A stretch of DNA of 64,000 nt. It comes from a virus (Duplodnaviria > Heunggongvirae > Uroviricota > Caudoviricetes). Both the position numbers and the translations under genes were made by a program. Positions within the stretch are counted from its first letter, which is position 1. The number at the start of each line of letters is the position of its first letter. This document shows positions 1-64,000 of this stretch, in pieces. The notes beneath the pieces were generated by a model. It searched no databases. It was not told the DNA's origin and saw only the letters and a program-made list of their open reading frames with translations. Location of the stretch: IMG/VR virus record IMGVR_UViG_3300028992_000036; one strand, 5' to 3'.

Positions 1-79
1 CGAATAAGATATCGCTTAAATGCTTTCTGGCTGTTGTTGAGTCTATTCCCCGCACGTTTGAACTGATGCGCATCGTATT

Positions 80-424
80 TCAGACCCATATATTCGCCCC
101 TACTTCAAGATGCCCAGGTCTTCCTCGTAGCCCCCAGCGGCGATGAACACTGGACACCTTTAATTTTTGACCTTCAAGGATCAGTACATCATCAAGTTGT
201 ACAGCCGCTTCTAAAGGGACAACTAACACAGCATCAAACAGCTCCAGACTCGCCTTACCACGACTACCAGAGCTATCAGCACGAACTGACGATTTCTCAT
301 TACTCTGTTCGAACTTAACCACGCCGACATTCGTCTTCCTGACGAATTGTAATTGCGCCTCACCGTAAACGTTCTTTGCGCCAAAGCGGTAGATCGCAAT
401 TTCTGTTTGCCATGAAATATTCAT
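80..424 (-). CDS. hypothetical virion-module protein (start curated to internal ATG with GAGAGAG Shine-Dalgarno; ORF-track start is TTG at 520)
   Basis: Open frame; ATG at 422-424 preceded by AGGGAGAGAGC; sits at distal end of the head/packaging gene string. Confidence 0.45.
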   Translation of the reverse strand: MNISWQTEIAIYRFGAKNVYGEAQLQFVRKTNVGVVKFEQSNEKSSVRADSSGSRGKASLELFDAVLVVPLEAAVQLDDVLILEGQKLKVSSVHRRWGLRGRPGHLEVGANIWV

Positions 425-503
425 GCTCTCTCCCTGTTGTTGTCGGTCGCTCTCATTACTGGCCAAAAAACCTTTCGACCAAAAGTAAATAATGCGACTG
501 GCG

Positions 504-1337
504 TTACGCACGGCGAACAATCATACGGTTGTTGATGTAACTGACCAGCAAGCGCCAGGTACTACGAGCCACATGCACGTTTGCAGCTTTACCGGTACGG
601 TACATGTTGGTTGTTTCACCGATGGACTCTGACAAAATGCCATCCTCTCGTGCTGCGGCTACATCATTGCCATTTGCGATCTCACACGCTTCGTTGACAA
701 CGGCAAGCATCAACGCTTCTTTGAAGTAGTCAGGGAACTCTTCAAACTTCTCCTGCGTCATCTTTTCCCAATCGACTAAATCATGCCGGTACGCTCCATC
801 TGCTTCCCACGGAATGTCATACACATTCAGCATATTTTGAGGGCGATCGTATCGGTCAAAGTCGATACGTAGAATTTTGCGGATTGAGAACGGTAAAGTT
901 TTAATTCGTCTGGTAGCCTCAATGAGACGCTTGCGCATTAAGCCTTCACCATCCGACAGCAAAGTGTCCCCATTCAGCATATCGATCGCCTGCATTTGAG
1001 CATCAGCGACAGTTGCAAACGACTGTTCTGGTATCGACAGTTCAAAACTATTCAGCAGAACATACATTTGCCGCTCTTCATGCGTCAGACCCGATGCAAC
1101 AGCCTTCACAATGACGTACCGCAGATCTCGCTCTTTCTCAGAGAGCTGGTTATATTCAGCCGACACGACAACCGGAATCGACATTTGACCGCTGGTAATT
1201 TCTAGCGGCTCGCCATCAACGAGAATAGCCCCGGTGCTGTCCTTTACTGTGTAGGTGGCAGATTCGATATCCAGCACGTTGAAGGCAAATGAAAGAGAAA
1301 CAGCTTCACCGCTACGATACGAGTCGATCTGCGCCAT
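504..1337 (-). CDS. hypothetical protein, virion module (possible head-completion/connector)
   Basis: 277-aa ORF; ATG preceded by AAGGCGGTGAG; start overlaps upstream stop (TAATG coupling); downstream of capsid genes. Confidence 0.5.
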   Translation of the reverse strand: MAQIDSYRSGEAVSLSFAFNVLDIESATYTVKDSTGAILVDGEPLEITSGQMSIPVVVSAEYNQLSEKERDLRYVIVKAVASGLTHEERQMYVLLNSFELSIPEQSFATVADAQMQAIDMLNGDTLLSDGEGLMRKRLIEATRRIKTLPFSIRKILRIDFDRYDRPQNMLNVYDIPWEADGAYRHDLVDWEKMTQEKFEEFPDYFKEALMLAVVNEACEIANGNDVAAAREDGILSESIGETTNMYRTGKAANVHVARSTWRLLVSYINNRMIVRRA

Positions 1338-1771
1338 TACTCACCGCCTTGTGCTTTCAGGATGCCGTCAATCATTTCGACAATTCCTTTCGCTTTGACA
1401 CCAACCTGATTACCAATAACTCGTAGACCGGCAATACCTTCGTTGTCTGCAATTGACTCCAGCTCTTCTCGTGTGAAAGTCTGGATCTGTTTGGCCGGTT
1501 CATCTGGTGTCCCACGTTTCATTGGCACAATGTCAGGCGCTGCTGGCTCGGTAATCAGGTCTGCTGTCAATTCACCACGATCACTGTATGCGGCAGACGG
1601 AGAAACATTTTTGCCCTCTACTGTTGACGCTCGCATTGAAGCACAAATCCTCTGCTGATCGATAAAAGGCAACTCCGCTACGGATACCCCGTTCTCGAAC
1701 TGAACGCCACACAGCATTCCCGAATAACCGGAAAATTGCGGTTCTAATAAAACAATTTTTGCTGGTTTCAT
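1337..1771 (-). CDS. hypothetical protein, virion module
   Basis: 144-aa ORF translationally coupled to the next gene; position in structural operon. Confidence 0.5.
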   Translation of the reverse strand: MKPAKIVLLEPQFSGYSGMLCGVQFENGVSVAELPFIDQQRICASMRASTVEGKNVSPSAAYSDRGELTADLITEPAAPDIVPMKRGTPDEPAKQIQTFTREELESIADNEGIAGLRVIGNQVGVKAKGIVEMIDGILKAQGGE

Positions 1772-1815
1772 AACGCTTTCTCTCCACTTGGGCGGCGAAA
1801 GCCGCCCAATATCGG

Positions 1816-2736
1816 TTATTCCTGTGCGGCAGTAACTTCTACAGTTGCTGTCGCTTTGTGGCTACCATCTTGGGTAGTAACCTCGATTGTGGCAGTACCA
1901 GCCGCAACACCAGTTACAACACCGGTTTCGCTGTCAACCGTTGCAAACTCGGTATTTTTGGATTCCCAAGTAACGGTTTTATTTGTGGCTCCTGCCGGCT
2001 CGACATTTGCTGTCAGCTGAACAGTTTTGTTTGCCTCAACGGTTGTGCTATTTGGGTCGATTTCGACGCCGGTAACAGCCACAACAGGCGCAGTTACTTC
2101 CACCGTTGCAGTTGCCTTTTTGCTGCCATCTTGGGAAACGATCTCAATCGTCGCAGTGCCAACTTCTACACCAGTAACGTTCCCGCTCTGGTCTACCGTT
2201 GCCTTATCTTCATTTTTGGAAGACCAGGTAACAGCCTTATTCGTCGCATTTGACGGCTGAACATTCGCTTTCAGACTGACTGATTTCCCTTTCTCAACAG
2301 ACGTTGATTCTGGCGTTACCGTTACGGATTGAACGGCTACCGGATTTACGGTGACTTCCACTGAAGCGGAAAGCTGGGTTTCCTGATCAGTTGCAGTAAT
2401 TTTTACTTTGCCTGGTGCTACGCCAGTTACTAATCCAGTGCCGTTAACGGTTGCAATTTGGTCATTGGCTGACTTCCAGGTGAATGAACTGGCACTCTTA
2501 CCCATACTAATACCTGCACTAAGTTGAACAGTTTTCCCAACCAAAACTGACGGTGAAGCCGGGGTTATGTTTACGGATTGGGAGAGGGGAACCGCCTGCA
2601 AACAAGCAGATAGCTGACTTTGTTGCCGCTCGGTTAAAGGTTCATCGGAGATAGAATTGGTAAATCCGGCACGGCACATATGCCCCGTAAAATCCGAAAA
2701 TGCCTCTTCCGTAATCTTCATCTTTTGTTCTGGCAT
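1816..2736 (-). CDS. Ig-like (Big_2-type) repeat protein, putative capsid decoration protein
   Basis: Three tandem ~85-aa repeats with the pattern ATVDxxGxVTGVxxGTATIxV typical of bacterial Ig-like group 2 domains; immediately downstream of major capsid gene. Confidence 0.6.
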   Translation of the reverse strand: MPEQKMKITEEAFSDFTGHMCRAGFTNSISDEPLTERQQSQLSACLQAVPLSQSVNITPASPSVLVGKTVQLSAGISMGKSASSFTWKSANDQIATVNGTGLVTGVAPGKVKITATDQETQLSASVEVTVNPVAVQSVTVTPESTSVEKGKSVSLKANVQPSNATNKAVTWSSKNEDKATVDQSGNVTGVEVGTATIEIVSQDGSKKATATVEVTAPVVAVTGVEIDPNSTTVEANKTVQLTANVEPAGATNKTVTWESKNTEFATVDSETGVVTGVAAGTATIEVTTQDGSHKATATVEVTAAQE

Positions 2737-2749
2737 TTCTCGCTCCTAC

Positions 2750-2777
2750 AAAAAGGGTGGGCGTATAGCCCACCCTT
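2750..2777 (-). terminator. stem-loop AAAGGGTGGGC-GTATA-GCCCACCCTTT after the capsid gene (possible bidirectional terminator/attenuator)
   Basis: Perfect 11-bp GC-rich inverted repeat flanked by A/T runs, between capsid stop and decoration gene start. Confidence 0.45.
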
Positions 2778-2809
2778 TAACATAGATAACTACTTATCTA
2801 CTACACTGA

Positions 2810-3685
2810 TTAAATTTTTACATTGGTCAGTGCAGCGATAGCCTTATCGTGCTTATTCGCCAGAGAGCAGTACCACTTCACACGGGTACGTACTGCGTCT
2901 TTGTTCTGTACAGTACCAATGTTTTCAACAACGATACCTGCGTTATCGCCGCCATACAGACCAGTAACGCCGTTCTCTTCTGACAGATGCAAGCAGTAGA
3001 TGCTTGCTTTGCCAGAATCAGTCGGGATGAAGTCGTTGATGATGAACGGAACGCCGTTATGACACAGCATCGGACGACCGAAGTTCTCCATCATGATTTC
3101 AGACGGACCTACGTTTACTGTACGCAGCAGCGCACGGTAAGCACGAAGGTGCTCTGAACGCATCATGATGCAGTCAGCACCAAGATCTTTCACCGCATCG
3201 ACCAGTTCGTCGAACATAGAGAAAGTCATAGATGCACCGGCGATATCGATCTTCTGATCTGCGTGCATCAGGCGTGGAATGCCGTCAAACGCTTTGTTGT
3301 TGGTGCTGGAGTCACCCAAAATCAGATTGCGACGGAACGCACGAGCCAGACCTTTAACTTTCTGACGAACCTGAATAGCCAACTGGTTATTGGTGTCGGC
3401 CATAGTGGTTGCCAGGAATTTATCAACGTCTACGTCACCAGCCAGAATACGCAGTTTCGCAACGCATTCTTCGAAGGTTGCTGCACCTTCCGGGATGGTG
3501 TCGTTAACGTCGATGAAGGTAGCCTCACTCAGCGTTTTTTCACGGTTGTACAGATATGCCTTTGAAGTAATTTTCATAAAAGGCAGGATGGCAAACAGGT
3601 CATCGCGATCGATGATGGTTTCAATCACGCCCTGTTCAAGTTCGTTGTTAGACAGCTTTTCAGCTTCTTCACGCAGTAATGGCAT
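2810..3685 (-). CDS. major capsid protein (putative)
   Basis: 291-aa ORF directly downstream of scaffold and portal genes, followed by strong hairpin; canonical order portal-scaffold-capsid. Confidence 0.6.
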   Translation of the reverse strand: MPLLREEAEKLSNNELEQGVIETIIDRDDLFAILPFMKITSKAYLYNREKTLSEATFIDVNDTIPEGAATFEECVAKLRILAGDVDVDKFLATTMADTNNQLAIQVRQKVKGLARAFRRNLILGDSSTNNKAFDGIPRLMHADQKIDIAGASMTFSMFDELVDAVKDLGADCIMMRSEHLRAYRALLRTVNVGPSEIMMENFGRPMLCHNGVPFIINDFIPTDSGKASIYCLHLSEENGVTGLYGGDNAGIVVENIGTVQNKDAVRTRVKWYCSLANKHDKAIAALTNVKI

Positions 3686-3710
3686 CTATCAATTCCCTTT
3701 GATTTAGATG

Positions 3711-4598
3711 TTACTTAAGTCCAATTTTCCCCAGACCGGAGGCCAACTTATCCATAGTCGACTTGTTCTTCGGTTGGGATATTGTGTAGGTCGATTTGGA
3801 ATGTGAGCCTACACCCTGCTTGGCTTCGCTACGCATCAATGCGTCAGCTTCCGGATCTGCCCGCACAATGCGTTCAATCGCGGATTCAAACGGCAACGGC
3901 TTACCTTCACCGTCAACCAGAACAGCTCGTTCTTTATGACCTGCCGGTTTGTCATAACCCACTACGCTACCGTCTTCACCCACTTCAAAATGAGAACCGT
4001 AGATCACGCGGGCTTTTGCCGGAGTCATCAGAACTTTGTCACGTAGGAAGAGAGAGTTACTGAAGGAAGCGCCCACGGTCATCTCGACTAATTGAGATTT
4101 CAGTGATGCGTTTTCACTTTCCAGTGCTGCATAACGTTCGTCACGCTGTGCCAGCTCTGCCTGGTGTGCTTCGATCATCTGTTTTTTAACAGCATCGAAC
4201 TCACCACGACGCTCCAGTTCAGCTTGCTCCGCCTCACGACGTGCGTTTTCTGCGGCCTGTTCAGCTTCTAAAAGCTGGCGAGCACGCGCCGGGTCGATTT
4301 CACCGTACTGAGCAAGCTGATCGGCCAATGTGCGCTCTTTCTCTTTGCGCTTCATGTTCTCTTTCAGCAGTTCAGCACCAGCTTTCTTGATTTTGCGAAG
4401 TTCGGCCAGTAACTCTTCATGAGTCATGCCAGCGTATTCGTCATCACCCTTCGGCTGCTCTTTTTGTTCACCCTGCTTGTCAGGATCTTGTGTACTCTGC
4501 TCATTATCAGCAGCTACACCGCCAGCGCCCCCACGCTCATGCGCTTCAGCAACATCCATCAGACCACGACGGGCCAAAAGCATTTGCCACAGTTTCAT
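3711..4598 (-). CDS. head scaffolding protein (putative)
   Basis: 295 aa, highly charged with long predicted coiled-coil (AELLKENMKRKEKERTLADQLAQ..., REAEQAELERRGEF...); located between portal and capsid. Confidence 0.55.
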   Translation of the reverse strand: MKLWQMLLARRGLMDVAEAHERGGAGGVAADNEQSTQDPDKQGEQKEQPKGDDEYAGMTHEELLAELRKIKKAGAELLKENMKRKEKERTLADQLAQYGEIDPARARQLLEAEQAAENARREAEQAELERRGEFDAVKKQMIEAHQAELAQRDERYAALESENASLKSQLVEMTVGASFSNSLFLRDKVLMTPAKARVIYGSHFEVGEDGSVVGYDKPAGHKERAVLVDGEGKPLPFESAIERIVRADPEADALMRSEAKQGVGSHSKSTYTISQPKNKSTMDKLASGLGKIGLK

Positions 4599-4619
4599 AA
4601 AAATTCCCTTTGTTACTTA

Positions 4620-6194
4620 TCACTCGTTCTCTTGAGTAGATGAGTCCCCATTCCCTCGGGGTTGATCTTGCCCGCTTTCTTGGGCTGCACCACGATCATA
4701 AGTAAGTACTGACTTATTTTCAAGGGTATTTAGATCATTTTTTGGCGGAAAATTCAAGAGATCTTTATCAAATTCCTTTTTCATCGCCTCAGTAATGTTC
4801 GGGAAAATCTTCTCAATAAGCATTTCCATCTGGTGACGACGTACAGAGTCCGGTGCCTGAAGTAATGACAGTTTCTCGGCAACAGAAAATTCATCTGTAA
4901 GGCCACGAATATCGAAACTTTCTGGATACGCAATTAAAGAGTGGTCTTCGTCCAGATCTACCCCCATCCATTTCGCAACCAGTAGCATGATTTGGCGTTC
5001 AGCCCTTTCCAGACGCTCTGCTTTTGTGACAAGCAAGCTATTTACACGCTGGAAGTCATACATTTTTGCGGCACCAGATGAGTTATCAATTCCCTGTGCG
5101 TTGTCCTGCTTCGTTCGCTCACCAGCGACACCAACTGAATGGTAGATTTCGTTAATCACCGTCTTAATCGTAGTGATGATCATCTGAGCTTGTTTCGGGT
5201 CTGGTGACAAATAAAACGGCTGGTTTCCACCTTCAGAATCGTAGGTGAAGACTCGCTTTGTGCCCATTTCAAGCACTTTAGTGTGGTTTTCATCACCAGG
5301 TAAAAGCGACTGTACCGGTATAGCCAACTGGCTAAATGTCTGATCCTGAATAATGGCATCAAGGTTTGACAGATAGTTTGCAACCGCACGATCAAGATAA
5401 GCGATATCATCGATCAACGATGGGCTGAAATACGGTGATTCACTTTCTCCAATACAATCAACAGGAAACACAGGAACTACGCTGAGATTATGCTCACCGC
5501 TATCCTCTAAAATAACTTTTGCCTGACGGCGACCTGCTCCACCAGCGCCCTTCTTCACTTCCTCACGGAACAGATACCACTCGTTTTGTGTCCACAGACG
5601 ATAACGTTGGTATTCCTGACCTGTAGAAGTAAAAGGATCTGCGTCATCACGAGCGACTTCCACAATTAACGCCCACAACATATTCCCGTCGTCGTCCCAT
5701 GCCACATCCAGCATTTGCTGAGGTGAAATCCAGTAGGCGTAGGCGCGAGCATCTTTCTTTTTCTCGTCAGCTACTGACTCAACATCACCACTCATCGTGC
5801 TATCGACAACAACCCATATGCGACCGTAAATAGACGACTGCAAATCAATAGCGGCCATAAATGAGTCAATAGAGGCATTCTGGCGAGTCGCACGTTTCCA
5901 GAAATTGCGGATCTGCTCTGGTGCCTCTTCGATATTTCTATGAATGTCTTCTTTAAAGAGATATTTGTTGATGAGGTTTACCACCTCACGAGTGTGGTTG
6001 AAGCGATAAGCACGCTCAACTCGCTCCTTAAACTCCTGATCTCCCTCTTTAAAGTAACGAAAGATATTGTCTGTAAACCAACCACGCCCGCCAGCGTAAG
6101 TGCTGGCGAGGAAGTCCCAATGTTCTTTTTTCTTTTCGTATTCCGGGTGGCGTCGCGCCACCAGATCCTTAATTTGTTTGTCGTTCAATTCCAT
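4620..6194 (-). CDS. portal protein (putative)
   Basis: 524-aa ORF immediately downstream of terminase large subunit; size and position typical of portal. Confidence 0.65.
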   Translation of the reverse strand: MELNDKQIKDLVARRHPEYEKKKEHWDFLASTYAGGRGWFTDNIFRYFKEGDQEFKERVERAYRFNHTREVVNLINKYLFKEDIHRNIEEAPEQIRNFWKRATRQNASIDSFMAAIDLQSSIYGRIWVVVDSTMSGDVESVADEKKKDARAYAYWISPQQMLDVAWDDDGNMLWALIVEVARDDADPFTSTGQEYQRYRLWTQNEWYLFREEVKKGAGGAGRRQAKVILEDSGEHNLSVVPVFPVDCIGESESPYFSPSLIDDIAYLDRAVANYLSNLDAIIQDQTFSQLAIPVQSLLPGDENHTKVLEMGTKRVFTYDSEGGNQPFYLSPDPKQAQMIITTIKTVINEIYHSVGVAGERTKQDNAQGIDNSSGAAKMYDFQRVNSLLVTKAERLERAERQIMLLVAKWMGVDLDEDHSLIAYPESFDIRGLTDEFSVAEKLSLLQAPDSVRRHQMEMLIEKIFPNITEAMKKEFDKDLLNFPPKNDLNTLENKSVLTYDRGAAQESGQDQPRGNGDSSTQENE

Positions 6195-6220
6195 TTGAAT
6201 AACCTTAGATAATTACCTAC

Positions 6221-7477
6221 CTATCGAGAACCACCAAGAATAACACGGTTTTTGACTGGATACCTACGATGTACTGGATAGCCCAATGCGTCTGCACTAT
6301 GCTCAATGCCACCTGTCTTATCCATATCTCGTGTTCCAGGCTTGTAGATGACTTTTTCCAGTGAATCAATCAAATGCTTGCACTTCGGATCGATATACAA
6401 CCGGATATCTCCAGATGCGGTCATCAGCATTCGGTTAACAGCATTAACACGATCCGCAATTGGCGGGTGCTTTTTCGAATAATCGACACGTAAGAATCCC
6501 TTCTCTTTGAATATGTCGACGTCAGACTCCCCGCGAGCATGTTGGCGATAAGCACCTGCCGGATCTGGAAATACCGTTATCTGTGATTTCCAGCGCCAGA
6601 AGCGTCTCTCAAGCTCATCACAAACCTCTGCCGTGTTAGAGGAAAAGAGCACCAATTCATCAATTGCCCATAGCTCACCATTTGGCTGAGGTTGCAAAAT
6701 TACTGAAGACATCGGGTCAATGTTGAAGTCCTGCCCTACCCATATAGGCAACCGAGGGTTGAACTGAAGCGGTTTTACATGCACGTTACGATCGAACGGG
6801 TAGTAAACGCGCCCGGACATGTTCTCAAAGCTCGCCAGGTACTCCTGAGCGAACGATTTCGGGTCCATATCGTTCTTAGCAGCTTCAATTTCCGCCGTAG
6901 GCACAAACGGAGAATCGGCAGTTACAAACTGCCAGCTCTTCCACTGTCCCTTTCTTTGCAGCTCTACGTTCTGGCCTATAGTCCACAGTTTGTGAAATTC
7001 CGAGAAACCTTTTGGCGTACCAATGATAAGTGCACCGCCGCGTGTCGATGAAAGAGTAGGTCGTAACACCTTGTACCAGGTGTCAGCCTTCATATCCTGA
7101 AATTCATCAAGCACTACAAAATGCAACGCTACGCCGCGCAGAGTGTCAGGCTTATCAGCACCTTTGAGGGCGATCTCCGAACCGTTCTTCAACACGATTG
7201 TCATCGTGGTGTCGTTCTTTTTCCTAACCCACTTACGAGGCAGAACTTCCTGTAGATCGTCCCACAAAATCTGGCGAGCCATCTGGTAAGTAGGAGCGAC
7301 ATACCAGACCCTTTGCTTTTTTTCCTTTGCCGCCGCACGAATAATAGTGGAGATCGACAACCGGGATTTTCCCCAGCGTCGACCAGCACAAACAACTTTA
7401 AATCGATGCGGAGACTGGAAGACTTTCATCTGTCCAGAATGCAGTTGCACAAGACTGAGCGAGGACGGGATTGCCAT
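6221..7477 (-). CDS. terminase large subunit
   Basis: Walker A VVCAGRRWGKS, Walker B LHFVVLDEFQD, C-terminal nuclease-like acidic motifs; start overlaps small-subunit stop. Confidence 0.8.
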   Translation of the reverse strand: MAIPSSLSLVQLHSGQMKVFQSPHRFKVVCAGRRWGKSRLSISTIIRAAAKEKKQRVWYVAPTYQMARQILWDDLQEVLPRKWVRKKNDTTMTIVLKNGSEIALKGADKPDTLRGVALHFVVLDEFQDMKADTWYKVLRPTLSSTRGGALIIGTPKGFSEFHKLWTIGQNVELQRKGQWKSWQFVTADSPFVPTAEIEAAKNDMDPKSFAQEYLASFENMSGRVYYPFDRNVHVKPLQFNPRLPIWVGQDFNIDPMSSVILQPQPNGELWAIDELVLFSSNTAEVCDELERRFWRWKSQITVFPDPAGAYRQHARGESDVDIFKEKGFLRVDYSKKHPPIADRVNAVNRMLMTASGDIRLYIDPKCKHLIDSLEKVIYKPGTRDMDKTGGIEHSADALGYPVHRRYPVKNRVILGGSR

Positions 7478-8109
7478 TATTCGTCCTCCCCTTCACTTCC
7501 ATCATCTGTCGCATCAAATTCGCTTAGAGCTTCTTCTTCCAACGTCTCAAGCAATTCGTCATCGATGATTTCAGGCTCGTCGTCTTCCTGACGTAATTTC
7601 GCCACCTGGGAAGGCGTAAGCTCACCAAATACCAGATTCGGAATTTCTTCCTCGTCATTTTCCGCATGATCCATGCCCAATGCTTTGGACGAAACTTCAA
7701 AGCATTTTGCAAGGGTATTACTGGCTCTCTGTAAGCTCTTGAGAGAATCCTCAATCGCCCCTAAAGGCTTACCCTCACGTTTGGCCGTAGTGACTTCGAC
7801 CATCACCATCTGCCCCAACGCATACGCCCAGCCGTCATAACGTGTACGACGTTCTTCTATCTTTTCCGCACGGGCTTTAGCGCGAAGCTCTGCGTCAGAT
7901 TTAAGAGACTCACGAACCATCTTCCCAACAGAGTCCGCGCCTTTCTCTAATCCTCGCTTTTTGAAATGTCTGGAGAGTGTTTCACGACGAATGCCGTACT
8001 CTTCCTCCAGCTTTGAGAGTGTATATTCGCCTGACGTCCATTTGGCTTCAGCTTCGGCCCACTCCGCTGGTGTCAGGCGAGTTTTTACCTCGTCTTTTTC
8101 GACCGTCAT
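7477..8109 (-). CDS. terminase small subunit (putative)
   Basis: 210 aa, N-terminal HTH-like region (RRETLSRHFKKRGL), very acidic C-terminus, immediately upstream of and coupled to terminase large subunit. Confidence 0.5.
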   Translation of the reverse strand: MTVEKDEVKTRLTPAEWAEAEAKWTSGEYTLSKLEEEYGIRRETLSRHFKKRGLEKGADSVGKMVRESLKSDAELRAKARAEKIEERRTRYDGWAYALGQMVMVEVTTAKREGKPLGAIEDSLKSLQRASNTLAKCFEVSSKALGMDHAENDEEEIPNLVFGELTPSQVAKLRQEDDEPEIIDDELLETLEEEALSEFDATDDGSEGEDE

Positions 8110-8226
8110 AGATCCCTCTAAAACACACAGAGCGCGTCCATGCGCTCTAAAACAACTTGTTTACTGCATTTTCTAACCAACTTGTTTTCTGGGTTGTTTA
8201 ATTAGGTCTGGGCATGTCTTATTAAG

Positions 8227-8281
8227 CCTGCTTCCGTATATATTTAATAAGTTACTTATTATTTATATATACAGAAGCAGG
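8227..8281. repeat. 55-bp palindrome CCTGCTTCCGTATATA...TATATACAGAAGCAGG, copy 1 of 2
   Basis: 16-bp arms with 1 mismatch around an AT-rich loop; near-identical copy at 33724-33780; embedded in a longer imperfect inverted repeat (about 8205-8310). Confidence 0.55.
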
Positions 8282-8305
8282 TCTTTAAATAAGCTCCCAG
8301 ACCGA

Positions 8306-8572
8306 TTACATCACCAGTAACTTCGCTTTGGCTCGACCTAAAGTGGTTAACCCAAGAGTTCGGCGGTGATAGCGATTGTCACTGCGTTGGCGCGTATGCC
8401 CTTTCTCCACAAGCCCCTTTTTTATCAGAGCGCGAATTGAGAACTGGATACTTTGCTTGGTTGTCTTGTACGGCAAAACTTCAAGCAATTCGTCCAGATC
8501 AAGTAGATAACCTCGCTCATAACCGAGATTGAGCGTTTTGATGATGTCCTTTTGTTTATCGGTTAACGTCAT
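8306..8572 (-). CDS. small basic protein, possible winged-helix DNA-binding regulator
   Basis: 88-aa ORF; basic helix-rich sequence; first gene of the block upstream of the terminase operon. Confidence 0.4.
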   Translation of the reverse strand: MTLTDKQKDIIKTLNLGYERGYLLDLDELLEVLPYKTTKQSIQFSIRALIKKGLVEKGHTRQRSDNRYHRRTLGLTTLGRAKAKLLVM

Positions 8573-8581
8573 GGCAAATCC

Positions 8582-9472
8582 TTATGCCGGTAAAGCAATT
8601 TCTAACGGTTTATCCAAAGGTTGTTTGTCGAATGCCAGCAGTGGCAGCGTGTCAGGCAGTCGACGACCAAAGTCAGGGTTTCGATACACCCCATACAACG
8701 GAGACGTAAAGCTCAGGTTGTGAATGTCCTTGAGCAACTTCACAATGCTGGCCTCGTCCACCAGACTGTCGGCAATGTCCTGAATCGTCGTGCCACGATT
8801 CCGCCCAGCTTTTGCCAGGGAACTGTTCTTGTGGTAGTCCGCCACCAGATCACGCAGTGCACGGCGACGACGAGACTCGCTCATTGCGAACAACTCTTTG
8901 ACGATCGCCTCGTTATCACCCGGGTCGGAACGGAAATGGCGCTGGAATACACGCAGTGCACTTTCATAGCTCTTCGGTCGCTCAGGGCGGATGAACTTAA
9001 ACCCTGCTTTCATGGCGAAGGGATTGTATTTGCTCATCGAGGACTGGATCTCAATGATTGGCCGGTCATGCATCCTGCTAACCAGGTTAATCATTCGATA
9101 AGAGACGCCTACGCCACGATACTGAGTATCCACAACTGAGCGACTGATCACCGCAAAGTTGTTATTCACGTACCGACCCCAGTACTGGTTAGCCACGGTG
9201 GTATTAGTGGTTGGTTTCAACTTAGGAAACATGCGGTGGCGAGGTGCCAACAGTAGTTTCGGGTAAGCCATAACCACGACGCCCACCAGACGGTCATCAA
9301 GTTCGCAGCGATAGTAAGTTGGCGCGAAAGGTTTGCCGTCTGTTTTGTAGTGAAGCGACTTAAGAGCGTGCCAGTCCTCTACAGTTCCCTTTGTAACAGT
9401 CATTCGCTCCAGAAAGTCCAGATGACGCGGAAACTCTTCAGGGCGGTAGCGTTTAATGATGATGTCCGTCAT
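8582..9472 (-). CDS. hypothetical protein with GNAT-like motif (QYRGVGVSYRMINLV)
   Basis: 296-aa ORF; motif resembles acetyltransferase acetyl-CoA binding motif A; stop overlaps start of downstream ATPase. Confidence 0.4.
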   Translation of the reverse strand: MTDIIIKRYRPEEFPRHLDFLERMTVTKGTVEDWHALKSLHYKTDGKPFAPTYYRCELDDRLVGVVVMAYPKLLLAPRHRMFPKLKPTTNTTVANQYWGRYVNNNFAVISRSVVDTQYRGVGVSYRMINLVSRMHDRPIIEIQSSMSKYNPFAMKAGFKFIRPERPKSYESALRVFQRHFRSDPGDNEAIVKELFAMSESRRRRALRDLVADYHKNSSLAKAGRNRGTTIQDIADSLVDEASIVKLLKDIHNLSFTSPLYGVYRNPDFGRRLPDTLPLLAFDKQPLDKPLEIALPA

Positions 9473-10134
9473 GAATGGACCTCATCGTGACTACCATTGT
9501 GATATTCCACCTTCACGCGTTCTTTGTAGTGCTTGGTGATCTGCATATCCGGGCGCAGCGCGTTCTTCAGGTCTTCGTGAGTCGTCGCCACCATTACCGT
9601 CGCACCAACCTTTCGAGCGGCACGCTGGAGGTTAGACGCCACAACCTGAGCGGTTACACGGTCGAGAACAGCGCCGAACTCGTCAGCAGCCCACACTTTA
9701 GCGCCTGACTCAATCAGTTTGGCAATCTTGAGACGATATTTCTGGCCGTCTGACATTTCAGAAGGCTTGCGAACAAACAGATATGCATCGTTCAGACCAG
9801 CCATAGATAACAACCCAAGCGCATCACTGGTCGTTTTGCCCAACTGATCGATGACGTTAACCTCATTATCGAAGGTAAAATCATCGATGGAGGCTACAGA
9901 CAGCCCTTCATCCTTCATCTGTCGTTGCAACTCGCGCAGCACAACGGATTTGCCGGAACCGGATTGGCCGGTGATGTACACCACATCGCCCTGCTTCACT
10001 TCCAGCTCCAGATTGTCGTAAAGCGTCCACTCTTTTTCGTCCAGGCCAAGCCCGAACGACTCAGCGATTTCCAACGTGCGCGTGGTTTTATTTACGCGTG
10101 TCTGAAACGATACGTTGATGATGTATTTGCTCAT
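9469..10134 (-). CDS. stand-alone ABC-type ATPase domain protein
   Basis: Walker A GQSGSGKS, signature-like SDGQKYRL, Walker B VWAADEF, H-loop VATTHE; 221 aa with no transmembrane partner nearby. Confidence 0.65.
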   Translation of the reverse strand: MSKYIINVSFQTRVNKTTRTLEIAESFGLGLDEKEWTLYDNLELEVKQGDVVYITGQSGSGKSVVLRELQRQMKDEGLSVASIDDFTFDNEVNVIDQLGKTTSDALGLLSMAGLNDAYLFVRKPSEMSDGQKYRLKIAKLIESGAKVWAADEFGAVLDRVTAQVVASNLQRAARKVGATVMVATTHEDLKNALRPDMQITKHYKERVKVEYHNGSHDEVHS

Positions 10135-10799
10135 GCAGCCATCTCCCCGGAAGAGATCTTCTCCGCATATGCCACAAATGCGTCTACCCCGCTTTCTCCC
10201 GTCATTTCTTCCATGTGGGCAAGCAAATCACCAACAACAATGGCAGAGCCAGCAGGGAGCGTTTTAAAGCCCAATACGTCGACAACACGTACTTCTTCCG
10301 CTGCAACTTCACGACTGATCTCGGTGTGTTCATCCTTCTGTCGTTTAGTTTCTTCGCCAAGATCGATAACTAGCGAGTCGGTGTCCATTTCTTCTGTCAT
10401 ACTGCCAACGAGAACATTCAACTCACGCTCTTCAAAGCCGAAAACCTCGATATCGTCCAGAACAAGCGACTCAAGCTCTTTCTGTAGCTTAATTGCATCG
10501 TAATCAATGCTGGCAAGTCGGTTATCTTCAAGGCGCTTCGCACGAACCTCGTCATCACTGAGATCATCGCGAACAATAACCGGTACGCGCTCAAGTCCAG
10601 CAAAAATTGCAGCCTCACGGCGGCCGTGGCCAGTAATAATTACGTCGTTCTTATCGACCGTAATTGGCTGGTCAAATCCGCGCTTTTTAATGGCTGCGGC
10701 TAGATCTCGGATCTGCTGTTCATCATGCTTTTTGGCATTCATCTCATAGGGAATAAGATCTGCCGGGTCGCGATATACGATTTCAAACTTTTTGGTCAT
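10131..10799 (-). CDS. ParB-like nuclease domain protein (paralog 1); start curated to MTKKFEIVY
   Basis: ParB/Srx-type N-terminal motif IITGHGRREAA; TAATG overlap with upstream paralog. Confidence 0.65.
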   Translation of the reverse strand: MTKKFEIVYRDPADLIPYEMNAKKHDEQQIRDLAAAIKKRGFDQPITVDKNDVIITGHGRREAAIFAGLERVPVIVRDDLSDDEVRAKRLEDNRLASIDYDAIKLQKELESLVLDDIEVFGFEERELNVLVGSMTEEMDTDSLVIDLGEETKRQKDEHTEISREVAAEEVRVVDVLGFKTLPAGSAIVVGDLLAHMEEMTGESGVDAFVAYAEKISSGEMAA

Positions 10800-11497
10800 T
10801 ACATACGCTCCTTGTAGTAGTCGACCAGCCACACCAGAGCCTCACCAGCGTTCTCCATTTCATTACCGGTGTTAATAGCCTGCTCTTTGATGATGTTTTT
10901 TATGGTTTCTGCAACACGATCTGACGCATCGAAAGTTACTTTGAAGCGCATGGTCTGATGTTCCGCACCCACACGTTCGGTTTTCTCTCGTTTGTCGGTA
11001 TCGACAGGCTCATCACTACCACGAGACAACGCCTCCAGTGCTTCAAGGTCGATTGCCGCCTCTTTTGCTAAAACCATCGAGATTTCGTCGTCATACGGGG
11101 CGATTTCAGACAGTTGATAGTCAAGTTCTGACTGAATTTCTTCAATGAAGCGTTGCAATGCGATTTGGTCGTCTTCACCGTATCGCTCGTTGTCCACCAG
11201 TGACATCTGTTTAGCTACGACATCGCTAATTTTGCCCACAGAAAGCACCGGAACCGTTGAAATTCCTTGCTCAATAGCAGCACGCCAGCGATGTTCGCCG
11301 CCGAGGATTTCAAAAAATCCATCTTCAAGTTCACGAGCCAAAATTGGCTTAAAAAAGCCCAATTTTTCGATAGAACCTTTCAGTTTTTCAAAATTCTGCG
11401 CACCAACCGAATTGGTGTTCCAGGTATTCGGGCGAAGGTTGGCAACATCAACCTGCAAAATCGTGATTTTTACATCCATTTTATTGCTACAATCCAC
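10799..11497 (-). CDS. ParB-like nuclease domain protein (paralog 2)
   Basis: ParB box-like ILGGEHRWRAA; 232 aa; no ParA-type partner in window. Confidence 0.65.
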   Translation of the reverse strand: MDCSNKMDVKITILQVDVANLRPNTWNTNSVGAQNFEKLKGSIEKLGFFKPILARELEDGFFEILGGEHRWRAAIEQGISTVPVLSVGKISDVVAKQMSLVDNERYGEDDQIALQRFIEEIQSELDYQLSEIAPYDDEISMVLAKEAAIDLEALEALSRGSDEPVDTDKREKTERVGAEHQTMRFKVTFDASDRVAETIKNIIKEQAINTGNEMENAGEALVWLVDYYKERM

Positions 11498-11561
11498 TAA
11501 GTAATCACTTACTTATTATAATAGCCAAATAACATACAAAAGGCACTAAGGAAAGAGGTTT

Positions 11562-13121
11562 ATGACTGTTCGGATTGTATCTAACGCAGTAAATGCGCTT
11601 ATTTCTGGCGCAGATGACAAGGTAAAGCAACTGGTGCAGCAAATGTTGAGCTACGAAGTCGAGACTGGCGACTGGAAGGGCACAAGCACGATGTTCAACT
11701 GGAGTAAAAACTCGTTCCCTGCTGGCTTTGCCAAGCCTGTAGCGGCGAACTTGAACAAGGCGGGCATCAAATGTGTTCATATCCGCAAAGACAAAGCCCC
11801 GGCGCTTGGTAAACCAAATCCGGCGGTTAACCCATTCCCATACAATCCTGATTATGCGTATCAGGATCAGACTGTGGAAACACTGGTTCGAGAGGGAATG
11901 ATGATTGCGCAGATCGCTACTGGTGGCGGGAAATCTAACGTTGCCTGCAAAGCAGCTGCACGTATCGGTCGAATGACATTATTTTTAACAACCCGCTCTG
12001 TTCTGATGTTTCAAATGGCCGAAAACTTCCAGAGATCCATCGACTACCGCGCCGAAAATGGCGAACCGTGGTTAAAAGACCAAAAGGTTGGAGTCATTGG
12101 CTCGGGTGAGTTCCAGGTATCACGACATATCAACGTCGCTACAGTTCAAACTCTTGCAAGTTTCCTCGAAGAACCACCACGCGATGCAACACCAGATAAG
12201 AAAAGCTACCACCTCAAACGTCGGGAGTTGGTGAAACGCTTCCTTTCAAGTGTCTCTCTTCTTATTCTGGAAGAGGCGCATGAGTCTTCAGGCTCAAATT
12301 TCTATGACATCGCCAGATTATGTGTGAACGCAGACTATCGTCTGGCGCTTACAGCCACGCCGTTCATGAAGGATTCGACGGAAGCCAACATGCGCCTGAT
12401 GGCGGTGGCCGGGCGAATTGAAATTAAAGTCACAGAAAAGTACCTGATTGATCGAGGCATTCTGGCAAAGCCGTACTTCCTTTATCATAAAGTTGCCTAC
12501 AAGCCAGACGAGGCCAGAATCAAGGCCGAACTTGCCAACAAACACCTCAATTTTAGAGTTGGTATGAGCACCGCCTACCAAAAGGCTTATCAGTTGGGGA
12601 TCGTGTATAATTTGGGACGTAACGAGGCCATTGTTCGCGAAGCATTGCTCTATAAGCAACATTCTCTCAATTGTATGACTCTGGTTCGTCTTAAACGCCA
12701 CGGGCAAATCCTGATGGAAATGATGAAAGAGTCCGGCCTTAGAGTTGACTTCATCTATGGGGAATCTAACCAGGCGACAAGGCAAGCAAAGCTGAACAGT
12801 TTAGCGTCTGGAGAAATAGATGTTTTAATAGGCTCGACTATTCTGGATGTCGGTGTTGATGTGCCAAGCGTTGGTGCGGTCATTCTTGCTGGTGGTGGGA
12901 AAGCAGAAGTTGAAATGAGGCAGCGTGTCGGTCGTGGCTTACGAGCCAAAAAAAATCAGGCAAACGTGTGTTTTATCACTGATTTCATTGACATTAGCAA
13001 CAAATACCTGTTGTCTCACTCTTATGAGCGAAAACACATCATCGACACCACACCTGGCTTTGCAGAAGGTGTATTGCCTATTGATGGAGCATTCGATTTT
13101 GGAGTTCTGAAACGAGATTAG
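11562..13121 (+). CDS. superfamily 2 helicase (DEAD/DEAH-type)
   Basis: Motif I IATGGGKSN, motif II LILEEAHE, motif VI QRVGRGLR; AAGGAAAGAGG Shine-Dalgarno; divergent from the ParB/ATPase block. Confidence 0.75.
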   Translation: MTVRIVSNAVNALISGADDKVKQLVQQMLSYEVETGDWKGTSTMFNWSKNSFPAGFAKPVAANLNKAGIKCVHIRKDKAPALGKPNPAVNPFPYNPDYAYQDQTVETLVREGMMIAQIATGGGKSNVACKAAARIGRMTLFLTTRSVLMFQMAENFQRSIDYRAENGEPWLKDQKVGVIGSGEFQVSRHINVATVQTLASFLEEPPRDATPDKKSYHLKRRELVKRFLSSVSLLILEEAHESSGSNFYDIARLCVNADYRLALTATPFMKDSTEANMRLMAVAGRIEIKVTEKYLIDRGILAKPYFLYHKVAYKPDEARIKAELANKHLNFRVGMSTAYQKAYQLGIVYNLGRNEAIVREALLYKQHSLNCMTLVRLKRHGQILMEMMKESGLRVDFIYGESNQATRQAKLNSLASGEIDVLIGSTILDVGVDVPSVGAVILAGGGKAEVEMRQRVGRGLRAKKNQANVCFITDFIDISNKYLLSHSYERKHIIDTTPGFAEGVLPIDGAFDFGVLKRD

Positions 13122-13123
13122 TT

Positions 13124-13402
13124 ATGAGCGAAAAGAAAACAACTTATTGTCAGGTAGCATTGTCTGATAAGGCCAATGACAAACTTGGAAAGTTTCAAGT
13201 GAAACTAAAAGAAAAAAATATCAAAATGTCTAAGGCTGAAGTCATAAATACCATTCTGGAACAATTGACAATGGCCGACTTTGACAAGGTTATATCTTCT
13301 GTCGGGGCTTCCGCTAAGACTCGTGAGAAAATCATGCGTATCTATGAGAACTCTAATATGACAAAGGAAGATCTCGAAACGCTATTAAGCAGATTAAAAT
13401 AA
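13124..13402 (+). CDS. hypothetical protein
   Basis: 92-aa ORF 3 bp after the helicase stop. Confidence 0.4.
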   Translation: MSEKKTTYCQVALSDKANDKLGKFQVKLKEKNIKMSKAEVINTILEQLTMADFDKVISSVGASAKTREKIMRIYENSNMTKEDLETLLSRLK

Positions 13403-13428
13403 TCACGCTATCAATTAGGGAGACAAAG

Positions 13429-13893
13429 ATGAAGTCTCCCATACTGTTCACTTTCTGTTCTAAAACTATCATGAAATACTCGCTTCTCCCTCTACTAACG
13501 TTACCAGTGTTGATGCTTACCGCGTGCCAATCACGCCCAATATCAATCCATGACGCCAAACCAGCACCGCAGGCCAAAGTGTTCAAGTATCAAAGCGCAG
13601 CGCCAGCTACGTTGGTGGTAATGAGAGACACAGGTTTTGTAGGAGCTGGATGTGATGCTTCCATTTTCATCAACGGCGAAACTGTCGCAAAACTGGCTAC
13701 AGGCGAAAAAGCGACTTTCCATTTAAATGCCGGAGAATTAATTGTGGGTGCATCTCTTGAAGGTGCAGGTTTATGTGCTCTAAACCCCGCTCGTCAAGAG
13801 CGAGAAACGACTCTGAAGAATGGAGACACAAAAGCGTTCAGGGTGTTCACCAGCAATTCTGGTGACATCGACATTCTGCCAACAACTCTGTGA
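13429..13893 (+). CDS. putative lipoprotein
   Basis: Signal peptide ending in lipobox LTAC; AGGGAGACAAAG Shine-Dalgarno (alternative start at 13471). Confidence 0.5.
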   Translation: MKSPILFTFCSKTIMKYSLLPLLTLPVLMLTACQSRPISIHDAKPAPQAKVFKYQSAAPATLVVMRDTGFVGAGCDASIFINGETVAKLATGEKATFHLNAGELIVGASLEGAGLCALNPARQERETTLKNGDTKAFRVFTSNSGDIDILPTTL

Positions 13894-13897
13894 TGAC

Positions 13898-14422
13898 ATG
13901 ACAACCAAAGATATTACCTACGGTATCCAAGCTGAACTCTGGCCGCGAGATTACACTAACGTTGAAAAACTACTGATGTTCTGGCGCAGAGAACAAATTC
14001 CTGTAAGGGTCACTCTCGAAGATGGCCAGGCGTTTTGCATGTACGTTTATGGCCTCATGCCATCTCGTAACAAAGTTGACCTTTGCCCAGCCCCTTTTGA
14101 CAAAGAAAATCGTATAAGGCTCCCACTTGAACGCATTAGTACAATTGAATCAGGTGTGGTTGACAGTATCGCTCACGATTTCAAAGGTCGACTAACAGTT
14201 CACCCTGATTATGTCGATAATCGGCCATCACGCCGCGATTTTTTTGCAATTTGCAACCAAGCCTACAAAGCAAACAAATCTATAAGGGTGTACATGGCGG
14301 ATGGCCGTGAAATTGAGGGGGTGTCAGCAGGCGCAGATGCTTGTCAGGTTACACTACGTGTCGAGAACGGTAGAAAAATAGTTGTTTTGTTCGATTGGGT
14401 TGAACGAATTTTGCCTTTTTGA
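13898..14422 (+). CDS. hypothetical protein (start curated to MTTKDITY)
   Basis: ATG 4 nt after the lipoprotein stop; ORF-track start at 13820 overlaps the upstream gene. Confidence 0.45.
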   Translation: MTTKDITYGIQAELWPRDYTNVEKLLMFWRREQIPVRVTLEDGQAFCMYVYGLMPSRNKVDLCPAPFDKENRIRLPLERISTIESGVVDSIAHDFKGRLTVHPDYVDNRPSRRDFFAICNQAYKANKSIRVYMADGREIEGVSAGADACQVTLRVENGRKIVVLFDWVERILPF

Positions 14423-14425
14423 GTT

Positions 14426-14734
14426 ATGAAATCGATATTGTTACCACCATTATTTTTACTTTGCTCAGTTACGGCAAATGCAATGGACTATAAGCCTGTC
14501 ATTCAGTCGCTGATGAATGACGTGTGCTCAACGTCTCAGAATGTATCAGTTTGCATGTATCAATTTTCGGCAGCCGTAAAAGCAGGAAAAGCGATAGGTG
14601 AGAATGTGGAACTGTGTAAGAAAGTGGCAAATGAAGAAAGGGCAATGTTGGATTGCGAATCTAGCGAGTCATCGGCACAGTTCGTTGATGCGCTATTTGA
14701 CACCAATCGTAAGGCTGTAGAGTCTGTTCAATAA
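14426..14734 (+). CDS. small secreted/periplasmic protein
   Basis: N-terminal signal peptide MKSILLPPLFLLCSVTANA; 102 aa. Confidence 0.5.
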   Translation: MKSILLPPLFLLCSVTANAMDYKPVIQSLMNDVCSTSQNVSVCMYQFSAAVKAGKAIGENVELCKKVANEERAMLDCESSESSAQFVDALFDTNRKAVESVQ

Positions 14735-14920
14735 ATCTATAAGGTTAATAACCGGCTAAGTCCGGCTATTATTTTTCACATCACTTCTTTATATCTACAA
14801 ATCAAATAACCTAAATATATATAAGGTCTAAAGCCGCAATCGATTATTTATTTAGGGAACACCTTCGACGATCTCGCTTTTATTTCTAGGACTTTCATCC
14901 CTGCAAAAAATTTTAAAAAA

Positions 14921-14948
14921 ACACTTGCAATCTATTTTCGCGTATCGA
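14921..14948 (+). promoter_or_regulatory. putative sigma70-type promoter TTGCAA-16 bp-GATAAT upstream of AT-rich cassette
   Basis: Hexamer match and spacing in an AT-rich intergenic region about 70 bp upstream of the 15018 start. Confidence 0.3.
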
Positions 14949-15017
14949 TAATTGAACTCGTCGAAAGCGAAGACGCTAACGACAATAAATTTTAAATTTA
15001 CATAAGGAAAAATTATC

Positions 15018-15668
15018 ATGGCTAACATTATCATTTCTAAAAAATCCATCATTGAAGCTGCTTCCATTGTATCCGATGAACTGCGCGAAAAAGCAGATCT
15101 GGCAACTCAAACATATAACGAACATTATAAAAATGGTACGCACACTAAAGCAGACAAAGCAAATATGCAAGCTGCGACCACTAAACTTGCTTACTTCATC
15201 AACAACGTCGTAAACGCAGTAGAAGACGAAAAATTATGCTCTGTTTTCTACTATGCGATTAAAGCAAGCAAACAAGCGCCAGAAGTATTTTTCCGTGATG
15301 CAATGACTAATAGTTATTCTCTGGAAAAACTGGTTTATCTGGTTAAATCAATTAAATCTGGTAAATGCGTTTATTCCATCGCTGATATGTCAGGATCTCG
15401 TGTATTCGCTTTAATCGATATGATTAACGACGAGATCGACACGTTCACCAATGGCGCTGTTTTCGATTTAATGAATGAAGCTAAAAAAGCGTGCGAAATT
15501 AAATTGGACGCTGGCTATACTCAAGCCAACCAGTTGATCAATCTTTGCGAACGTCTTGGACTTGTTGAGAAAGTCAAAGGAATGGGAAGCGCAAAAGCTG
15601 GTACACAGCAATATCGCTTTATCAAGAATGATTTCTACAATTATTTAGCTGATGCTTTTAAAGCGTAA
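15018..15668 (+). CDS. hypothetical protein of AT-rich cassette
   Basis: 216-aa ORF with Shine-Dalgarno AAGGAAAAA; markedly AT-rich codon usage versus neighbours; followed by hairpin terminator. Confidence 0.5.
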   Translation: MANIIISKKSIIEAASIVSDELREKADLATQTYNEHYKNGTHTKADKANMQAATTKLAYFINNVVNAVEDEKLCSVFYYAIKASKQAPEVFFRDAMTNSYSLEKLVYLVKSIKSGKCVYSIADMSGSRVFALIDMINDEIDTFTNGAVFDLMNEAKKACEIKLDAGYTQANQLINLCERLGLVEKVKGMGSAKAGTQQYRFIKNDFYNYLADAFKA

Positions 15669-15682
15669 TTAATGGAATCAAG

Positions 15683-15705
15683 CGCCCACTATGGGCGCTT
15701 TAAAG
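15683..15705 (+). terminator. hairpin GCGCCCACTATGGGCGC + T-tract
   Basis: Perfect inverted repeat; identical element repeated at 16179-16205. Confidence 0.5.
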
Positions 15706-15718
15706 GAGCTTTAAAAAA

Positions 15719-15922
15719 ATGGTCAGCTATGACAAGATCCGCGCAAAGTATCGCGCAAAGTATCGCGCTTATAAACTGGAATTAATCGATGATTTGATCG
15801 CGCAACGCGACCAATTAAATTTTACGTTTTCTGATTTGCTTAACAGCAAGCGAGATTGCAAGCGCAAACGTGAATACTTACGTTTAAGCGCATTAATCGG
15901 AAAACTTCAAAATTCTATTTAA
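15719..15922 (+). CDS. small basic protein (YRAKYRAKYRA repeat)
   Basis: 67-aa ORF with AAGGAGC Shine-Dalgarno. Confidence 0.4.
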   Translation: MVSYDKIRAKYRAKYRAYKLELIDDLIAQRDQLNFTFSDLLNSKRDCKRKREYLRLSALIGKLQNSI

Positions 15923-15943
15923 TTTTTTTTAAGGAGCTTAATC

Positions 15944-16174
15944 ATGTTTGTTCTTATCGCTGGCGTTAACGTCCATAATGAATATTATGTTAATCGCATC
16001 GCTGGGATCGCTGGTTACGCTGGGCGCGCAGTCGAGCTTATAGATGAAACGACGCGCAAAATTGACTTATTGAGCGACCAGGAGCGAAAAAAAGCAGACG
16101 TGAACGACGCTGATATATTTTTAATGTTAAAAGCGTTTGTAGAAATGGGATTTAAAATCAGTTTACACAAATAA
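15944..16174 (+). CDS. small hypothetical protein
   Basis: 76-aa ORF with AAGGAGC Shine-Dalgarno; followed by hairpin + T7 terminator. Confidence 0.4.
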   Translation: MFVLIAGVNVHNEYYVNRIAGIAGYAGRAVELIDETTRKIDLLSDQERKKADVNDADIFLMLKAFVEMGFKISLHK

Positions 16175-16178
16175 AATC

Positions 16179-16205
16179 GAGCGCCCACTATGGGCGCTTT
16201 TTTTC
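16179..16205 (+). terminator. rho-independent terminator GCGCCCACTATGGGCGC + TTTTTTT
   Basis: Perfect stem followed by 7 T; second similar hairpin GCGCCAtcaTTGGCGC + T-run near 16228-16252. Confidence 0.55.
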
Positions 16206-16659
16206 GTTTCCAATACACCTACCATAACGCGCCATCATTGGCGCGTTTTTATTGTCTTTAACTCACTCCAACAACATAAAAATAAGCGCCAAAATAACGC
16301 CATAGACGCGCTTTTATATCCTTACCAGTACATGCCCATTACTTAACACATTAACGCGCTTAAAACGCATTATATTGCGCTATAGAGTATGGTTAATCAT
16401 TGGCTTTTAGTCTTGCTATGTGATCCGCGTTTATTTGTCGGTGCGGATCGGCATTTTGTTTTGTTCTGTATCCGCTCGCGTATTATGTGCGCGTGATTTT
16501 TCACATAATCACACCACTTAATCACGTATGTGATTATGCTACGAAAGAAATCTGGATGTCTCAGGCGACGAAAGTCATCATAATTTCCCCCGCTCACCTG
16601 TCCGACAACCGCTGGTTGGATTCCACCAGCTTCCCGATGTTTTTTCTACACAAAGGCGA

Positions 16660-16785
16660 ATGCAGCCGTTTCCCGAAAAAATCCTGGCCGTTCCCCGTCG
16701 GCTCATGAATACGTTCCTCGCCGTTTCTGAAAATTTCCCTGCGGCAGCTGGTGGCTATAGAGAAAGGGCCGTTTCTGGCCCTCTT
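16660..16785. repeat. iteron-like array, about 5 copies of GCCGTTTCCC(TGAAAA) at about 22-bp spacing
   Basis: Repeats at about 16666, 16688, 16712, 16721, 16769; same motif family as the array at 19790-19950. Confidence 0.5.
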
Positions 16786-16790
16786 CTCAG

Positions 16791-17273
16791 TTACACGCCA
16801 TCAAGGATGTGGATGCGGTTGCTTGCGTATACATTCAGCATAAAGTTAGCGCAAAACAGTTTCCATGTATCAACGCCAGCGGTATACGTAATGTTTTTGC
16901 ATTTAATTGCATTGTTGGCGATCCGCATCCCCTGCGATACTGCTTCATCGTCGGAAAATTTGAACGACGATTGAGTTTTAATCCAGACAGAAATCTGCGT
17001 AGCGAACTCAATCAGCTTGGACTGGCAGAATCGCCCGGAGCGCACCGGAAAGACGAACGTTCCGAATCCAGAATTTACCACATATGCTTTCTCAAATACC
17101 CGCGAGTAACGACGATTGCCAATGATGTCGCGTGCAATAATGCATTTTTCTTGTGCTGACAGTTCTACCGTCTCATTGTCGCGCCATGCACCAAGTACTC
17201 GTTTTTCAATGTCAGAGAACGTTACAGCGATATTGCCATGTGCGGGTGCGTTTACAGTAGCGATAAAATTCAT
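16791..17273 (-). CDS. hypothetical protein
   Basis: 160-aa ORF; TAAGGAATTAATC Shine-Dalgarno; upstream AACAAATTGTTTTCT palindrome. Confidence 0.5.
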   Translation of the reverse strand: MNFIATVNAPAHGNIAVTFSDIEKRVLGAWRDNETVELSAQEKCIIARDIIGNRRYSRVFEKAYVVNSGFGTFVFPVRSGRFCQSKLIEFATQISVWIKTQSSFKFSDDEAVSQGMRIANNAIKCKNITYTAGVDTWKLFCANFMLNVYASNRIHILDGV

Positions 17274-17623
17274 GATTAATTCCTTATCGTAAATAACAAA
17301 TTGTTTTCTTGTTGGTGTTAATTATCGTTGTACGAATAAGGCGTCAAAGTGGAAAGTTGCGGTAGCCGGACGGGAACAGGTGGGTTTGTCGGTTGCCTGG
17401 AGGTAAGAGGTTGGTGTTATTAGCCTGAGGGAAACAGGATGGTCATTTAAGACCACCAATGCTGGTGGCCTTAATAATTATCGCCCGATTACGCTAAGGA
17501 TCTTTTCCTCAACTGATTTGTTGTTGCGACTAAACTGCCTTGCGTATCTGATGACAGAAGAGGCGTTTTGCTTTCTGACCATCTCGGCTCTTTCCTTCAG
17601 GCGTTTCTTGAAATCGCCCATAT

Positions 17624-17998
17624 TTACCACCAGGCGCAGAAGGTCAGTCTGTTATTGTGAAAGTCGTGGTTCTTAATCAGATCTTCCACAAGCTCTTTCA
17701 ACTGCCCCACATCATGCCAGTAACCTTCGTCGTACTCCTGACTGCCGAAGAAAAAACCTTCCCGAGTAGGCAAGTACTCTTCGCAATTGCTTTCGTTTAT
17801 GTGCATCAAATGAGCTTTCAGAAGACAAATGTCATTCATCGTTAATTCTAAAAGCTCACAATTTTCGACTTCACCTACGTTGCGCTCCATCCACCCAACG
17901 AGCGCATTGAACTTACGGAAGTAAGCAACCTGCTTTCTGGATGCCTCGTTATTCAGATCGTTTTTAGGCTGTGTCTCGATATAGATATCAAGTCCCAT
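17624..17998 (-). CDS. hypothetical protein (start curated to MGLDIYIE)
   Basis: Internal ATG preceded by AAGGAAACC; the ORF-track ATG at 18040 lacks a ribosome-binding site. Confidence 0.5.
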   Translation of the reverse strand: MGLDIYIETQPKNDLNNEASRKQVAYFRKFNALVGWMERNVGEVENCELLELTMNDICLLKAHLMHINESNCEEYLPTREGFFFGSQEYDEGYWHDVGQLKELVEDLIKNHDFHNNRLTFCAWW

Positions 17999-18115
17999 GA
18001 TGGTTTCCTTATTAACTTGCTTCAGTAAAATCATTTTCACAAATCAGATAAGGCAGAAAACAAATTGTTATCGGGCTTAATAAAATGGCGCGGTTTACGC
18101 GCCATTTAAAGAGGA

Positions 18116-18511
18116 TTAAGCGAATACGCTTTCAGGGATTAAGGTGTCGGCAGGAATGCCAGAGGTAATGCGCAGGCCGTACTGACCAATCCAGGTAGTG
18201 TTGGTATTCAGGCTGGAGGCGAATACGGTGTTAACCATATTCATCATGGTTTCAAACACCTCTTCATCAACCTGGCGGAAGTAGTTCTCGATTTTCAGCA
18301 GCAGCGGGTCAGTTGCATCGAGAATGGACTGGTATTGAGTCGCGTACTCGCCGCCGGAGGCATCACCTTTACGCACGATCGTACTGGCCTGGACTTCGGC
18401 ACCAGTTTCGGTGTTGTACGTAACAACGGTAATTTTTGCCACATTCTTACCTTCGGCGGTTTCAGAGGCATAGTAAACATCAACTGTCAGTTTTTCGCGT
18501 TTAACGGTCAT
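18116..18511 (-). CDS. hypothetical protein
   Basis: 131-aa ORF with CTACGGAGAG Shine-Dalgarno. Confidence 0.5.
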   Translation of the reverse strand: MTVKREKLTVDVYYASETAEGKNVAKITVVTYNTETGAEVQASTIVRKGDASGGEYATQYQSILDATDPLLLKIENYFRQVDEEVFETMMNMVNTVFASSLNTNTTWIGQYGLRITSGIPADTLIPESVFA

Positions 18512-18574
18512 TTCACTCTCCGTAGTGTCTTGATTATTTTTCTATTTTATAATCGTAGGTATGTACTTACAATA

Positions 18575-18605
18575 CAAAAAAGCCCCGTAAGGATGGCGGG
18601 GCTGT
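18575..18605 (-). terminator. rho-independent terminator AGCCCCGCCATCCTTACGGGGCT + TTTTTT
   Basis: 7-bp GC stem followed by T6 on the minus strand, downstream of the 18638 gene. Confidence 0.6.
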
Positions 18606-18637
18606 CGTACGGTCGACTAATTACCACTTGCACATTA

Positions 18638-18949
18638 TCAGGCTATTGCCATCACTGATGCTCTCTGAATTTCTTGCTGGGCCACGCGGTTAACTTCCAT
18701 CAAAGCCAGTTCGAGCTGATGTTCCGGCCACATTCTTTGAAATGCCATCCAGCCTTTTCCACGCTGGCGACGAACATTCATTACATAACGAGTAAAGGTG
18801 TTTTTATCGAAAGACACCGCTGTTTCACGGAACAGACGAATAGAGGTTCCATTGGCAACGATGTCCAGCAAAGTTAATTGAGCAACCAGCGCAGGCTTCT
18901 CTTTTCTCTTCTGGTCTTTGTCCAGACCAAGAACCAATGATTTTTTCAT
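18638..18949 (-). CDS. hypothetical protein (start curated to MKKSLVLG)
   Basis: Internal ATG with ACGGAG Shine-Dalgarno; the ORF-track start is TTG inside the palindromic motif. Confidence 0.45.
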   Translation of the reverse strand: MKKSLVLGLDKDQKRKEKPALVAQLTLLDIVANGTSIRLFRETAVSFDKNTFTRYVMNVRRQRGKGWMAFQRMWPEHQLELALMEVNRVAQQEIQRASVMAIA

Positions 18950-19103
18950 CACAACTCCGTAAACAACTTGTTTTCTCAATGGCGTAAATAATACCAGTAA
19001 GAAAACGGCTACAAAGCATATTGATCAGGTGTATGAGCGATATGCAGGTTCTTCCCTGCGGCTACAGATGAAGTTAAGCCAGCATTGCTGGCTTTGGTTG
19101 GGT

Positions 19104-19433
19104 TTACTCGAATACTTCAAGAAACTCCTGAACGTCCCAATGCTGGACGAGGTGAAGATAGACCTTAGAAATCACGTCATTTTCGCTATCGCATGTGAAG
19201 TAGTACTTCTGGCTGCGGTTGTATGTGTCCACACAAAATTCGCTCATATCCATAAAGTCAGCATCTTCACCCATGTCGCAAATCATCAAAGCAGGTGCAT
19301 CATCACGAGTCATCAGCTCCAGCACCCATCTTGAATTAATCAGAGTGGAAGACCAACCTTCCAGCTCATAGAACTGGTCAAACTCTTTTTGAGTTAATTT
19401 CTTGATTTGGTTGATGTCGATATTTGCAAACAT
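19104..19433 (-). CDS. hypothetical acidic protein (start curated to MFANIDIN)
   Basis: Internal ATG preceded by TTTAAGGATTG; the first ATG lies inside the upstream palindrome. Confidence 0.45.
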   Translation of the reverse strand: MFANIDINQIKKLTQKEFDQFYELEGWSSTLINSRWVLELMTRDDAPALMICDMGEDADFMDMSEFCVDTYNRSQKYYFTCDSENDVISKVYLHLVQHWDVQEFLEVFE

Positions 19434-19789
19434 AAAGCAATCCTTAAACAACATGTTTTCTTGATGGTGTTATTATCGCAATAACGCACAGGCGAAAAAG
19501 GATTTTATTCCGGTGAATATGGTTTTGGCAGTGAGTTTTCAGGTTCAGTACCGAGTATACTTTTTACATTATTCTGATTTAGTGGCCGAAGGTGGCTGGT
19601 GGGCAGAATAATCCTCTCCCCGAAAACCTACTGAAATCGATTGTGACCCGTTGGCTGTCTGGCACAATTACGCTGTAGCTGGGCATTCAGAGGGAATCCA
19701 GCGGTAAGCAAGTCCGCCTACGTGAGCGCCTCTCTTCTTCCCGCACATTACAGGTGGGTAGCCGCAACTCTCCCTCTCGCTATACCGGT

Positions 19790-19950
19790 ACGCCGCCGTT
19801 CCTGAACCGGCATCGAGCCTTTTCCCGAAATCCACACAGGCAACTCGACCGTTTCCCTGAAAACCTCCAGCCGTTCCCCGAAGGCAACCCAGCCGTTTCT
19901 GTAGCGGGATGCAACCTTTTCCCTGTATGGACCGAAGGCTGACCGTAGGG
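19790..19950. repeat. iteron-like array, 6-7 copies of (A/G)GCCGTTTCCCTGAA at about 22-bp spacing
   Basis: Copies at about 19795, 19818, 19848, 19870, 19892, 19915, 19941; overlapping ORFs have non-protein-like composition. Confidence 0.5.
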
Positions 19951-20995
19951 GTGTTACGGGGGATAAAATCAGGAGTTGAATAAATACGAAAAAGGAGGCG
20001 ACACCCCTCCTTCCCTCCCCACTTATACATACCTGGCTTCTTCGCTATACATGTTGTGTTTTATCTGTCTCAACCTCTCTATAGGCGTTAATGCTCACTC
20101 CTTCCAGAATGTTCTATACGGCAACTATTTCTGTTGGTGAATTGGGTGTGTTGTTCTCTCTGTCGGTGTATGTGGTTTCGTTCGTTTTGCGGTGGTTCTT
20201 CTATGGGGTGTTCTCGTCGTTTTGGTGATTGTTCTTCTCCGTGTATGGAGTAATGGCAGGTGGGCGATTCCTTTCGTTGTTGTGTTTGAGTTGTTTGTCT
20301 GGAGTGTGTGAAAGGCTTTTGCAGTTATTCGTGTATTGGGTAATGGCATTTCCCGTGATTGTTGTGTTTCGTGTCTTTTGGGATTGAGAGAAACCTTGCG
20401 GTTACAGGCTTCGTTGGGGTTTCAGTGATTCTGGTGTTCTTCGCTGTTTGGGGAATGGCGTGTCGTGGGTATCGCGCGTATGAATGTTTTCGGATTGCCT
20501 GTGAAAGTTAGGTTGGTTGTCCGGTAGCCTGGGGAGAAGAGGTGGGTCTTTTCGGTAGCCTGCCATAAAGAGGTTGGTTGTTTTTGGAAATGGCATTTGT
20601 GTTATTTAGTTGTTTTGTTATGCCTGAAAATAAGTTGTTTATATGGTTGTGTAACGCAACGGGAGCGATTTTGAGCGTGTGTTTTTGTTGGTAGTATGTT
20701 GGGTCGTCTGTGGTGAAAATTGGACGCTGTGGCGCTGTCTGCTGCGTAGAGTTACGGGTATAAGCAGTGATGTGTGAAAACGTCAATTTTTTAGACCAAA
20801 TCGGGTGAAAGCGTTGATGTTTCGTTGATCTGTTATTCAGTTGTTTTCTTGATTGTATAAACAACTATAACTTATTGATATTTAAGGATGTGATTGCGGG
20901 TATGGAAGAAGAGTAGTGGCGATCAACGGATTCTTATAGAAAAGAATCAAATTGTGACCGCCATTATCAACTGATTGATTTGTTTACTTGTGTAG

Positions 20996-21394
20996 TCAGT
21001 TCTCGAAATGAATAGGGTCAACGTAATGCCGCTCACCGCTTTTACCATTACACAGCACTGTAACTTTCGCCTTTTCACTCCAGGCTGAGTATAGAAAGTT
21101 CCCATCAGGTTGAACATGGTAACGAGAGAAGTAAACATCGCCGACTGAGGCGTCGAACATGTTCCTATCTTTTTCACTTTGGGCAAGCGAGATGGATATC
21201 ACCGAATTCCCATTTGGGGAAACGATTTTAAATTTATTCCCTATATCCATAACAATATTGTAACCAGGTAATTGCTTGTGTGTTTCCGGATCTATTTTCA
21301 TGCATCGTGGGTACACGATAGTGTTAGGCTCTTCAACTGGCGTGGCATTAGCAGAAAGCACAAAAAATATTAGTGCCAATGGTGCATATTTCAT
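20996..21394 (-). CDS. secreted protein (signal peptide)
   Basis: N-terminal MKYAPLALIFFVLSANA; GTGAGGGAT Shine-Dalgarno; 132 aa. Confidence 0.5.
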   Translation of the reverse strand: MKYAPLALIFFVLSANATPVEEPNTIVYPRCMKIDPETHKQLPGYNIVMDIGNKFKIVSPNGNSVISISLAQSEKDRNMFDASVGDVYFSRYHVQPDGNFLYSAWSEKAKVTVLCNGKSGERHYVDPIHFEN

Positions 21395-21594
21395 TTATCC
21401 CTCACAATTTCCAATTTTCCAGACCATCGTCTATTTCAGCGTCAGGGTGGAATTGTACCGCATCAAATCCTACATCGAGCACCTTTCGAATGTTCTTGAT
21501 GGTTAGACTGGCCCCCTGAATCTCCAGACAACCAGTATCACTTAAATAAGTGATAGTCTTAATACTAGTTTTTAGACTAGTCATTGGAGAACAG

Positions 21595-21960
21595 ATGATT
21601 GATGTCTTAGGGCCGGAGAAACGCAGACGGCGTACCACACAGGAAAAGATCGCAATTGTTCAGCAGAGCTTTGAACCGGGGATGACGGTCTCCCTCGTTG
21701 CCCGGCAACATGGTGTAGCAGCCAGCCAGTTATTTCTCTGGCGTAAGCAATACCAGGAAGGAAGTCTTACTGCTGTCGCCGCCGGAGAACAGGTTGTTCC
21801 TGCCTCTGAACTTGCTGCCGCCATGAAGCAGATTAAAGAACTCCAGCGCCTGCTCGGCAAGAAAACGATGGAAAATGAACTCCTCAAAGAAGCCGTTGAA
21901 TATGGACGGGCAAAAAAGTGGATAGCGCACGCGCCCTTATTGCCCGGGGATGGGGAGTAA
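21595..21960 (+). CDS. insC: IS2 transposase OrfA (InsC-like)
   Basis: Protein begins [56 protein letters not shown], matching recalled IS2 InsC. Confidence 0.8.
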
Positions 21961-22823
21961 GCTTAGTCAGCCGTTGTCTCCGGGTGTCGCGTGCGCAGTT
22001 GCACGTCATTCTCAGACGAACCGATGACTGGATGGATGGCCGCCGCAGTCGTCACACTGATGATACGGATGTGCTTCTCCGTATACACCATGTTATCGGA
22101 GAGCTGCCCACGTATGGTTATCGTCGGGTATGGGCGCTGCTTCGCAGACAGGCAGAACTTGATGGTATGCCTGCGATCAATGCCAAACGTGTTTACCGGA
22201 TCATGCGCCAGAATGCGCTGTTGCTTGAGCGAAAACCTGCTGTACCGCCATCGAAACGGGCACATACAGGCAGAGTGGCCGTGAAAGAAAGCAATCAGCG
22301 ATGGTGCTCTGACGGGTTCGAGTTCTGCTGTGATAACGGAGAGAGACTGCGTGTCACGTTCGCGCTGGACTGCTGTGATCGTGAGGCACTGCACTGGGCG
22401 GTGACTACCGGCGGCTTCAACAGTGAAACAGTACAGGACGTCATGCTGGGAGCGGTGGAACGCCGCTTCGGCAACGATCTTCCGTCGTCTCCAGTGGAAT
22501 GGCTGACGGATAATGGTTCATGCTACCGGGCTAATGAAACACGCCAGTTCGCCCGGATGTTGGGACTTGAACCGAAGAACACGGCGGTGCGGAGTCCGGA
22601 GAGTAACGGAATAGCAGAGAGCTTCGTGAAAACGATAAAGCGTGACTACATCAGTATCATGCCCAAACCAGACGGGTTAACGGCAGCAAAGAACCTTACA
22701 GAGGCGTTCGAGCATTATAACGAATGGCATCCGCATAGTGCGCTGGGTTATCGCTCGCCACGGGAATATCTGCGGCAGCGGGCTTGTAATGGGTTAAGTG
22801 ATAACAGATGTCTGGAAATATAG
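21918..22823 (+). CDS. insD: IS2 transposase OrfB (InsD-like, DDE catalytic domain; normally expressed as OrfAB by -1 frameshift)
   Basis: 301-aa ORF overlapping orfA in -1 frame; integrase-core-like region. Confidence 0.8.
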
Positions 22824-23024
22824 GGGCAAATCCAATGGTTTGCTATGTGACACCGTAATCACGCAGCTTTTCTTCCCTCCCCTGACTCCCCCATACTCCG
22901 TTTCTGTACCCAATTGAGTCCGAGATTGTATGGTGCTCGAAACAGATATTTGGTAGACACTCAGAGTCATGCTGTGTAACGAGGGTAGGGCTACTAACTG
23001 TCGTCTTATACAATTTGGTGAGTT

Positions 23025-23273
23025 TCAGCATTTTACCACCCCGTTCGGAAACAACTCATTCGCCGTAGTTGATATAACCTCCCAATTAACGCCGACATCA
23101 GCGTTATGGCATTGTCTGATTTTTTGCATCACCTGTACGCATTGTTCATCAGTGAGATCTGTCCTTACTTCAGCAATATCTTCTTTGTGCCACATAACCA
23201 TGAGTAAGGGTTCGTCTTCTGGATAGTTTTTCAGTTTCTCGATGATTTCTTTTGCTGTTCCAAACATCTTCAT
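23025..23273 (-). CDS. hypothetical small protein
   Basis: 82-aa ORF with AGGAGATG Shine-Dalgarno and upstream AAACAATTTGTTTTCT motif. Confidence 0.45.
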   Translation of the reverse strand: MKMFGTAKEIIEKLKNYPEDEPLLMVMWHKEDIAEVRTDLTDEQCVQVMQKIRQCHNADVGVNWEVISTTANELFPNGVVKC

Positions 23274-23426
23274 CTCCTAAACAATTTGTTTTCTTATATG
23301 ACTTATTATCTCAATCAACAAAAGGTAGAAAACAAATTGTTTTAGAGTTTGTTAAAGTCAGAAGGGGTTGTGTCTATATGAAAATGCCCGGCGTGTTGCC
23401 GGGCATTGCGAAGAGAGGTTGTTTAA

Positions 23427-25460
23427 TTACTTAACCTGGTGGCCAGGTTTAGCACCAGCATCCGGGCTTAACAGGAAGATATCTTTCCCGCCGGGGCCAG
23501 CAGCCATCACCATGCCTTCAGAGATACCGAAGCGCATTTTACGTGGTGCCAGGTTAGCCACCATAATGGTGTGACGACCAATCAGTGCCTGTGGATCTGG
23601 ATAAGCGGAACGGATGCCTGAGAAGACATTACGCTTTTCACCACCGAGATCCAGCGTCAGGCGAAGCAGTTTGTCAGAACCTTCTACAAACTCTGCGTTT
23701 TCAATCAGCGCCACGCGCAGGTCAACTTTGGCGAAGTCGTCAAAGGTGATAGTTTCCTGAATCGGGTCGTCAGCCAGTGGGCCAGTTACCGGTGCGGCTG
23801 TGGCTTTCACTTCTTCTTTGGATGCTTCCACCAGTGCTTCAACCTGCTTCATATCGATGCGGTTATACAGTGCCTTGAACGGATTCACTTTATGGCCCAG
23901 CAGCGGTTGCTGGATACCATCCCAGGTCAGTTCTGTATTCAGGAATGCTTCTGCACGTTCAGTCAGTTTCGGCAGTACCGGTTTCAGGTACGTCATCAGC
24001 ACGCGGAACAGGTTAATGCCCATAGAGCAAATCGCCTGCAGATCGGCATCGCGTCCTTCCTGCTTTGCCACCACCCACGGAGCCTGTTCATCAACATAGC
24101 GGTTAGCCAGGTCAGCCAGTGCCATGATTTCACGGATAGCTTTGCCAAATTCGCGGCTTTCCCATGCTTCGCCAATCACTTCAGCGGCATCAGTAAAGGT
24201 TTTGTACAGTTGCGGGTCAGCCAGTTCGCTTGCCAGCACGCCGTCAAAACGCTTGTTGATAAAGCCTGCATTACGGGAGGCCAGGTTAACCACTTTGTTA
24301 ACGATATCGGCATTCACACGCTGAACGAAATCTTCCAGGTTGAGATCGATATCATCAATGCGCGAAGAGAGTTTCGCAGTGTAGTAGTAACGCAGGCTGT
24401 CGGCGTCAAAATGATTCAGCCAGGTGCTGGCTTTAATAAAGGTGCCGCGAGACTTGGACATCTTCGCGCCGTTCACCGTCACATAGCCGTGAACAAACAG
24501 GTTGGTCGGCTTGCGGAAGTTGCTGCCTTCCAGCATGGCAGGCCAGAACAGGCTGTGGAAGTAAACGATATCTTTGCCGATGAAGTGGTACAGCTCGGCG
24601 GTGGAGTCTTTCTTCCAGTATTCGTCGAAGCTGGTAGTGTCGCCGCGTTTGTCGCACAGATTCTTGAAGGAACCCATGTAGCCAATCGGCGCGTCCAGCC
24701 AGACGTAGAAGTATTTGCCCGGTGCGTTCGGAATTTCAAAACCGAAGTAAGGTGCGTCACGGGAGATATCCCACTGTTGCAGGCCAGATTCAAACCACTC
24801 CTGCATTTTGTTTGCCACCTGCTCCTGCAACGCACCGCTGCGGGTCCATGCCTGCAACATTTCGCTGAAAGAAGGCAGATCAAAGAAGAAGTGTTCGGAA
24901 TCACGCATTACCGGTGTAGCGCCAGAAACCACTGATTTCGGCTCGATCAGTTCCGTCGGGCTGTATGTCGCGCCGCAGACTTCACAGTTATCGCCGTATT
25001 GATCCGGCGCTTTACATTTCGGGCATGTGCCTTTTACAAAACGGTCCGGCAGGAACATGCCTTTTTCCGGGTCGTACAGCTGAGAGATGGTGCGGTTTTT
25101 AATAAAACCGTTCTCTTTCAGGCGAGTATAGATAAGCTCGGACAACTGACGGTTCTCTTCGCTGTGCGTCGAGTGATAGTTGTCATAGCTGATGTTAAAG
25201 CCTGCGAAATCAGTCTGATGTTCCTGACTCATTTCGCCAATCATCTGTTCCGGTGTGATACCAAGCTGCTGTGCTTTCAGCATGATTGGCGTACCGTGGG
25301 CATCGTCGGCACAGATGAAATTAACCTCGTGGCCGCGCATTCGCTGGTAACGAACCCAGACATCAGCCTGGATGTGCTCCAGCATATGGCCGAGGTGGAT
25401 TGAGCCGTTAGCGTACGGCAGCGCGCACGTCACCAGAATTTTCTTCGCGACTTGGGTCAT
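23427..25460 (-). CDS. metG: methionine--tRNA ligase (start curated to [10 protein letters not shown]; ORF-track N-terminal extension rejected)
   Basis: 677 aa; essentially collinear with E. coli MetG as recalled (class I HLGH motif, KMSKS, C-terminal tRNA-binding domain); hairpin terminator at about 23385-23410. Confidence 0.95.
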
Positions 25461-25617
25461 AGTAGGCATTACTTCTTTGTAGTGAAAAGGGGCTTGATAG
25501 TAACAAAATGGCCTTATGTCTGCCATGTGATAACAGCATTTCTCATAAATGATTAAATGTCGTAGCTGGAGTACACTACAAGGCGACAATTGCGCAAATT
25601 AAAATAAAGGAGACGGG

Positions 25618-26718
25618 ATGAGCGAGTCCAAATCGCCGGATGCCCTGAGAGCAATGGTAGCCGGTACGCTGGCTAATTTTCAGCACCCAACCCTGAAACA
25701 CAACCTGACTACGCTTAAAGCGTTACACCATGTTGCGTTGATGGATGACACACTGCATGTCGAACTAATCATGCCTTTCGTGTGGAATAAGCCTTTTGAA
25801 GACCTGAAAGAGCAATGTAGTGGTGATCTGCTCCGTATCACTGGCGCAAAGGCTATTGACTGGAAGCTGTCGTACAACATTGCCACGCTTAAGCGCGTCA
25901 AAAACCAACCAGGCATTAATGGCGTTAAGAACATTATCGCCGTCAGCTCAGGCAAGGGCGGCGTGGGTAAATCCTCCACGGCGGTAAACCTGGCACTGGC
26001 GTTGGCTGCTGAAGGTGCGAAAGTTGGTATTTTGGATGCCGATATCTATGGTCCATCAATTCCAACCATGCTGGGCGCGGAAAACCAACGTCCAACCTCA
26101 CCGGACGGTACTCACATGGCACCTATCATGTCTCATGGCCTGGCAACCAACTCTATTGGTTATCTGGTCACCGACGACAATGCAATGGTGTGGCGTGGAC
26201 CGATGGCCAGCAAGGCGCTGATGCAGATGTTGCAGGAAACACTGTGGCCTGATCTGGACTATCTCGTTCTCGATATGCCACCGGGCACTGGTGATATTCA
26301 ATTGACGCTGGCGCAGAACATTCCTGTAACTGGTGCGGTTGTGGTAACTACGCCGCAAGACATCGCGCTGATCGATGCGAAGAAAGGCATTGTGATGTTC
26401 GAAAAAGTCGAAGTGCCGGTACTGGGTATCGTTGAAAACATGAGTGTGCATATTTGCAGTAACTGCGGTCATCACGAGCCAATTTTTGGCACCGGTGGCG
26501 CACAGAAACTGGCCGAGAAATACAACACGCAGTTGTTAGGCCAAATGCCACTTCATATCTCTCTTCGTGAAGATCTGGATAACGGAACACCAACCGTTAT
26601 TAGTCGTCCAGATAGTGAATTTACGGCTATTTATCGTGACCTCGCAGATCGCGTTGCTGCCCAAATGTATTGGCAAGGTGAAGTAATACCTGGCGAAATC
26701 GCATTCCGCGCAGTGTGA
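25618..26718 (+). CDS. mrp: Fe-S cluster carrier ATPase Mrp/ApbC
   Basis: P-loop [11 protein letters not shown], Mrp signature and CxxC motif; near-identical to E. coli Mrp as recalled; divergent from metG as in the E. coli chromosome. Confidence 0.9.
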
Positions 26719-27016
26719 TAAAAAGGTGGTGCTTTTGCCGTTACGCACCACCCCGTCAGTAGCTGAACAGGAGGGACAGCTGATAGAAACAGAAGCCACT
26801 GGAGCACCTCAAAAACACCATCATACACTAAATCAGTAAGTTGGCAGCATCACCGAGCGCCAGCGGCGAACATATGAGCTTCGGAAATACTAGACATTCT
26901 TAACTCCGTTGTTTTCTAGTTGTGGTTATTTTCACAAATAAGAAAAGATAGAAAACAATTTATTTAAGGCCACAACTTATGGCCTTTATTTATTCATGCC
27001 GAAGGATTTGTAGCGT

Positions 27017-27397
27017 CTAATTGCCGGATAAAATGGGGTGAGGTGCTTGCCAGTAGGCTCCACCGTTCCATGTGAACCCCATGCGAATAAGAGTGTTTAT
27101 TGCGGCTTTGGTAGACTCCGATTCGACACTGGCTTTACGAAACTCTTGAACCTCTTTCGCCAACTTGTATGTAATTGTGCAGGGGACGATTGCAGCCCAG
27201 CCTTTCTCATGACTGTTAATGACCATCTGGATGTGACCATCCAGAATAGGTTGATTAGGCATGTTATTGAAAATGTCTGCCTGTTTTTGAATGTGAAGAA
27301 AAAGCCTTGCCAGCGCCATTTGCTCACTACGAGACAAGGGATTATCAAGAGGGCTTTTTGCAAAAGCTGCTATACGCTGTGCATCAATGCCAAACAT
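27017..27397 (-). CDS. hypothetical protein
   Basis: 126-aa ORF, start overlaps upstream stop. Confidence 0.45.
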   Translation of the reverse strand: MFGIDAQRIAAFAKSPLDNPLSRSEQMALARLFLHIQKQADIFNNMPNQPILDGHIQMVINSHEKGWAAIVPCTITYKLAKEVQEFRKASVESESTKAAINTLIRMGFTWNGGAYWQAPHPILSGN

Positions 27398-28101
27398 CAG
27401 CGCACCTCACCATCTTTATGGCTGGAGTTAACTTCCGTCATTAAATGTCTGACGTAATCGACAAGAGAGCCGCCTGGTGGAATCTGGCATTCCTCAACTA
27501 ACTGGAAGTAGATATCCGCTGCATTACGTGTATTGCTACCCGCGCATATTCTTTCTTCCCGAAGTGCATGAAGCTCGTTGATCAAACGGTCACACTCTCC
27601 GTTACGCTGATCCACAACGGCCTCAAGCTCTGCGACGCGTTCACCTGGCGTCTTACCTTCTTTGCGTTGGATGGTAACGACGAAATCGCCAATTGCAGGG
27701 ACGTTGTAATCCAGCTCAAGGTAGTTTTTGGCACCGCTGCGGACGAACTCACCCGCGAACATGGTGGCGAACATCGCAGAGGCCACTTCTCCGTTGAAAA
27801 GTGACTCCAGATCTAACGGAGTCCCGGCAGCAAGAGCCTCTTTTGCTGTATCCATTGCATCCATGAACCGATCAAACTCACTAGCGCGCTTTTCCAGGTC
27901 TTTCCATTGCTCGCTCCAACGTTTGGCAACGAAGTCTATGAATGTTTTCGCGGATTCATCAAAATTCCCCTCAAACTTAACGATGCCTTTATCAATAATG
28001 ATCTGGCCTACCGCATCCTCTGCATAACCTTTCAATGTAAACTTGAAAGGAAAATCGGAATGGCCTGTGACGTTAAAATGCTCTAACTGGAGGTTGCTCA
28101 T
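27397..28101 (-). CDS. hypothetical protein
   Basis: 234-aa ORF in operon with downstream gene. Confidence 0.45.
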   Translation of the reverse strand: MSNLQLEHFNVTGHSDFPFKFTLKGYAEDAVGQIIIDKGIVKFEGNFDESAKTFIDFVAKRWSEQWKDLEKRASEFDRFMDAMDTAKEALAAGTPLDLESLFNGEVASAMFATMFAGEFVRSGAKNYLELDYNVPAIGDFVVTIQRKEGKTPGERVAELEAVVDQRNGECDRLINELHALREERICAGSNTRNAADIYFQLVEECQIPPGGSLVDYVRHLMTEVNSSHKDGEVR

Positions 28102-28162
28102 GTGTTTTTCTCTTATCGTTTAGTAACTACATTCTTACATAAATTAAGTAAGCATTTACCTA

Positions 28163-29848
28163 TCATTTAACGCGTTTGAAAACGTATACGCTGACTGTGA
28201 TCCCTGTGTCTTCAAACTCGTTGGTAAACGACTTCCCTCTGGCATAAACGTAATTATCCATCGTCATCCAGTCCAGTATTGGCGCAGTGCCCGGCAATAC
28301 TGCTACAAGACGCCCGCCGACTTTCAGATGCCCCAGCGCAGCCAGCGTGTGCTCTCTATGACGACCAAGCGAGTACGGCGGGTTCATAACGATTTTGTCG
28401 AACTGATAACCTGCGTTGTCCTCAGACCACTTTATGAAGTCGCAGCAAATCGTGTTCGTATACCCTTTTCCACGCAGGATATCAGCGAAGAGAGGTGCGA
28501 TTTCTATGCAGGTAACATCTTCCAGATCGGCGTCAATATAGGCCAGAAGATCCCCACGTCCGGCTTGAGGCTCCAACAGCTTCTCACCAGGCTTCAATTC
28601 AGTGGCTCTTGCAACGTACTCAGCAATCAAGCGTGGGGTAGGGTAGAACTGGTGTGATTTTGTATCCGGTATTAAACCGGTAGCCACAATCGTATTTAGC
28701 GTATGGCCGATGTCATACGGGAACTGCCAGTGCTTTTTCTCCTGCACGCCGCCAATGAAGCTCAGTGTGCGCTCAAGCTCTTCCACCTGCGACTTCTGGA
28801 GAGCTGAATCAGAGAAGTACCATACACCTTTGTCTTTGCTCAATCGCCCGTCACGAAGCGCAGTGCGAACCGGCACGGAGATCGTCTTCTGGATTAAACC
28901 GAACTGCTTTGGTGCCCGTGTTTTTGGCGCAGTTCGGCATGGCGCGGGGATTGCAGCAGGCATACTGTAAGCCAGCACCTCATTCAACTTCCAGGCCACG
29001 TCAGGATGTATTTCAAAGTGAACGTTGCCGTTCTTGAACATCTTCACGCGCATCAGATTTCCATCGACGTTCATCCAGTCACCGGTCTGGCAGTCGTTTG
29101 CCCGATACGCAGCTGATAGCACCTCAGCAGTGCGGTTGATGGTAATAAATTCTTTGTGCGCGAAGAAATGAAGCAAGACACGCAGATCGTCGATGTAGTC
29201 CTCTTTGCGATAGTTCACGCTAACGCTGTCCCGCCAGAAATCAGAAATGCAGTCAGCGATTATCAGCCGCTCGCTGAAACCATTTGTCTTATTTGTCTTG
29301 TGCACAGGACTCAGCGCCTTAAACAAGCCATACACGCGCTCAGAGAGATATTTGTGCCTGTCATTCAGCAAATTAAGCATCGTGGGTATGACCGTTTCTG
29401 CTTTGAACTCCGGTACACCAACGAACTCTTTAACCTTCATCTGGTAGCCGGTTCTGTCAGTTTTGATGACTTCCTGTTTGCCCTCTATAAACTGCTCGCG
29501 CCACTCATCTCGACGGGAAGCTGGCATGATCAGCAAAACGTTAGTCATGTCCGTGACCTTCCTCCAGTACTCGGCCCAAATATTCTGTTTCACCCATTCC
29601 AGATCGACTTTATCCAACCAACCTCGATTTAAACGCGAGCGATCTTCATCTGGTCGATGGTTTAGTTTCAGCAGGCGATTAATCATGTTGTGGCGTTCGT
29701 CGCCATAAACGAAGTTGTGAACCTGATACATGAAGGCGATCTCTTTCTCGCACTCGGCCACAATTTCGTGGATAACGTTCATTTCCTGACGATAATCGAT
29801 AGCAGTGTTTGAGCTGGCATCGTCGATGATGGAAAGGGCTGTATTCAT
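28163..29848 (-). CDS. putative N6-adenine DNA methyltransferase with large N-terminal domain of unknown function
   Basis: C-terminal 170 aa carry FYPTP, motif I LLEPQAGRGDL and motif IV NPPYS; N-terminal about 390 aa has no recognisable motifs. Confidence 0.6.
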   Translation of the reverse strand: MNTALSIIDDASSNTAIDYRQEMNVIHEIVAECEKEIAFMYQVHNFVYGDERHNMINRLLKLNHRPDEDRSRLNRGWLDKVDLEWVKQNIWAEYWRKVTDMTNVLLIMPASRRDEWREQFIEGKQEVIKTDRTGYQMKVKEFVGVPEFKAETVIPTMLNLLNDRHKYLSERVYGLFKALSPVHKTNKTNGFSERLIIADCISDFWRDSVSVNYRKEDYIDDLRVLLHFFAHKEFITINRTAEVLSAAYRANDCQTGDWMNVDGNLMRVKMFKNGNVHFEIHPDVAWKLNEVLAYSMPAAIPAPCRTAPKTRAPKQFGLIQKTISVPVRTALRDGRLSKDKGVWYFSDSALQKSQVEELERTLSFIGGVQEKKHWQFPYDIGHTLNTIVATGLIPDTKSHQFYPTPRLIAEYVARATELKPGEKLLEPQAGRGDLLAYIDADLEDVTCIEIAPLFADILRGKGYTNTICCDFIKWSEDNAGYQFDKIVMNPPYSLGRHREHTLAALGHLKVGGRLVAVLPGTAPILDWMTMDNYVYARGKSFTNEFEDTGITVSVYVFKRVK

Positions 29849-29989
29849 AATTACACCATTAAATAATTTGTTTTCTGATTGGTGTAATTATCGCAAACTT
29901 GAAAAGGCATAAAAGCTGCATTCATAGGCGTTACAGCAGATTTAAGGCGTAAAAATGGGGGCTGTCGCCCCCTGTCGACTGGTGCTGTA

Positions 29990-30556
29990 TTAGAGTGCGT
30001 ATTGCGTTTTGTGCGGCTGCTTATTCAAGTCATGGCGATGCGTGAGCTCCCGCATCATGTCTTCAAGGCGACTCTTTGTGTCGTCGAGCTGGTCGGCCAT
30101 TGCACCTAAAAGCTGGCGAACGGCCATCGGATCGTCGCTGTTTAGTGATGGCATTTTAGAACCTGCTTTAGAAGACATAAGGTTGATTGCAGACATCAAC
30201 ATCGTTAGAGAGGATTTAAGCCCGGCAATTTCACGATCTTTGCTGGCAATAATCGTCTCACTTTTGTTACCGTCATCAGTTTCTTGAGTCTCGCTCACCA
30301 TATCCAAAGTCGCTTGCAACTTATCAGCTCTCTCTTTTTCAGCAAGGTAATGAACACCGAAATGGTGTGCCAAAGCTACAATCTGAGTTGGCTCTTCAAA
30401 GGTGGAATTAAAATTAAGTATTGTAAACAGTCTCTCAAATATGGAAACGTCTTCTATTCCTCGAAGAATGGCTAACATTTTGACCAGTTCATTAGCATCC
30501 ATTTCTTCGAATAAGGCGTTTTGTTCATCAGCTATCGCTTTGCATTTCTTGCACAT
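29990..30556 (-). CDS. hypothetical protein
   Basis: 188-aa ORF with AGGAAAAACAC Shine-Dalgarno and upstream AAACAAGTTGTTTTCT motif. Confidence 0.45.
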   Translation of the reverse strand: MCKKCKAIADEQNALFEEMDANELVKMLAILRGIEDVSIFERLFTILNFNSTFEEPTQIVALAHHFGVHYLAEKERADKLQATLDMVSETQETDDGNKSETIIASKDREIAGLKSSLTMLMSAINLMSSKAGSKMPSLNSDDPMAVRQLLGAMADQLDDTKSRLEDMMRELTHRHDLNKQPHKTQYAL

Positions 30557-30853
30557 GTGTTTTTCCTAATGCTTAAACAAGTTGTTTTCTTATTGTCTTT
30601 ATTGTGATGTGGCATAAAAGGGGAGCAAGCTAAACGTAAAGGTGCAAACTCTCTATTTCGGTCAACGAAACACAAGGGCCATTTGGCCCTTGTCATTAAC
30701 ACTTTGCTTTACGAACTAACGGATAAGCGAAGTAGATCGCCAAACCAATGAGGACGCCATCAGAAATGACAGACATCATCTTTCCCGTAAAATCCACCAA
30801 CACCGCCATCACCAGAAGAGCAATGACGATCACAAGCCGGAATCTCTCAAGCA

Positions 30854-31279
30854 TTAGAGATAAGCATCCAGTGACAACTGAAGCGCCTGGGCGATCTTTT
30901 TCAGTGCCTGCTCTTCTTGTTCACCAATGCCGTCCTGATCGGCAATATCAAGGCACAGACACAGAACATCGACCGCCTCTGGAGTACCCGCAATATCAGA
31001 CAGCTCACGAATAGCCTGTGCATTAGCAGAACGAGGGGACGCTTCGTAACGAGCACGGATATTGGCGCTCATTTGGGCAATTTCACCAGCAAACGGAGAA
31101 AACGCAGGCAGAGCTGCAATTGTCTTCTCAAGAATGGCAATTTCTTTTGCGTCACATGTGCCGTCGGCATAGGAGATCATGTACGCGCCCCACACGGTGG
31201 CCTCAACCGCATCACGGTTCTCCATTTTTTTGACTTCGATAACAGCTTTACGAGTTTTCTTTTTGAAGAAACCTAACAT
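30854..31279 (-). CDS. TerB-like (tellurite-resistance TerB fold) protein
   Basis: 141 aa; paired ADG-x-x-D-x-x-E and DIADQDGIGEQEEQALKKIAQAL motifs typical of TerB family; AAAAGGAAAG Shine-Dalgarno. Confidence 0.5.
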   Translation of the reverse strand: MLGFFKKKTRKAVIEVKKMENRDAVEATVWGAYMISYADGTCDAKEIAILEKTIAALPAFSPFAGEIAQMSANIRARYEASPRSANAQAIRELSDIAGTPEAVDVLCLCLDIADQDGIGEQEEQALKKIAQALQLSLDAYL

Positions 31280-31372
31280 GTGCTTTCCTTTTATTATTTG
31301 TCAAAACAAGTTGTTTTCTAATTACATAAATTGCTTACGCAGAGATGGTCAATGCATATGCACTAACAGCCG

Positions 31373-31561
31373 TCAGAAATAACCAAGTACCGAACCAACT
31401 GGAAAAACAAAAATCCCAACTACACGAGCCAAGGTCATGCCAGCCTGAAACTGGAGATCGCCAGAGCAAACAAGTTTTATAATGTTCGATACCCAACCGG
31501 CGGCCATAAGGGCAAGAATTGCCAGCCAAATTTTTCCAAAGTGATTTGAAAACCAGTTCAT
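31373..31561 (-). CDS. small membrane protein
   Basis: 62 aa, two hydrophobic helices; ATG overlaps the stop of the upstream ORF (ATGA coupling). Confidence 0.4.
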   Translation of the reverse strand: MNWFSNHFGKIWLAILALMAAGWVSNIIKLVCSGDLQFQAGMTLARVVGIFVFPVGSVLGYF

Positions 31562-31809
31562 ACAACCGCCTTAGTCACAGCATGATCCTGAGTAACTGGA
31601 TGAACTTGAGGTATCGCATCCACCGCCATCCCATCCAGAGTGACAGGACGCTCCACTGGAGTGGTGGTAATTGTCGTCGACGAAGGTGTGGTGATGGATG
31701 AATCCGGCATCAAAAGGCTCTGACCGGCTGGAACGGCTACCGTCGCCAGTGAAACTATAATGAGAACGTAGGCCATTGGTTTCAGCCTCTTTCTTTGAAA
31801 ATTTTCCAT
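31558..31809 (-). CDS. small Thr/Pro-rich secreted or membrane protein (overlaps alternative frame of 31571-32065)
   Basis: AAGGACAG Shine-Dalgarno before ATG; hydrophobic N-terminal segment; stop coupled to downstream start. Confidence 0.35.
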   Translation of the reverse strand: MENFQRKRLKPMAYVLIIVSLATVAVPAGQSLLMPDSSITTPSSTTITTTPVERPVTLDGMAVDAIPQVHPVTQDHAVTKAVV

Positions 31810-32065
31810 TCGAACTGTCCTTGTTGTTTTTCTCCTTCACTAAAGGCCGTGCATTTTTCGCTTCGCGTGAAGAACCAGAGGCAACAATCGCCCCCACGTT
31901 CGCAACAACTGACGCTTGATTATCTAAACGTTCATTCAGCAACCGAACGGTAGTCTCTAGTTCATCAAGGCGTGACATAACACGACCGCTAAATAATTCG
32001 GCCAAAATTTGACGTAAAGAACGAGGACGTTTAGTTACAGAAGTGAAATAGGTTTGACGTGCCAT
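31571..32065 (-). CDS. hypothetical protein; N-terminal coiled-coil-like half, C-terminal Gly/Ser/His/Cys-rich tail in the frame overlapping 31558-31809
   Basis: GGATGGAG Shine-Dalgarno before ATG at 32065; N-terminal 85 aa protein-like; 3' half is dual-coding. Confidence 0.35.
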   Translation of the reverse strand: MARQTYFTSVTKRPRSLRQILAELFSGRVMSRLDELETTVRLLNERLDNQASVVANVGAIVASGSSREAKNARPLVKEKNNKDSSNGKFSKKEAETNGLRSHYSFTGDGSRSSRSEPFDAGFIHHHTFVDDNYHHSSGASCHSGWDGGGCDTSSSSSYSGSCCD

Positions 32066-32213
32066 GTGGACTCCATCCAGTGTCAGAAAGAGTTGCGGCT
32101 GGCGATTGCCAGCCGCCTTTCTCGTTCCATCCTGGAACTGTGTCTTACCGACACATTGTCATCCTGACGCCGATAAGATACATGATTTAAAATGATAGGT
32201 AAACACTTACTTA

Positions 32214-32804
32214 CTATTTATTATAAACAAAACCAATATCTTTCTTGTGAGGCATATCTGCTGCTGAAAAAGCTGCGATCTTCGCGAGTCGATCACATAT
32301 TTCATTTTCACGATGCCCGGCGTGACCTTTAACCCACTTCCAGCGAACATTATGTCGACTTGCGGCCTCATCCAGACGCTTCCACAGATCAACATTCTTT
32401 ACCGGTTTTTTGTCAGAAGTCATCCATCCATTGCGTTTCCACCATTTCATCCACTGTGTCATGCCGTTTTTCAGATACTGGCTATCAGAGTGCAAAATAA
32501 CGTTGCATGGATATTTCAAACGCTCCAGCCCGATAAGTGCCCCCATCATCTCCATGCGGTTATTGGTGGTGCTATGAAAACCATCTGAGAACTCGCGTTC
32601 CTCACCACGATACTGGAGAACGATACCGTAACCGCCCGGGCCACCCGGATTTTTAAGGCAAGAGCCATCACTAAAGATTTTCACGGTTTTAAGCTGGGGA
32701 TTGAACTCTACGACAGGCGTTGTGGGATTGGTGCGGGGGGAATTTTTGTTTTTGGCTTTTTTGCGAGTTTTTGCTTGCGATCGGGCTGGTGTCTTCGTCG
32801 TCAT
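32214..32804 (-). CDS. rnhA: ribonuclease HI with about 40-aa basic N-terminal extension (start curated to MTTKTPARS)
   Basis: Core [24 protein letters not shown]...[11 protein letters not shown]...HSDSQY...[10 protein letters not shown]...[15 protein letters not shown] closely parallels E. coli RNase HI; CAGGAG Shine-Dalgarno. Confidence 0.85.
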
Positions 32805-33386
32805 ATAAACTCCTGAATCAAGCGCCGCGCCGATTTTTCCTCGCGCGTGCGCACACGCGTGCGTGTTAATAATTATTAAAATAAACAAATTACTTCCCAG
32901 AACAGGTTTTTATAAACCTGAACTGAACGAACGAAGTGAGTGAAGTTCACCTCGAACGAAGTGAGAGGTTGTCTTTTCAGGTAATACTCTCCCAGGGAGG
33001 TGAGTATAAAAATCTCTCACCAACCTGGTCGTTTCATAACCTGAAAAGTTATGGTCTAAGTCTACTGCCAGCTTAGACTTGGGAAGTTATGGATGACAGC
33101 ACCCCAGAACCGAGATCTTCCCACACTTTATGAAGGGGAGTACTGGATTCAACCTCTCGAAACACCCCAGACTCGACAATCATAAAGTGACCCTTGTCTC
33201 TGCTCACTTTGGTTCCCCCTTCCCCGACACCTAAACGGCACCAGTTCTACGCTGGTAGTGAGCTTTTTTAAACCTGACGCCAGTGACGCTTACCCCCACC
33301 CATCAGGTCGAGTCTCCAGTCTACGACTGGAAACTATCAGATCTTAGCACTTACAATTCACTTTATGAATAGTTTGTACTTATCTA

Positions 33387-33641
33387 TCATTGTGATTGAT
33401 TATTTTCTCTACCATGTAGTTGAACATTCAAGGCAAACACCTCATTGATCAACTCACCTAAAAGCTGTTCAACAAGTTCGCGATGCTCGCCAAGATGCAA
33501 GCACTTAATTGCCCATTCGTACAAGTTGAAAGCCTGCTCACGATCTTTCATCATTTCACGAGCCTGGGCCAGAAAATCGCTCTCTACGAGCGCAACGACA
33601 TTAGTCGGGTATGACATGTTGGTTTCCTTAAAGTGGTTCAT
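33387..33641 (-). CDS. hypothetical small protein
   Basis: 84-aa ORF. Confidence 0.4.
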   Translation of the reverse strand: MNHFKETNMSYPTNVVALVESDFLAQAREMMKDREQAFNLYEWAIKCLHLGEHRELVEQLLGELINEVFALNVQLHGRENNQSQ

Positions 33642-33723
33642 AAAATCGATTTTAAAGCGTCTGGGAAGGGGTTCTAGTGGATTCTGTTGTGATGTTCAGG
33701 TCTGGAGTCTCTGATACAAAACA

Positions 33724-33780
33724 GCCTGCTTCCGTATATTAATAATTAATATGTAGTTATTTATATATACAGAAGCAGGC
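33724..33780. repeat. 55-bp palindrome GCCTGCTTCCGTATAT...ATATATACAGAAGCAGGC, copy 2 of 2
   Basis: Same arms as the 8227-8281 element; lies just upstream of the Dam-like methyltransferase gene. Confidence 0.55.
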
Positions 33781-33802
33781 TAATTACAGACGCCAGAACA
33801 AA

Positions 33803-34396
33803 CTAAGCAGCCTTCTTTGATGGTCTTTTTTTCCTGATCACATTCGCAGGATCATACCCTCCCAGACTTTTCATGACGTCCAAAGGGATCTTGCTTATAG
33901 AGTGCCCAGCGTCCTGACAGAATCCTCGAAAAACAACGAGCATACTGCCACCTGGGTTGATGTTTACTTCTACCTGACCCAGATTTACGTCAGGCTCGAC
34001 AAACGCTACGCGGCCACCAGACAGAATAATCGTCTCATTCGCACACTCTGTTGCACGCTCATACCACTTTGTATCTAGGGATTGAGGAATTAGCATCACT
34101 GTTGTAACTCCGCGAGCCTGCTCACGTATAGCCGCATCAATCCAGGGGTAGATTTTGGAGTAGGGTGGATTGAGGAAGGCAATTGTACCTGGCTGTCCCC
34201 ATTCAGATTTCAAAGCATCACGCTCAACGCCTATGAAATTAGGCAGCTTTGCATTGTCCTTGTTGCAGGCAACGTCAACATCAAATGTCACTCCAAGATA
34301 ACGTTGAATGGCAGAAAACAGCCAGTCAGGTGTTCTCCAGAGGTCACGAAGAGAGTTGTCACGCTTTCGCTGTTTGATTTTTTCGGCTGCAATCAT
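33803..34396 (-). CDS. phage-type DNA N6-adenine methyltransferase (Dam-like)
   Basis: FLNPPYS catalytic motif in a compact 197-aa protein. Confidence 0.7.
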   Translation of the reverse strand: MIAAEKIKQRKRDNSLRDLWRTPDWLFSAIQRYLGVTFDVDVACNKDNAKLPNFIGVERDALKSEWGQPGTIAFLNPPYSKIYPWIDAAIREQARGVTTVMLIPQSLDTKWYERATECANETIILSGGRVAFVEPDVNLGQVEVNINPGGSMLVVFRGFCQDAGHSISKIPLDVMKSLGGYDPANVIRKKRPSKKAA

Positions 34397-34579
34397 CTTC
34401 TTTCTCGATAGGTAAGTAAATACCTATTTTTGCATTTGATTTTATGTCTGGCAATCAAATAAAACGCGCCAGAAATGCAAACGAGAAGCTCTCTGGCGCG
34501 TTTTTGTGGTGCTGGGTATGTGATTGGCTTACCCAGTACTATAAAGCTCTCTATGGGCTTTATTTTAAGTAGGGGAACG

Positions 34580-35389
34580 TCATCCAATAGTGTACTCCGC
34601 GACAAACTTCTTAACGATCGGTGATTCTTCGTTCAATGTTAGATTTCCACCGTCTCTAACGGCAATTCCTGTCGCTGGAAATACAGCCATCATTTGCCCA
34701 GCCTGAGTTGACGCAGTGTTAAGCGGATACGGTTTTTCTGGATTGCTCATTAAAGCAATCTTAATACTATTACTTGTAGCCTTCTTTTCTGTGAGAAGGT
34801 GTCTCATGGAAATTACCGTGTAAACACTAATATCTGGACCTCCGCTAAACCAATTAAGAAGGTTTAATATCTTATCCTTTGCTTTGACAGGCGCGTTATC
34901 GTAAGCGTCTAAGAAAATATCTTTTTCTAAGCCCGCTTTATTGAAAAACGAATCATCTTTATCACTTAAAGTAAAACGAGGACCTCTTGCAGTACGAGCT
35001 TTTTTATTTGTATTGCTATCATTTGACTGTTGAACTTTTAATTCATCATTAACCTCAACACACTCTTCAACCTCAATAAATCCCAATTGTTCTGGCTCGT
35101 TTTCGGCAGCTTCAACACTTTCAGCGTTAATTACGTTTATAGGCTCATGCGCTAACTCCAACTCATTTAAAGCAGAGCTGAAATCACCTGCTTTTTCTTC
35201 ATTGAAAAGTTCTTCGGCAACATCATCAGAACTCATGGCTACGCCAGCATCTAGGCCGAGCAGCAGATCGTCAATATCATCAGTATTTTCAACCTGTGCA
35301 GCTTTTTTTACTGGTTCATCAAGTGATTGCAACATGGCTGTCAGCTCGTCCAGATCATCATTTGTCATTACATTTTCAACCGAACTCAT
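34580..35389 (-). CDS. hypothetical acidic protein
   Basis: 269 aa, extremely acidic N-terminal 120 aa; followed by bidirectional hairpin terminator at about 34455-34505. Confidence 0.45.
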   Translation of the reverse strand: MSSVENVMTNDDLDELTAMLQSLDEPVKKAAQVENTDDIDDLLLGLDAGVAMSSDDVAEELFNEEKAGDFSSALNELELAHEPINVINAESVEAAENEPEQLGFIEVEECVEVNDELKVQQSNDSNTNKKARTARGPRFTLSDKDDSFFNKAGLEKDIFLDAYDNAPVKAKDKILNLLNWFSGGPDISVYTVISMRHLLTEKKATSNSIKIALMSNPEKPYPLNTASTQAGQMMAVFPATGIAVRDGGNLTLNEESPIVKKFVAEYTIG

Positions 35390-35547
35390 GTAAGTCTCCT
35401 TCTGTTTGGTTACATTTGCGTTTCGATGGCTGCATTTTGACTAAACCTATCAGGCGGAAAAGTATTAAATACAGGCAGAAAATGATTGAAAGGCGACTGT
35501 TCTTTAAAAAAAAGCCTACTTTAAACTTTTTAAAGTAGGCTTTTGTT

Positions 35548-36105
35548 TTACACAATTTCAGAGGGTAATTTAAAAAATCCGTACTTATTACGTGCCTTAA
35601 AGAAGCATTGCATCATTAAGTTTGTGTCATATAAGGCACTATGTGCTTTGGCATGATCGTATATAAAGCCAAGAGAGAAGGCCAACTCTTCAAGGCGGGG
35701 ACGTTTACCGTCTTCTGTGGCCCACAATCCCGATAACATAGTATCTATAACAGGAACTTCTGGCAGTCTTACTCCATACCCTGAAAACTCGTGTCGAATA
35801 AATGGTATATCAAATGCTTCGCCGTTATGAGCAACCCACACACTACATGCCCCCATATAAGCGCCAATTTCGCTGGCATGATTTGACAACAAAGGTTCAG
35901 CTGCGAGCTGTTCCAATGAAATGCCATGAACGGCTTGAGCTTTCGGATCTATGTTTCTGCGAGGGTTAAAACGCATCTCCAGACTATCAATATGTCTCTG
36001 TGTCTCCAGTTCATAGCGGGTAATTGCGATTTCAATAATTTTATGACCAGCAAGGAAATCCAGTCCCGTAGACTCGATATCGATGCCTGCAACAATCGTT
36101 GTCAT
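35548..36105 (-). CDS. DnaQ-like 3'-5' exonuclease (DEDDh family)
   Basis: Exo I AGIDIESTG, Exo II VAHNGEAFD, Exo III HSALYD motifs. Confidence 0.7.
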   Translation of the reverse strand: MTTIVAGIDIESTGLDFLAGHKIIEIAITRYELETQRHIDSLEMRFNPRRNIDPKAQAVHGISLEQLAAEPLLSNHASEIGAYMGACSVWVAHNGEAFDIPFIRHEFSGYGVRLPEVPVIDTMLSGLWATEDGKRPRLEELAFSLGFIYDHAKAHSALYDTNLMMQCFFKARNKYGFFKLPSEIV

Positions 36106-36114
36106 CAGAACTCC

Positions 36115-36534
36115 TTACAACTTCTTAGCGCCCTTAAGTAGTGCGCTACGTACAAATTGAGCCGCTTTTTTCAAAGTTTCTTCACTGGTTTCACAGACAA
36201 TCGGATCTTTCCACTTACCTGACACAGTGTTGAGAATATTGATTTGGTTGCTATCCAGACAAACAGAGATATAAAGCACTGTGCCACCAGCCAGCATCAA
36301 ATGCATAGGAAACAGAGGCTTTTTACTGCCTTCACTGAACTGAGACATGGCGATGTTAATGGCTTCACCCACTTGTGTACCAACAAGCCCCTGCGCAGTT
36401 TCGAATATGGCACGAATAGCCAGACGAGCCTCTCGATCGCTCATAAGCGACCGGGAATGTTCGTCCGCTACACGAATCAAAGCCTCTGTTGTTTTCCGAT
36501 CCAGTTCATCTTCAAGCAACATTTCACTAAACAT
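36115..36534 (-). CDS. hypothetical protein
   Basis: 139-aa ORF in operon. Confidence 0.4.
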   Translation of the reverse strand: MFSEMLLEDELDRKTTEALIRVADEHSRSLMSDREARLAIRAIFETAQGLVGTQVGEAINIAMSQFSEGSKKPLFPMHLMLAGGTVLYISVCLDSNQINILNTVSGKWKDPIVCETSEETLKKAAQFVRSALLKGAKKL

Positions 36535-36595
36535 TTTTTATCCTTAACCCATTTTGAGAGTTTTATTGTCGCAATGTCGAAGAGGCGAACAATTT

Positions 36596-37240
36596 CTAAT
36601 GAACGGTCACTCGGCCACAGAACCGGTTTTCTATCTTTTCTACAGCGTTATCTAGCATTCTCATCACTGATCTGGCTCTTGCTTCAACCGTGCGATATCG
36701 GTTGGAAACGACGAAGGTTTGCAGATCTCCCCTTTGCGGATGCAGGTGAATTTTTGTCAGTTCCCCGCACATCAACGCATCAATACGAGCGACATACAGA
36801 CGGTCTAATGATGCTCGTTGTGATCGCAAGTAATCTCGCTCTGAGAGAGCGACTCCCGGGCGTAAGCCAGCAATGGCGTTAAAGTTTGAAATAGCAGTTT
36901 TGTGGCAAAACTTTTCGATATCGAGGGCTAACTCAATACACCGATCTTCATTTGTATGGCCGACCAAATCCAACGTGTAGGCCATAACATCAGCAGGTGT
37001 GCGATCGATAACAAAGCCTTCAACACCACGCGTAAGTAGCTCTATATGCTTTGCTATTTCCATTTGAATCTGAAGCCGCTCATATAGAGGCATAGAATCA
37101 CCTACTCGAACACCGAGGCGGCTCATCAAACTTCCGACACCAGCATCCACGTAAGGGATTCCGTAATGTTTGTCGATATATTTAGCCAGGGTTGTTTTCC
37201 CACTGCCCTGAGCACCAGTGATCCCAATCCGGTAATCCAT
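36596..37240 (-). CDS. P-loop NTPase, putative (deoxy)nucleotide kinase
   Basis: N-terminal GITGAQGSGKTTLAKYI Walker A typical of small nucleotide kinases; sits in the nucleotide-metabolism operon. Confidence 0.5.
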   Translation of the reverse strand: MDYRIGITGAQGSGKTTLAKYIDKHYGIPYVDAGVGSLMSRLGVRVGDSMPLYERLQIQMEIAKHIELLTRGVEGFVIDRTPADVMAYTLDLVGHTNEDRCIELALDIEKFCHKTAISNFNAIAGLRPGVALSERDYLRSQRASLDRLYVARIDALMCGELTKIHLHPQRGDLQTFVVSNRYRTVEARARSVMRMLDNAVEKIENRFCGRVTVH

Positions 37241-37716
37241 TACGACCTTCTGTATACGATCTGCGAAAAGCCAGGCTCTTCCTCGCTGGCTCGTTGGGTA
37301 TAAGCTGTTTCAACAGGCACAAAGCCTAAGTTACGCATCATGCTTGCCGGGAAGAATGCATCGGCGTTTGGTACATCAATGCCGATGTGGGAGAGCCAAA
37401 TCTCTTCAACATGCGGCATGAATAGCGAGTAAATTTGTTCCCCGCCAATCACCCACACAGGCTCTGGTAATCGCAACACATCATCCACACCAGCAGGGTA
37501 GAATCCATTTGGTACAAAGCCATGAGAGCGCGTCAAAACGAGGTTATGACGCTCTGGAAGAGGGCGTTTGAGACTTTCCATCGTTTTACGCCCCATAACG
37601 ACAGTGGCGTTTTTGGTGAGTCTCTTAAATAGCTTCAGATCGGTAGAACAACGCCAGGGGAGTTCATTCGCTATGCCGATCTCATAGTTACGGCCAACAG
37701 CAGCGATCATCTTCAT
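37240..37716 (-). CDS. dihydrofolate reductase
   Basis: MKMIAAVGRNYEIGIANELPWRCSTDLKLFKRLTKNATVVMGRKTMES parallels the DHFR N-terminus (IGxxxxxPW ... VMGRKT). Confidence 0.8.
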   Translation of the reverse strand: MKMIAAVGRNYEIGIANELPWRCSTDLKLFKRLTKNATVVMGRKTMESLKRPLPERHNLVLTRSHGFVPNGFYPAGVDDVLRLPEPVWVIGGEQIYSLFMPHVEEIWLSHIGIDVPNADAFFPASMMRNLGFVPVETAYTQRASEEEPGFSQIVYRRS

Positions 37717-38126
37717 TTGCTCACCTCATAGATGACCGGTCGATGGTGAGAGTCGGCTAAAGCGGCACGGAGTCGAGGATCGTGCACCAGCGCAGCGATA
37801 AGCAGATCGCCTTTATGCTCCGCTAATGTGCGCTTAATATGCTTCTCATAACTGGTGCCATTCGGTACGAGATGAAGCCAGTCATAATCAACGCCAAAAT
37901 CTTTCAGCCATCGTTTAGTTGGCGCTTCAAGAGTTTCAGAGCGGCTACTGATAAGCACCACTTCAGCCCCTGAGCGAGCAAAACCACGCAACATACGGCT
38001 GGTGGGGAAAATGAGTTCATCACCGGCAATGAATTGGCCTGCATCCGAGTCAGATACAGATTTACGATGGCTGGTATTTGCCAGCACACCTTCAATTTCG
38101 CATAAGACATACATACCTCTTGCCAT
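37713..38126 (-). CDS. hypothetical protein, possible HAD-like nucleotidase (start curated to MARGMYVLC)
   Basis: Weak HAD motif I-like CEIEGVL; operon context between thymidylate synthase and DHFR. Confidence 0.3.
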   Translation of the reverse strand: MARGMYVLCEIEGVLANTSHRKSVSDSDAGQFIAGDELIFPTSRMLRGFARSGAEVVLISSRSETLEAPTKRWLKDFGVDYDWLHLVPNGTSYEKHIKRTLAEHKGDLLIAALVHDPRLRAALADSHHRPVIYEVSK

Positions 38127-38127
38127 A

Positions 38128-39231
38128 TCACACCGCCACTGGAACCTTGATCCACGGTAGAGGGGCATAGCCAAGAATAAGAATCTCGTCCCATTTGAAA
38201 TCATCCAGCTCAGACCATTCATTAGGGAATATAACGACCGGATCTGAATGCTCTGGAGCCTGTCGTTGCATTAGCTCACACACACCTTCCATGTGGTTGT
38301 TGTACAAATGCACGTCAAAGCCAAAATGCACAAATGCACCGGCCATGTGACCCGTAATCTTCGCGAGAAAATGAGTGAGAATGCCATAGCCAGCAATATT
38401 GAATGGCATACCAACAAAAGTGTCTACGCTACGCTGTACGAGGCAGGAGTTGAGGATGCGTTTGGGGATTCCAAGTTCATCCAGTTCAGTTTCAGTAACA
38501 CTGCCGTCCATCTCCAGATCGTATAGCATCTTGGTGTAGATAGACTCATAACCGAGGCGACTGTGTTGAAGACCAATGTCAGTTGCCATCGTTAAACGGG
38601 TTTCAAAATCCAGTTCACGACTCCACAAAGAGAAGACAAAGTGGCAAGGTGGCAGTTTCATATCCTCAAGCTCGCCTACGTTCCATGCGTTAAGCATGAT
38701 GCGACGATCGGTAGGGTTCGTGCGCAGTGTATCGACAATACGCTGTAGCTGATCGATTTCACGGGACAGCACTACGCGATCTTCACTGATACCCAGGTAT
38801 CCCTCGACTTTGTACCCGCGTTCACGGAAAGTAGCGATCTTGCTCAGATATTCACTATGGCTCACGATGCGGGTATCTTCCCATCGACGCCACTGCTTAC
38901 CGTAAACCGGCCCCAAATCGCCATTCTCATCGGCCCATGCATCCCAAATCTTAACGCCGTTATCCTTGAGAAATTGGATGTTGCCCGTGCCTTTCAGATA
39001 CCACTCAAGTTCGACAAGCAGTGGCTTAAGATTTACCGCCTTTCCAGAAATAAGCGGCACAGTCCCACCAGTAAGCATGTAGTAAGAGGGAACGTAGCAG
39101 GTGCTTAAAGTACCAGTGCCTGTGCGATCATCAGCCTGCACGCCGCTTTTAAGCACCGTCTCAATAACTTTTGCATACGATGCGTTTGTTACCTGACCGT
39201 TCGTATGCTCACGATTCAAAAGGAGTGACAC
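38128..39231 (-). CDS. thyA: thymidylate synthase (ThyA-type) with about 70-aa internal insertion; GTG start curated
   Basis: DRTGTGTLS, ENGDLGPVYGKQWRRW, catalytic LPPCH, DTFVGMPFNIA and C-terminal GYAPLPWIKVPVAV motifs; GAGGT Shine-Dalgarno 6 nt before GTG. Confidence 0.85.
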   Translation of the reverse strand: MSLLLNREHTNGQVTNASYAKVIETVLKSGVQADDRTGTGTLSTCYVPSYYMLTGGTVPLISGKAVNLKPLLVELEWYLKGTGNIQFLKDNGVKIWDAWADENGDLGPVYGKQWRRWEDTRIVSHSEYLSKIATFRERGYKVEGYLGISEDRVVLSREIDQLQRIVDTLRTNPTDRRIMLNAWNVGELEDMKLPPCHFVFSLWSRELDFETRLTMATDIGLQHSRLGYESIYTKMLYDLEMDGSVTETELDELGIPKRILNSCLVQRSVDTFVGMPFNIAGYGILTHFLAKITGHMAGAFVHFGFDVHLYNNHMEGVCELMQRQAPEHSDPVVIFPNEWSELDDFKWDEILILGYAPLPWIKVPVAV

Positions 39232-39302
39232 AAAAACCTCACAAAGATAAGTGACCACTTATTCATTAAGTGAGTTTACATTTATTGAGGGAACAAGGCC
39301 AG

Positions 39303-39333
39303 ATAGATAAAAAAATGGTGGCCATAGGCCACC
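39303..39333 (-). terminator. bidirectional hairpin TGGTGGCCATAGGCCACCA flanked by A7/T7
   Basis: Perfect GC-rich stem with flanking homopolymer runs, downstream of the 39403 gene. Confidence 0.5.
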
Positions 39334-39402
39334 AAAAACGAATAGTTGTTTCAGAAATTTAACGCGCCAGCGCAATATACACAGATAGATAACTACCTAC
39401 AA

Positions 39403-40272
39403 TTATTTTTTGATCATTCCGTACATTGCTGAGGCTTTAGCTTGCTCAACAAAGGAGGATAAATCGACATCACTATAGGTTGGAGACTTCAGAATCTTTC
39501 CATCGGAAATTCGAAAACCGATCATCTTATCGGTGCCATCAGCATGGCGAAATCCCAGGTCAGAAGAGTCGTATTTGCAGTTGGCCACAGCATGGCGACG
39601 CTCTTCGGCATCTGCAGGCCATAATTTTGTCATGTTGGACCGATGAATTTCGCCAACCAGCTCGACGACATTGATACCGAGAAAATCAGCCAGTCGATAA
39701 GTCATCATGCACGCCACATAGATTTTGTTCATTACACGGCGCAGTTCCTGAATCAGCTCAGAATCCTTAACAGTCTTCTTCTCAAGTTTATCTGCCAGCT
39801 CTTCGAGCATACATGACGCCTCACGAGCTTCCTGAAATGGCATTGCCATATCATCGAAAACAGTGTTACCAGGCACAAAAATTGTCTGCATAAAGCGATC
39901 AATGCTCTGTTCCTGCGTGTAATAAGTCATGCCGGTAGAAATACCACCTTTGATGGCGACCATCGTACCAACACCAACGTATAAAAAGTCGGCCATTGCA
40001 TCCAGCAGTTGCTCAATATCCCCATTCATTGCGGCTGGAATACCTTCCACTACAGCTTCTTCATGAATCAGGCTTGCACGGAGACGAAGCAGCTCTGGTG
40101 TCGGCATAACGCGTCTCGGATGCTGGAAGAGTTCATGAAACTGATCGACCATCTTGTAAATACTTTCAGTGGCTACACCATGGCCTTCATGCAATTCATA
40201 TGGTTCTGGCTTAAATCCAATGAGTCGATCGGTGGCAAGTTTCAGGTGGTCAGTCAGTTTGGTAAAGTTCAT
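39403..40272 (-). CDS. hypothetical protein, possible MazG-like all-alpha NTP pyrophosphohydrolase
   Basis: EEAVVE (E-E-x-x-E) and DAMADFLYV motifs reminiscent of MazG/dimeric dUTPase family; nucleotide-metabolism operon context. Confidence 0.4.
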   Translation of the reverse strand: MNFTKLTDHLKLATDRLIGFKPEPYELHEGHGVATESIYKMVDQFHELFQHPRRVMPTPELLRLRASLIHEEAVVEGIPAAMNGDIEQLLDAMADFLYVGVGTMVAIKGGISTGMTYYTQEQSIDRFMQTIFVPGNTVFDDMAMPFQEAREASCMLEELADKLEKKTVKDSELIQELRRVMNKIYVACMMTYRLADFLGINVVELVGEIHRSNMTKLWPADAEERRHAVANCKYDSSDLGFRHADGTDKMIGFRISDGKILKSPTYSDVDLSSFVEQAKASAMYGMIKK

Positions 40273-40349
40273 GCTAGTTTTGTTCCTTCTTAATTCTTGT
40301 GATCCATTGTGGCCCAGCGTTGCCAGGCCACATAATGCTTTGTATCGGT

Positions 40350-41492
40350 TTACAGGTCTGCAAACTGGCTTAGAGAAGCCTTATCCACGGTAGAATCGAT
40401 CTGACCTACCAGATATGTGCTTTGCTCTGCCTCTTGTGGTGCAATTTGCAGTGTGTCGGTTAACAACCACTTGTTCATCCAGACCAGCGGGTCAGTGGTA
40501 ACTTCTGGAAATAAAGCCTTCAGGCCAAGACGATTCATAGCCAGATTGGTGCGGTATTTTACATAGGTTTTGAGAATATCCGCGTTTAAACCAATCATCG
40601 AACCGTCTTTGAAGAGATAGTCTGCCCAGTTCATTTCTTGTTCGGCGACTGATTTCATGGTGTCGTAAATGACGTTTTCTTCATCAGCAGCAATCTCTTT
40701 CCACAATAAACCTTCGCGACCGGTACGCATGAAGCGGATCATGCGTTCAGTTCCTTCGCAATGCAGAGCTTCATCACGGGCAATAAAGCGCATAATTTTG
40801 GTGTTACCCTCAAGCAACTTCCGTTCACCAAAGGCAAACGTACATGCAAAACTTACGTAGAAACGGATCGCCTCAAGCGCATTAATGGACACCAACGTGC
40901 GGAAAAGCTGACGATGCAAAGGGTATGGCTCCCAGCCATATTCATTTACGTACAGACGCTCAAATTCCTTCTCACCTAACGACTGGCGCTCGCAGGTCAT
41001 CCCATAAAGCCTGTCATATTCAGCAGAGATACTGATCGCTCGGTTGATGATTTCTTCATCCGTAACAATACCGTCAAAAACAATGCTCGGATCGTCCACC
41101 ATGCCACGAATAATGTGGGTGTAGCTGCGGCTATGGATAGTCTCAGAGAAAGACCACGTTTCAACCCACGTTTCCAGTTCAGGAATAGAGATAAGCGGCA
41201 GCAGCGTTGCATTTGGGCTACGTCCCTGAACTGAATCGAGTAACGTTTGATAACGGAGATTGCTCAGAAAAATGTGACGTTCGTGGTCCCGCAGCTTCGT
41301 GTTGAAGTCGATACGATCGCTCGAAATATCAACTTCTTCCGGCCGCCAGAAGAAAGACAATTGACGTTCAATCAACTTTTCAAAATCACGGTATTTTTGC
41401 TGATCGTAACGTGCCACGTTGACAGATTGTCCGAGGAACATAGGCTCTTTGGTTGCATCATTAGCACCCAAACGGAACGTTGAATATGACAT
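40350..41492 (-). CDS. nrdB: ribonucleotide reductase class Ia beta subunit (start curated to MSYSTFRL)
   Basis: Collinear with E. coli NrdB as recalled ([20 protein letters not shown]..., di-iron ligands, radical-tyrosine region). Confidence 0.95.
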
Positions 41493-41597
41493 GTGTTTTT
41501 CCTTTTTCTTTTTTATGTGTTTAAACAAGTTGTTATCTTATTTGTTTAAACAAGGCTTACAAATCAAAGAGAAGGTGGGGATACACCCCACCATATG

Positions 41598-43913
41598 TCA
41601 GATTTTGCAGGCTCCGTCGCACTCATCTTCTGGCTCGACGGCTACAGCTTGCGTCAGTGGATTCTGCGGTTCGTCGTCATCACGCTTTCCTGCCCCATCT
41701 CTGGTGTTGTGGTAGTAAAGCGTTTTAACTCCCATCTTGTAGGCGAGAAGCACATCTGACAGTAGCGTCATCATTGGGACTTTATCGCCTTCAAAGCGAG
41801 AAGGGTCATAGTTGGTATTGGCTGAAATAGCCTGGTCAAAGAACTTCTGGATGATCGCCACCTTTGTCAGATAGCCGCGGTTGTCCGGCATATCCCACAG
41901 GTATTCATACTGTTCCTTCAGTTTTTCAAACTCAGGCACGACCATCTTGACGATGCCGTCCTTAGAAGATTTCACTGACACCGGGCCACGAGGCGGTTCG
42001 ATGCCGTTGGTGGAATTAGTGATCTGGCTGGAAGTCTCGCATGGCATTTGTGCCGTCAGTGTGGAGTTGCGAAGGCCGTATTTTGCAATACGTTCACGCA
42101 GTTCTTCCCACGGCATCTTTAACTCAAAGTTGGTTTCGCCACTTTCGTCTAATGAAGAACGGTAATGGTCGATCGGCAACTGACCAATTGCGTACTTGGT
42201 CTGCTCAAACCAGTCACACTCACCTTTTGCTTCAGCAAGTCGGCAGCTGGCATCAAGAAGGTAATACTGGATAGCTTCGAACGTTTCATGCACCAGTTTA
42301 TTGCCAGCGGTATCAGAATAACGAACGCCATTTTTTGCCAGGTAATAAGCAAAGTTGGTTACACCAATTCCCAAGCTACGACGAGCTTTGGCAGGCACTT
42401 CGGCTGCCTCCATCGGATAGTCTTGATAATCCAGTAACGAATCCAGTGCAGCAACGGCATAGAACGCCACCTCTTTAAGAGACTCCAGTGAACGGATGGC
42501 TCCGAGGTTAAAAGCGGATAAAGTGCATAGCGCGATCTCACCGTTCGGGTCGTCGGTAAATGCCAGTGGACGGGTGGGTAGGGTGATCTCCATACACAGG
42601 TTTGACTGGCGGACAGGTGCAAGAGCAGGAATGAAAGCGCCATGCTCATTAATATGATCGACGTTCGCAATATAAATTCGGCCCGTGGACGCTCGTTCCT
42701 GCATCAGAGATGAGAACAGCTCAATGGCAGGTACTGACTTCTTGCGAATTGAATCATCGGCTTCGTATTTATGGTACAGCTTTTCAAACAGATCCTGGTC
42801 TGTGAAGAAGGCTTCGTACATATCAGGCACATCATGCGGGCTGAACAGAGTGATGTTCTCGCTTCTGACGAGTCGACGGTACATCAGACGGTTACTCATG
42901 ACACCGTAATCAAGATGGCGAACGCGGTTTTCATCGATACCACGGTTATTTTTCACCACCAGCAGACTTTCAACTTCAAGATGCCAAATCGGGTAAAACG
43001 CTGTTGCTGCGCCACCACGGACACCACCTTGCGAGCAAGATTTAACAGCAGTCTGGAAATGCTTCAGGAATGGAATAACTCCGGTATGGGTGGCTTCACC
43101 ATTGCGGATCTCGCTGCCCAGCGCACGGATACGGCCAAAACCAATACCAATTCCAGCACGACGTGAAACGTAGTCGATAATTGCGGCTGAAGCTGCACTA
43201 ATCCCTTTCAGACTATCGCCAGACTCAATCAGCACACAACTGGAGAACTGACGGGTTGGAGTACGGACGCCGGCCATGATTGGTGTGGGCAGAGACAGTT
43301 TGAACGTACTTGTAACGTCATAGAAACCTTTGACCATCTCCATACGTGTTTTGCCAGCGCAGTCGTCTTCCCAATTCTGGAACAGACACATGCCCACCAG
43401 CATATAGATATGTTGCGGCCCCTCATGAATCTCACCAGTAACACGGTTTTGAACGAGGTATTTGCTTTGCAATTGCACCGTAGCCGCATAGCCAAAAAGA
43501 TCGTCACGTTTAGGCTTAATGTAATTGCCGAGTTCTTCGATCTCTTCAAATGAATAATGTGTCAGCAAATCCTTGTCATAAACGCCCTTGCTAACGTTCT
43601 TGATAATGTGTTGGTAGAAGTTCGGATAGTCGTAACGACCGAAGGCATCTTTGCGGATTTTAAAAATGTTCAGGCGGGCAGCCACCTGCGAGTAATTTGG
43701 TGCATCTGGTGAGATCAAATCAGCGGCAGATTTAACCAAAGCCTCATGCAACTGGCTGGTGGTAATCCCATCAAAAATGCTGGCCGCAGCTCCCATTGCT
43801 ACAGCGGATGCGCTTACACCACGAATGCCTTCTACGCCATACATTACGACGCGGTTGTATTTTTCTTCGGATAACGGCTCTGTTTGGCCGTTACGTTTTA
43901 CGATGCTTATCAT
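41598..43913 (-). CDS. nrdA: ribonucleotide reductase class Ia alpha subunit
   Basis: 771 aa, collinear with E. coli NrdA as recalled (ATP-cone, PTRQFSSCVLIE, NLCMEI, C-terminal CxxC tail). Confidence 0.95.
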   Translation of the reverse strand: MISIVKRNGQTEPLSEEKYNRVVMYGVEGIRGVSASAVAMGAAASIFDGITTSQLHEALVKSAADLISPDAPNYSQVAARLNIFKIRKDAFGRYDYPNFYQHIIKNVSKGVYDKDLLTHYSFEEIEELGNYIKPKRDDLFGYAATVQLQSKYLVQNRVTGEIHEGPQHIYMLVGMCLFQNWEDDCAGKTRMEMVKGFYDVTSTFKLSLPTPIMAGVRTPTRQFSSCVLIESGDSLKGISAASAAIIDYVSRRAGIGIGFGRIRALGSEIRNGEATHTGVIPFLKHFQTAVKSCSQGGVRGGAATAFYPIWHLEVESLLVVKNNRGIDENRVRHLDYGVMSNRLMYRRLVRSENITLFSPHDVPDMYEAFFTDQDLFEKLYHKYEADDSIRKKSVPAIELFSSLMQERASTGRIYIANVDHINEHGAFIPALAPVRQSNLCMEITLPTRPLAFTDDPNGEIALCTLSAFNLGAIRSLESLKEVAFYAVAALDSLLDYQDYPMEAAEVPAKARRSLGIGVTNFAYYLAKNGVRYSDTAGNKLVHETFEAIQYYLLDASCRLAEAKGECDWFEQTKYAIGQLPIDHYRSSLDESGETNFELKMPWEELRERIAKYGLRNSTLTAQMPCETSSQITNSTNGIEPPRGPVSVKSSKDGIVKMVVPEFEKLKEQYEYLWDMPDNRGYLTKVAIIQKFFDQAISANTNYDPSRFEGDKVPMMTLLSDVLLAYKMGVKTLYYHNTRDGAGKRDDDEPQNPLTQAVAVEPEDECDGACKI

Positions 43914-43986
43914 GTATCACCAAATAAAGAGGGCCACTATATTTAGTGGCCCATGTTAATAGATAAGCACTTACCTATCAATGAGA

Positions 43987-44556
43987 TCAAATGAGAGACT
44001 TGAGAACATCGCGCACCTGGCGAAACTGATCTGTTTGCATACCGGTATGGATGGCAGCCACCGCATCAGCCAAATGTTCGTTTTTGTTCACGAGAACATC
44101 CTGTCCAGATTGCTTACGACGCAGCCACGGTGCTTTAGGGTGTTTTTTCGTAGCCCACTGGATAATCTCTTCTTTCGATGTAGTAAGTTTATTGCCAACA
44201 AAATGCTTGATTTCGTTTGGAGTGACCTGGATCAATGGCTTATCCACACACGCAAGTACACCGATACAAATACCGTAAGACGTCTGCGAACGAGAGTTTT
44301 GGCTCCCAACCGGTAGTTCACAAAAAACCATATTCGCCTTATCAATGATTGGCTTCGCAACACGCCATATTTCACTGGCACGGCGCAGATCGTCACTGTT
44401 CACACGAACGGTCTTTTTGTTACTCCCCGCTTTAGTCTCAACAAGAGTAAGGCCGTGAATCTCAAGTTCGTCCGTTTCAAGGTCTAAAGTGCCCACAGCA
44501 AGCCCAAAGTTGCTCATAGAGGGATCAACACCAACTACGCTGATTTTTTTACTCAT
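43987..44556 (-). CDS. RuvC-like Holliday junction resolvase (putative)
   Basis: N-terminal VVGVDPSMSNFGLAV and C-terminal EHLADAVAAIHTG resemble RuvC catalytic acidic motifs. Confidence 0.55.
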   Translation of the reverse strand: MSKKISVVGVDPSMSNFGLAVGTLDLETDELEIHGLTLVETKAGSNKKTVRVNSDDLRRASEIWRVAKPIIDKANMVFCELPVGSQNSRSQTSYGICIGVLACVDKPLIQVTPNEIKHFVGNKLTTSKEEIIQWATKKHPKAPWLRRKQSGQDVLVNKNEHLADAVAAIHTGMQTDQFRQVRDVLKSLI

Positions 44557-44565
44557 ATAGTCTCC

Positions 44566-45309
44566 TTACCATGTTCCCCATAGAGGGTTTTCCAATAATC
44601 TCGCCTCCAACGAATTGGCTACTATTGCCGTTTGCAACGTTGGTTGGGGATAGTTTGCAAAGTCTGAATACTCATTTTCCTGCGTGACACGTTTATCTAC
44701 GGCATGTTTAACGCCACTTGCTATGAAATGACGCATGATGCCCAACAGCCTCCGACTGTCTGCACTATCGTTTGCTAAAACATGAGGGAGCTGAAGTTCG
44801 ATTTCTACCATTTCTCCATACTTACCAACAAACTGTAGTTTGTCCGCACTGTACTTTTTATCCCTCCTTTGGATAAGGAAACCAGTAAAAGCATCACCTG
44901 GCGATGCCAAACTATCCACCCGCTTATTGGCAAGTCGAATAAGGTTCGTGAAAGCCATACAGTGATGCGCACCCATTCCCCCAAAGAACCCTTCGCTATT
45001 AATGTTAAGATCTTCAGTTTCATGGGATGCAATAAACCCAGGCCCGACGTTGGGAAGATATCCCCCCTCAACAAAAGGATTAATCAGGATCGGCGCAATA
45101 CATCCAGGTGGTAGTGATTTCAAACTTTGCATCAATGGTGTCTCGGATATTAGACCAAGCAACGCGGCGAATTGTACTCCGTCAATATTGTTGCTGCCCC
45201 ATAGAATACGTGGAGCCGCACCATTGGAAGTATGCCCATTGATCAGTTTTATCGACTGCATCACTGCAAATACCTGCAAAAACTGCGAGCGGCTTAATTT
45301 AAACGACAT
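44566..45309 (-). CDS. hypothetical protein
   Basis: 247-aa ORF between the SbcC-like and RuvC-like genes. Confidence 0.4.
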   Translation of the reverse strand: MSFKLSRSQFLQVFAVMQSIKLINGHTSNGAAPRILWGSNNIDGVQFAALLGLISETPLMQSLKSLPPGCIAPILINPFVEGGYLPNVGPGFIASHETEDLNINSEGFFGGMGAHHCMAFTNLIRLANKRVDSLASPGDAFTGFLIQRRDKKYSADKLQFVGKYGEMVEIELQLPHVLANDSADSRRLLGIMRHFIASGVKHAVDKRVTQENEYSDFANYPQPTLQTAIVANSLEARLLENPLWGTW

Positions 45310-47215
45310 AGCTGCGCCCCTCTTTAACTTCCAGCGTAATAGTTTCCCGGAACCATGACTTCATCTCTTTATGGGAGATAATCAGCACAGTACCTCGCTC
45401 GCGAGCTTTGGACTCCAGAATACCCATGAGGCGTTCAAGACCGGCTGTATCGAGTGCATCGTCAATTTCGTCGCCGATAAACAAATCGATGTTTTTACTC
45501 GCCCGGTTACTAACCAGATCCTGCAATGCCAAAGAACACGCAATGCGAACCTTCCGCTTCTCACCACCAGAGAGGGTTTGGAACGACTTACTTGAACCTT
45601 TCTTCTGCACACTAATGTTGAATTTGTCGCGATACTCACCTTTTTTAGTGACATCCATCGTCGACCACTCAGCAGTAATATTCCCGTCAGACAACGTATT
45701 GAGATACTCGGCAGTGCGTGTATTCAGGAAAGGCGTAACAGACGTCAAAATATGAGAACGCACCCCGGCAGGAGAGTAGACCTGACGAGCTTTTTCCAAT
45801 AGCAACGTTTGTTCCTGAATAGCCTTCAACTCATCTTTTAAGGACTTGAAGGTAGACTTACTGGATACCAGGTTATCTTCGTGTCTGGCGATAAGAGCAA
45901 TAAACGGATTAATCTCTTTTGATATACGATCGACCTCAGTACGAGCACGAGTCACAAGAGACTCAATAGCAACAACCTCCTTCTCACGATGACGCAAAGA
46001 TGAGAGTTGTTTCGTAAGCTCTTCAATCCGGGCAATGATAGCCGTTACATCAGGTGTCGTTTTAACAAGGGCAGACTCAATGCTTAACGCTTTCTCAAGA
46101 TTCGTTTTGTGTTTAGCCATTGCCTCTGCAAGTGTCTTCGCCTGACCAATTTCCTGACGTGCTTGTTCAATGAAATTCTCCTTCACCGTTGATAGATCTT
46201 CTTCGCAGTAGGCTTTGCCACAAGTAGGGCATGGTGATCCCACTTTAGTACCAACCTCTTCTGCTTTGGTCTTAAAATTACGCGCGCGGCTCATTGCATC
46301 AGCCTGACTATTTTCTGTAGCTTTGATGCTTGCCCGAATATCAGTTATCGCACCACGAACTTTGAGCAACTTGGCGTCATGTTCTTCTTTTGAGGCTAAC
46401 TTTTTGCGCTCACTTTCGATTGCCTTCTCGGTATCACGGATCTGTTCGGGAAGAGTGCGGATCTCAAGTTCAACTTCCGTTAACTCAACTTCGGCACTGG
46501 CCAGCCCAGCCAGGGCATCGTCATAACGTTTAGAACGCTCTTGCTCCCATGATTCAGAGGAGGCTTTCGCTGACTCAATTTCTGACTGTGTTGCCTCAAT
46601 GGTCGAGATTGTCGACTCCAATTTGGTTTTAACCACATCCATACGTGCGGCAGCTGCATTAGCTCGCTCACGAGCAATAGCGTAGGCGCGTGTCAGTCTG
46701 TCAACGCCAGCGGCTTCTTCTACGATGGTTTTGAGGTTTTTGTCGGACATTCCAGGTAAATCTGGCATAGCTTCTTGGCTCGCATAGATGGAAGCCATGA
46801 AAACCTCTTTAGATGCACCGATCAGACGCTCGACGAACTCTTGCGTCAGCGCATCTTTGCCTTTCGTCATATCGCCGTCTTCACCACGAACGATAAGCCG
46901 ATTTTTGAACTCTTTGTGTTTACGGTGACGAATGATCGCATATCTCTTGCCTTCATCCTCGATGGTTACTGCAACACGACAGTTCTTTTCATGGTCGGTA
47001 GACAACACATCGTCCCCCTTCACACCATGAGCTGTTTCGCCATAAAGACACCACATCAGGCTATTCATTAGCGTTGACTTTCCAGAGCCATTACTTGATG
47101 CGGAACTATCATCACTATTAACACCCTGAATGAGCACTAAACCACGCTGATCTAACTCGACCTCCGCGCTGGCGATAGCCATAAAATTCTCAACCTGGAG
47201 CTTTAAAAACTTCAT
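45299..47215 (-). CDS. SbcC/Rad50-like ATPase
   Basis: Walker A GSGKST, long coiled coil with CPTCG zinc hook, signature LSGGEKRK, Walker B LFIGDEIDDALD. Confidence 0.8.
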   Translation of the reverse strand: MKFLKLQVENFMAIASAEVELDQRGLVLIQGVNSDDSSASSNGSGKSTLMNSLMWCLYGETAHGVKGDDVLSTDHEKNCRVAVTIEDEGKRYAIIRHRKHKEFKNRLIVRGEDGDMTKGKDALTQEFVERLIGASKEVFMASIYASQEAMPDLPGMSDKNLKTIVEEAAGVDRLTRAYAIARERANAAAARMDVVKTKLESTISTIEATQSEIESAKASSESWEQERSKRYDDALAGLASAEVELTEVELEIRTLPEQIRDTEKAIESERKKLASKEEHDAKLLKVRGAITDIRASIKATENSQADAMSRARNFKTKAEEVGTKVGSPCPTCGKAYCEEDLSTVKENFIEQARQEIGQAKTLAEAMAKHKTNLEKALSIESALVKTTPDVTAIIARIEELTKQLSSLRHREKEVVAIESLVTRARTEVDRISKEINPFIALIARHEDNLVSSKSTFKSLKDELKAIQEQTLLLEKARQVYSPAGVRSHILTSVTPFLNTRTAEYLNTLSDGNITAEWSTMDVTKKGEYRDKFNISVQKKGSSKSFQTLSGGEKRKVRIACSLALQDLVSNRASKNIDLFIGDEIDDALDTAGLERLMGILESKARERGTVLIISHKEMKSWFRETITLEVKEGRSYVV

Positions 47216-47444
47216 ATAACACCTTTGATACCGTGTGTTAGCTTTTGACCTTCTTTCAATCTGAACTCCGTATGCGCCGGGAAGGATCTGCGCCTCAATA
47301 CGCCTTTTCTGGTTAACCTTCCAAGATAAAACGCTACGGGATTTCCTTGTGGCGGGTAGGGCTTGTGAAACATCACCGTCTGGCCTCGTTCAAGTCTTTT
47401 CATCGTGATGGCAAAGTCTCGAAAGCTCCCATAACGACTTTGCC

Positions 47445-48530
47445 TCACACAGCCTCCGAACTCTCCGCTTCGGTGAGGATTTCCTGACACAAAATATCCA
47501 ACTTGCTCAGATCAAATCCGCCGTCAGTATCGTGGACAATCTTGCAATAAGCAGATACCGACTCTCCCAGGCTATCGATTTTGCTGGTTTCCGTTGTGCT
47601 TGCTGTCCCTTCCATCATTGATGACTTACGGATGAAGTTGCACACGACACCTTTTGCACCCATTGTTTTGAGGATGTTCTGGTACTTAATGCCTTCTTCA
47701 TCGTTCTCAATTACGGCGCGGAAACGCACGTAGTTGCCGCGAATTTGGTCATCGGCAACATAATCTTCCAGGTTAATGAATTTAGGCGCACTGGTTTCGT
47801 AGTGACTGAAACTGCCGTCCGGGTTTACGATCATGTAACCAGCCAGAGATCCAACATCTCCCCAATTTTGATGGGTCAGCGCACCGACACTGATAACTCC
47901 AGGAATGACCTCTTTGTGGTTGTGGTAATGCCCACTAAGCACGAGACGAAAGCCGATATCCTTTAACTCCTGCGCATCGATACCGACGTCAGGCATTGTT
48001 GGAATGGCTTTGTTAATGGATGTATGGATAACAACGTCATGGTTATCACCTTCTACGCTCTTACGTAATGCTTTCAGATCGCTGATAAGCTCCGCATGAT
48101 TGTTACGCCAGCTAATCAGGTGGACAGTCACATCACCAATTTTTATTGAGTGTGGGCGCTTGCCACATACGATTACCACGCCGATAGAACTCAGCGATGC
48201 TGCTGCGTTGGCGCTATATACTGAATCGTTGGTTTCAAGATCGTGATTACCGGCCAGCATTACTACTGTCAGATCAAGCTCGTTGATAATCCACTTGTAC
48301 GTTTCAGTTACGTAATGCAAAACAGAAGGGGACACAGTTCCTCGGACGTGAAATGTATCACCGGCAACCAACATGTACTTACAACCGGCCTTCTTCATGG
48401 CGATGGCTGCTTCTTTCGTTGCTTCCAACTGTATTTCAAGTCTGGAGTTAAGCCCCTCTGCGTTCGTCGTGGAGAACGCATCCCATTTGTGGTAGTGGCA
48501 GTCAGAAATGACGCCGTATGGCAAAGTCAT
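47445..48530 (-). CDS. SbcD/Mre11-like nuclease
   Basis: Calcineurin-like phosphoesterase motifs DCHYH, AGDTFH, GNHD. Confidence 0.8.
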   Translation of the reverse strand: MTLPYGVISDCHYHKWDAFSTTNAEGLNSRLEIQLEATKEAAIAMKKAGCKYMLVAGDTFHVRGTVSPSVLHYVTETYKWIINELDLTVVMLAGNHDLETNDSVYSANAAASLSSIGVVIVCGKRPHSIKIGDVTVHLISWRNNHAELISDLKALRKSVEGDNHDVVIHTSINKAIPTMPDVGIDAQELKDIGFRLVLSGHYHNHKEVIPGVISVGALTHQNWGDVGSLAGYMIVNPDGSFSHYETSAPKFINLEDYVADDQIRGNYVRFRAVIENDEEGIKYQNILKTMGAKGVVCNFIRKSSMMEGTASTTETSKIDSLGESVSAYCKIVHDTDGGFDLSKLDILCQEILTEAESSEAV

Positions 48531-48784
48531 GTGTTTTTCCTTTGTGGTTATTTTGATACAAATTTTAAGAGCAATGAGAAGGTAAACAACTATGCATAAC
48601 GGTATGTTAGGAATGAAACGAGCGTCTTAATATACAAAACTTATAAGTAAGTATATACCTATTTATTGTGGCGCAACTTTGCTTGTCTGTATGACTAAAA
48701 ATAAGACAGGATCACTGTAGAACGCTATGAGAGCTATTTTGAGGAGGCGTAGATTCTATCTACGCCAATATACGATCTGGAGGG

Positions 48785-49429
48785 TTACAGCGCGTCAGTG
48801 GGCTTTTTACGCGCTGCGTTTATGCTTATGACGCCAGCTTTTGGACGTGGGTCAACAAGGTTAAGCTCTTCTTCGCTGTGGTATTCGAGGTCGAACTCAC
48901 GTTTTACATGTCTGATGTAGATTGCGGTGAGCAGGCTATCTTTGGTCAGAAAGTGTCCGTAGGATTTGCGGATCACTTCTTCTACCTTCTCGATTTTCTC
49001 ACCACCCATACAGAGATGATTAAACCGGCTGTGTTTCCGCAACATTTCGTCTACTGGGCCTGAGTAAACCTTGTCTACTTTCCCAAAACGGATGATTTTC
49101 CCTGTGTCTGCGGATACGAGGCAAATCAGCTTGTCTGGTGATAAACGATCTCGCCACGTCACACCTGAACGGAGTGTGTTGAAGTAGGGAGCATCCAATC
49201 CGATGATCGGTTTACGAAATGCGAGTAATGGAACGTACCTGATGCAACTGTTTAAATGAAAATTCACACCAGCCTTATCAAGTTTAATTCTGGTTTCGTA
49301 GATCGGGCACTTCGCCGCTATACCGCAGATGTCACAAAGCAACTTCTGCTTATTCAGGTTGGAATTTGATTCGATAGTGTAGGAGCCGTCTTCAAGACGA
49401 CGAACCCAGCGCGTGCGTTTTAGATCCAT
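48785..49429 (-). CDS. hypothetical protein (CxxC-containing)
   Basis: 214-aa ORF adjacent to the origin region. Confidence 0.4.
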   Translation of the reverse strand: MDLKRTRWVRRLEDGSYTIESNSNLNKQKLLCDICGIAAKCPIYETRIKLDKAGVNFHLNSCIRYVPLLAFRKPIIGLDAPYFNTLRSGVTWRDRLSPDKLICLVSADTGKIIRFGKVDKVYSGPVDEMLRKHSRFNHLCMGGEKIEKVEEVIRKSYGHFLTKDSLLTAIYIRHVKREFDLEYHSEEELNLVDPRPKAGVISINAARKKPTDAL

Positions 49430-49513
49430 ATGTCATTTTTCTGTGATTGTTAGCCGAGGCAACGATAACCCACCAGGTGCGCCGAAGGTAGTAAATGCCT
49501 GTTTTAATTATTC

Positions 49514-49605
49514 ACATATCCACAGGATAGATCCTAATAAAGAGATCCATAGATAGATCCTTATATAGATCAAATAAGATCCCCGATCGCTGTAAGCCGC
49601 GCCAC
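49514..49605 (+). promoter_or_regulatory. origin-proximal region: DnaA-box-like ATATCCACA followed by cluster of 6 GATC sites
   Basis: Resembles organisation of P1-type oriR (DnaA box + GATC-rich AT-rich stretch) immediately upstream of iterons. Confidence 0.4.
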
Positions 49606-49628
49606 GACTGGTCTGAAGTCATGTTCAT

Positions 49629-49730
49629 GTATGCTGTCAGCGGTAATTGATAGTCTGTCAGCGGTTCACCGTATGCTGCCAACTGTTTTTGGTATTCTGT
49701 CAGCGGCAAATCAAGTATGCTGTCAGCGGT
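49629..49730 (+). repeat. origin iterons: 5 copies of (G)TATGCTGTCAGCGGT at 22-bp spacing
   Basis: Direct repeats at about 49629, 49651, 49671 (degenerate), 49693, 49715, ending 20 bp before the repA ATG. Confidence 0.75.
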
Positions 49731-49750
49731 TGAATGACAAAGGTGTCCAC

Positions 49751-50845
49751 ATGTCCACAAAAAATAAAAAAGGTAAAAATAACAAAGAAGTAGAAGATAA
49801 CATCGACAACTTTGAAGAAGGTTCCCTTGAATTGTACACAGGGGAACTTGTCCCTAATAGCAACAATACAGTCCAACCAATTGCGTTGATGCGACTGGGG
49901 TTGTTCGTCCCCACGCTTAAGGGAACAAAATACAGTAAACGTAACAAGCCAAATGAGATCGATGCTTCAAAGGAGCTTGTCCAGCTCGAAGTAGCCCGTT
50001 CTGAAGGCTATTCCGATATCAAGATAACCGGTCCTCGTCTCGACATGGATCATGATTTCAAAACGTGGGTGGGCGTTGTGCGTTCGCTGGCAGAATACGG
50101 CGAACCTAACGGTCGTGTCGAGTTAAGCATCACGAAATTTGCGAAGTTTTGTGGCTATCCATCGTCACAGATCCGCAAAACACTCCGCGACCGGCTTACA
50201 AACAGTCTTTTGAAGATCATGCGTACAACTCTGTCTTTCCAGAGAACGTATGAAGAAAAGAACGTCGACGGCTCTAACAAGATCTCGCTTCTGATGGTGC
50301 ACCTCATCAATAGCGTGGACTACAACGAGCAGAAAGATACGGTGGTGTTCTATGCAGAACCGAAGCTGGCCGAACTATATCGCTTTGACCATAAGGTTCT
50401 TTTGCAGTTAAAGGTTATCAATAAGCTACCACGCAAAGAAACAGCACAGGCTCTGTACACCTTCATCGAAAGTCTTCCAACCAAGCCTGCGCCGGTATCG
50501 CTTGCTCGATTGCGTGCGCGACTCAATTTGAGTAGCAGGAATGTCAGCTCGCAGAATCAGACTATACGTAACGGCTTAAAAGCTCTCCAAGATTTGGGCT
50601 ATCTCGAATACAGCGAGATTAAGCGTGGGCGGTCGATCTATATCCAGATTCACAGCCGCAATCCAAAACTCAAAGTCGCACCGCCAAAACCTGAAGACAT
50701 CGAACCCAAAAAACCAGATGAGAAAGCCGGGGAAATTGATGCCAAACAGAACATTATCAATAAGATAACCGAACTTTCGCAGAATTTGACGCCTGAAAAT
50801 ATCAAGATGATTGAGATCCTTTCCAATAGTCTCAAACTGCTTTGA
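49751..50845 (+). CDS. repA: plasmid replication initiator RepA-like (iteron-binding); start curated to MSTKNKKGK
   Basis: 364-aa basic protein flanked on both sides by arrays of the same 16-bp iteron; architecture of P1/F-type theta replicons. Confidence 0.7.
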   Translation: MSTKNKKGKNNKEVEDNIDNFEEGSLELYTGELVPNSNNTVQPIALMRLGLFVPTLKGTKYSKRNKPNEIDASKELVQLEVARSEGYSDIKITGPRLDMDHDFKTWVGVVRSLAEYGEPNGRVELSITKFAKFCGYPSSQIRKTLRDRLTNSLLKIMRTTLSFQRTYEEKNVDGSNKISLLMVHLINSVDYNEQKDTVVFYAEPKLAELYRFDHKVLLQLKVINKLPRKETAQALYTFIESLPTKPAPVSLARLRARLNLSSRNVSSQNQTIRNGLKALQDLGYLEYSEIKRGRSIYIQIHSRNPKLKVAPPKPEDIEPKKPDEKAGEIDAKQNIINKITELSQNLTPENIKMIEILSNSLKLL

Positions 50846-51377
50846 TATGCTGTCAGCGGTGAAATGTATGCTATCAGCGGCTATTTTTCTGAAAAGTATG
50901 CTGTGAACGGTTAAAGATATGCTACCAGCGGTATAGTGAGATGAACGTATGCTGTGAGCGGTAAATCATCTATCACCACTCAATGCTCTGCCATACCTCC
51001 CCAGTGGTTACTAACCTCGAAGAGTGCATTCCATATAGGTTTGCGCTCACTAACATTCTATTGCTATTGCGCTGATTGCTTGTAGTGAAAGGCATTTGTT
51101 GCCTGCTACTCCCTGATAGAATGTATGCTGTCAGCGGTGTTTTATTGAGGAATTTTTGTTTGGATATGCTATCAGCGGTAATTAATGGTATATGTCAGAC
51201 CTTCGTATGCTGCCAGCGGTAATTTTGTTCTGGTTATACCCATACCGGGACACATTATTCATGCAATGTCTTAAGTATGCTGTCAGCGGTAAAAAATCGA
51301 GTAAAGTATGCTGTGAGCGGTGAGATAGACTCTCGATATGCTATCAGCGGTAGTTGATTGTGTATGCTGTCAGCGGT
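50846..51377 (+). repeat. downstream iteron arrays (incA-like copy-control region): about 12 copies of GTATGCTGTCAGCGGT in two clusters
   Basis: Copies at about 50846, 50866, 50896, 50917, 50947 and 51123, 51164, 51204, 51274, 51305, 51335, 51362. Confidence 0.75.
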
Positions 51378-51424
51378 GACGACTATGAAATATGACTGCG
51401 GAACGTGCCGCAGTCAGTTTGCAT

Positions 51425-51637
51425 TTAGTGTATTTTCTTTAACAGACCCCAAAGTGTTCCGGCTTTTGTAGTCAGTTTTCCTGTTTCTGGATCGTACATA
51501 CGCCATTCACGCCGCTGGTGGACGATATACCCATCTTCACGTTCCAGACGCTCAAGAATGCCAGGCTGCTTGAAACCCTTAGCACGCCAGTAGCCGCTTG
51601 TTTTCTCGATTTCCAGACCTGCCAGTGTTAATGCCAT
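51425..51637 (-). CDS. hypothetical small protein
   Basis: 70-aa ORF whose start overlaps upstream stop. Confidence 0.4.
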   Translation of the reverse strand: MALTLAGLEIEKTSGYWRAKGFKQPGILERLEREDGYIVHQRREWRMYDPETGKLTTKAGTLWGLLKKIH

Positions 51638-51972
51638 TACCCAACCTCCTTGCAGTCATCGAAAAGGTAGCTGTCGTTCTTCGCGTGAACGCCGTATACA
51701 TCACCCGATTTGTTGTAAACGAACCTATCTTTACCTACGCCAGATAGTTCGCCGTTACGTTTAGTGAGAAACGGGGAAGACAGGACGCGATCATCGCGTA
51801 CCACATAAAACTGTTCGCCACGGTCCACAACCATCGCGCCGTAATTAGCTTTAACGGCGTTGCGGATCAGGCCGTTTTTCGCTTCGACCACAAACATTTC
51901 GCACTCATAGACATGTGTGTCCGCAAAGACGGGGAGAGTGAGCAGCGCCAGTACCAGGGCTGTTTTCTTCAT
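51637..51972 (-). CDS. secreted protein (signal peptide)
   Basis: MKKTALVLALLTLPVFA signal peptide; 111 aa. Confidence 0.45.
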   Translation of the reverse strand: MKKTALVLALLTLPVFADTHVYECEMFVVEAKNGLIRNAVKANYGAMVVDRGEQFYVVRDDRVLSSPFLTKRNGELSGVGKDRFVYNKSGDVYGVHAKNDSYLFDDCKEVG

Positions 51973-52148
51973 GCCACGACTCCTTTGAAAACGCCTAATG
52001 CTGAGTCGAAGACCAGTACTACGGCCAGCGCATTGATCATCACATCATTAACAGGCGCCAGCGCTTTACGGATTGCCCCTGTGAAGATGCAGTCGAGCAC
52101 AAAGGCTATCGAGATAATAAGTAACGTGATATCTAATAAAATTTTCAC
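51969..52148 (-). CDS. possible small hydrophobic protein (59 aa, GTG start), not in ORF track
   Basis: Translation VKILLDITLLIISIAFVLDCIFTGAIRKALAPVNDVMINALAVVLVFDSALGVFKGVVA; its TGA overlaps the ATG of the downstream secreted-protein gene; weak ribosome-binding site. Confidence 0.25.
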   Translation of the reverse strand: MKILLDITLLIISIAFVLDCIFTGAIRKALAPVNDVMINALAVVLVFDSALGVFKGVVA

Positions 52149-52187
52149 GATAGGTAAATGCTAACTTATATATTTTTGCTGTAAATA

Positions 52188-52463
52188 TCACTCAAAAGTG
52201 CTGATACCCAAAATGCGCTCAAGATGGGCCGCGTCTTCATCGCTTACCAGCATTGTGTCGTCTACGTACCAGCAGCTACCGTTGTGCCAACAAACACCGT
52301 CATCATCGATATAAATAGAATCCGCATCCATTCCTGTGTATTCAACTAGATTGCGTTCAATTGCCGCTTGAATTTCTTCATCGTTCAGCCCGTCGCACTT
52401 GATCATGAACAACGGGTAAACGTCATAGTCGGTACTAGATGAAATGCGAACCAAAGTCTTCAT
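52188..52463 (-). CDS. hypothetical protein (start curated to MKTLVRIS)
   Basis: AAGGAG Shine-Dalgarno before internal ATG; upstream palindromic motif. Confidence 0.45.
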   Translation of the reverse strand: MKTLVRISSSTDYDVYPLFMIKCDGLNDEEIQAAIERNLVEYTGMDADSIYIDDDGVCWHNGSCWYVDDTMLVSDEDAAHLERILGISTFE

Positions 52464-52619
52464 GTGTTTTCTCCTTGTTGGTAAGTACTTATCTATCTTA
52501 ATGGGCGCTATAAGGCGCACAATCATTGTGTTCAGGCTGGTGGAAAGAACTTCTCCAGCGTGTGGTTGATAGCCTTATCAATGTGCATCAGGTGCCAGAC
52601 GACCATATCTTTGCTTCCA

Positions 52620-53339
<720 letters not shown>

Positions 53340-53346
<7 letters not shown>

Positions 53347-56300
53347 CCCACCATTCGTTGCATACTTTGCGTCCACGAGGCTTTAAATGCTGAATCTCCT
53401 GCGAACAACTTGTAGAGCTCAAGTTCATCTTTACGGCGTTGCAGCATGATTTCCTTGAGCATTTTTTCGAAGGCCAAATTTCGATTATGGGGATCTGGGT
53501 TGTTTTTGTATTTCGATTCGAAGTCAGGGTGATTGCGGATACTTTCAGCGATGTTCACGAACTTAACCTTTTGCTCTTCAGGTGTGGCACTCCAGCCCTG
53601 GAACCATCGCTCATTAAATGTGCGAATGATTTCATCCAGCGGGTCAGTTTCTTTTTCACCGCCATGCACCCCACGTGGGTTCGGATTTTGAGGATCAAGC
53701 TCCGCTTCTTGGTCACTAAGTTTAATGCTGTGGTTAAGCTTCACACGTTGCAAACCGTATGAACTCAGATCGACAGAATCGAGAAGCTCATCAATAGCAT
53801 CAGCATCGGGATCTTCCACTTTCAATTTCGGTATTAAAAACTTCAGGAACCAAAACAGTTTTTCCCAGCTGACCATTTCATAAGGCATGATAGAAGCCAT
53901 CTGCCCATAGATTTTAACGAACTGTTTGGCTTTAATCTTAAAGTCCACTTTAGCTTCAGCTTCAAGATCTAGTTCATGGTCAAACCGCGCTGCGGCAATA
54001 TCAATGATTGGACTGAGTGTTTGGGCGTCTTCATTCTTGAAATAACGCGTCACAAAGTCTTCAACTTCATACCACTCGTACACACCGACATCGTCCATTT
54101 CATCTTTCAACTCGTGCAGTACGTTTATATCTGTAGCTTGGGACAATGACGTTGCTGTATAGAAAGGATCGAATGCTGATTGAATATCTTCAACCGAGTT
54201 GAAAAAATCCAGGATAAACAAGTCTTCTGTTTTCTTCCCTAGCTTAGGTGCACTGCGATTGAGCCTAGATAGCGCCTGAACACACAAGACACTGGCGAGC
54301 TTCTTATCTACATACATGGCGCAAAGCTTAGGCTGGTCAAACCCAGTCAGATACTTGTTAGCAACCACTAAAAGTCGATACTCATCGGTATCAAACATAT
54401 CTTTGGTATCTGACTCGGCAAAACCATTAATATCTGCTTCGGTATATTCAATACCATCAACTTCTTTGGTTCCTGAGAAAGCAATGGCAACTTTAAACGG
54501 GTTTCCTTGCTCCTCAAGTATTCGCCTTATCGCTTTGTAGTATCGAATGGCCGCCTCAATATTTTGAGTGACCACCATTCCTTTACCTTTACCTTTGAGC
54601 TTTTTCGTATTCACGACATGCGGAACAAAATGCTCCAGCATAATCTCTGCCTTGATATCAATTGTTTGCTGGCTTCGTTCTACATAAGCTCTGAGTTTTT
54701 TCTGCGCCTTTTTGGTATCAAACTCAGGGTTATCAGCAATTGATTTCTCAATCTCATAATAACTTTTGTACGTCGTATAATTTGCCAGCACATCCAAGAT
54801 GAAGCCTTCTTCAATGGCTTGTTTCATCGAATACAAGTGAAACGGCTTGTAAGAGCCATCTTCTTGGCGTTGACCAAATTTCTCCAAAGTGCTGTTTTTT
54901 GGTGTCGCTGTAAATGCCAGGTACGACGCATTCCCGCGCATCTTACGCGATCTCATCGCCTGAAGGATTTTATCCTGAGCATCTTCTGCCTCTTCGACTT
55001 CAGACTTGCCCATCGCTCGGTTCATATTGTCATGCGCCGAACCAGACTGTGAGCTGTGTGCTTCATCGATGATCACTGCAAAGCGCTTGTCACTAAGATC
55101 GGCGATACCATCAATAATGAACGGGAATTTCTGAATCGTCGTTATAATAATCTTTTTGCCATTCTCCAGCGCCTGCTTAAGCTCAGAAGACTTATTCGCT
55201 GGGGCAATAATGTTCTTTACTTCAGAAAACTCTTTAATGTTATCCCGCAGCTGCTTGTCCAATAGGCGTCTATCGGTGACCACAATCACAGAGTCAAACA
55301 ACGGCTGCTCCAAGCTTTTTCCGCCTGCCACATCAGACGAAGCAGGATAGGTTTCAATTAGCTGATAAGCTGCCCAGGTAATCGAGTTAGACTTACCTGA
55401 ACCGGCTGAGTGTTGAATTAAGTAAGTCTGACCGACACCGTGCTGGGCGGCATGGTCTACTAATTTTCTCACCACATCCAATTGATGGTATCGAGGAAAG
55501 AACAGGGTTCGCTTGGGTAATGGATCTTTGCTTGACCCATCCAGACGCACAAAATGCTGAATAATATTCGCCAAGCTGTCTTTAGTGAATACTTCTTGCC
55601 ATAGGTATGCCGTTTTATGGCCAGATGGATTCGGCGGGTTGCCTTGTCCAAGATTGTGACCTTTATTGAACGGCAAGAAGAATGTACTGCTACCTGATAA
55701 CTTGGTGGTCATATACACTTCGTCGGTATCGACCGCCATATGCACTAGGCAGCGGCCAAAGGTCAGCAATGGCTGAGTTGCATCCCGATCATCTCGATAC
55801 TGCTTTTGGCCGTGATAACGTGCTGTTTGCCCGGTCCATGCGTTCTTCAACTCCAGCGTTATCAAGGGTATTCCGTTGATAAACAATACCATGTCGATTT
55901 CTTGTAGGGGATTTACCATGGAATAGCGCACTTGGCGAGTACAACTAAACACGTTATCTGCAAAGTTTTGCTTTACCTTCTCACTACTACTTGCCAAAGG
56001 GGCTGGATAGAGCAAATTGAAATGAGCATCGTCTACGCTTAGCCCTTTCTTAAGTAAATGAAGAATGCCATGCTTCTTAATCAGTCGGTCAAATCGTTCG
56101 AGTAACTTACGTTGCCAATCTGAGGGGTTGTTCTTTTGCAGTTTGGCCAACTCTACTTCTTGTGTCTTTTGCAGAAATTGCCAGAAAAAACGTTCATCAA
56201 TGGCATATTGCATATTAAAGTCACTAGCAGCACCAATGAAGTATCCAGCACCCAGTGACTGCTGACTCAGCCCCTCTTTGAGCTCTTCAGTACTGATCCC

Positions 56301-56357
56301 AGCCAGACATTTCTCAATGGCCGACTCTAATGCTTGTTCATTGGTTTGACTGACCAT
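53340..56357 (-). CDS. hsdR: Type I restriction enzyme R subunit
   Basis: 1005 aa; N-terminal PD-(D/E)xK ([17 protein letters not shown]), SF2 helicase Walker [10 protein letters not shown] and DEAH (VIIDEAHSS); last gene of M-S-X-R operon. Confidence 0.9.
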
Positions 56358-56371
56358 AATTGTAAGTTCCC

Positions 56372-57535
56372 TTAATCAAAATTCTTCTGTTTCATTGCCT
56401 CAGCCGCTTTTTGCAGCGGTCCTTTTAAGGCTTTTTCTAACTTTGTCATCTGCTCTAAGTGCCACGCAACCGCTTGGGGCCAAGTCTCTTTGTTAAACCC
56501 GTCAGCTTTGGTCGAAAACTGGATACGGCAAGATTTCTTCTCATCCAGCCTCATCCACTCAAGTTCTGCACCAAAAGTATGCTCAATGTCTTGTTTGGAC
56601 TGACTCAACAAATCAAAAAGGTATTTATTCTCTTCGGTAACCCCACGGCTGATCCAAAGCTCTACTCGAAGCTCTTTTTGCAGAAATATCAGGTTATACG
56701 GACATCCACTTAGCCCTGAGCCTGCTGATAACCAATGATCTTTGCTTGGGCTAATGTTGTTATAGAGTTGGCAAGAGCTTTTCTGAAACGCCTCTAAGGC
56801 ACGCTCCCAGTACTCGCGACGCACGGTATGGCGGTTTTTTAGTACCACTTCGGTGGTTTTTTCTTCCGCTTCCTTGGCATTAATGCCGATCATCAACTCT
56901 TTCGCTTCTGGCGTTGGAATGATCTGGTCAATATTAATCAGTAGCTGTTCACCCAGTGAATAAGGCGTGATTTTGAAGCAGGCAATGCTAATGCCTTGAC
57001 CCAATAACCACAGCGCGGTGCTGGTCACTTCTTTGCGAAAGTTTGCCGCAACTAACATAATGCGCTGGCTGTTACCCAGGTTGAGCTTTAACTCATCGAG
57101 ATCGGGCGCATCCAAAAACTCACATATTCTAGCAGAGGCACTTGCAGGGGTATTAAACAAGTCAACCTCTCCTGTTACAGGCTCATAGCGGTCTAAGTAC
57201 TGCTGGTAAATTTCAACGATTTGCGCTTTGGTTAAACTTGCGCAGTAGGAGGCATATTTAAGCGCCTGCCACACCACATCGCGGCCACTGTCGTCCAGCT
57301 TGTTTTCAATAATGACCAAGTTGCCATCTTTATCCAGTGCCAGTAAATCTAAGCGTTCACGGGTGTCATCAAAGCCATCGAACTCTTTTTGAATAATCAG
57401 CAGCTCTTCACCCAGTGCGGAAGGCTCGTGTGCCAACCATTCCTGAAGATTTTTGCGCTCAGTAAAGCCCAACTCACTGAATCTCTTCGTCTTAACCGGA
57501 CTAATCCTGTTGGTCTGATGATTTACCGTGAACAT
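56372..57535 (-). CDS. RM-embedded protein of unknown function; N-terminal PD-(D/E)xK nuclease-like motif (NucS/DUF91-like) plus uncharacterised C-terminal domain
   Basis: 387 aa, tightly packed between hsdS (9-bp gap) and hsdR (14-bp gap); motif ERLDLLALDKDGNLVIIENKLD...VWQALKYASY; no Walker A/B. Confidence 0.6.
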   Translation of the reverse strand: MFTVNHQTNRISPVKTKRFSELGFTERKNLQEWLAHEPSALGEELLIIQKEFDGFDDTRERLDLLALDKDGNLVIIENKLDDSGRDVVWQALKYASYCASLTKAQIVEIYQQYLDRYEPVTGEVDLFNTPASASARICEFLDAPDLDELKLNLGNSQRIMLVAANFRKEVTSTALWLLGQGISIACFKITPYSLGEQLLINIDQIIPTPEAKELMIGINAKEAEEKTTEVVLKNRHTVRREYWERALEAFQKSSCQLYNNISPSKDHWLSAGSGLSGCPYNLIFLQKELRVELWISRGVTEENKYLFDLLSQSKQDIEHTFGAELEWMRLDEKKSCRIQFSTKADGFNKETWPQAVAWHLEQMTKLEKALKGPLQKAAEAMKQKNFD

Positions 57536-57544
57536 ATTCGCTTC

Positions 57545-58873
57545 CTATTGCTCAACCATTTCTGGGGTGATCTTGATTTTTCCTGTCACGGCGCTGTTGA
57601 TCAGGGTGGTTTTATATTCTTTAAGCTTTTCGATTTGTATTTTTTGATACTCTATAGCTCGCTCAACATCACCATTTAATCTGTTAATGTACGTAATAAT
57701 TCCATCTCGTTCATTTTTAGAAGGGGGGAAAGGCACAAAAATGCTATTAAGATTCCCCACTGTAAGCTGATTAATTGTTGATGTAAGAAATGTCCCTGAT
57801 AACATTTTGAAAACATCACTATTTAGAATGCAAAATAAATACTCATTGTGTTTAGATCTGAATACCGTAGTAAAGGCCCCGAAGCTGTTTCCCTCATCAG
57901 CGTCAGATACAAATGCACACTTGCCAATTAGGTCTCGACTTCCATTCCTGGAGCATATCAAAATATCACCTTTTTTAAGCTTTAAGTGCTCAGGAATAAA
58001 GCAATTGACATAAACATTTTCCTTTTCACCATACTTAAACTTCCCTTCGTATAAGTTTGATGATCGCGCAACTAGAGTTCCGCCTTTTTCATCACTTAAA
58101 TCATTTGGCGAATAAGTTAACCCAATGATCGATTTACCAAGATATTTTAACCTCTTAACGTCCCAATGCGCTGGAATCTTACCAATCCAATCCACACCGG
58201 AGTCTTTCATTGGCACATTGGGATCAAGCCCTTGGGTCACCGCCTGTTGGATGATGATCTGCTTACGCTCTTTCAGCAGGCTAATTTGCTGCTCTTTGAT
58301 CGAAATCGCTTCGTCGATTAGAGCGGTTTTCTTGTCGAGGAAGCAGGCAATTAGAAGTTGTTCCTCGGTTGGTGGCAAAAATACCAAGGCTCGTTTTAAT
58401 TGAGGCCAATATAGGTTTCTCTGAATTGTTCCTACACCTTTTGAGCTAACTAAGTAATTAGCCACCATTGCCCCATCTCTGAACAGATAGTTACCAAAGC
58501 GGGGAACTATATCTTCCGATAAAGAAAGAACTAAGTAAGCTGGGCTGACTATTCCTCGGTAATCAGAAACACCGACTGAACCACGCCAAGCTTGCTGATT
58601 ATTTAAAACAAAGTCACCTGGATCTACCAACTGATACTTAGTCAGATCCGAACTGGTTGTATTTGTACGTTTTGCATCAACGTCATCGAATTTTATTACT
58701 CCTTTGTCCAAATAGACTGATAGAAGCTCTTCATTTTCATTATTAGAAATAGATTTTAATTTTGATTTTGCGCACAAAGGAAATGAATTCCAGTGAACTG
58801 GTATGGCCCCTATCCATTCAACACCTGAATCTTTATAAGCCTCATATTTCGGCATTTCAGAAATCTTCATCAT
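57545..58873 (-). CDS. hsdS: Type I restriction-modification specificity subunit
   Basis: 442 aa with two target-recognition halves separated by conserved coiled-coil spacer (EQQISLLKERKQIIIQQAVTQGLD...; C-terminal ...KIQIEKLKEYKTTLINSAVTGKIKI). Confidence 0.85.
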   Translation of the reverse strand: MMKISEMPKYEAYKDSGVEWIGAIPVHWNSFPLCAKSKLKSISNNENEELLSVYLDKGVIKFDDVDAKRTNTTSSDLTKYQLVDPGDFVLNNQQAWRGSVGVSDYRGIVSPAYLVLSLSEDIVPRFGNYLFRDGAMVANYLVSSKGVGTIQRNLYWPQLKRALVFLPPTEEQLLIACFLDKKTALIDEAISIKEQQISLLKERKQIIIQQAVTQGLDPNVPMKDSGVDWIGKIPAHWDVKRLKYLGKSIIGLTYSPNDLSDEKGGTLVARSSNLYEGKFKYGEKENVYVNCFIPEHLKLKKGDILICSRNGSRDLIGKCAFVSDADEGNSFGAFTTVFRSKHNEYLFCILNSDVFKMLSGTFLTSTINQLTVGNLNSIFVPFPPSKNERDGIITYINRLNGDVERAIEYQKIQIEKLKEYKTTLINSAVTGKIKITPEMVEQ

Positions 58874-58879
58874 AACGAC

Positions 58880-61303
58880 TTACCCCTGAACCTTTTTTAC
58901 TTCCGCACCAAGAATCTGCGCAATCAAACCTTCGGCTTTTTGTTCTAGGTTGATGATGTCGGTTGCGACCTCTTCTAAACTACGCAGCGGTTTATGACGG
59001 TAGAAATACTTATTGAAGCTGATTTCATAGCCAATTTTTACCGTATCTAGGTTTATCCATGCTTCATCGACATGAGGCTTCACTTCATCTAGGAAGTACT
59101 GGTAAATGCTTTGCTTTAATGGAACAGATTCTGTATCTCGCAGGTCTGAATTGGTCTCGTAAGTGATATACTCGCCTTTTTTACCGCCTTCTGCTGAAGG
59201 AACGGGGTAATAACCAAAATCTGGCAAGTCAGCGACTTCACACTCATAGCGCTCCAGCAGGTCGTTTAATTTATCACCCGTTAATTTAACTACCTTTTTA
59301 ACCACTTTCTTGGCGGTTTCGTCATACCAGCTCACCGCGTGAAGAATGGCATTTTTCTCAGGTGCTGAAAGCTTAATAGCATGGGCTTTTAGCGATTTAT
59401 CAACTTGGGTTTTAAAGCTATTGAAGTCATCAAATTCAATGCTACCGATGTCAGCCATCAGCGTTTGTGCAGTTTCAAGCAATGCTTTTAGCGCCAGCCA
59501 GTGTTTCACATCAAGCAGTTTGGCCTTAGCCTTAGCATTGAGACTGATGTCGTTATCTTCACACCAAGAAAGAATGTCTTTCTCGATGGATTTTAAGAAG
59601 CTCTTTTTCTGATCTGACCCGTAGCCAGTTTTTTCGTAAACACGTTCGCCGTGCTCTGCGTACACGTACTCCATCACTTCACTAAGTTGCTTATCAAAAC
59701 GCAGTGGGGCTATGGCATCTTGAGTAAACTTGGCTTTGCGGCGATCTGGGCGCTCGATAGTGACTTTGTAGTAGCCAAAATCGTCATTGCTGAATACCTT
59801 ACTGGCGATGCCAACAGGATCATTGTTTGCATCCAGTGCTCTTTCAACATCCTTACACGCGAGGTAAGTATCGGTAATTTCCGTGATGTGCTCAGGCGCA
59901 AATTCGCAGTTTTTGTTACCTAAGTTCTTGCGCAACTTACGGTAGAGCAAGCTGGCATCAATTAATTGCACCTTACCTTTACGCGCCTCAGGTTTATTGT
60001 TGTTCAACACCCAAATGTAAGTGGTAATGCCAGTGTTATAGAACAGGTTATTAGGTAACTGAACGATGGCATCTAGCATGTCGTTTTCAATGATGAAGCG
60101 ACGAATATTACTTTCGCCACCGCCCGCATCACCGGTAAAGAGCGATGAGCCGTTATGAACAGAGGCAATCCGGCTGCCTAATGGACTTACGCTCGGATCT
60201 TTCATCTTGTTGACCATCTCCATTAAGAAAAGCAGCTGGCCATCACTCGAACGTGGCGTGGCATCCACCACTTCGAGATTTCCCCAATAGTCTTTCAGGC
60301 TAACCTTAAAACGCGGGTCAATCACATCGCTGCCGTCTTTAATGTACTTCTGTTCAGACGCCCAACTCTTACCGTATGGCGGGTTAGACAACATAAAGTC
60401 AAAGCGAGAAGCCGCAAACTCGTCGGTAGACAAGGTTGAGCCTACCTTGATGTTCTCAGGGTTGTTACCTTTGATCATCATGTCCGATTTACAAATCGCG
60501 TAGGTCTCGTCATTGATCTCTTTGCCGTAAAGGTAAATATCTCGGCTGTCGTTCGGGTATTTCTCTTCAATGAAGTTTTGAGATTCAGTGAGCATACCAC
60601 CGCTACCACACGCAGGGTCGTAAACGGTCATGGTCAATGGTAGCTGCTCTTTCACTGGGTCAAAAACCAAGTGTGTCATCAGCTCAATCACTTCCCTAGG
60701 TGTAAAGTGCTCACCGGCTTCTTCGTTATTCTCCTCGTTGAACTTACGGATCAACTCTTCGAACACGTACCCCATACCCAGGTTAGTAAGGGCTGGCATC
60801 TTGTTGCCATCTGGGTCTTCGATCGTTTCATGAGTTAAGTTGATGTAAGGGGAAACAAACTTTTCGACGACATCAAGAAGGACTTGCTTTGAGGCCATGT
60901 GACGAATTTGCGACTTGAGGTTAAAGCATTCAATGATTTCTTTAACATTATCGCTAAAGCCAAGCAGGTACTCTTCAAAGTTGGCGAGTAATATCTGTTG
61001 GTTATTCGTTGCGGTGTTGAACAGGGATTTCAGGGTCCATTTAGATGTATTGTAAAAAACATAACCACTAGCCGCCTTCAATGGTTCATCATCAAGCTCC
61101 GTGGCTTGCATCTCTTCTTTTTGGAACTTGACCTCTTCAAGCACGGCTTCTTTGGTGGGTTCAAGTAACGTATCTAAACGTCGTAATACCACCATAGGTA
61201 AAATCACATCGCGGTACTTACCGCGAACGTACACATCACGTAAACAGTCGTCGGCAATGTTCCATATAAATGAGATGAGCTTGTTATGTACACTATGATC
61301 CAT
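58880..61303 (-). CDS. hsdM: Type I restriction-modification methyltransferase subunit with about 280-aa C-terminal extension (start curated to MDHSVHNKLI)
   Basis: HsdM N-terminal domain, motif I DPACGSGGML, motif IV NPPYG; 807 aa versus about 520-540 for classical HsdM. Confidence 0.85.
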   Translation of the reverse strand: MDHSVHNKLISFIWNIADDCLRDVYVRGKYRDVILPMVVLRRLDTLLEPTKEAVLEEVKFQKEEMQATELDDEPLKAASGYVFYNTSKWTLKSLFNTATNNQQILLANFEEYLLGFSDNVKEIIECFNLKSQIRHMASKQVLLDVVEKFVSPYINLTHETIEDPDGNKMPALTNLGMGYVFEELIRKFNEENNEEAGEHFTPREVIELMTHLVFDPVKEQLPLTMTVYDPACGSGGMLTESQNFIEEKYPNDSRDIYLYGKEINDETYAICKSDMMIKGNNPENIKVGSTLSTDEFAASRFDFMLSNPPYGKSWASEQKYIKDGSDVIDPRFKVSLKDYWGNLEVVDATPRSSDGQLLFLMEMVNKMKDPSVSPLGSRIASVHNGSSLFTGDAGGGESNIRRFIIENDMLDAIVQLPNNLFYNTGITTYIWVLNNNKPEARKGKVQLIDASLLYRKLRKNLGNKNCEFAPEHITEITDTYLACKDVERALDANNDPVGIASKVFSNDDFGYYKVTIERPDRRKAKFTQDAIAPLRFDKQLSEVMEYVYAEHGERVYEKTGYGSDQKKSFLKSIEKDILSWCEDNDISLNAKAKAKLLDVKHWLALKALLETAQTLMADIGSIEFDDFNSFKTQVDKSLKAHAIKLSAPEKNAILHAVSWYDETAKKVVKKVVKLTGDKLNDLLERYECEVADLPDFGYYPVPSAEGGKKGEYITYETNSDLRDTESVPLKQSIYQYFLDEVKPHVDEAWINLDTVKIGYEISFNKYFYRHKPLRSLEEVATDIINLEQKAEGLIAQILGAEVKKVQG

Positions 61304-61464
61304 TTTCTTTTCCTGTTCAGTGTTGGTTGCACCCCACAAAGTTGCTGCAACGGCTTCACTATAAATTTAAAATTCTGTTCTTTCTGTAACGCCTAAATGG
61401 CCGCTACATCGTTCGATTAACTTGTTCTACCCGGCGCTAGATTTAAGTTTATGACACCATAAAG

Positions 61465-61512
61465 TGAATCGCCACAGGTTTAATAGACTGAATCGCCACA
61501 GGTTTAACAGAC
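61465..61512. repeat. tandem direct repeat, 2 x about 23 bp (TGAATCGCCACAGGTTTAAYAGAC)
   Basis: Two adjacent near-identical copies 130-170 bp upstream of the hsdM start, at the right edge of the AT-rich RM island. Confidence 0.5.
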
Positions 61513-61535
61513 ACCTCAGAGTCATTTAAGATGAC

Positions 61536-61727
61536 TTAAAGAGAGGTGTACAGCTCGGTATTCAGACCAGTCCACTGACGGCCAACGCCGACAACTTCAC
61601 CGATACCTTTGTCTTCACCCAATTTGTTTACTTTGATGCCAACGTACCCAGGCTCAACACGATCGCAGCCTGTAAGACCCATTGTGCAAACAGCAGCCAC
61701 GATCACTGCCAGTAAACCTTTCTTCAT
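61536..61727 (-). CDS. small lipoprotein
   Basis: MKKGLLAVIVAAVCTMGLTGC with lipobox LTGC; 63 aa. Confidence 0.4.
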   Translation of the reverse strand: MKKGLLAVIVAAVCTMGLTGCDRVEPGYVGIKVNKLGEDKGIGEVVGVGRQWTGLNTELYTSL

Positions 61728-61730
61728 TAC

Positions 61731-61931
61731 TTACTTCCCCTTCGAATTAATTAGTGACTTCAGAAAGTTACGACCAACATTAAAGCCGATAACAGGAGCG
61801 CCAAAAGCAACAATGATTCCAAGCATTACGGCAATATCGCTTTTAGCCGAGATCAGCGACGGAACCAGCAAACAGTAGATGAAAACTACAGATATACCTG
61901 TAGCCACTGCCATCAGATAGAGTTTGATCAT
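61731..61931 (-). CDS. small membrane protein (two predicted TM helices)
   Basis: 66 aa, hydrophobic; immediately upstream of lipoprotein gene. Confidence 0.4.
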   Translation of the reverse strand: MIKLYLMAVATGISVVFIYCLLVPSLISAKSDIAVMLGIIVAFGAPVIGFNVGRNFLKSLINSKGK

Positions 61932-62021
61932 GTGTTTTCCTATGTGGCTATTGTGTGTAGATGGTGAGTAAGTGTTTATATATTTTCAAGGTATAAAGGC
62001 GTCCATTCGGACGCCTGAAAA

Positions 62022-63095
62022 TTAATCTTCTAATTCATCTGTCGGTGATGTCTTCTCGCGCCTGTCATCTATTGCCTGTAACGCAGCAATGATTTCAGCT
62101 AATGGCTTCTCCCGGTACATCTCGACGATCTGTGATTTGGTGTATTTCTTCTCGCCAATTTCCACACGCCCGCTGGCGCTCTTGGGCAGGTATCCTTCCT
62201 CCAGCATGTATTCAACCAGAGACTCGACGACGTCCAGCCCGCGAGTCGGGTCGAAGTAGAATTTCCATGAGCATTTGCCAAACGGAGGCGCGACTTTGTT
62301 TTTAATGCACTCGGCGCCAACGTCCTGTCCGATCTTCTCTTTGCCATCCTTCATGACGGATGCACCCAGACGGATGCGCACCGACGCGTAGAACTTCGGA
62401 GAGTCGCCACCCGGAGACGTAGTCGGATCGCCAAACATCACACCAATTTTGGTACGCACCTGGTTCAAGAAGATGATGCACGCGTTGTACTTACGCGCCC
62501 AAAGCGCCAGAGTAGGGAAGTTCGCACTTGTCGCGCGCGCCAGCGCCGTGTTGTCGTTCATGTTCAGCTGATCTTTGTCTTTCGCAGTGCCTTCTGCCAT
62601 CTTGTCGAACTTCTCAGCCTTCGAGTTCGGAACCATCGACGCCAGAGAGTCGGCTACGATGCAGATAGGGGCTGTTTCCGGAATAAGCTCTTCGTCGCGC
62701 ACCAGCTTGAGGATTGTGCCGATCAGCTCTACGGAGTCTTCGAAGGTATCCGGCTGTTTGTAGACCCACTGACCGTCATCCTCATCTGCGTTCAGGCCAT
62801 TGGCTACAGCCAGGCCAACGTCAAAACTGTTTTCATGATCGAGGAATACCGCCAGACCATCTTGTTTTTGAGCGGAGATCATCGCTGCTGTTGCAAGGAA
62901 CGTTTTCCCTGCACTTGGAGGACCGAATACTTCGACGATACGACCACATGGGAAGCCGCCATCGTAACGACCAGAAATAGCTTTGTTTAACGGTGGAAAG
63001 CCTGTATCAATCCAATGAGTTACTTTCTGAATTTCGTCGTTGCTACCGATTTTCTTTTTCAGAGCAAGTGCCAGTGCGGATTTTCCTTTTGCCAT
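62022..63095 (-). CDS. RecA-like recombinase
   Basis: Walker A GPPSAGKT, and FLNQVRTKIGVMFGDPTTSPGGDSPKFYASVRIRLG closely parallels RecA L2/core region. Confidence 0.85.
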   Translation of the reverse strand: MAKGKSALALALKKKIGSNDEIQKVTHWIDTGFPPLNKAISGRYDGGFPCGRIVEVFGPPSAGKTFLATAAMISAQKQDGLAVFLDHENSFDVGLAVANGLNADEDDGQWVYKQPDTFEDSVELIGTILKLVRDEELIPETAPICIVADSLASMVPNSKAEKFDKMAEGTAKDKDQLNMNDNTALARATSANFPTLALWARKYNACIIFLNQVRTKIGVMFGDPTTSPGGDSPKFYASVRIRLGASVMKDGKEKIGQDVGAECIKNKVAPPFGKCSWKFYFDPTRGLDVVESLVEYMLEEGYLPKSASGRVEIGEKKYTKSQIVEMYREKPLAEIIAALQAIDDRREKTSPTDELED

Positions 63096-63097
63096 GA

Positions 63098-63370
63098 TCA
63101 GGCTCCTTTTGTTTCGTTGATTCGTTTTAAAGCGGCGGATTCGTCGAATACAATCGCATCGTGGTTAAGGAGTCTGGATACACGAGCGAGGATTTTTACG
63201 ACCTGCTCGCTGACTAATCCAAACTCGCGATCTGTCGCTTTCATTCCGGCAGCGCCTAGAATTGACGGCAGTGCGATGACAGCGTACTCACCGTGATAAA
63301 AGACAATCTCTTTTGCCAGTTGGGCAGGGGTGGTTGTAGCGCCATTGATAATCGATTTAAGCATTAGCAA
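63098..63370 (-). CDS. hypothetical small protein
   Basis: 90-aa ORF between the RecA-like and flap nuclease genes. Confidence 0.35.
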   Translation of the reverse strand: MLMLKSIINGATTTPAQLAKEIVFYHGEYAVIALPSILGAAGMKATDREFGLVSEQVVKILARVSRLLNHDAIVFDESAALKRINETKGA

Positions 63371-63924
63371 TACCTTTCGAATGGAAGAACAAACACTTCA
63401 AGGTCTTCAAGGAACGAACGGAAATTCAGCTCGTAGCACAGTTGCTCGAATGCTTTCACGTCACGATTGCCTTTGATTGTTTCGATTTCGGTAGGCGGAA
63501 ACTTCGTCTCAATCAGGTTCATTAGCGTGATGTTTCTCTTGAACGCTTCGAGCATTCGACAGCCTGTTTTCTCGTTGAAGGCATTCTTCGCTAGTTTGTT
63601 GAAGGCGGTCTTATGGCGTCCTTTGTCAACCACGATTGAGCCGTCGTTGATGCCGCGTACCATCGTTGCGACACTTCCCCATTCATGCAGCAGCTCTTTC
63701 GCACCGCCAGCACCAATGCCACCAACACCGCTAATGTTGTCCGATTTATCGCCTTGTAATGCTTTTGCTTCCAAAAATGCGCGAGGAGTAGCGAATCCTG
63801 TCAGCTCCGCAAATTGCTCAAAATTAACCTGCTTGTTTTTGGCGTCTTCGCGCAGGCTTACCCAGCTTACGTTTTCGCGAACTAACTGAAGCCAGTCGCT
63901 ATCGCCTGTTAACAGTGAAGTGGT
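63364..63924 (-). CDS. 5'-3' exonuclease/flap endonuclease, C-terminal part (N-terminal catalytic region missing: in-frame TAA at about 63925-63927 and window edge)
   Basis: LTGDSDWLQLV and H3TH motif GDKSDNISGVGGIGAGGAKELL characteristic of Pol I-type 5' nucleases; ORF-track start is TTG. Confidence 0.55.
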   Translation of the reverse strand, partial: TTSLLTGDSDWLQLVRENVSWVSLREDAKNKQVNFEQFAELTGFATPRAFLEAKALQGDKSDNISGVGGIGAGGAKELLHEWGSVATMVRGINDGSIVVDKGRHKTAFNKLAKNAFNEKTGCRMLEAFKRNITLMNLIETKFPPTEIETIKGNRDVKAFEQLCYELNFRSFLEDLEVFVLPFERYC

Positions 63925-64000
63925 TTACTGAATTTGGCCACCTGAACAGAGGTGATATGCTCACCTCAGAACAACACAGGTGCCATAATGAAAAAAAGAA

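What the first reader, a model, noticed from the sequence alone, without database searches (positions are those of the whole stretch)
19790..19950. Iteron-like array B (6-7 copies of (A/G)GCCGTTTCCCTGAA) paired with array A
Copies at about 19795, 19818, 19848, 19870, 19892, 19915 and 19941, with 22-23 bp period. The ORF predicted across it (19668-20030, Gly/Arg/Cys-rich) is almost certainly spurious. It shares its motif with array A, and the two flank the small-gene cluster, suggesting paired cis-acting sites for partition, replication or looping-based regulation.
Basis: seen in the sequence. Interest (0 to 1): 0.5.

Follow-up and report, generated by a model that had tools for sequence, protein, structure and literature searches.

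The report
Conserved protein-binding repeat array, phage-plasmid
Six evenly spaced copies of a short DNA word sit in a long gene-free stretch of an SSU5-type phage-plasmid; they are conserved across many gut bacteria, look like docking sites for an unknown DNA-binding protein, and most likely mark a second replication origin or control site, though that role is untested.

Summary
Array B has six same-strand copies, not seven, of a core CC(G/T)TT(C/T)C(C/T). They start at 19796, 19818, 19849, 19871, 19893 and 19915, spaced 22/31/22/22/22 bp. Array A (16666, 16688, 16721) carries the same word. These are the only two such clusters in the ~112 kb element.

The window is an SSU5-type phage-plasmid, 96% identical to Escherichia phage Cyrano. 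Both arrays, with their unit order and spacing, recur in Salmonella, Klebsiella, Enterobacter, Citrobacter, Cronobacter, Kluyvera and Buttiauxella relatives. Cores are better conserved than spacers, and copy number changes by whole units. The word is unchanged in relatives whose flanking protein is only 31% identical.

There is no RNA covariation, no Rfam hit and no credible ORF. RefSeq annotates nothing across a 1.5 kb gap here. The plasmid's RepA has its own, different iterons 30 kb away, and no A/B word lies before parA.

I read array B as a DNA-level, iteron-type protein-binding array. Its most likely role, by analogy, is a second phage-mode origin or replication-control site: 11 of 12 arrays of this geometry in unrelated phages lie in or beside initiator genes. 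The binding protein and the function remain unproven.

The parts
19793..19927 (+). Array B. Six direct units: B1 19793-19807 CCGCCGTTCCTGAAC; B2 19815-19830 GAGCCTTTTCCCGAAA; B3 19846-19861 CGACCGTTTCCCTGAA; B4 19868-19883 CAGCCGTTCCCCGAAG; B5 19890-19905 CAGCCGTTTCTGTAGC; B6 19912-19927 CAACCTTTTCCCTGTA. Best consensus: CAGCC(G/T)TTTCCCTGAAAA.
   Evidence: statistics. (conserved order and spacing in relatives); mean pairwise identity is 0.72 for core columns against 0.54 for spacer columns, Mann-Whitney p = 6.5e-6.
19941..19953 (+). It is not a unit. It belongs to a separately conserved block, TGG.CCGAAGGCTGACCG.AGGGG...GTTACGGGGGAT (about 19927-19963).
   Evidence: It falls below the matrix threshold. 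The block is conserved in 12 relatives.
19780..19788 (+). Conserved left flank CTATACCGG. Related CT(A/C)TATAC words recur at 20020-20028 and at about 20113-20121.
   Evidence: Alignment of 12 relatives. Also present in the remote relatives L106 and L107.
19989..20015 (-). Hairpin read on the - strand (AAGGAGG / CCTCCTT stem) followed by TTTTTCGTATTTATTCAA. It is terminator-like and lies just upstream, in - strand sense, of array B.
   Evidence: Terminator scan. RNAalifold on the - strand shows G-U pairs and one pair with 5 compensatory changes. The 3' tail TTGAATAAATACG is near-invariant even in remote relatives.
20030..20950 (.). About 900 nt without a credible gene. It is GT-rich on the + strand and CA-rich, G-poor on the - strand. 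It contains highly conserved blocks (20105-20280) and GTAATGGC repeats. Together with array B it forms a 1.5 kb CDS-free region (19455-20995).
   Evidence: Composition. The same skew appears in 7 other lineages. CDS-free gaps of 1.4-2.0 kb occur in every annotated relative. No RNA covariation.
16662..16733 (+). Array A. Three units of the same word: A1 16662-16678 GCAGCCGTTTCCCGAAA; A2 16684-16700 CTGGCCGTTCCCCGTCG; A3 16717-16733 CTCGCCGTTTCTGAAAA.
   Evidence: Also retained in a Yersinia pestis pMT1-like contig that lacks array B.
16766..16781 (-). Hairpin GGGCC-AGAAAC-GGCCC followed by TTTCTCT, directly after the stop codon of the 160-aa gene. It holds a fourth copy of the core and is probably that gene's terminator.
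   Evidence: One search shows a compensatory change: GGGCC/GGCCC in the window against GGGGC/GCCCC in relatives.
16791..17273 (-). 160-aa protein (phrog_1641), always adjacent to array A. Candidate binder on weak grounds.
18638..18949 (-). 103-aa protein (phrog_5125). Apart from the 160-aa gene it is the most widely retained gene between the arrays, and it is one of the two left in the shortest versions of the module. Candidate binder on weak grounds.
19668..20030 (-). ORF of 120 aa across the array (Gly/Arg/Cys-rich). Judged spurious.

Best explanation
Array B is a DNA-level array of binding sites for one sequence-specific protein. It is not a gene and not a structured RNA.

SHOWN:
- Six same-orientation units with core GCC(G/T)TTTCCC lie on roughly one face of the helix (22 or 31 bp apart).
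- They sit in a 1.5 kb gene-free stretch, directly after a - strand terminator-like hairpin.
- A smaller array with the same word (A) sits 3.1 kb away, after the terminator-like hairpin of the last gene of the phage's long leftward gene run.
- A and B are the only such clusters in the element. They bracket a module of 2-7 small genes.
- The word, the order of units and the pairing are kept across SSU5-type phage-plasmids of at least nine genera.

INFERRED:
- A protein encoded by the element oligomerises on the repeats. Candidates by synteny are the 160-aa and 103-aa proteins between the arrays, or the conserved 216-aa and FljA-family proteins beside array A.
- This would form an iteron-type nucleoprotein complex, and A and B could pair by looping.

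MOST LIKELY ROLE, by analogy only: a second, phage-mode (lytic) replication origin or its control site, separate from the RepA/iteron replicon used in the plasmid state. This would be comparable to P4 ori plus crr or SPP1 oriL plus oriR (both from memory).

The confidence of 0.35 is for the origin or replication-control role. That array B is a selected, non-coding, DNA-level protein-binding array I hold at about 0.8.
For: Real and non-random.

Conserved with the same spacing in 12 aligned relatives, and in most of the 86 viral contigs found by pattern.

Core more conserved than spacer.

Copy number changes by whole units (a 22-bp loss in PhiR41, a 53-bp loss in Buttiauxella, 2 strong units in L109).

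Spacings stay close to whole helical turns (22, 31-34 bp; Klebsiella turns the 31 into 22).

Same word in relatives whose 160-aa protein is 31% identical.

No conserved RNA structure on either strand. No Rfam family.

No gene.

Distinct from the RepA iterons.

For the origin reading:
- The same pattern (3 units at exactly 22 bp) retrieved tandem arrays in unrelated phages. Eleven of the 12 examined lie inside or within about 150 bp of a gene for a replication initiator or primosomal protein.
- The element encodes its own helicase, primase, Pol III alpha, SSB and UvsW/X/Y-type proteins, but no recognised phage-type initiator.
- Both arrays lie in DNA shielded from transcription by terminator-like hairpins.
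Against: No initiator gene is recognisable in or beside the arrays. The 160-aa and 103-aa families show no profile similarity to the O-like initiators of the comparison phages.

I found no conserved DnaA boxes or clear AT-rich unwinding element. This was only inspected by eye, not tested formally.

Some relatives keep only 1-2 strong units per array (L107, L109). That is few for an origin and fits a regulator's site better.

The putative recognition helix of the 160-aa protein is not conserved in remote homologues, although the DNA word is.

A Yersinia pestis plasmid keeps array A without array B.

The comparison with other phages is biased by the search pattern and is analogy, not homology.
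Confidence: 0.35

Rival explanations
1. The arrays are regulatory or architectural sites. A small DNA-bending regulator binds both arrays and loops or insulates the 3 kb small-gene module, switching it on or off or blocking read-through from the roughly 75 kb of upstream co-directional transcription. P2 Cox and 186 Apl bind phased direct repeats at two separate loci in this way (from memory).
For: The arrays bracket a module whose gene content varies from 2 to 7 genes while the arrays stay in place.

Both arrays follow a terminator-like hairpin.

Copy number can fall to 1-2 without loss of the element.

The proteins encoded between the arrays have folds weakly resembling DNA-binding domains.
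Against: Each small gene already carries a different, genome-wide operator, AAACAAnTTGTTT, within a shared promoter module. The A/B word is therefore not the obvious operator for these genes.

Array B is 265 bp or more from the next promoter-like site, and the distance varies between lineages.
Confidence: 0.25
2. The arrays are a remote partition centromere. They would be bound by the centromere-binding partner of the small ParA (Cyrano CYRAN_28/29) or by one of the two ParB_N-domain proteins, as with the dispersed centromere sites of phage-plasmid N15 (from memory).
For: Arrays of phased direct repeats are typical of type Ib and type II centromeres (established knowledge).

I saw no convincing repeat array next to the parA operon in Cyrano.

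A 51.6 kb deletion derivative keeps both arrays together with the ParA-like operon.

The arrays are shielded from transcription.
Against: The arrays are about 65 kb from parA in Cyrano. No A/B-type array precedes parA. That region carries other repeats (AGGCTATA) and the global palindrome instead.

The Yersinia pestis contig keeps array A intact. pMT1 is said to use a P1-type parABS system (from memory, not checked here).
Confidence: 0.12
3. The word acts at RNA level. It would be a repeated linear motif in a transcript, read by an RNA-binding protein such as the nearby FljA-family protein, or it would serve as C-rich Rho-loading sites for + strand antisense transcripts.
For: A FljA-family protein is encoded 2.2 kb from array A and stays syntenic even in remote relatives. 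FljA of Salmonella is reported to bind fliC mRNA (from memory).

The + strand of array B is C-rich and G-poor, with GC skew of -0.3 to -0.4.
Against: No promoter-like site was found that would transcribe the array on either strand. On the - strand the array lies just after a terminator-like hairpin.

The spacing keeps to helical turns, which matters for DNA and not for RNA.

A specific 10-nt word is conserved, rather than mere C-richness.

No covariation.
Confidence: 0.08
4. The arrays are a packaging recognition site: small-terminase binding sites like the R sites of lambda cosB, whose core as I recall it (CGTTTCC) resembles this word.
For: Only the recalled resemblance to the lambda R sites, and the fact that terminase small subunits bind arrays of direct repeats (established knowledge).
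Against: terS (7477-8109) is 9-12 kb away and matches no Pfam family, including Nu1. terL is of the T4 headful type.

Array A is kept in a non-phage Yersinia plasmid.

Deletion derivatives without most structural genes keep both arrays.
Confidence: 0.05
5. The region is protein-coding (ORF 19668-20030, annotated as CYRAN_104 in Cyrano), or it is selectively neutral repeat DNA.
For: An ORF is open there, and two phage records annotate a hypothetical protein.
Against: Several frames are open at once, because the sequence is GC-rich.

Indels between near relatives break the frame.

No family. RefSeq calls nothing there.

Against neutrality: the word and the order of units are conserved across genera.
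Confidence: 0.03

Closest known systems
Iterons of theta-replicating plasmids with flanking control arrays (P1 oriR-repA-incA, RepFIB)
   Same: Direct repeats about two helical turns apart, in two same-orientation arrays that bracket genes. Copy number changes by whole units. The same element carries a textbook example at 49.6-51.4 kb.
   Different: No Rep-family gene lies between or beside arrays A and B. The word (GCCGTTTCCC) differs from the RepA iteron (TATGCTGTCAGCGG). There are 2-7 small genes of unknown function between the arrays, not one rep gene. No DnaA boxes or AT-rich region were identified.
Phage origins built from iterons (lambda-type ori inside the O gene; P4 ori plus crr; SPP1 oriL plus oriR; T4 oriE with repEA/repEB)
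   Same: Geometry: arrays retrieved from unrelated phages with the same 22-bp pattern lie in or next to initiator genes in 11 of 12 cases. Two separated clusters of one word occur in P4 and SPP1 (from memory). The element has a T4-like set of replication and recombination genes.
   Different: The arrays lie in non-coding DNA, not inside an initiator gene. There is no O-like, DnaD-like or alpha-like protein nearby. Function is untested.
Plasmid centromeres made of repeat arrays (F sopC, R1 parC, pB171 parC1/parC2, pSM19035 parS; dispersed sites of N15)
   Same: Phased direct repeats in more than one array, in transcription-free DNA, on a low-copy element that needs partition.
   Different: Not adjacent to parA, and no A/B-type array precedes parA. 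The periods of known type Ib and type II centromere repeats are mostly shorter.
Arrays of phased direct repeats bound by small DNA-bending regulators (P2 Cox, 186 Apl)
   Same: One small protein, two separated arrays of same-orientation repeats. Small proteins with possible DNA-binding folds are encoded beside the sites.
   Different: As I recall, Cox and Apl sites repeat about every helical turn and sit at a promoter switch and at attP. Here the period is two turns, and no promoter switch or attachment site is evident.

Membership tests
Rep-type plasmid iterons (P1/RepFIB kind) | Tandem direct repeats of 17-22 bp at about 22-bp spacing | tested here: met
   Spacing is 22/31/22/22/22, and the cluster is far beyond chance.
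Rep-type plasmid iterons (P1/RepFIB kind) | The repeats are the binding word of an adjacent Rep initiator gene | tested here: not met
   repA lies at 49631-50845 and is flanked by its own repeats, TATGCTGTCAGCGG. No Rep family was found among the genes at 13.8-21.4 kb.
Rep-type plasmid iterons (P1/RepFIB kind) | Adjacent AT-rich unwinding region and DnaA boxes | tested here: inconclusive
   Only a short AT-rich conserved stretch (19966-19990) is present. No conserved DnaA box was seen in the 12-way alignment. No formal scan was run.
Phage O-type origin | Iterons lie inside or next to the gene of an O-like or DnaD-like initiator | tested here: not met
   The array lies in a 1.5 kb CDS-free gap. 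The neighbouring proteins belong to PHROG families of unknown function. hhalign probability against O-like proteins is below 1%.
P4-type ori/crr pair | Two separated clusters of the same repeat, needed in cis | tested here: inconclusive
   There are two clusters, and only two, in the ~112 kb element. The requirement in cis is not testable with these tools.
Partition centromere | The repeat array is linked to, and read by, the partner protein of a ParA/ParM-type NTPase, usually beside the operon | tested here: not met
   parA is about 65 kb away in Cyrano. Its upstream region lacks the word. Binding itself is not testable here.
Structured non-coding RNA | Conserved secondary structure with compensatory changes, or an Rfam match | tested here: not met
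   The covariation term is about 0 on both strands for the array and for the CA-rich part. There are no Rfam hits. Only the flanking hairpin 19989-20015 has support.
Repeat-RNA loci (CRISPR arrays, type III antitoxin repeats) | Near-identical repeats of fixed length with a defined transcript | tested here: not met
   The units share only a core of about 10 nt. The spacers are degenerate, and Tandem Repeats Finder does not score the array.
Protein-coding gene | One conserved reading frame with homologues | tested here: not met
   Frame-breaking indels between relatives.
lambda-type cosB (Nu1 R sites) | Sites next to cosN and terS, read by a Nu1-family small terminase | tested here: not met
   terS matches no Pfam family, terL is of the T4 type, and the arrays are 9-12 kb from terS. 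The resemblance of the word to the R sites is recalled from memory and was not tested.

The most novel reading that the evidence does not exclude
The 1.5 kb gene-free region, the two arrays and the small genes between them together form a replication origin and initiator system of a new kind, used by SSU5-type phage-plasmids in the lytic mode. Its initiator would be unrelated to known Rep, O or DnaD families: the 160-aa or 103-aa protein, or the conserved 216-aa neighbour. The strongly strand-asymmetric 900-nt stretch would play a mechanical part, for example in strand opening, priming or R-loop formation.
Probability: 0.2. Interest if true: 0.65.

Novelty: new variant of a known kind. Interest (0 to 1): 0.45.

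Why it matters
SSU5-type phage-plasmids are common. This exact region is on plasmids in 220 of 5,426 complete E. coli genomes and in 718 PLSDB plasmids, mainly Klebsiella, Escherichia, Enterobacter and Salmonella. According to the abstracts listed, phage-plasmids, SSU5-type ones among them, carry antibiotic resistance genes.

I found no description of how they switch from plasmid to phage replication. The papers I could search mention no origin other than repA.

A conserved, unannotated pair of binding-site arrays in a 1.5 kb gene-free region is a concrete, testable candidate for that missing cis element. Alternatively it could be a new regulatory or partition site. Either way it would give a handle for curing, tracking or engineering these elements. 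If it proves to be an ordinary regulator's site, the gain is modest.

Tried and rejected
- **Strict 15-mer consensus search**: not significant on its own. Replaced by a core pattern and an independent weight matrix.
- **Tandem Repeats Finder**: misses the array.
- **Rfam**: no hit at E <= 5 over 16-21.5 kb except a chance miRNA match.
- **RNAalifold on both strands** of the array, and on the - strand of the CA-rich region: no covariation, apart from the flanking hairpin.
- **RepA iterons**: a different word.
- **GC-skew switch**: uninformative, because skew follows gene orientation.
- **Chi polarity as an origin marker**: 24 sites in my approximate ~112 kb reconstruction, with no clean replichore pattern and confounding by coding strand. 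The window-to-plasmid mapping was imperfect at the window's right end.
- **Profile comparison** of both families with O-like initiators: negative.
- **PDB sequence searches** for the 216-aa and FljA-like proteins: nothing.
- **Sigma-54, sigma-32 and sigma-E promoter readings, DnaA boxes and LacI-family half-sites**: considered by eye and dropped, because spacing or conservation did not fit.
- **Literature searches** on SSU5, pHCM2 and pMT1 origins and on FljA targets: nothing usable. One preprint could not be opened.
- **ORF 23892-24935(+)**: has no Pfam family and lies wholly within the 23427-25589(-) reading frame that I take to be metG. It is therefore probably an antisense ORF and not the MinD-like gene.

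Full report
**What the window is**

The region 19400-20400 is 96.5% identical to Escherichia phage Cyrano (OV696614). It also matches other SSU5-type phage-plasmids and is 100% identical over 19455-20507 to an E. coli plasmid, CP057685.

The Cyrano annotation gives the context:
- Nearly all genes run in one direction, which is the - strand of the window. They go from terminase through structural, lysis, replication and nucleotide-metabolism genes.
- The run ends with a set of small unknown genes at 19454-16791.
- Array A lies just past the last of these, in a convergent intergenic region. Array B lies just before the first.

**Checking the observation**

The sequence shows six units on the + strand. 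The core CCKTTYCY hits 19796, 19818, 19849, 19871, 19893 and 19915, and also 16666, 16688, 16721 and 16769. That is 10 of the 20 matches in 64 kb.

A weight matrix built from the SSU5 phage units, not from the window, scores the window's B units at 10.6-17.9 bits and its A units at 15.3-19.6 bits. Simulated sequences never give more than 2 hits within 150 bp, against 6 observed.

The seventh copy proposed at about 19941 is not a unit.

Arrays A and B share two consecutive units plus a spacer at 76% identity. No other cluster of the word exists in Cyrano or in the remainder of CP057685 (with an imperfect join at one end).

**Conservation**

The 1,053-bp intergenic query matches 718 PLSDB plasmids. 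These are mainly Klebsiella, Escherichia, Enterobacter, Salmonella, Citrobacter and Cronobacter. Most matches are at 60-80% identity, and almost none has an annotated feature under the match.

In nine fetched relatives and in species-representative genomes both arrays are present:
- Array B keeps the same order and the same 22/31/22/22/22 spacing in SSU5, Enterobacter, Cronobacter, Citrobacter, Kluyvera and a metagenome bin.
- Klebsiella and Salmonella AnCo3 have a 9-bp shorter second interval (22 instead of 31).
- PhiR41 has lost exactly one 22-bp unit, and Buttiauxella exactly 53 bp (two units).
- A Salmonella lineage (L109) keeps two strong units followed by decayed ones.

Across 12 aligned relatives the nine core columns of each unit have mean pairwise identity 0.72, against 0.54 for the spacers.

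A pattern scan of IMG/VR returned 86 contigs. Most carry this same array, and one further clade has four near-perfect units.

Two remote relatives were found through an exhaustive profile search with the 160-aa protein, which is 31% identical to theirs. They keep the whole layout: FljA-like gene, 216-aa gene, array A, 160-aa gene, small genes, array B, and about 1.5 kb without genes. They also keep the same word, GGGAAACGGC, in 1-5 copies.

A Yersinia pestis pMT1-like contig keeps array A and its neighbours but not array B.

**Not a gene, not a structured RNA**

- The 120-aa ORF across the array has no family.
- All three - strand frames are open across the array at once.
- Indels of 22, 53 and 9 bp separate near relatives.
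- RefSeq annotates nothing between the small genes and the next gene, a gap of 1,564 bp in a plasmid whose array region (19760-20040) is 99.6% identical. Comparable gaps of 1.4-2.0 kb exist in all relatives.
- Rfam finds nothing.
- RNAalifold finds no covarying structure in the array on either strand.
- Only the hairpin at 19989-20015 has support. Read on the - strand it has G-U pairs and one pair with five compensatory changes, and it matches the terminator pattern.

**The surroundings**

Right of the hairpin lies about 900 nt with GC skew up to +0.57 and AT skew down to -0.63 on the + strand. The - strand there is CA-rich and G-poor. The same skew is found in seven other lineages, although the sequence beyond about 20280 drifts.

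Blocks 19925-20030 and 20105-20280 are 80-100% identical across lineages without RNA covariation.

Array A likewise follows a hairpin, 16766-16781, which shows a compensatory change between lineages. It is fenced on the other side by three + strand terminator-like hairpins.

Both arrays therefore sit in DNA that appears shielded from transcription.

**What the arrays are not**

- **RepA iterons.** The plasmid replicon is at 49.6-51.4 kb. repA is flanked by two arrays of TATGCTGTCAGCGG at 21-bp spacing, the classical P1/RepFIB layout. The word is different.
- **parA-linked sites.** The small ParA operon of Cyrano lies about 65 kb away, and its upstream region lacks an A/B-type array.
- **The small genes' operator.** Those genes each carry a different element, the palindrome AAACAAnTTGTTT within a shared 55-nt promoter module. 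It occurs 14 times in the window against 0.5 expected. It also precedes terS and, in Cyrano, parA. That looks like the operator of a global regulator, so the A/B word is a separate system.
- **A lambda-type cos site.** terS has no Nu1 similarity, terL is of the T4 headful type, and both lie 9-12 kb away.

**What reads the word**

This is unknown. The candidates, all by position, are:
- The **216-aa and FljA-family proteins** on the other side of array A. They are more conserved, at 73-86% and 64-82% identity respectively, and have no structural relatives by sequence.

Because the word does not change over large divergence, a host factor cannot be excluded.

**Most likely function**

The features point to a protein reading double-stranded DNA co-operatively. 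These are a conserved core, degenerate spacers, spacing in whole helical turns, change by whole units, one orientation, and two arrays.

For the role I rely on an empirical analogy. The same three-unit, 22-bp pattern pulled genuine tandem arrays from unrelated phages. In 11 of the 12 that I examined, the array lies inside or within about 150 bp of a gene for an O-like, Rep-like or primosomal/DnaD-like replication initiator.

The SSU5-type element encodes a full phage replisome and T4-like recombination proteins but no recognised phage initiator. It needs some origin for the lytic mode.

I therefore favour a second, phage-mode origin or replication-control site, with confidence 0.35. Against this:
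- No initiator is detectable nearby.
- No DnaA boxes or clear unwinding element were seen.
- Some lineages have only 1-2 strong units.

A regulatory or architectural role (0.25) and a remote centromere (0.12) remain serious rivals. RNA-level, packaging, coding and neutral readings are unlikely.

**Novelty and interest**

I found no description of this element. It is unannotated in every RefSeq (PGAP) annotation I inspected; only two phage records place a hypothetical-protein CDS over it. It is not mentioned in the phage-plasmid papers I could search.

In kind it is familiar, an iteron-like binding-site array. Three things set it apart:
- It is split into two arrays bracketing a module of unknown small genes.
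- It is detached from any known initiator or partition gene.
- It is embedded in a long, strongly strand-asymmetric gene-free region.

It is frequent in clinical Enterobacteriaceae, occurring in 4% of complete E. coli genomes. The proposed experiments are simple. I score it as moderately interesting.

Noticed in passing
window 49609-51400: This is the plasmid-mode replicon. repA (49631/49790-50845, + strand) is flanked by two arrays of TATGCTGTCAGCGG iterons: about 5 copies at 21-bp spacing upstream and about 11 downstream. This is the P1/RepFIB-type layout.
   Followed up: partly
window 8150, 8175, 17294, 18058, 18961, 19446, 20628, 23279, 23330, 26953, 29861, 30575, 31304, 41523; also L018 (Cyrano) ~29255: The palindrome AAACAAnTTGTTT occurs 14 times against 0.5 expected. 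It lies in front of terS, of each small gene between the arrays, and of parA in Cyrano. It looks like the dispersed operator of a global regulator, in the manner of P1 C1 operators.
   Followed up: partly
window 17295-17349, 18962-19016, 19447-19501: A roughly 55-nt module is repeated upstream of three small - strand genes. It contains the palindrome, a GATAAT-like -10 element and the ribosome-binding region. It is probably a shared promoter and 5' UTR.
   Followed up: no
window 16623(-), 16747(+), 17461(+), 19595(+) and 9 more: Chi (GCTGGTGG) occurs 13 times in the window against 1.4 expected, and about 24 times in my approximate reconstruction of the whole element. Four non-coding Chi sites cluster around the arrays, with opposite polarity on the two sides of array A. 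Several are conserved in relatives.
   Followed up: partly
window 20030-20950: About 900 nt without a credible gene. It is CA-rich and G-poor on the - strand, and this composition is kept in every lineage. It contains repeated GTAATGGC words (about 20240-20350) and blocks that are 80-100% identical across genera. The region to its right is a variable cargo zone in relatives (restriction-modification, nucleases, metG).
   Followed up: partly
window 13820-14422 (+): A protein of the FljA family (PF03614, E = 2.5e-84), named after the repressor of phase-1 flagellin. It has a weak Hfq-like match at its C-terminus. It is conserved and syntenic in all relatives, including the Yersinia pestis plasmid.
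   Followed up: no
window 16285-16604: There are promoter-like sites on the - strand, inverted ATAATCACA repeats and - strand terminator-like hairpins just beyond array A. This may be a small RNA or a 66-aa ORF. Three + strand terminator-like hairpins lie at 16179-16493.
   Followed up: no
window 10131-10832 (-) and 10799-11497 (-): Two adjacent ParB_N-domain proteins lie between the UvsW-type helicase gene and an ATPase/terS block.
   Followed up: no
window 23427-25589 (-): The element carries a full-length methionyl-tRNA synthetase gene (metG). The ORF 23892-24935 on the opposite strand has no family and lies wholly within the metG reading frame, so it looks like an antisense artefact.
   Followed up: no
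window 53112-53148: A run of N (37 bases) in the window sequence.
   Followed up: no
L062, L090, L026, L080, L081, L048, L029, L096, L071, L093, L087 (IMG/VR contigs): Unrelated phages carry near-perfect 22-bp tandem repeats with a CCGTTTCC-like core, inside or beside replication-initiator genes. They are likely origin iterons. L062 and L090 share CCGTTTCCATTCGG.
   Followed up: partly

Follow-up and report, generated by a model that had tools for sequence, protein, structure and literature searches.

Rho-dependent terminators and their rut sites, exemplified by lambda tR1 and by the long untranslated leaders of rho and mgtA, are among the described systems that most resemble the locus reported here. 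Replication origins offer further comparisons: oriLambda relies on transcriptional activation, T4 oriF and oriG and ColE1 use R-loop priming, and rolling-circle origins and single-strand initiation sites are hairpin-based elements. RecA-family recombinases favour GT-rich single-stranded DNA, and the RfaH ops element, GGCGGTAGnnTG, precedes a long operon, lying in the transcribed leader on its non-template strand. One criterion for a Rho-dependent terminator is an uninterrupted bubble of C over G (C>G) on the non-template strand, followed in the direction of transcription (PMC6144790).

The stretch of DNA analysed here, a 64-kb window (64,000 nucleotides), is an SSU5/pHCM2-type phage-plasmid from E. 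coli. Phage-plasmids of this type are common in gut bacteria and have resistance and virulence genes among their cargo; almost nothing has been mapped of how they choose between lysis and lysogeny or replicate in the lytic cycle. Within the window, an unannotated region of 1.5 kb ranks among the most conserved non-coding features of these elements, and a literature search, which was not exhaustive, found no description of it. Its core is a strongly strand-asymmetric tract that we tentatively read as an untranslated part of the leftward transcript, acting in cis as a barrier at which Rho is loaded.

Results

Composition analysis of the window confirmed the ~800-bp G+T skew that a first-pass annotation, made from the letters alone, had placed at 20100-20900. 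Plus-strand G+T peaks at 0.745 (400-nt windows, start 20151), which lies ~6.7 sd above the mean of 0.500 (sd 0.037) for the 64 kb, and all 400-nt windows with G+T above 0.66 fall inside 20001-20900, so that the tract is the sole outlier of this kind. The skew is strong from ~20075-20105 to ~20720-20790 and continues more weakly to ~21000; the earlier coordinates were thus essentially right. Between 20100 and 20720 the plus strand contains 14.7% A, 12.7% C, 32.2% G and 40.4% T. GC skew in the tract is +0.44 to +0.46 and AT skew -0.33 to -0.50, and the string GGTGGTTCTTCTATGGGGTGTTCTCGTCGTTTTGGTG that had been quoted to illustrate the asymmetry is present at ~20191-20227. Read in the minus sense, a C/G ratio of at least 1.8 is unbroken over 20111-20790 (~680 nt; the next longest run is 190 nt), and the C>G bubble extends over 959 nt, from 20075 to 21033, making it the longest on either strand (next, 529 nt; median, 80 nt).

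Inspection of the reading frames gave no indication of a gene. The minus-strand ORFs, which the first-pass annotation had already thought unlikely to be genes, encode low-complexity sequences rich in T, R, K and P, in frames that are not conserved. Alignment of homologs revealed no codon (3-nt) periodicity of substitutions and no conserved start codons on either strand; indels within the tract measure 1, 2, 8 and 23 nt, none a multiple of three, and two overlapping frames appear equally 'conserved'. A protein-coding gene on either strand is rejected by the missing periodicity, the unconserved starts and the non-triplet indels. Over 641 nt, the minus sense holds just three AUG triplets and two SD-like cores. 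On the plus strand, open frames of 45-57 hydrophobic codons exist because the codons are G+T-rich, and a local period-3 composition signal at 20041-20400 is attributed to degenerate 12- and 36-nt repeats.

The tract evolves about half as fast as the 4-fold sites of neighbouring genes (divergence of 0.15-0.39 versus 0.56-0.78). Its skew is retained at 67% identity, and an equivalent skew occupies the equivalent position in a distant relative, L130, despite near-zero sequence similarity. Among rare derived variants, K>M changes outnumber M>K changes (96 versus 48) at equal per-site rates, indicating that present mutation would erode the skew. The same spectra show no per-site asymmetry between C>T and G>A, and thus no strand-biased mutation, and mutation alone predicts a G+T content of ~56% versus the 72% seen. 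The lack of strand-biased mutation among the rare variants indicates that selection maintains the skew. A functionless skew, left by mutation biased toward one strand, such as deamination where a strand is exposed, or by old duplications of G+T-rich units, is consequently very unlikely. Degenerate internal repeats of 12, 31 and 36 nt, together with unit-sized indels, do suggest growth by duplication; however, the rare-variant spectra disfavour a mutational origin, clades already saturated at synonymous sites still have the skew, as does L130, and the tract changes more slowly than 4-fold sites. Because the asymmetry is both conserved and selected, we concur with the earlier view that it is biologically meaningful. 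The tract presents a clear case of purifying selection acting on the base composition of one strand, beyond sequence alone.

Folding predictions indicate that this composition leaves the minus-sense RNA exceptionally open. Its energy is -0.12 to -0.15 kcal/mol/nt (window mean, -0.276; sd, 0.036), and the four least-structured RNA windows all correspond to the tract in the minus sense, the plus sense being ordinary. The suggestion of a long structured non-coding RNA found no backing here, as the tract has no Rfam match at the gathering score or even at E<=1 and folds no better than shuffled sequences (z-scores of -1.3 in the minus sense and +0.4 in the plus sense). Comparison across homologs, which had been proposed as a check, yielded no consensus structure for either strand between 20100 and 20520. 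A role as a CsrA sponge is not supported (5 GGA versus 6.0 expected), nor is one as an Hfq sponge, ARN repeats being at shuffle level. Sites complementary to GcvB, spotted by eye in the window sequence, are not conserved in the alignment, and Ter, KOPS, sigma-54 and Chi-like motifs, also judged by eye, either do not match or are not conserved.

The core nevertheless carries oriented repeats. TAATGGCA, reported earlier at four places, is exact only at 20251 and 20341; at ~20453 and ~20588 the sequence departs from it, reading GAATGGCG and AAATGGCA. With up to one mismatch, GGTAATGGC has four plus-strand copies in 20249-20594, where 0.10 are expected and none of 1000 dinucleotide shuffles of the tract reaches four. 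In the minus-sense reading the GTAATGGC(R) motif becomes YGCCAUUAC, and its TGCCAT(T) core is also present in L130. The earlier report of two copies of CGGTAGCCTG was correct: both are exact, at 20522-20531 and 20553-20562, and head the units of a 31-bp tandem repeat, although most homologs have TCTGTAGCCTG in place of the first. A second copy pair of the 31-bp module lies at 17360-17399, and the module occurs in 116 IMG/VR stretches. A tandem-repeat finder returned nothing beyond the 31-bp pair and one weak 14-mer, and a regular 12-nt spacing of C residues was not robust. The conserved, oriented repeats (4-6 copies of UGCCAUUAC and the tandem module) suggest that a sequence-specific factor may also bind the tract.

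Conserved blocks flank the core on both sides (Table 1), and the order of many of them is maintained over deep divergence. The right arm of the palindrome at 20609-20641 is one copy of a dispersed operator, GAAAACAANTTGTTTA, for which the Cyrano gene products CYRAN_45 and the LexA-like CYRAN_98 are candidate repressors; a GTATAAG box at 20758 forms the inverted partner of a box at 20022; and the regulatory block contains the operator-flank motif TTGTTTTCTTGATTG at 20841-20855. The hairpin beyond the upstream gene comprises an outer stem, UGGCGGUCA/UGAUCGCCA, an inner stem and a loop with UUUCUAUAAG, and its L130 counterpart combines an identical loop with a different stem. At the other end of the core, the hairpin is conserved in homologs, though its U tract is not found in every one; 10 of 10 pairs are kept, two of them with compensatory changes, and G:U pairs form on the minus sense only. 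Structure conserved with G:U pairs is confined to the minus sense at both core ends. The iteron-like array, G-rich on the minus sense, lies ~150 bp left of the tract, and analogous repeats in L130 are spaced at exactly 22 bp.

Table 1. Sequence features of the skewed core and its flanks, in window coordinates.
Feature	Position	Strand	Remarks
Early promoter and operator of gene 19104-19433, GATAAT-aaca-CCATCAAGAAAACATGTTGTTTA	19445-19477	-	
Iteron-like array, six direct copies of (A)GCC(G/T)TT(T/C)CC(C)TG	19790-19940	.	~21-23 bp spacing, one 33-bp gap
Hairpin at left end of core	19989-20015	-	terminator-like with U tract in window
G+T-skewed core, non-coding (minus sense C+A-rich, G-poor)	20075-20790	-	strongest part 20105-20720
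Repeat R1, TTCTCCGTGTATGGAGTAATGGCAGGTG, best-conserved copy of oriented GTAATGGC(R) motif	20235-20262	+	nearly invariant in 11 representatives
Repeat copy, TTATTCGTGTATTGGGTAATGGCA	20325-20348	+	
Variant repeat copy, TTTGGGGAATGGCG	20445-20460	+	
Tandem 31-bp module, two copies, CGGTAGCCTG-N6-AAGAGGT(G/T)GGT	20522-20583	+	
Variant repeat copy, TGTTTTTGGAAATGGCATTT	20579-20598	+	
Palindrome, GTTGTTTTG-N8-GAAAATAAGTTGTTTA	20609-20641	.	alifold z = -14.8, minus sense
Promoter-like site, TTGACG-18-TATACC, leftward into core	20757-20786	-	kept in 10 of 11 representatives
Regulatory block, (C)GTTGAY sites in both orientations	20781-20855	.	sites at 20781-20788, 20812-20818 and 20823-20829
Long conserved hairpin just 3' of upstream gene's stop codon	20917-20963	-	z = -4.9 minus sense, -2.1 plus sense

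Taken with these flanks, the core is best explained as the central spacer of a conserved, multi-part cis control region of ~1.5 kb (19455-20995), which sits between a variable slot for accessory genes and a repressor-controlled block of early genes. Nearly all genes across 16.8-48.5 kb are carried on the minus strand and are read leftward. The phage complement includes UvsY, a gp32-like SSB, RecA/UvsX, SbcCD, RuvC, Pol III alpha, a DEAD helicase and RNase HI. The plasmid replicon is P1-like (oriR-repA-incA), with repA at 49631-50845 (Rep3/IncFIB) and RepA iterons, GTATGCTGTCAGCGGT, at 49609-49735 and 50845-51382 that are unrelated to the tract motifs. In PLSDB the element is found in 839 plasmids from at least six genera (Klebsiella, Escherichia, Enterobacter, Salmonella, Citrobacter and Cronobacter), and it is present in 243 of 5,426 complete E. 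coli genomes. Yersinia pMT1 keeps the replicon and is without the element, having also lost the intervening lytic and metabolic genes. Pieces of the right-hand block also occur on large plasmids of Klebsiella; these are IS-flanked remnants and uninformative.

Published RNA-seq of the Cyrano lysogen, deposited as GSE154648, shows that the tract is silent in lysogeny. The upstream gene CYRAN_102 has a log2(FPKM+5) of 9.2, versus 2.3-4.3 for the tract-internal CYRAN_103 in 10 of 10 samples, a ~270-fold fall in RNA in a data set whose paper is silent on strand-specific counting. The signal drops to ~0 within ~130 nt past the upstream stop codon, ahead of the core, which indicates that, barring a trimming back of the RNA, the core may be dispensable to this termination.

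Discussion

Since the neighbouring genes are nearly all leftward, RNA polymerase entering the region meets ~0.7 kb of untranslated, unfoldable RNA that is 40% A, 32% C and 13% G. From this composition we infer, tentatively, that the nascent leftward RNA acts as a very long Rho-loading zone. Transcription leaving the lysogen-expressed accessory genes, or leaking from promoter-like sites in the right-hand block, would be terminated in the tract, and trimming of the terminated RNA could then proceed as far as the conserved hairpin (20917-20963). Transcription would thereby be kept from the hairpin/terminator at 20015-19989, from the iteron-like array and from the early promoter at ~19470. A sequence-specific factor on the repeats could make such a barrier conditional in lytic growth.

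Several properties of the tract agree with this reading. As in known Rho terminators, the C>G bubble is unbroken (959 nt), G is low, the transcript is unstructured and untranslated, and an upstream stem-loop is present that could shield a trimmed 3' end. AAC, ACA, CAC and CA are enriched 2-4 fold in the minus sense, and GG, GGT and TGG are depleted, in agreement with descriptors that predict Rho-dependent termination (PMC6144790). The loss of the element from pMT1 along with the intervening lytic and metabolic genes is also consistent with a barrier, as are the selection on composition, the G:U-paired minus-sense structure at both ends and, indirectly, the fall in lysogen RNA between CYRAN_102 and CYRAN_103. 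In contrast to Rho terminators, the core is ~10 times longer (0.7-0.9 kb) than the usual rut site, and a family of mobile elements conserves it as a fixed module. Composition alone suffices for a rut site, which leaves the sequence constraint and the conserved oriented repeats unexplained, and the 22-bp iteron-like array next to the core suggests a different or a further function. Chains of six YC dimers at 9-13 nt spacing are lacking in the window copy and number 2-9 in homologs (to ~12 per kb), not above dinucleotide shuffles. Most C residues of the minus-sense tract are preceded by A rather than by a pyrimidine.

The main rival, to which we would give a lesser but still appreciable chance, is that the region forms a second, lytic origin, in which a phage initiator would bind the 22-bp-spaced array, leftward transcription under operator control would activate or prime replication, and the unfolded displaced strand would serve to load the helicase. 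The layout recalls oriLambda, T4 oriF/oriG, ColE1 RNA II and the iteron origins of P1 oriR, F and RK2: 150 bp from the tract there are six direct repeats, spaced by ~21-23 bp here and their L130 analogues by exactly 22 bp; promoter-like sites and operators of the early-gene repressor are present, with a repressor-controlled promoter reading toward the repeats; the transcript would be untranslated; and the phage encodes RNase HI with a T4-like set of recombination and replication genes. The conserved order of blocks over deep divergence, a sequence constraint that fits arrays of protein-binding sites, and an element silent in the lysogen and missing from the non-phage derivative pMT1 are all in keeping with an origin, as is the RNA:DNA hybrid that a minus-sense transcript would form across the iterons, at -0.123 kcal/mol/nt the most favourable in the window (z ~-3). 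Unlike those origins, however, the tract is devoid of DnaA boxes, has just two GATC sites and shows no AT-rich unwinding element that is conserved; no initiator gene was found, the neighbouring proteins being without Pfam matches; and a hairpin, terminator-like in the window, separates tract from iterons. Hybrid-minus-duplex energies in the core are unremarkable (+0.05 to +0.08 kcal/mol/nt in the plus sense and ~-0.05 in the minus sense, within ~1-2 sd of window means). To our knowledge, all unwinding elements are far shorter than 0.7 kb. An R-loop formed by a G-rich plus-sense transcript is not favoured by the nearest-neighbour energies and lacks a conserved plus-strand promoter. The plasmid's own P1-like origin and incA are ruled out, since their iterons differ and lie 30 kb away and pMT1 keeps the replicon without the element. 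The rolling-circle origin and single-strand initiation site raised by the first-pass annotation are not supported: the core is nearly free of self-complementarity, and no Rep/HUH initiator is found among the annotated genes. A use of the tract as single-stranded DNA seems quite improbable; here, after a break in the right-hand block, the G+T-rich plus strand would serve as a 3' tail and structure-free substrate for RecA/UvsX-UvsY-gp32, starting recombination-dependent replication. The T4-like recombination genes, the selection on one strand's composition, the GT preference of RecA-family recombinases and an excess of Chi sites (13 versus 1.4 expected, one at 19595) would suit such a role. Against it, no nuclease site was found, the nearby Chi site is not oriented to act in synergy with the tract, and the minus-sense hairpins and operator sites are left unexplained.

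Two further alternatives concern the transcript itself. A discrete lytic-cycle RNA of ~760 nt, running from a start at ~20750 to a 3' end at ~19989 and displaying 4-6 UGCCAUUAC motifs as a trans-acting, unfolded scaffold or sponge, appears unlikely. In its favour, no ORF separates a conserved -35/-10-like site from the hairpin/terminator that follows it, a repeated oriented motif lies in a context selected to be single-stranded, and the TGCCAT(T) core survives in L130. Like the sponge RNAs CrcZ (of Pseudomonas) and CsrB/RsmZ, the tract presents a short motif 4-6 times in A/C-rich, poorly folding RNA. It differs from them in that the motif is neither GGA nor AAnAAnAA, GGA (CsrA) and ARN (Hfq) motifs are not enriched, and the RNA is not detectably abundant: CYRAN_103, which covers the 5' part, has an FPKM of at most ~14 even with neighbouring early genes at ~100-150. 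The promoter's -10 (TATACC) is also poor. Transcription of the plus strand, with CGGTAGCCTG acting as an RfaH ops element in a G/U-rich leader or with small hydrophobic peptides encoded, is hardly credible. The 10-nt CGGTAGCCTG matches ops positions 3-12 and, like ops, lies in a long stretch of horizontally acquired, non-coding DNA, and the hydrophobic frames and the period-3 signal at 20041-20400 could be taken for coding. Yet neither copy fits ops at <=1 mismatch (two mismatches, at the missing G1 and G2), matches elsewhere are at chance, and with no such match in the region the ops reading is rejected. The copies lie on the strand opposite all local transcription, with no plus-strand gene or operon downstream and no conserved plus-strand promoter upstream; the first copy is not conserved; and the substitution, start-codon, indel and overlapping-frame evidence given above speaks equally against peptides.

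It is possible, though we would not press the point, that the region is a new kind of cis element defined by selection on one strand's inability to fold: a landing strip of 0.7-0.9 kb whose oriented UGCCAUUAC sites couple repressor-controlled transcription to initiation at the iterons. It would then be the missing lytic origin of SSU5-type elements, primed or opened via nascent RNA and passed to UvsX/UvsY/gp32/RNase H, or else a Rho barrier switched off by a phage factor. The region marks the exact border between lysogeny-expressed cargo and early lytic genes. An insulator at this border, if that is what the Rho-loading barrier provides, would explain how cargo is expressed without waking the phage; a lytic origin or switchable barrier would be the place to seek copy-number bursts and the control of induction. 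Candidate factor-binding motifs within the region are UGCCAUUAC, GGTAGCCTG-AAGAGGTGGGT and the iteron-like repeats.

A non-coding tract with a plus-strand skew

Inspection of base composition bears out the G+T skew remarked on in the first-pass annotation: within the tract, a stretch at about 20075-20790 that is strongest at 20105-20720, plus-strand G+T peaks at 0.745, as compared to 0.500 ± 0.037 for the window, and values above 0.66 occur nowhere else in the 64 kb (400-nt windows). Of the repeats reported with it, CGGTAGCCTG is indeed present in exactly two copies, each heading one unit of a 31-bp tandem repeat; two of the four places listed for TAATGGCA carry it exactly, the others a variant. 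The motif GGTAATGGC, with at most one mismatch, is found four times, where shuffles of the tract's own sequence predict 0.10. A literature search found no paper describing the element.

The same annotation took the region to be non-coding, as is confirmed by the lack of three-base substitution periodicity in any ungapped block when the E. coli, SSU5 and Klebsiella clades are compared, and by homolog indels that include 1, 2, 8 and 23 nt. Several overlapping frames are equally open because stop codons are rare at this composition; at 20041-20400 the composition shows a local period-3 signal, which overlaps degenerate 12/36-nt repeats, and the remaining periodicities in the tract are not robust. 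The suggestion of a structured RNA did not hold up: an Rfam search of the tract gave no match at gathering score or E<=1, folding is no more stable than that of shuffles on either strand, and no conserved consensus structure was found over 20100-20520 on either strand.

Selection maintains the skew

The window belongs to the SSU5/pHCM2 type of E. coli phage-plasmids. Among 5,426 complete genomes of E. coli, 243 match the 1.1 kb surrounding the tract, always on plasmids of about 105-115 kb, as do 839 PLSDB plasmids from Klebsiella, Escherichia, Enterobacter, Salmonella, Citrobacter, Cronobacter and others; identity is about 95% to phages Cyrano, CMS-2020a and PhiR41_1, about 72% to Klebsiella phage-plasmids and 67.5% to SSU5. 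In the best-matching record the tract lies within a 1.56-kb stretch free of annotated genes and flanked by two leftward hypothetical genes, and every homolog fetched has an equivalent intergenic gap, into which the Cyrano annotation puts two ORFs, CYRAN_103 and CYRAN_104.

All homologs keep the skew (G+T 0.65-0.74) despite nucleotide identity down to 67%, G<->T being the commonest substitution class within the tract. Between-clade divergence of the tract (0.15-0.39) falls below that of 4-fold sites in neighbouring genes (0.56-0.78; 0.28-0.54 over all sites), indicating that the sequence itself is constrained. Among rare derived variants in three clades, 96 are keto-to-amino and 48 amino-to-keto; per site the two rates are nearly equal (0.21 and 0.27), and G>A resembles C>T, indicating that mutation is not strand-biased. 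Since, in addition, mutation alone would bring G+T to equilibrium near 56%, as opposed to the 72% of the tract, the skew is maintained by selection. That selection acts on one strand's composition speaks for a role played by the nucleic acid in single-stranded form. A distant Klebsiella phage-plasmid of another replicon type, whose flanking protein is 33% identical, has a gene-sense C+A of 0.60-0.68 over about 900 nt in the syntenic position, and shares only short sequence patches with the window.

The leftward RNA as a candidate Rho-loading barrier

Genes over 16.8-48.5 kb run nearly all leftward, and leftward tract RNA is 40% A, 32% C, 13% G and 14% U. On this minus sense, C exceeds G over a 959-nt bubble, the longest on either strand of the window, and C/G stays at or above 1.8 unbroken for about 680 nt, the runner-up run being 190 nt. 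Minus-sense folding energy is -0.12 to -0.15 kcal/mol/nt in the tract versus -0.276 ± 0.036, and the four least-structured windows in the 64 kb are all minus-sense tract; the plus sense is ordinary. Conserved structure is found at both tract ends, better on the minus sense. The left hairpin shows compensatory changes at two pairs and has G:U pairs on the minus sense only, and the distant relative's version of the long hairpin retains the loop UUUCUAUAAG on a different stem.

In RNA-seq of a Cyrano lysogen, in which the strand-specificity of counting is not stated, CYRAN_103, within the tract, has a log2(FPKM+5) of 2.32 (FPKM 0) in LB and stays at or below 4.3 across the ten samples, CYRAN_102, just upstream, reaches 9.2, and downstream early genes 7-8 (PMC9928086). 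Yersinia pestis pMT1 keeps the IncFIB replicon and a flanking gene and lacks the element, which is thus dispensable for plasmid maintenance. In pMT1 (NC_004838.1 3871-18347), SbcCD/RuvC-like genes are joined to a phrog_1641 homolog via IS1541, and the nucleotide-metabolism genes and cargo slot are also missing.

As the likeliest mechanism we tentatively propose that leftward RNA of the tract would serve as an untranslated, Rho-loading, cis-acting barrier. The properties preserved by selection (C>G bias, A/C richness, and absence of G-rich motifs, structure and translation signals) are predictors of Rho-dependent termination (PMC6144790). We prefer this reading because of these descriptors, because they are oriented with local transcription, because the position of the tract, after variable accessory genes expressed in the lysogen and before repressed early genes, fits a cis-acting barrier, and because the steep loss of RNA at the tract points the same way. 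A Rho-loading barrier does not explain the sequence constraint, the oriented repeats, the tenfold excess length, the lack of any excess of regularly spaced YC dimers in the tract, or the adjacent 22-bp iteron-like array. These same points, and the T4-like recombination/replication genes and RNase HI that SSU5/pHCM2-type phages carry, keep alive a part in a lytic replication origin, a somewhat less probable reading against which stands the absence of DnaA boxes and Dam clusters.

A trans-acting unfolded RNA seems unlikely, and a single-stranded DNA zone for recombinase loading more unlikely still; a tract without function is very improbable, and readings that rely on the plus strand are the least probable. 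Other candidates were rejected: the RepA origin (repA and P1-like iteron arrays lie at 49.6-51.4 kb, with an unrelated 16-mer), and an ops site and CsrA and Hfq sponges on motif tests. An R-loop zone from a G-rich plus transcript is not favoured by hybrid energetics.

Organization of the intergenic region and dispersed elements

Features of the window, with parts 1-8 of the intergenic region listed right to left, the direction of transcription
Feature	Position	Strand	Remarks
Part 1, long hairpin	20917-20963	minus	directly past upstream stop codon; z = -4.9 (minus) vs -2.1 (plus)
Part 2, block with five (C)GTTGAY sites			both orientations; promoter-like sites
Part 3, dispersed-operator copies			
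Part 4, skewed core			four oriented GTAATGGC(R) repeats; 31-bp tandem module
Part 5, left hairpin	20015-19989	minus	conserved; U tract in window's copy
Part 6, six iteron-like repeats	19790-19940		about 21-23 bp spacing
Part 7, Chi site	19595		
Part 8, next gene's promoter			
Operator GAAAACAANTTGTTTA, examples	17293, 18960, 19445, 23278, 29860, 30574, 41522		
Chi sites, examples	12888, 16747, 17461, 19595, 37998, 43755		
P1-like plasmid replicon	49609-49735, 50845-51382		
repA (Rep3_N)	49631-50845		upstream, about 5 iterons (GTATGCTGTCAGCGGT) and GATC-containing repeats; downstream, about 11 further iterons (incA-like array)
Two overlapping ORFs	21550-22823	plus	inserted between 132-aa gene and DUF1380 gene; presumably IS2 (IS3-family) transposase genes
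Cargo of chromosome-type genes	23427-26718		metG (methionyl-tRNA synthetase), apbC/mrp
Complete type I restriction-modification system	53340-61339		hsdR, DUF4268, hsdS, hsdM
Masked 37 N	53112-53148		just ahead of restriction-modification system
T4-like recombination/replication genes	32214-32888, 45299-48530, 62022-63095		
DEAD helicase	11562-13121		counted in T4-like set

The promoter-like sites of part 2 (TTGATA-16-GATTCT and TTGACG-18-TATACC) are each present in 10 of 11 representatives, and the oriented repeats of the core number five or six elsewhere. Invariant inverted GTATAAG boxes (CCCACTTATAC, GGGTATAAG) at 20022-20028 (minus) and 20758-20764 (plus), spaced by about 730 bp, bracket the core; none of about 60 homologs showed it inverted.

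The palindromic operator has 19 matches at about 13 sites, against 0.37 expected, spanning 8148-41537, with a full copy in the tract region at 20626-20641. Most sites cover positions +1 to +20 of a sigma-70-like promoter (TTGACn-16/17-GATAAT) that immediately precedes a leftward gene; together the sites look like the regulon of a single phage repressor and recall the C1 operators scattered over P1. A second pair of 31-bp module copies, CGGTAGCCGG... and CGGTTGCCTG...AAGAGGTTGGT, sits at 17360-17399, within a 190-nt minus-sense C>G run and immediately upstream of the -35 of one of these promoters, which serves gene 16791-17273; at the equivalent place SSU5 has one copy, beside the divergent 'repressor-like' gene SSU5_116. 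The module also occurs in 116 viral contigs.

Other features of the window

Exact Chi sites (GCTGGTGG) number 13 in the whole window against 1.4 expected from shuffles, a density like that of the E. coli chromosome, though on a phage-plasmid; the distant relative has one at the equivalent place, about 4933. The T4-like set, here on a temperate phage-plasmid, comprises RecA/UvsX, UvsY, a gp32-like SSB, SbcCD, RuvC, Pol III alpha and epsilon, ligase and RNase HI, and lies at 46.7-68 kb in Cyrano. The near-identical plasmid pM160133_p3 lacks the insertion at 21550-22823. In Cyrano, lysogen expression of the apbC homolog is about 9x background. The top-expressed locus of the phage-plasmid by far in the published lysogen RNA-seq is CYRAN_43 (OV696614.1 40268-40822), a hypothetical gene beside the integrase and outside the window, at about 720x prophage background.

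What the first reader, a model, noticed from the sequence alone, without database searches (positions are those of the whole stretch)
23274..27016. Housekeeping genes metG and mrp/apbC embedded in phage-plasmid DNA and flanked by direct repeats
A 3.5-kb segment encodes MetG and Mrp that look essentially identical to the E. coli chromosomal proteins, in their native divergent arrangement. Both sides are phage-plasmid backbone. Both junctions carry related copies of the backbone intergenic repeat: left about 23279-23344 (...TTGTTTTCT...AAAGGTAGAAAACAAATTGTTTT) and right about 26905-26965 (...TTGTTTTCT...AAAGATAGAAAACAATTTATTT). This is consistent with capture of chromosomal DNA by recombination at repeated promoter elements, or with a mis-assembly. 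An essential aminoacyl-tRNA synthetase on a mobile element would be unusual and could create plasmid addiction or altered translation.
Basis: partly seen in the sequence, partly recalled or inferred. Interest (0 to 1): 0.55.

Follow-up and report, generated by a model that had tools for sequence, protein, structure and literature searches.

The report
Known phage-plasmid copy of metG and apbC
A virus-like plasmid of E. coli really does carry a second, intact copy of the essential methionyl-tRNA synthetase gene and its neighbour apbC. This is a long-established and already published feature of this plasmid family, not a recent capture or an assembly error.

Summary
metG (23427-25460, -) and apbC/mrp (25618-26718, +) lie in an SSU5-like phage-plasmid, and a 60-nt direct repeat sits on each side.

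- **Not a mis-assembly.** The same 3.9 kb, junctions included, is 100% identical in three independent complete plasmids. The module occurs in about 200 PLSDB plasmids and 4 phage genomes.
- **Not a recent capture.** No E. coli chromosome exceeds 94.4% nucleotide identity in metG. apbC is only about 82% identical (dS about 1.6).
- **Both genes are functional.** They are under very strong purifying selection.
- **No addiction by relocation.** Every host keeps its chromosomal copy.
- **The repeats are backbone operators.** They belong to a dispersed promoter/operator family (AAACAA-N-TTGTTT, 14 sites).
- **The right repeat's position is secondary.** It abuts the segment only because a deletion ending in an IS1 remnant removed humD in this lineage.

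Phage-plasmid-borne metG is already published (Tam et al. 2024, pWPMR2) as promoting antimicrobial survival.

Possibly new: the module is mosaic, with an old apbC and an Escherichia-like, recombining metG. It also exchanges alleles with the chromosome in both directions.

The parts
21504..22834 (+). Complete IS2 (1331 bp) inserted into a small backbone gene, with the 5-bp target duplication ATGGT at 21499-21503 and 22835-22839. It is not part of the metG module and is specific to this lineage.
   Evidence: Read directly from the sequence. The 301-aa ORF at 21918-22823 reads as IS2 orfB; this was recognised from memory of the IS2 sequence.
23025..23273 (-). Small backbone gene (DUF1380, phrog_10258) driven by the left promoter/operator element. 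Relatives carry different genes at this position.
   Evidence: Relatives have a DUF5983 or another small gene here.
23274..23347 (-). Left promoter/operator element. Two 13-bp palindromic operators (23279-23291 and 23330-23342, AAACAA-N-TTGTTT) flank a sigma-70-like promoter, TTGTTG-17-TATAAG, that reads leftwards. The promoter was read by eye. This is the left 'direct repeat'.
   Evidence: (I2: 21-nt arms, 90% complementary). The pair of sites is kept next to the metG terminator in essentially all metG-bearing relatives fetched.
23380..23404 (-). Intrinsic terminator of metG: stem GCCCGGC / GCCGGGC followed by a T-run on the - strand. It is not homologous to the E. coli chromosomal metG terminator.
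23427..25460 (-). metG, methionine--tRNA ligase, 677 aa, intact. Substitutions relative to K-12: S112T S151A S275T V276T S319T V442I R538K A554T.
25461..25617 (.). Divergent intergenic promoter region, 157 nt against 131 nt in K-12. Only about 55 nt next to metG resemble E. coli. The rest cannot be aligned.
25618..26718 (+). apbC/mrp, Fe-S cluster carrier ATPase, 366 aa, intact. It is 81.8% identical in nucleotides to K-12, with GC3 of 52% against 62%.
26725..26854 (-). IS1 remnant of about 130 bp. Its outer inverted-repeat end is at 26854. Its interior is fused to the apbC terminator at a GGYGGTGC microhomology. It marks a deletion that removed humD.
   Evidence: (99-100% identity to IS1 of phage P1)
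26855..26897 (-). First 14 codons (MSSISEAHMFAAGA...) of a small backbone gene truncated by the IS1 insertion.
   Evidence: Read from the sequence and the alignment to pNT1F31
26909..26968 (-). Right promoter/operator element, the right 'direct repeat'. The distal operator-like site is at 26953-26965 (1 mismatch). The proximal site is a half-site at 26909-26918.
   Evidence: The distal half is shared with pNT1F31 and pBL12EC-1.
26966..26986 (.). Hairpin AAGGCCACAACTTATGGCCTT between the right element and the upstream backbone gene at 27017-27397. It is probably that gene's terminator.
27017..28101 (-). Two conserved backbone genes (phrog_10451 and phrog_8364). These form the conserved right flank.

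Best explanation
The segment is the conserved auxiliary metG-apbC cargo module of the Escherichia/Shigella branch of SSU5-like phage-plasmids (pWPMR2/pSLy3-like).

Origin. It is an old acquisition of the divergent metG-apbC gene pair from an enterobacterial chromosome. It sits in the variable early/accessory region of the phage-plasmid. That region is an array of small gene cassettes, each preceded by a backbone promoter/operator element.

Expression and dosage. The module has its own terminators and a divergent intergenic promoter region with no backbone operator. It gives the host a second, plasmid-dosage copy of an intact, nearly wild-type MetRS and of ApbC, in addition to the chromosomal copies.

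Effect. According to the literature, expression of the phage-plasmid metG creates a bacterial sub-population that survives antimicrobials better. This step is taken from the literature and was not tested here.

Flanking repeats. They are two members of the backbone operator family, not footprints of the capture. In this lineage a deletion ending in an IS1 remnant removed humD and brought the right-hand copy next to apbC.

Exchange with the chromosome. Because the module is homologous to the host locus, it recombines with it. metG is mosaic and Escherichia-like. apbC has stayed a separate, AT-shifted lineage.
For: Backbone. The portal protein is 92.9% identical to SSU5. Phage and DNA-metabolism genes are present. 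The 100%-identical record pM160133_p3 is annotated with ParB genes and a plasmid replicon type.

Distribution. 202 PLSDB plasmids hold at least 80% of the module (Escherichia 191, Shigella 6), as do 4 phage genomes. There are 220-224 plasmid copies among 5426 complete E. coli genomes, and all those genomes keep a chromosomal copy. The exact ApbC protein is listed in 12,090 blocks of the assembly collection.

Age.
- The best chromosomal identity for metG is 94.4%.
- apbC is 81.8% identical to K-12. Its dS is 1.56, against 0.28 for metG.
- apbC GC3 is 52% against 62% in K-12, with an excess of GC-to-AT changes.
- The phage-plasmid apbC copies form a clade with 100% bootstrap support on a long stem.

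Selection. The ApbC protein is identical in 7 of 8 phage-plasmid copies despite 9-35 synonymous differences. MetG dN/dS is 0.005-0.05. The HIGH and KMSKS motifs are intact.

Repeats.
- There are 14 operator sites where 0.5 are expected. They lie just downstream of -10-like boxes, in front of minus-strand genes.
- The 16-mer is present in every SSU5-like locus fetched, including pHCM2, and in none of 88 other loci.
- humD and a terminator follow apbC in most relatives.
- pBL12EC-1 has a DUF4145 gene at the same site instead of metG-apbC.

Function, from the literature. PMC12452169 cites Tam et al. 2024. bioRxiv 10.1101/2025.09.12.675607 describes pWPMR2-like phage-plasmids. PMC11004401 links MetRS to persistence.

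Recombination.
- The PHI test gives P<0.0005 for metG.
- A 344-nt tract of the S. sonnei plasmid metG is identical to K-12.
- Only 5 fixed differences separate 14 phage-plasmid copies from K-12/E1V33.
Against: - I could not read the primary functional paper (Tam et al.). It is known here only through papers that cite it.
- This window's MetG carries none of the classical persister changes: deletion of ETIT 569-572, G263S/S264F, or a C-terminal frameshift. Any effect of this allele would have to come from dosage, expression or heterodimer formation, and that is inference.
- Nothing here shows when the module is expressed, in the plasmid state or during lytic growth.
- The role of apbC is unexplained, although it is the more strictly conserved of the two genes.
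- The donor lineage was not identified. Chromosomes of E. albertii, E. fergusonii and E. marmotae were not among the 80 loci returned.
Confidence: 0.8

Rival explanations
1. One reading: host chromosomal DNA was captured recently by recombination between the two repeated promoter elements that now flank the segment.
For: The repeats are real and flank the segment in the window. The same elements are the breakpoints at which neighbouring cassettes differ between relatives.
Against: The module is 5.6-18% diverged from every E. coli chromosome. Homology to the chromosome stops at the metG stop codon and at the end of apbC, and no repeat exists at the chromosomal locus. The right repeat is adjacent only in a derived minority lineage, after an IS1-associated deletion. 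In most relatives a terminator and humD lie at that junction.
Confidence: 0.04
2. Assembly artefact: a chromosomal metG-mrp contig was joined by mistake into plasmid sequence.
For: Some draft assemblies do contain contigs that join chromosome and phage-plasmid inside metG. One such join runs across a 1240-N scaffold gap.
Against: The 3.9 kb, both junctions included, is 100% identical in three independent complete plasmids. The module is present in 4 phage genome records. Its sequence is distinct from every chromosomal allele.
Confidence: 0.01
3. The module mainly benefits the phage. MetRS and ApbC would act as auxiliary metabolic genes that support translation and Fe-S enzyme maturation during lytic replication, alongside the element's own nucleotide-metabolism genes. 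On this view the tolerance phenotype is a side effect.
For: The backbone carries many metabolic genes: ribonucleotide reductase, thymidylate synthase, DHFR and RNase H. ApbC is under even stricter purifying selection than MetG. An E. marmotae relative carries a further translation-related housekeeping gene, der, next to apbC.
Against: The intergenic region contains no phage operator. SSU5, pHCM2 and the Klebsiella relatives replicate without the module. A 62-kb E. albertii plasmid derivative keeps it. There are no expression data. This explanation is compatible with the best explanation.
Confidence: 0.2
4. The module is kept because it is a portable stretch of homology. It would let the phage-plasmid integrate into the chromosome at metG by a single crossover, or exchange alleles with the chromosome.
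For: Hybrid contigs L094, L097 and L102 run from chromosomal molR and the chromosomal metG terminator, through a hybrid metG, into phage-plasmid apbC, humD and backbone. Two complete chromosomes carry phage-plasmid-type metG and patches of phage-plasmid-type apbC at the native locus. There is also a conversion tract from the chromosome into the S. sonnei plasmid.
Against: No complete E. coli genome among 5426 shows the integration junction. The hybrid contigs could be chimeras formed at identical tracts of 90-130 nt. Homology alone does not explain dN/dS near zero for both proteins. Exchange may simply be a by-product of carrying the genes.
Confidence: 0.12
5. Plasmid addiction: the element holds the host's only functional copy of an essential gene.
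For: None found.
Against: All 5426 complete genomes have a chromosomal metG, and 5425 of them at 80% coverage or more. The same holds for the whole metG-apbC segment.
Confidence: 0.02

Closest known systems
pWPMR2 and pWPMR2-like SSU5-group phage-plasmids of Shigella sonnei and E. coli that carry metG (Tam et al. 2024, medRxiv 10.1101/2024.10.27.24316207; clade K in bioRxiv 10.1101/2025.09.12.675607)
   Same: The backbone is SSU5-like. The S. sonnei plasmid NZ_CP045933.1 carries the same metG-apbC module at 98.1% nucleotide identity and encodes an identical ApbC protein. It has the same left promoter/operator element and the same metG terminator.
   Different: The window lacks humD and has an IS1 remnant in its place. 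Its left neighbours are a DUF1380 gene and an IS2. Its MetG differs from the S. sonnei plasmid protein at 10 residue positions (8 nonsynonymous nucleotide differences); for example it lacks G134C, A410T and D565E. I did not verify that NZ_CP045933.1 is pWPMR2 itself.
Salmonella phage SSU5 and S. Typhi pHCM2, the type members of the phage-plasmid group
   Same: The structural and replication backbone is shared: portal 92.9% aa identity, right-flank genes about 84% nucleotide identity, and the same operator 16-mer.
   Different: They have no metG-apbC module.
Plasmid-borne second aminoacyl-tRNA synthetase genes that confer inhibitor resistance, such as mupA/ileS2 (from general knowledge)
   Same: An additional aaRS copy sits on a mobile element alongside the chromosomal gene.
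   Different: Those enzymes are strongly divergent and insensitive to the inhibitor. Here MetG is 98.8% identical to the host enzyme, and no MetRS inhibitor is implicated.
Chromosomal metG persister/tolerance alleles (PMC11004401 and the work it cites)
   Same: The same enzyme is linked to antibiotic persistence.
   Different: Those alleles are partial loss-of-function changes in the single chromosomal copy. The window's allele has none of them and is an extra copy.
Phage morons and mosaic cassette arrays in temperate phages (general concept)
   Same: A self-contained cargo unit with its own promoter and terminator lies between backbone transcription units. A relative has a different gene at the same site (DUF4145 in pBL12EC-1).
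   Different: The cargo is a pair of core housekeeping genes that stay homologous to, and recombine with, the host chromosome.

Membership tests
SSU5-group phage-plasmid | SSU5-like virion and packaging genes | tested here: met
   The portal protein is 92.9% aa identical to SSU5. Terminase, portal and scaffold match PHROGs.
SSU5-group phage-plasmid | Plasmid replication and partition functions; maintained as an extrachromosomal replicon | tested here: met
   The 100%-identical record is a circular 113-kb plasmid with ParB-family genes and replicon type rep_cluster_488. Relatives are typed IncFIB or rep_cluster_488. This rests on the matching record, because the window's own source is unknown.
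metG-bearing (pWPMR2-like) phage-plasmids | An intact second metG in addition to the chromosomal copy | tested here: met
   The window metG is a full-length equivalog hit. All genomes keep the chromosomal copy.
metG-bearing (pWPMR2-like) phage-plasmids | Increased antimicrobial survival or tolerance when the plasmid metG is expressed | not testable with these tools
   Known only from the literature.
Class I methionyl-tRNA synthetase | HIGH and KMSKS signature motifs, the zinc-knuckle cysteines and the C-terminal tRNA-binding domain | tested here: met
   The alignment to K-12 shows HLGH at 21-24, KMSKS at 333-337 and CPKC...CEVC. The TIGR00399 C-terminal domain is hit.
ApbC/Mrp Fe-S cluster carrier | Deviant Walker A motif (GKGGVGKS) and the CxxC motif; full-length equivalog score | tested here: met
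   GKGGVGKS and CSNCG are conserved in the alignment. NF008669 scores 759 bits against a cut-off of 348.
Composite transposon or IS-mediated capture | Two flanking IS copies bracketing the cargo, with a target-site duplication | tested here: not met
   There is only one 130-bp IS1 remnant, on the right, and it is absent from most relatives. The IS2 lies 590 bp to the left, is lineage-specific and has its own target duplication.
Site-specific integration cassette (att sites or integron-like) | Flanking repeats that are recombination sites, with an integrase | tested here: not met
   The repeats belong to a 14-site operator family placed in front of genes. No integrase is adjacent. The right repeat is not at the junction in most relatives.

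The most novel reading that the evidence does not exclude
The metG-apbC module acts as a two-way recombination bridge between SSU5-like phage-plasmids and the Escherichia chromosome. apbC is an old, AT-shifted resident lineage. metG is repeatedly overwritten by host alleles. In the other direction, phage-plasmid alleles are written into the chromosome, as seen in two complete genomes. The element may occasionally integrate at metG by a single crossover. If so, the phage-plasmid is a vehicle that moves metG alleles, including tolerance alleles, between strains and species. I could not establish whether the published work already describes this.
Probability: 0.45. Interest if true: 0.55.

Novelty: already known. 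Interest (0 to 1): 0.3.

Why it matters
An extra MetRS gene on a transmissible phage-plasmid has been linked to antimicrobial survival in epidemic Shigella sonnei. The same module is present in about 4% of complete E. coli genomes. It is therefore clinically relevant cargo that routine resistance screens do not flag.

For the genome scan, the case shows that a housekeeping gene on a mobile element can be old, selected cargo rather than an artefact. It also shows that nucleotide divergence, not protein divergence, is what distinguishes the two.

If the evidence for allele exchange with the chromosome is confirmed, it would add a route by which metG variants spread.

Tried and rejected
- **Donor search.** The single genome-contig scan kept only the 80 best of 590 relatives. 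E. coli proper, E. albertii, E. fergusonii and E. marmotae were not among them, so the donor lineage could not be pinned down. The best apbC match was 82% (C. werkmanii and E. coli).
- **Protein searches.** I considered protein-level searches for the donor. I rejected them because clustering at 90% identity would merge all enterobacterial MetG and ApbC.
- **Empty site.** A query made of the two joined flanks found no record with the flanks adjacent. The left flank is variable. My first version of that query accidentally included the IS2.
- **Other genera.** The Klebsiella and Salmonella 'plasmid' hits at about 83% are chromosomal fragments labelled as plasmids, with native chromosomal neighbours. 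They are not independent captures.
- **Reciprocal junction.** Contig L104, which carries the reciprocal chromosome/phage-plasmid junction, has a 1240-N scaffold gap inside metG, so it is not usable as evidence.
- **Integrated copy.** CP043541.1, a 5.57-Mb chromosome that carries the phage-plasmid region, could not be retrieved to map an integration site.
- **Literature.** The primary paper (Tam et al.) is not held. One broad literature search was uninformative.
- **Promoter and tRNA scans.** The promoter/terminator consensus scan found no more sites than in shuffled sequence and no promoter in the metG-apbC intergenic region. There are no tRNA genes in the window.
- In the intergenic alignment the coordinates for the E1V33 and C. 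werkmanii rows were wrong. Those two rows are ignored.
Full report
**What is there**

The window is phage-plasmid DNA of the SSU5 group. Its portal protein is 92.9% identical to that of Salmonella phage SSU5 and 99.6-99.8% identical to Escherichia phages Cyrano and CMS-2020a. PHROG searches find terminase, portal, scaffold, ribonucleotide reductase, an SbcC-like nuclease and a DNA methyltransferase.

The region 23200-27100 is 100% identical to three complete plasmids of about 113-114 kb. They come from human urine, swine caecum and chicken faeces. One of them, pM160133_p3, is annotated with ParB-family genes, thymidylate synthase, DHFR and RNase H.

Inside this DNA lie two genes:
- metG at 23427-25460 (-), 677 aa, scoring 1019.8 bits on the NCBIfam equivalog (cut-off 587).
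- apbC/mrp at 25618-26718 (+), 366 aa, scoring 759 bits (cut-off 348).

They are arranged divergently, as in E. coli K-12. The 720-aa ORF listed is only the mechanical extension of metG to an upstream TTG.

**The observation**

MetG is 669/677 identical to K-12 MetG and its HIGH and KMSKS motifs are intact. ApbC is 346/365 identical to the K-12 protein.

The direct repeat is real: 23286-23345 against 26909-26968, 60 nt, 73% identical. Both copies fit TTGTTTTCT-N32-AGAAAACAA, giving 2 hits where shuffled sequence gives none.

- A 130-bp remnant of an IS1 end at 26725-26854, between apbC and the right repeat. It is 99-100% identical to the IS1 of phage P1.
- A complete IS2 at 21504-22834 with a 5-bp target duplication, ATGGT.

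**Not a mis-assembly and not a recent capture**

The module is widespread:
- It occurs in 202 PLSDB plasmids at 80% coverage or more (Escherichia 191, Shigella 6). Nearly all are 100-125 kb and non-mobilizable.
- It occurs in four phage genome records.
- Among 5426 complete E. coli genomes there are 220-224 plasmid copies, and every genome also has a chromosomal copy.
- The exact ApbC protein is listed in 12,090 blocks of the public assembly collection, mostly on contigs of 50-200 kb.

The module is also distinct from every host chromosome:
- No E. coli chromosome is more than 94.4% identical to the window's metG.
- Over the whole segment, chromosomes reach only about 90%.
- Homology to the chromosome covers the metG coding sequence plus about 55 nt upstream of it, and the apbC coding sequence.
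- Both terminators and most of the intergenic region cannot be aligned.

**The two genes have different histories**

- metG is 94.3% identical to K-12, with dS of 0.28. That equals the distance between E. coli and Escherichia sp. E1V33.
- apbC is 81.8% identical, with dS of 1.56. That is at or beyond the E. coli-Salmonella level.
- The apbC/metG dS ratio is 5.6. For real species pairs it is 1.5-2.1.
- apbC GC3 has fallen to 52%, against 62% in E. coli. This moves it towards the 46% GC of the backbone, with an excess of GC-to-AT changes. metG GC3 is 60.6%.

The trees agree. The phage-plasmid apbC copies form a clade with 100% bootstrap support on a long stem, sister to Escherichia (87%). The phage-plasmid metG copies fall inside an Escherichia clade (100%) but are not monophyletic (34%).

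metG shows strong signs of recombination:
- The PHI test gives P<0.0005 for metG and is not significant for apbC.
- Only 5 fixed differences separate 14 phage-plasmid copies from K-12/E1V33.
- The S. sonnei plasmid metG contains a 344-nt tract identical to K-12 (P<0.0002).

My reading is that the gene pair was acquired long ago and that metG has since been repeatedly overwritten by host alleles. A later replacement of metG alone is not excluded.

**Selection**

ApbC is identical at protein level in 7 of 8 phage-plasmid copies, despite 9-35 synonymous differences. MetG dN/dS among phage-plasmid copies is 0.005-0.05. Both genes are therefore kept functional. This argues against neutral hitch-hiking.

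**The repeats**

The flanking repeats are two members of a dispersed backbone family. The palindrome AAACAA-N-TTGTTT occurs 14 times in the window (at most 1 mismatch), against 0.5 expected. Almost all sites are in intergenic DNA between 8 and 31 kb. They lie a few bases downstream of -10-like boxes and 10-25 nt upstream of the start codons of minus-strand genes. The 16-mer AGAAAACAANTTGTTT is found in every SSU5-like locus fetched, including pHCM2 of S. Typhi, and in none of 88 other loci. These look like operator sites of early promoters. The protein that binds them is unknown.

The left element has two operators flanking TTGTTG-17-TATAAG, a promoter I read by eye. It drives the DUF1380 gene and sits next to the metG terminator in essentially all metG-bearing relatives fetched.

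The right element is a different matter. In most relatives apbC is followed by a bidirectional terminator. Next comes a convergent humD gene, a UmuD-like S24 peptidase that matches the NCBIfam HumD equivalog and has a LexA box upstream. Alignment to pNT1F31 shows what happened in the window. The apbC terminator stem GGTGGTGC is fused to the interior of IS1 at a short microhomology, and humD is gone. Homology resumes only in the distal half of the right element.

Only six of the listed plasmids (H1-H6) match in one piece across this junction. The repeat's position next to apbC is therefore secondary and cannot be the footprint of the capture.

**A cargo site in a cassette array**

Plasmid pBL12EC-1 has the same left element and humD, but a DUF4145 gene in place of metG-apbC. 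An E. marmotae plasmid has der after apbC. E. albertii 62-kb plasmids have deacetylase and GNAT genes there. The gene to the left of the left element also varies: DUF1380, DUF5983 or others. In each case homology breaks exactly at the operator elements. The elements are therefore plausible crossover points for cassette exchange.

**How it works**

Shown here: an intact, nearly wild-type MetRS and an intact ApbC sit on a multi-kilobase cassette. The cassette has its own terminators and a distinct intergenic promoter region with no backbone operator. Both genes are under strong purifying selection, and they are always additional to the chromosomal copies.

From the literature: phage-plasmid-borne metG in S. 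sonnei is associated with multidrug-resistant lineages. Its expression creates a sub-population that survives antimicrobials (Tam et al. 2024, as described in PMC12452169). pWPMR2-like phage-plasmids also occur in E. coli CC131, CC23 and CC73 (bioRxiv 10.1101/2025.09.12.675607). Independently, metG mutations and metG knock-down raise persistence (PMC11004401).

Inferred: the window's MetG lacks the classical persister changes. Any effect of this allele would therefore come from dosage, altered regulation or mixed dimers. The role of ApbC is unexplained.

**Exchange with the chromosome (possibly new)**

Three contigs of 371-574 kb (L094, L097, L102) run in this order:
1. chromosomal molR/DUF4132 and the chromosomal metG terminator;
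2. a metG whose 3' part is chromosomal-type and whose 5' part is phage-plasmid-type;
3. the phage-plasmid intergenic region, apbC, humD and backbone genes.

None of the three contains Ns. This is what a single crossover in metG would produce. However, the crossovers lie at the longest identical tracts, so assembly chimeras are not excluded. The one reciprocal junction found spans a scaffold gap. No complete E. coli genome shows the junction.

Firmer evidence comes from two complete chromosomes, KW21 and BHUCD01. At the native locus, with chromosomal flanks and a mostly chromosomal intergenic region, each carries a phage-plasmid-type metG. It has 112-113 differences from K-12 but only 17-20 from the nearest phage-plasmid alleles. 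Each also has phage-plasmid-type patches inside apbC. Phage-plasmid-type apbC is a deep, AT-shifted lineage otherwise seen only on these elements. These patches therefore indicate transfer from the phage-plasmid into the chromosome.

**Verdict**

The finding is real, but it is a known feature of a known family. Mis-assembly, recent capture, capture at the flanking repeats and addiction are not supported. The mosaic history and the two-way allele exchange are the only parts that may go beyond what is published, and I could not check them against the primary paper.

Noticed in passing
window 8150, 8175, 17294, 18058, 18961, 19446, 20628, 23279, 23330, 26953, 29861, 30575, 31304, 41523 (13-nt sites): A dispersed family of palindromic sites, AAACAA-N-TTGTTT, often extended to AGAAAACAANTTGTTT. 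They lie just downstream of -10-like boxes, in front of minus-strand early or accessory genes. There are 14 sites where 0.5 are expected. The motif is conserved in all SSU5-like loci fetched, including pHCM2, and looks like the operator of an unidentified repressor.
   Followed up: partly
window 21504-22834: A complete IS2 (1331 bp) with a 5-bp target duplication (ATGGT) interrupts a small backbone gene. It is specific to this lineage.
   Followed up: yes
window 26720-26897: An IS1 end remnant is fused to the apbC terminator at a GGYGGTGC microhomology. humD, a UmuD-like gene with an SOS box that is present in most relatives, has been deleted. The first 14 codons of another small gene are left stranded.
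   Followed up: yes
L114 (NZ_CM183442.1, strain BHUCD01) 3803-7077; L115 (NZ_CP117672.1, strain KW21) 3803-7077: Two complete E. coli chromosomes carry phage-plasmid-type metG, and patches of phage-plasmid-type apbC, at the native chromosomal locus. This implies gene conversion from the phage-plasmid into the chromosome.
   Followed up: partly
L094, L097, L102 (positions 1-7528 of each); L104 5120-7847: Large draft contigs join chromosomal molR to phage-plasmid apbC and humD through a hybrid metG. This could be integration by a single crossover or an assembly chimera. The reciprocal junction in L104 contains a 1240-N gap.
   Followed up: partly
L086 8551-10023 (E. marmotae plasmid NZ_CP146383.1): A second essential housekeeping gene, der (ribosome-biogenesis GTPase), lies directly after apbC in place of humD on a 166-kb relative.
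   Followed up: no
L091 6323-7066 (pBL12EC-1, NZ_CP079776.1): A relative has a DUF4145 gene instead of metG-apbC between the same left element and humD. This marks the position as a cargo hotspot.
   Followed up: partly
L088 (E. albertii p3RM15116, 62 kb) and sister plasmids H10-H16: A group of 62-kb E. albertii plasmids keeps the metG-apbC module next to GNAT and polysaccharide deacetylase genes and toxin-antitoxin pairs. They have the same replicon type as the window's plasmid and may be reduced derivatives of the phage-plasmid.
   Followed up: no
L095 (VCZV01000001.1, 4.89 Mb), L099 (CP043541.1, 5.57 Mb), L100 (2.7 Mb contig): The exact ApbC protein also occurs on chromosome-sized contigs. 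In L095 and L099 the neighbours are phage-plasmid genes on both sides, and L095 has the window's own gene configuration. In L100 lambda-like tail genes lie to the left and there is no metG. These could be integrated or rearranged copies, or mis-joins.
   Followed up: no
L084 and L085, apbC nt 511-590: In phage Cyrano and p88COLEC-2, apbC contains an 80-nt tract identical to K-12 within an otherwise 17%-diverged gene (P<0.0005). This is a short conversion patch from the host chromosome.
   Followed up: partly

What the first reader, a model, noticed from the sequence alone, without database searches (positions are those of the whole stretch)
28163..29848. Large protein combining an unknown 390-aa N-terminal region with a compact N6-adenine methyltransferase domain
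Only the last about 170 aa carry methyltransferase motifs (FYPTP, EPQAGRGDL, NPPYS), too small to contain a target-recognition domain, so the N-terminal region probably supplies DNA recognition or another activity. Phage-plasmids use such fusions for anti-restriction, either by self-methylation or as capsid-injected protective proteins. Together with the separate Dam-like methyltransferase at 33803-34396, this suggests layered methylation-based counter-defence.
Basis: partly seen in the sequence, partly recalled or inferred. Interest (0 to 1): 0.5.

Follow-up and report, generated by a model that had tools for sequence, protein, structure and literature searches.

The report
Phage-plasmid orphan adenine methyltransferase, DUF4942-fused
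This is a real, intact gene of an SSU5-type phage-plasmid that most likely methylates DNA adenines, joining a widespread mobile-element domain of unknown function (DUF4942) to a minimal methyltransferase; databases already list the family as a predicted methylase, but I found no published experimental test of it.

Summary
Window 28163-29848 (-) is an intact 561-aa ORF. Its last ~166 aa form a complete minimal Rossmann methyltransferase with invariant YPTP, EPxAGxG and NPP(Y/F) motifs; the first ~395 aa carry no methyltransferase motifs.

The window is an E. coli SSU5/pHCM2-type phage-plasmid. The gene is the orthologue of SSU5_095 ('DNA methyltransferase', PHROG 6263, Pfam DUF4942), so the call is not new.

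What I add:
- **Two modules.** DUF4942 (res 88-303) also occurs alone as a 281-aa protein in CP4-type islands; that locus is found in about 75% of complete E. coli genomes. A basic linker plus catalytic domain (res 304-561) recombines as a unit, and its catalytic part occurs alone as IncF leading-region YdcA.
- **Fixed architecture.** The two-module arrangement is near-obligate within the family (132 of 135 full-length representatives).
- **Constraint.** Every segment is under purifying selection; DUF4942 is the most constrained (dN/dS 0.02-0.04).
- **Context.** The gene always sits in early or DNA-metabolism blocks, often beside other orphan methylases, and never beside a nuclease.

Best reading: an intracellular orphan m6A DNA methyltransferase that protects the element from restriction. 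A capsid-injected, DarB-like role is not supported. Specificity and the role of DUF4942 remain unknown.

The parts
28163..29848 (-). Whole CDS, 561 aa plus stop: DUF4942-methyltransferase, orthologue of SSU5_095
   Evidence: ORF. 100% identical to an annotated plasmid CDS. 92% identical to SSU5 'DNA methyltransferase'. PHROG 6263 E 1e-298.
29588..29848 (-). Residues 1-87: variable N-terminal helical segment; the first 17 residues are low confidence
   Evidence: AF2 helices 20-48 and 50-62, pLDDT below 50 for residues 1-17. Least conserved part. dN/dS 0.07-0.17.
28940..29587 (-). Residues 88-303: DUF4942 module, the most constrained part, with a fold unlike any solved structure
28664..28939 (-). 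Residues 304-395: small basic alpha/beta linker domain (pI 9.6), the most variable in the family; candidate specificity or DNA-contact element
   Evidence: Secondary structure. pI and charge. 22-37% identity in distant homologues, and it switches together with the catalytic domain in mosaics P0044/P0045. PHROG 9133 matches 328-560 as one unit.
28163..28663 (-). Residues 396-561 plus stop: minimal class-I SAM methyltransferase domain, TaqI/EcoKI (gamma) type
28634..28648 (-). FYPTP (residues 401-405): the TP motif capping the helix before the catalytic core
   Evidence: Q400 F401 Y402 P403 P405 are invariant. Aligns with the ETP of M.TaqI. Feature described for EcoKI/TaqI-like methylases in PMC5512222.
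28550..28573 (-). EPQAGRGD (residues 426-433): motif I, SAM binding
   Evidence: P427 A429 G430 invariant; E426 and G432 at least 90% conserved. Present in 129 of 135 representatives.
28373..28384 (-). NPPY (residues 489-492): motif IV, catalytic adenine pocket
   Evidence: N489 P490 P491 invariant. NPP[FYW] or SPPF in 132 of 135 representatives.
29887..29895 (-). TGCGATAAT: conserved extended -10-like element 39 nt upstream of the ATG; possible own promoter
   Evidence: Sequence. The TGn(G/A)A(T/A)AAT pattern is conserved in Cyrano, SSU5 and Klebsiella pJN2-26 upstream regions. The consensus scan did not call it, so it is inferred only.
29957..29972 (-). Terminator-like GC hairpin plus T-run after the upstream gene, separating it from this CDS
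   Evidence: the hairpin is conserved in SSU5.
33803..34396 (-). Second orphan methylase of the same gene block: phage Dam family
   Evidence: PF05869 E 2.9e-38. RefSeq 'phage N-6-adenine-methyltransferase'.

Best explanation
The ORF encodes an orphan (no partner nuclease) SAM-dependent N6-adenine DNA methyltransferase of an SSU5/pHCM2-type phage-plasmid.

**Shown**
- The protein has two separable modules.
- Module A is DUF4942 (residues 88-303, preceded by variable helices 1-87). It also exists as a free-standing 281-aa protein in E. coli CP4-type islands.
- Module B (residues 304-561) is a small basic alpha/beta domain followed by a 166-aa Rossmann catalytic domain with the TaqI/EcoKI-type signature: a TP-capped helix, motif I, then NPPY.
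- Every segment is under purifying selection.
- The two-module architecture is fixed across the family.
- The gene lies in the early/DNA-metabolism block, and no restriction nuclease is annotated among its neighbours.

**Inferred**
- The catalytic domain binds SAM through EPQAGRGD, E449 and D470-F471, and flips the target adenine into the NPPY pocket.
- Because it lacks the usual C-terminal recognition domain, DNA binding comes from the upstream domains.
- The variable basic domain 304-395, and perhaps the variable loop 521-540, would set sequence preference.
- The highly constrained DUF4942 would provide a conserved, non-sequence-specific function such as clamping or targeting the DNA.
- The enzyme acts inside the cell on replicating phage-plasmid DNA, alongside the Dam-type enzyme at 33803-34396. 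Plasmid copies and packaged genomes would then carry m6A marks that block a subset of restriction systems in the next host.
For: - **Intact, constrained ORF:**
- **Motif conservation:**
- **TP motif:** aligns with M.TaqI, a feature described for EcoKI/TaqI-like methylases.
- **Profile matches:** PADLOC Type II MTase and mad2 profiles; PHROG families labelled DNA methyltransferase.
- **Obligate architecture:**
- **Modularity:** stand-alone DUF4942; stand-alone YdcA; mosaic breakpoint near residue 305.
- **Context:** DNA-metabolism block in the window; nin/early-right region of lambdoid prophages next to PF01555 and C5 methylases; near Dam on IncHI2 plasmids.
- **Precedent:** orphan methylases of phages and plasmid leading regions protect against restriction (PMC11541004; PMC7736820).
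Against: - I found no published experimental data for any family member: only four papers mention DUF4942, none functionally.
- Pfam and NCBIfam DNA-methylase models are all below their thresholds.
- DUF4942 is more conserved than the catalytic domain, which is unlike a typical variable recognition domain.
- DUF4942 also functions somewhere without any methylase, so its role may not be DNA recognition at all.
- Expression timing and target sequence are unknown.
- Related plasmid orphan methylases are silent in ordinary growth.
Confidence: 0.6

Rival explanations
1. It is a DNA adenine methyltransferase, but its main role is regulatory or housekeeping for the element (replication timing, packaging-site recognition, gene expression, as Dam methylation does for P1) rather than anti-restriction.
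For: It sits among replication and nucleotide-metabolism genes. P1's record annotates Dam sites in the regulatory regions of cre and kilA. The very strong conservation of DUF4942 would fit one fixed target rather than an arms race.
Against: The element already carries a Dam-type enzyme. The linker and catalytic module is swapped between lineages, which looks like diversifying exchange. In one Klebsiella plasmid the gene is truncated to 71 aa with a type I R-M gene immediately downstream, so the full-length gene is not indispensable there.
Confidence: 0.15
2. DUF4942 carries an independent, non-methylase activity (for example binding or inhibiting a host defence or repair factor, or an unrecognised enzymatic function). 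The protein would then be a bifunctional counter-defence effector, with the methylase using only the 304-395 domain for DNA contact.
For: DUF4942 exists alone in CP4-type islands; that locus is found in 4099 of 5426 E. coli genomes. Stand-alone forms also occur in phages (PHROG 38825; BFVD hits). It is the most constrained segment, with many invariant polar residues. A recombination boundary lies exactly at its C-terminal end. The fold is unlike any solved structure.
Against: Within the sub-family closest to this protein the two modules are virtually never separated (132 of 135), which argues for one integrated function. The candidate metal-binding residues H281 and D283 are not invariant. No catalytic signature was found.
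Confidence: 0.15
3. It is a virion-packaged, injected protector like P1 DarB, methylating the incoming genome in cis.
For: The catalytic domain matches segments of giant phage protein families of 770-3900 profile positions. It shares the TP, motif I and NPPY layout that PMC5512222 describes for DarB-like methylases.
Against: No SF2 helicase domain. BLASTP against P1 DarB is not significant (E 0.16-0.26). The gene is far from the structural genes and lies in early regions in all contexts examined.
Confidence: 0.04
4. It methylates RNA (rRNA or tRNA m6A) or protein rather than DNA, modifying host translation.
Against: Sequence identity in the structural alignments is higher to DNA enzymes (CamA 27%, M.TaqI 25%) than to METTL5 (16%). 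The TP-capped helix is the DNA EcoKI/TaqI signature. The significant profile hits are to Type II DNA methylases and mad2. The gene co-locates with other DNA methylases.
Confidence: 0.05

Closest known systems
Salmonella phage SSU5 gp095 / pHCM2 'YdiA' / phage Cyrano CYRAN_90 (PHROG 6263; NCBI 'DUF4942 domain-containing protein')
   Same: [quoted passage not shown]
   Different: Nothing of substance. I found no published experimental study of them; they carry only predicted names.
Gamma-class N6-adenine DNA methyltransferases M.TaqI, M.BseCI, CamA
   Different: Those enzymes carry a large C-terminal recognition domain. Here the chain ends right after the catalytic fold, and a 395-aa unrelated region lies upstream. 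Pfam N6_Mtase scores below its threshold.
YdcA of IncF plasmid leading regions (187 aa, 'putative adenine-specific DNA methylase')
   Same: 31% identity (E 2e-14) over residues 400-517: the same minimal catalytic domain, also on a mobile element among anti-defence genes.
   Different: YdcA is free-standing, with no DUF4942. Its upstream neighbour YdbA is DUF3560, unrelated to DUF4942. I found no paper characterising it.
Stand-alone DUF4942 protein of E. coli CP4/SRL/LEE-type islands (L0010 family, WP_000065752.1, 281 aa)
   Same: Homologous to residues 88-303 (hhalign probability 99.3%, E 7e-21). Also on a mobile element.
   Different: No methylase domain. It sits after CbtA-DUF5983-DUF957. 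Several residues invariant in the fused family differ: H183 becomes Y, T185 becomes N, R223 becomes E.
P1 DarB and other polyvalent-protein methylase-helicase modules
   Same: Same motif layout; a role in counter-restriction is proposed.
   Different: DarB is 2255 aa, fused to an SF2 helicase, and a component of the virion head. There is no significant pairwise similarity and the genomic context differs.
M.EcoGIX / M.BceJIII single-strand-specific plasmid methylases
   Same: Orphan m6A methylases of mobile elements that protect the incoming DNA.
   Different: Those are beta-class DPPY enzymes. The IncF leading-region methyltransferase I scanned as their presumed relative is PF01555. The window protein is gamma-order NPPY with no PF01555 match.

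Membership tests
TaqI/EcoKI-like (gamma) N6-adenine DNA methyltransferase | SAM-binding motif I ((D/E)PxxGxG) lies N-terminal to catalytic motif IV | tested here: met
   EPQAGRGD at 426-433 precedes NPPY at 489-492.
TaqI/EcoKI-like (gamma) N6-adenine DNA methyltransferase | Motif IV is NPP(Y/F) | tested here: met
   N489 P490 P491 are invariant in 30 homologues. 132 of 135 representatives have NPP[FYW] or SPPF.
TaqI/EcoKI-like (gamma) N6-adenine DNA methyltransferase | A conserved helix before the core, capped by a TP motif (PMC5512222) | tested here: met
   YPTP at 402-405 followed by helix 406-416. It aligns with M.TaqI ETP. Definition taken.
TaqI/EcoKI-like (gamma) N6-adenine DNA methyltransferase | Class-I Rossmann methyltransferase fold | tested here: met
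TaqI/EcoKI-like (gamma) N6-adenine DNA methyltransferase | Target-recognition domain C-terminal to the catalytic domain, or a separate HsdS subunit | tested here: not met
   The chain ends at residue 561, directly after the last strand. No hsdS or hsdR is annotated nearby.
TaqI/EcoKI-like (gamma) N6-adenine DNA methyltransferase | Scores above the Pfam N6_Mtase (PF02384) gathering threshold | tested here: not met
   13.7 bits against a cut-off of 20.4.
TaqI/EcoKI-like (gamma) N6-adenine DNA methyltransferase | Transfers methyl to N6 of adenine in DNA | not testable with these tools
   Needs a methylome or an enzyme assay.
Pfam DUF4942 (PF13708) | Score above the gathering threshold | tested here: met
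   72.2 bits against 25, residues 140-295. Profile comparison extends the match to residues 88-303.
PHROG 6263 ('DNA methyltransferase') | Full-length match to the family profile | tested here: met
   E 1e-298, residues 1-561 against profile positions 1-548 of 548.
DarB-type polyvalent methylase-helicase (virion-delivered) | Methylase fused to an SF2/SNF2 helicase and an LPD36 domain | tested here: not met
   No helicase family hit. The protein ends after the methylase.
DarB-type polyvalent methylase-helicase (virion-delivered) | Significant sequence similarity to P1 DarB | tested here: not met
   Best BLASTP E-values 0.16 and 0.26; only the motif-level YTP...LEPSAGTG stretch aligns.
DarB-type polyvalent methylase-helicase (virion-delivered) | The protein is packaged in the virion | not testable with these tools
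   Needs virion proteomics. Gene position argues against it.
M.EcoGIX/M.BceJIII single-strand-specific methylases | Beta-class enzyme with DPPY motif (PF01555-type) | tested here: not met
   No PF01555 hit and gamma motif order. The IncF methyltransferase scanned as their presumed relative is PF01555.
Restriction-modification or Type IIG system | A nuclease domain in the protein or an adjacent restriction gene | tested here: not met
   No nuclease family hit. Neighbours in the window and in three prophage or plasmid contexts include no restriction gene.
Phage Dam (PF05869), for the neighbouring ORF 33803-34396 | Score above the gathering threshold | tested here: met
   131.6 bits against 28.1.

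The most novel reading that the evidence does not exclude
DUF4942 is an autonomous mobile-element module with its own DNA-directed or counter-defence function, built on a fold not seen in solved structures. Its near-obligate fusion to a minimal methylase in phages and plasmids would then be a 'Rosetta-stone' clue. It would mean that the stand-alone DUF4942 proteins, whose locus is found in about three quarters of E. coli genomes next to the CbtA toxin cluster, also act on DNA. They could, for example, act as a new kind of recognition or recruiting subunit for methylases, or as a protector of incoming DNA.
Probability: 0.25. Interest if true: 0.55.

Novelty: new member of a known kind. Interest (0 to 1): 0.3.

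Why it matters
**Element biology.** If the enzyme is active, it is one of two orphan adenine methylases that could widen the range of restricting hosts an SSU5-type phage-plasmid can enter. These elements are common in E. coli, Salmonella and Klebsiella, and phage-plasmids as a group often carry resistance genes.

**Enzymology.** The family would show how a minimal gamma-type catalytic domain works with an upstream module instead of the usual C-terminal recognition domain.

**A common unknown domain.** The link to the stand-alone DUF4942 protein gives a testable handle on a very common E. coli island gene of unknown function.

None of this overturns current ideas. Orphan methylases on mobile elements are well known.

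Tried and rejected
1. **Split-gene idea.** I asked whether IncF ydbA plus ydcA is a split version of this protein. Rejected: YdbA is DUF3560 and shows no similarity.
4. **DarB kinship.** Pairwise BLASTP was not significant.
5. **M.EcoGIX kinship.** It belongs to a different class: beta, DPPY.
6. **Literature on DUF4942, the SSU5, pHCM2 or Cyrano methylase, and ydcA.** No functional data found.
7. **The O157 Sakai L0010 copy as a stand-alone DUF4942 example.** It is truncated just upstream of an ISEc8 copy, to 113 aa. I used the BL21 copy instead.
8. **Promoter scan.** It did not call a promoter for the gene. The extended -10-like element rests only on conservation.

Full report
**What the window is.** The 4-kb stretch around the finding is 100% identical to E. 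coli plasmid pM160133_p3 (113 kb). It is found almost only on plasmids of about 105-115 kb: 255 of 257 places. The protein is 98% identical to that of phage Cyrano and 92% identical to that of Salmonella phage SSU5. The window is therefore an SSU5/pHCM2-type phage-plasmid. Head, portal and terminase genes lie at window 1-9445. A long minus-strand block at 27017-49429 holds nrdAB, thymidylate synthase, dfr, a 3'-5' exonuclease, RNase HI, a phage Dam and the gene in question.

**The observation.** The ORF at 28163-29848 (-) is intact, starts with ATG and encodes 561 aa.
- The quoted motifs sit at residues 401-405 (FYPTP), 426-434 (EPQAGRGDL) and 489-493 (NPPYS).
- Q400, F401, Y402, P403, P405, P427, A429, G430, D484, N489, P490 and P491 are invariant in 30 homologues down to 34% identity.
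- AlphaFold2 (pLDDT 82, pTM 0.70) predicts residues 396-561 as a complete seven-stranded class-I fold that ends at the C-terminus.
The one amendment is that part of the N-terminal region is a known Pfam family, DUF4942 (E 5.8e-20), and the whole protein matches PHROG 6263 'DNA methyltransferase'.

**Is the catalytic domain a DNA adenine methylase?**
- phmmer finds M.TaqI as the best PDB sequence, only weakly (E about 0.08-0.1). That alignment runs from the TP motif to NPPY.
- PMC5512222 describes a TP-capped helix plus NPP(Y/F) as the hallmark of EcoKI/TaqI-like adenine methylases of mobile elements.
- PADLOC Type II methylase profiles (E 3e-10) and the MADS mad2 methylase (E 2e-15) match the same stretch.
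- Pfam and NCBIfam models stay below their thresholds. The domain is thus a divergent member, and the fold alone cannot exclude an RNA target. I rate DNA as much more likely.

**Anatomy of the N-terminal 395 residues.**
- In BFVD only uncharacterised phage proteins of 250-310 aa resemble it.
- Three lines of evidence divide the protein at about residue 303.
  - Per-segment identities show mosaics. P0044 and P0045 are 93-95% identical to the window protein in residues 121-305, but only about 50% identical in 306-561, where they resemble the Klebsiella type.
  - PHROG 9133, a family with a 1259-position profile, matches residues 328-560 as one unit.
  - A free-standing 281-aa DUF4942 protein of E. 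coli aligns to residues 88-303 and ends at the AIP motif (hhalign probability 99.3%, E 7e-21).
- That free-standing gene follows CbtA-DUF5983-DUF957 in CP4-type islands. Its locus is present in 4099 of 5426 complete E. coli genomes.
- The catalytic domain alone also exists as YdcA (187 aa, 31% identity) in IncF leading regions.

**Constraint.**
- dN/dS against SSU5 is 0.086 overall: 0.044 for DUF4942, 0.112 for the linker domain and 0.090 for the catalytic domain. Against the Klebsiella orthologue the values are 0.052, 0.021, 0.064 and 0.059.
- DUF4942 is thus the most constrained part. Residues 1-80, 306-395 and 521-540 vary most across the family. The 306-395 segment is basic, with pI 9.6.

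**Is the architecture a one-off fusion?** No.
- Searching 1.84 billion representatives with residues 1-395 alone returns 604 clusters at E up to 0.001. Nearly all of the best 150 are 500-580 aa.
- Among the 135 full-length ones, 132 have NPP[FYW] or SPPF near the C-terminus and 129 have motif I.
- Full-length homologues occur on about 2100 plasmid records, including IncHI2 plasmids at about 31% identity.
- They occur in only 39 of 50,697 phage records: SSU5-likes, Aeromonas Popoffvirus, and temperate Pseudomonas, Marinomonas and Vibrio phages.

**Context and role.**
- In Aeromonas phage 56 the gene lies between ant and ninG.
- In Variovorax and an enterobacterial prophage it lies in the early-right operon, next to PF01555 or C5 methylases.
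- On IncHI2 plasmids it lies near a Dam gene.
- No restriction gene is annotated beside it in any of these contexts.
- In the window it has a terminator-like hairpin upstream and a conserved extended -10-like element.
- This matches the known pattern of orphan protective methylases.
- The capsid-injected alternative lacks support: no helicase domain, no significant similarity to DarB, and a position in early-gene blocks.

**Mechanism proposed.** The domains, motifs, constraint and context are shown. The rest is inferred.
- SAM is bound by motif I, E449 and D470-F471, and the target adenine is flipped into the NPPY pocket.
- DNA is held by the upstream domains.
- The variable basic 304-395 domain, which recombines together with the catalytic domain, is the likelier specificity element.
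- DUF4942 would provide a conserved function, such as a clamp or targeting role, or possibly an independent activity.
- I put 0.6 on 'intracellular orphan m6A DNA methylase protecting the element from restriction'.

**Novelty.** An identical protein sequence is already annotated on public plasmid records, the closest 90% cluster has 1384 members, and the SSU5 orthologue is already named a DNA methyltransferase. I found no experimental study: only four papers mention DUF4942, none functionally. The gene is thus an uncharacterised member of a known kind. The modest new points are the module boundaries, the link to the very common stand-alone DUF4942 protein, and the absence of any structural precedent for that module.

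Noticed in passing
L012:5283-6128 (E. coli BL21 chromosome); also L011:10088-10429 (O157 Sakai, truncated): A stand-alone 281-aa DUF4942 protein closes the CbtA-DUF5983-DUF957 gene string of CP4/LEE-type islands. The locus is present in 4099 of 5426 complete E. coli genomes, with a median of 2 copies. It is homologous to residues 88-303 of the window protein, and I found no report of its function.
   Followed up: partly
L002:5506-7477 (IncF plasmid pN12CTX-TC-COL-1 leading region): YdbA (453 aa, DUF3560) lies directly upstream of YdcA, a 187-aa minimal methylase 31% identical to the window catalytic domain. The pair sits between an antirestriction gene and ssb/psiB. A second, PF01555 methyltransferase (presumably the M.EcoGIX-type enzyme) lies 5 kb upstream.
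   Followed up: partly
L015:4001-7391 (K. pneumoniae plasmid OW969859.1): In this IncFIB plasmid the homologous gene is cut down to a 71-aa stub, and a Type I restriction enzyme R gene lies immediately downstream. The locus may be an exchange hot spot. PHROG 25525 (profile length 71) and tblastn hits that cover only residues 1-53 point the same way.
   Followed up: partly
window 29849-29889: A perfect 9-bp inverted repeat, AATTACACC / GGTGTAATT, spans from the -10-like element to the start codon. Phage Cyrano keeps it through a compensatory A-T to G-C change, but SSU5 and Klebsiella pJN2-26 do not. It may be an operator or a hairpin that masks the ribosome-binding site, or it may be chance (rough expectation about 0.04 for this interval).
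   Followed up: partly
window 23427-26799: Host-like metG (methionine-tRNA ligase) and apbC/mrp genes are carried on the phage-plasmid, followed by a 75-bp IS1 transposase remnant. Phage Cyrano has the same pair.
   Followed up: no
window 37240-37716: The phage dihydrofolate reductase in the nucleotide-metabolism block is annotated by RefSeq as trimethoprim-resistant DfrA51.
   Followed up: no
proteins P0044, P0045 (alignment A1): Mosaic homologues: 93-95% identical to the window protein in residues 121-305, but about 50% identical in 306-561, where they match the Klebsiella-type sequence. This indicates recombination inside the gene at the module boundary.
   Followed up: yes
window 30696-31279: A TerB-domain protein (141 aa) and a 52-aa DUF3927 protein, annotated in Cyrano as P1 TciA- and TciB-like, lie just upstream in the same strand block.
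   Followed up: no
window 19451-19846: RefSeq marks this hypothetical gene as a pseudogene with an internal stop on the identical plasmid.
   Followed up: no
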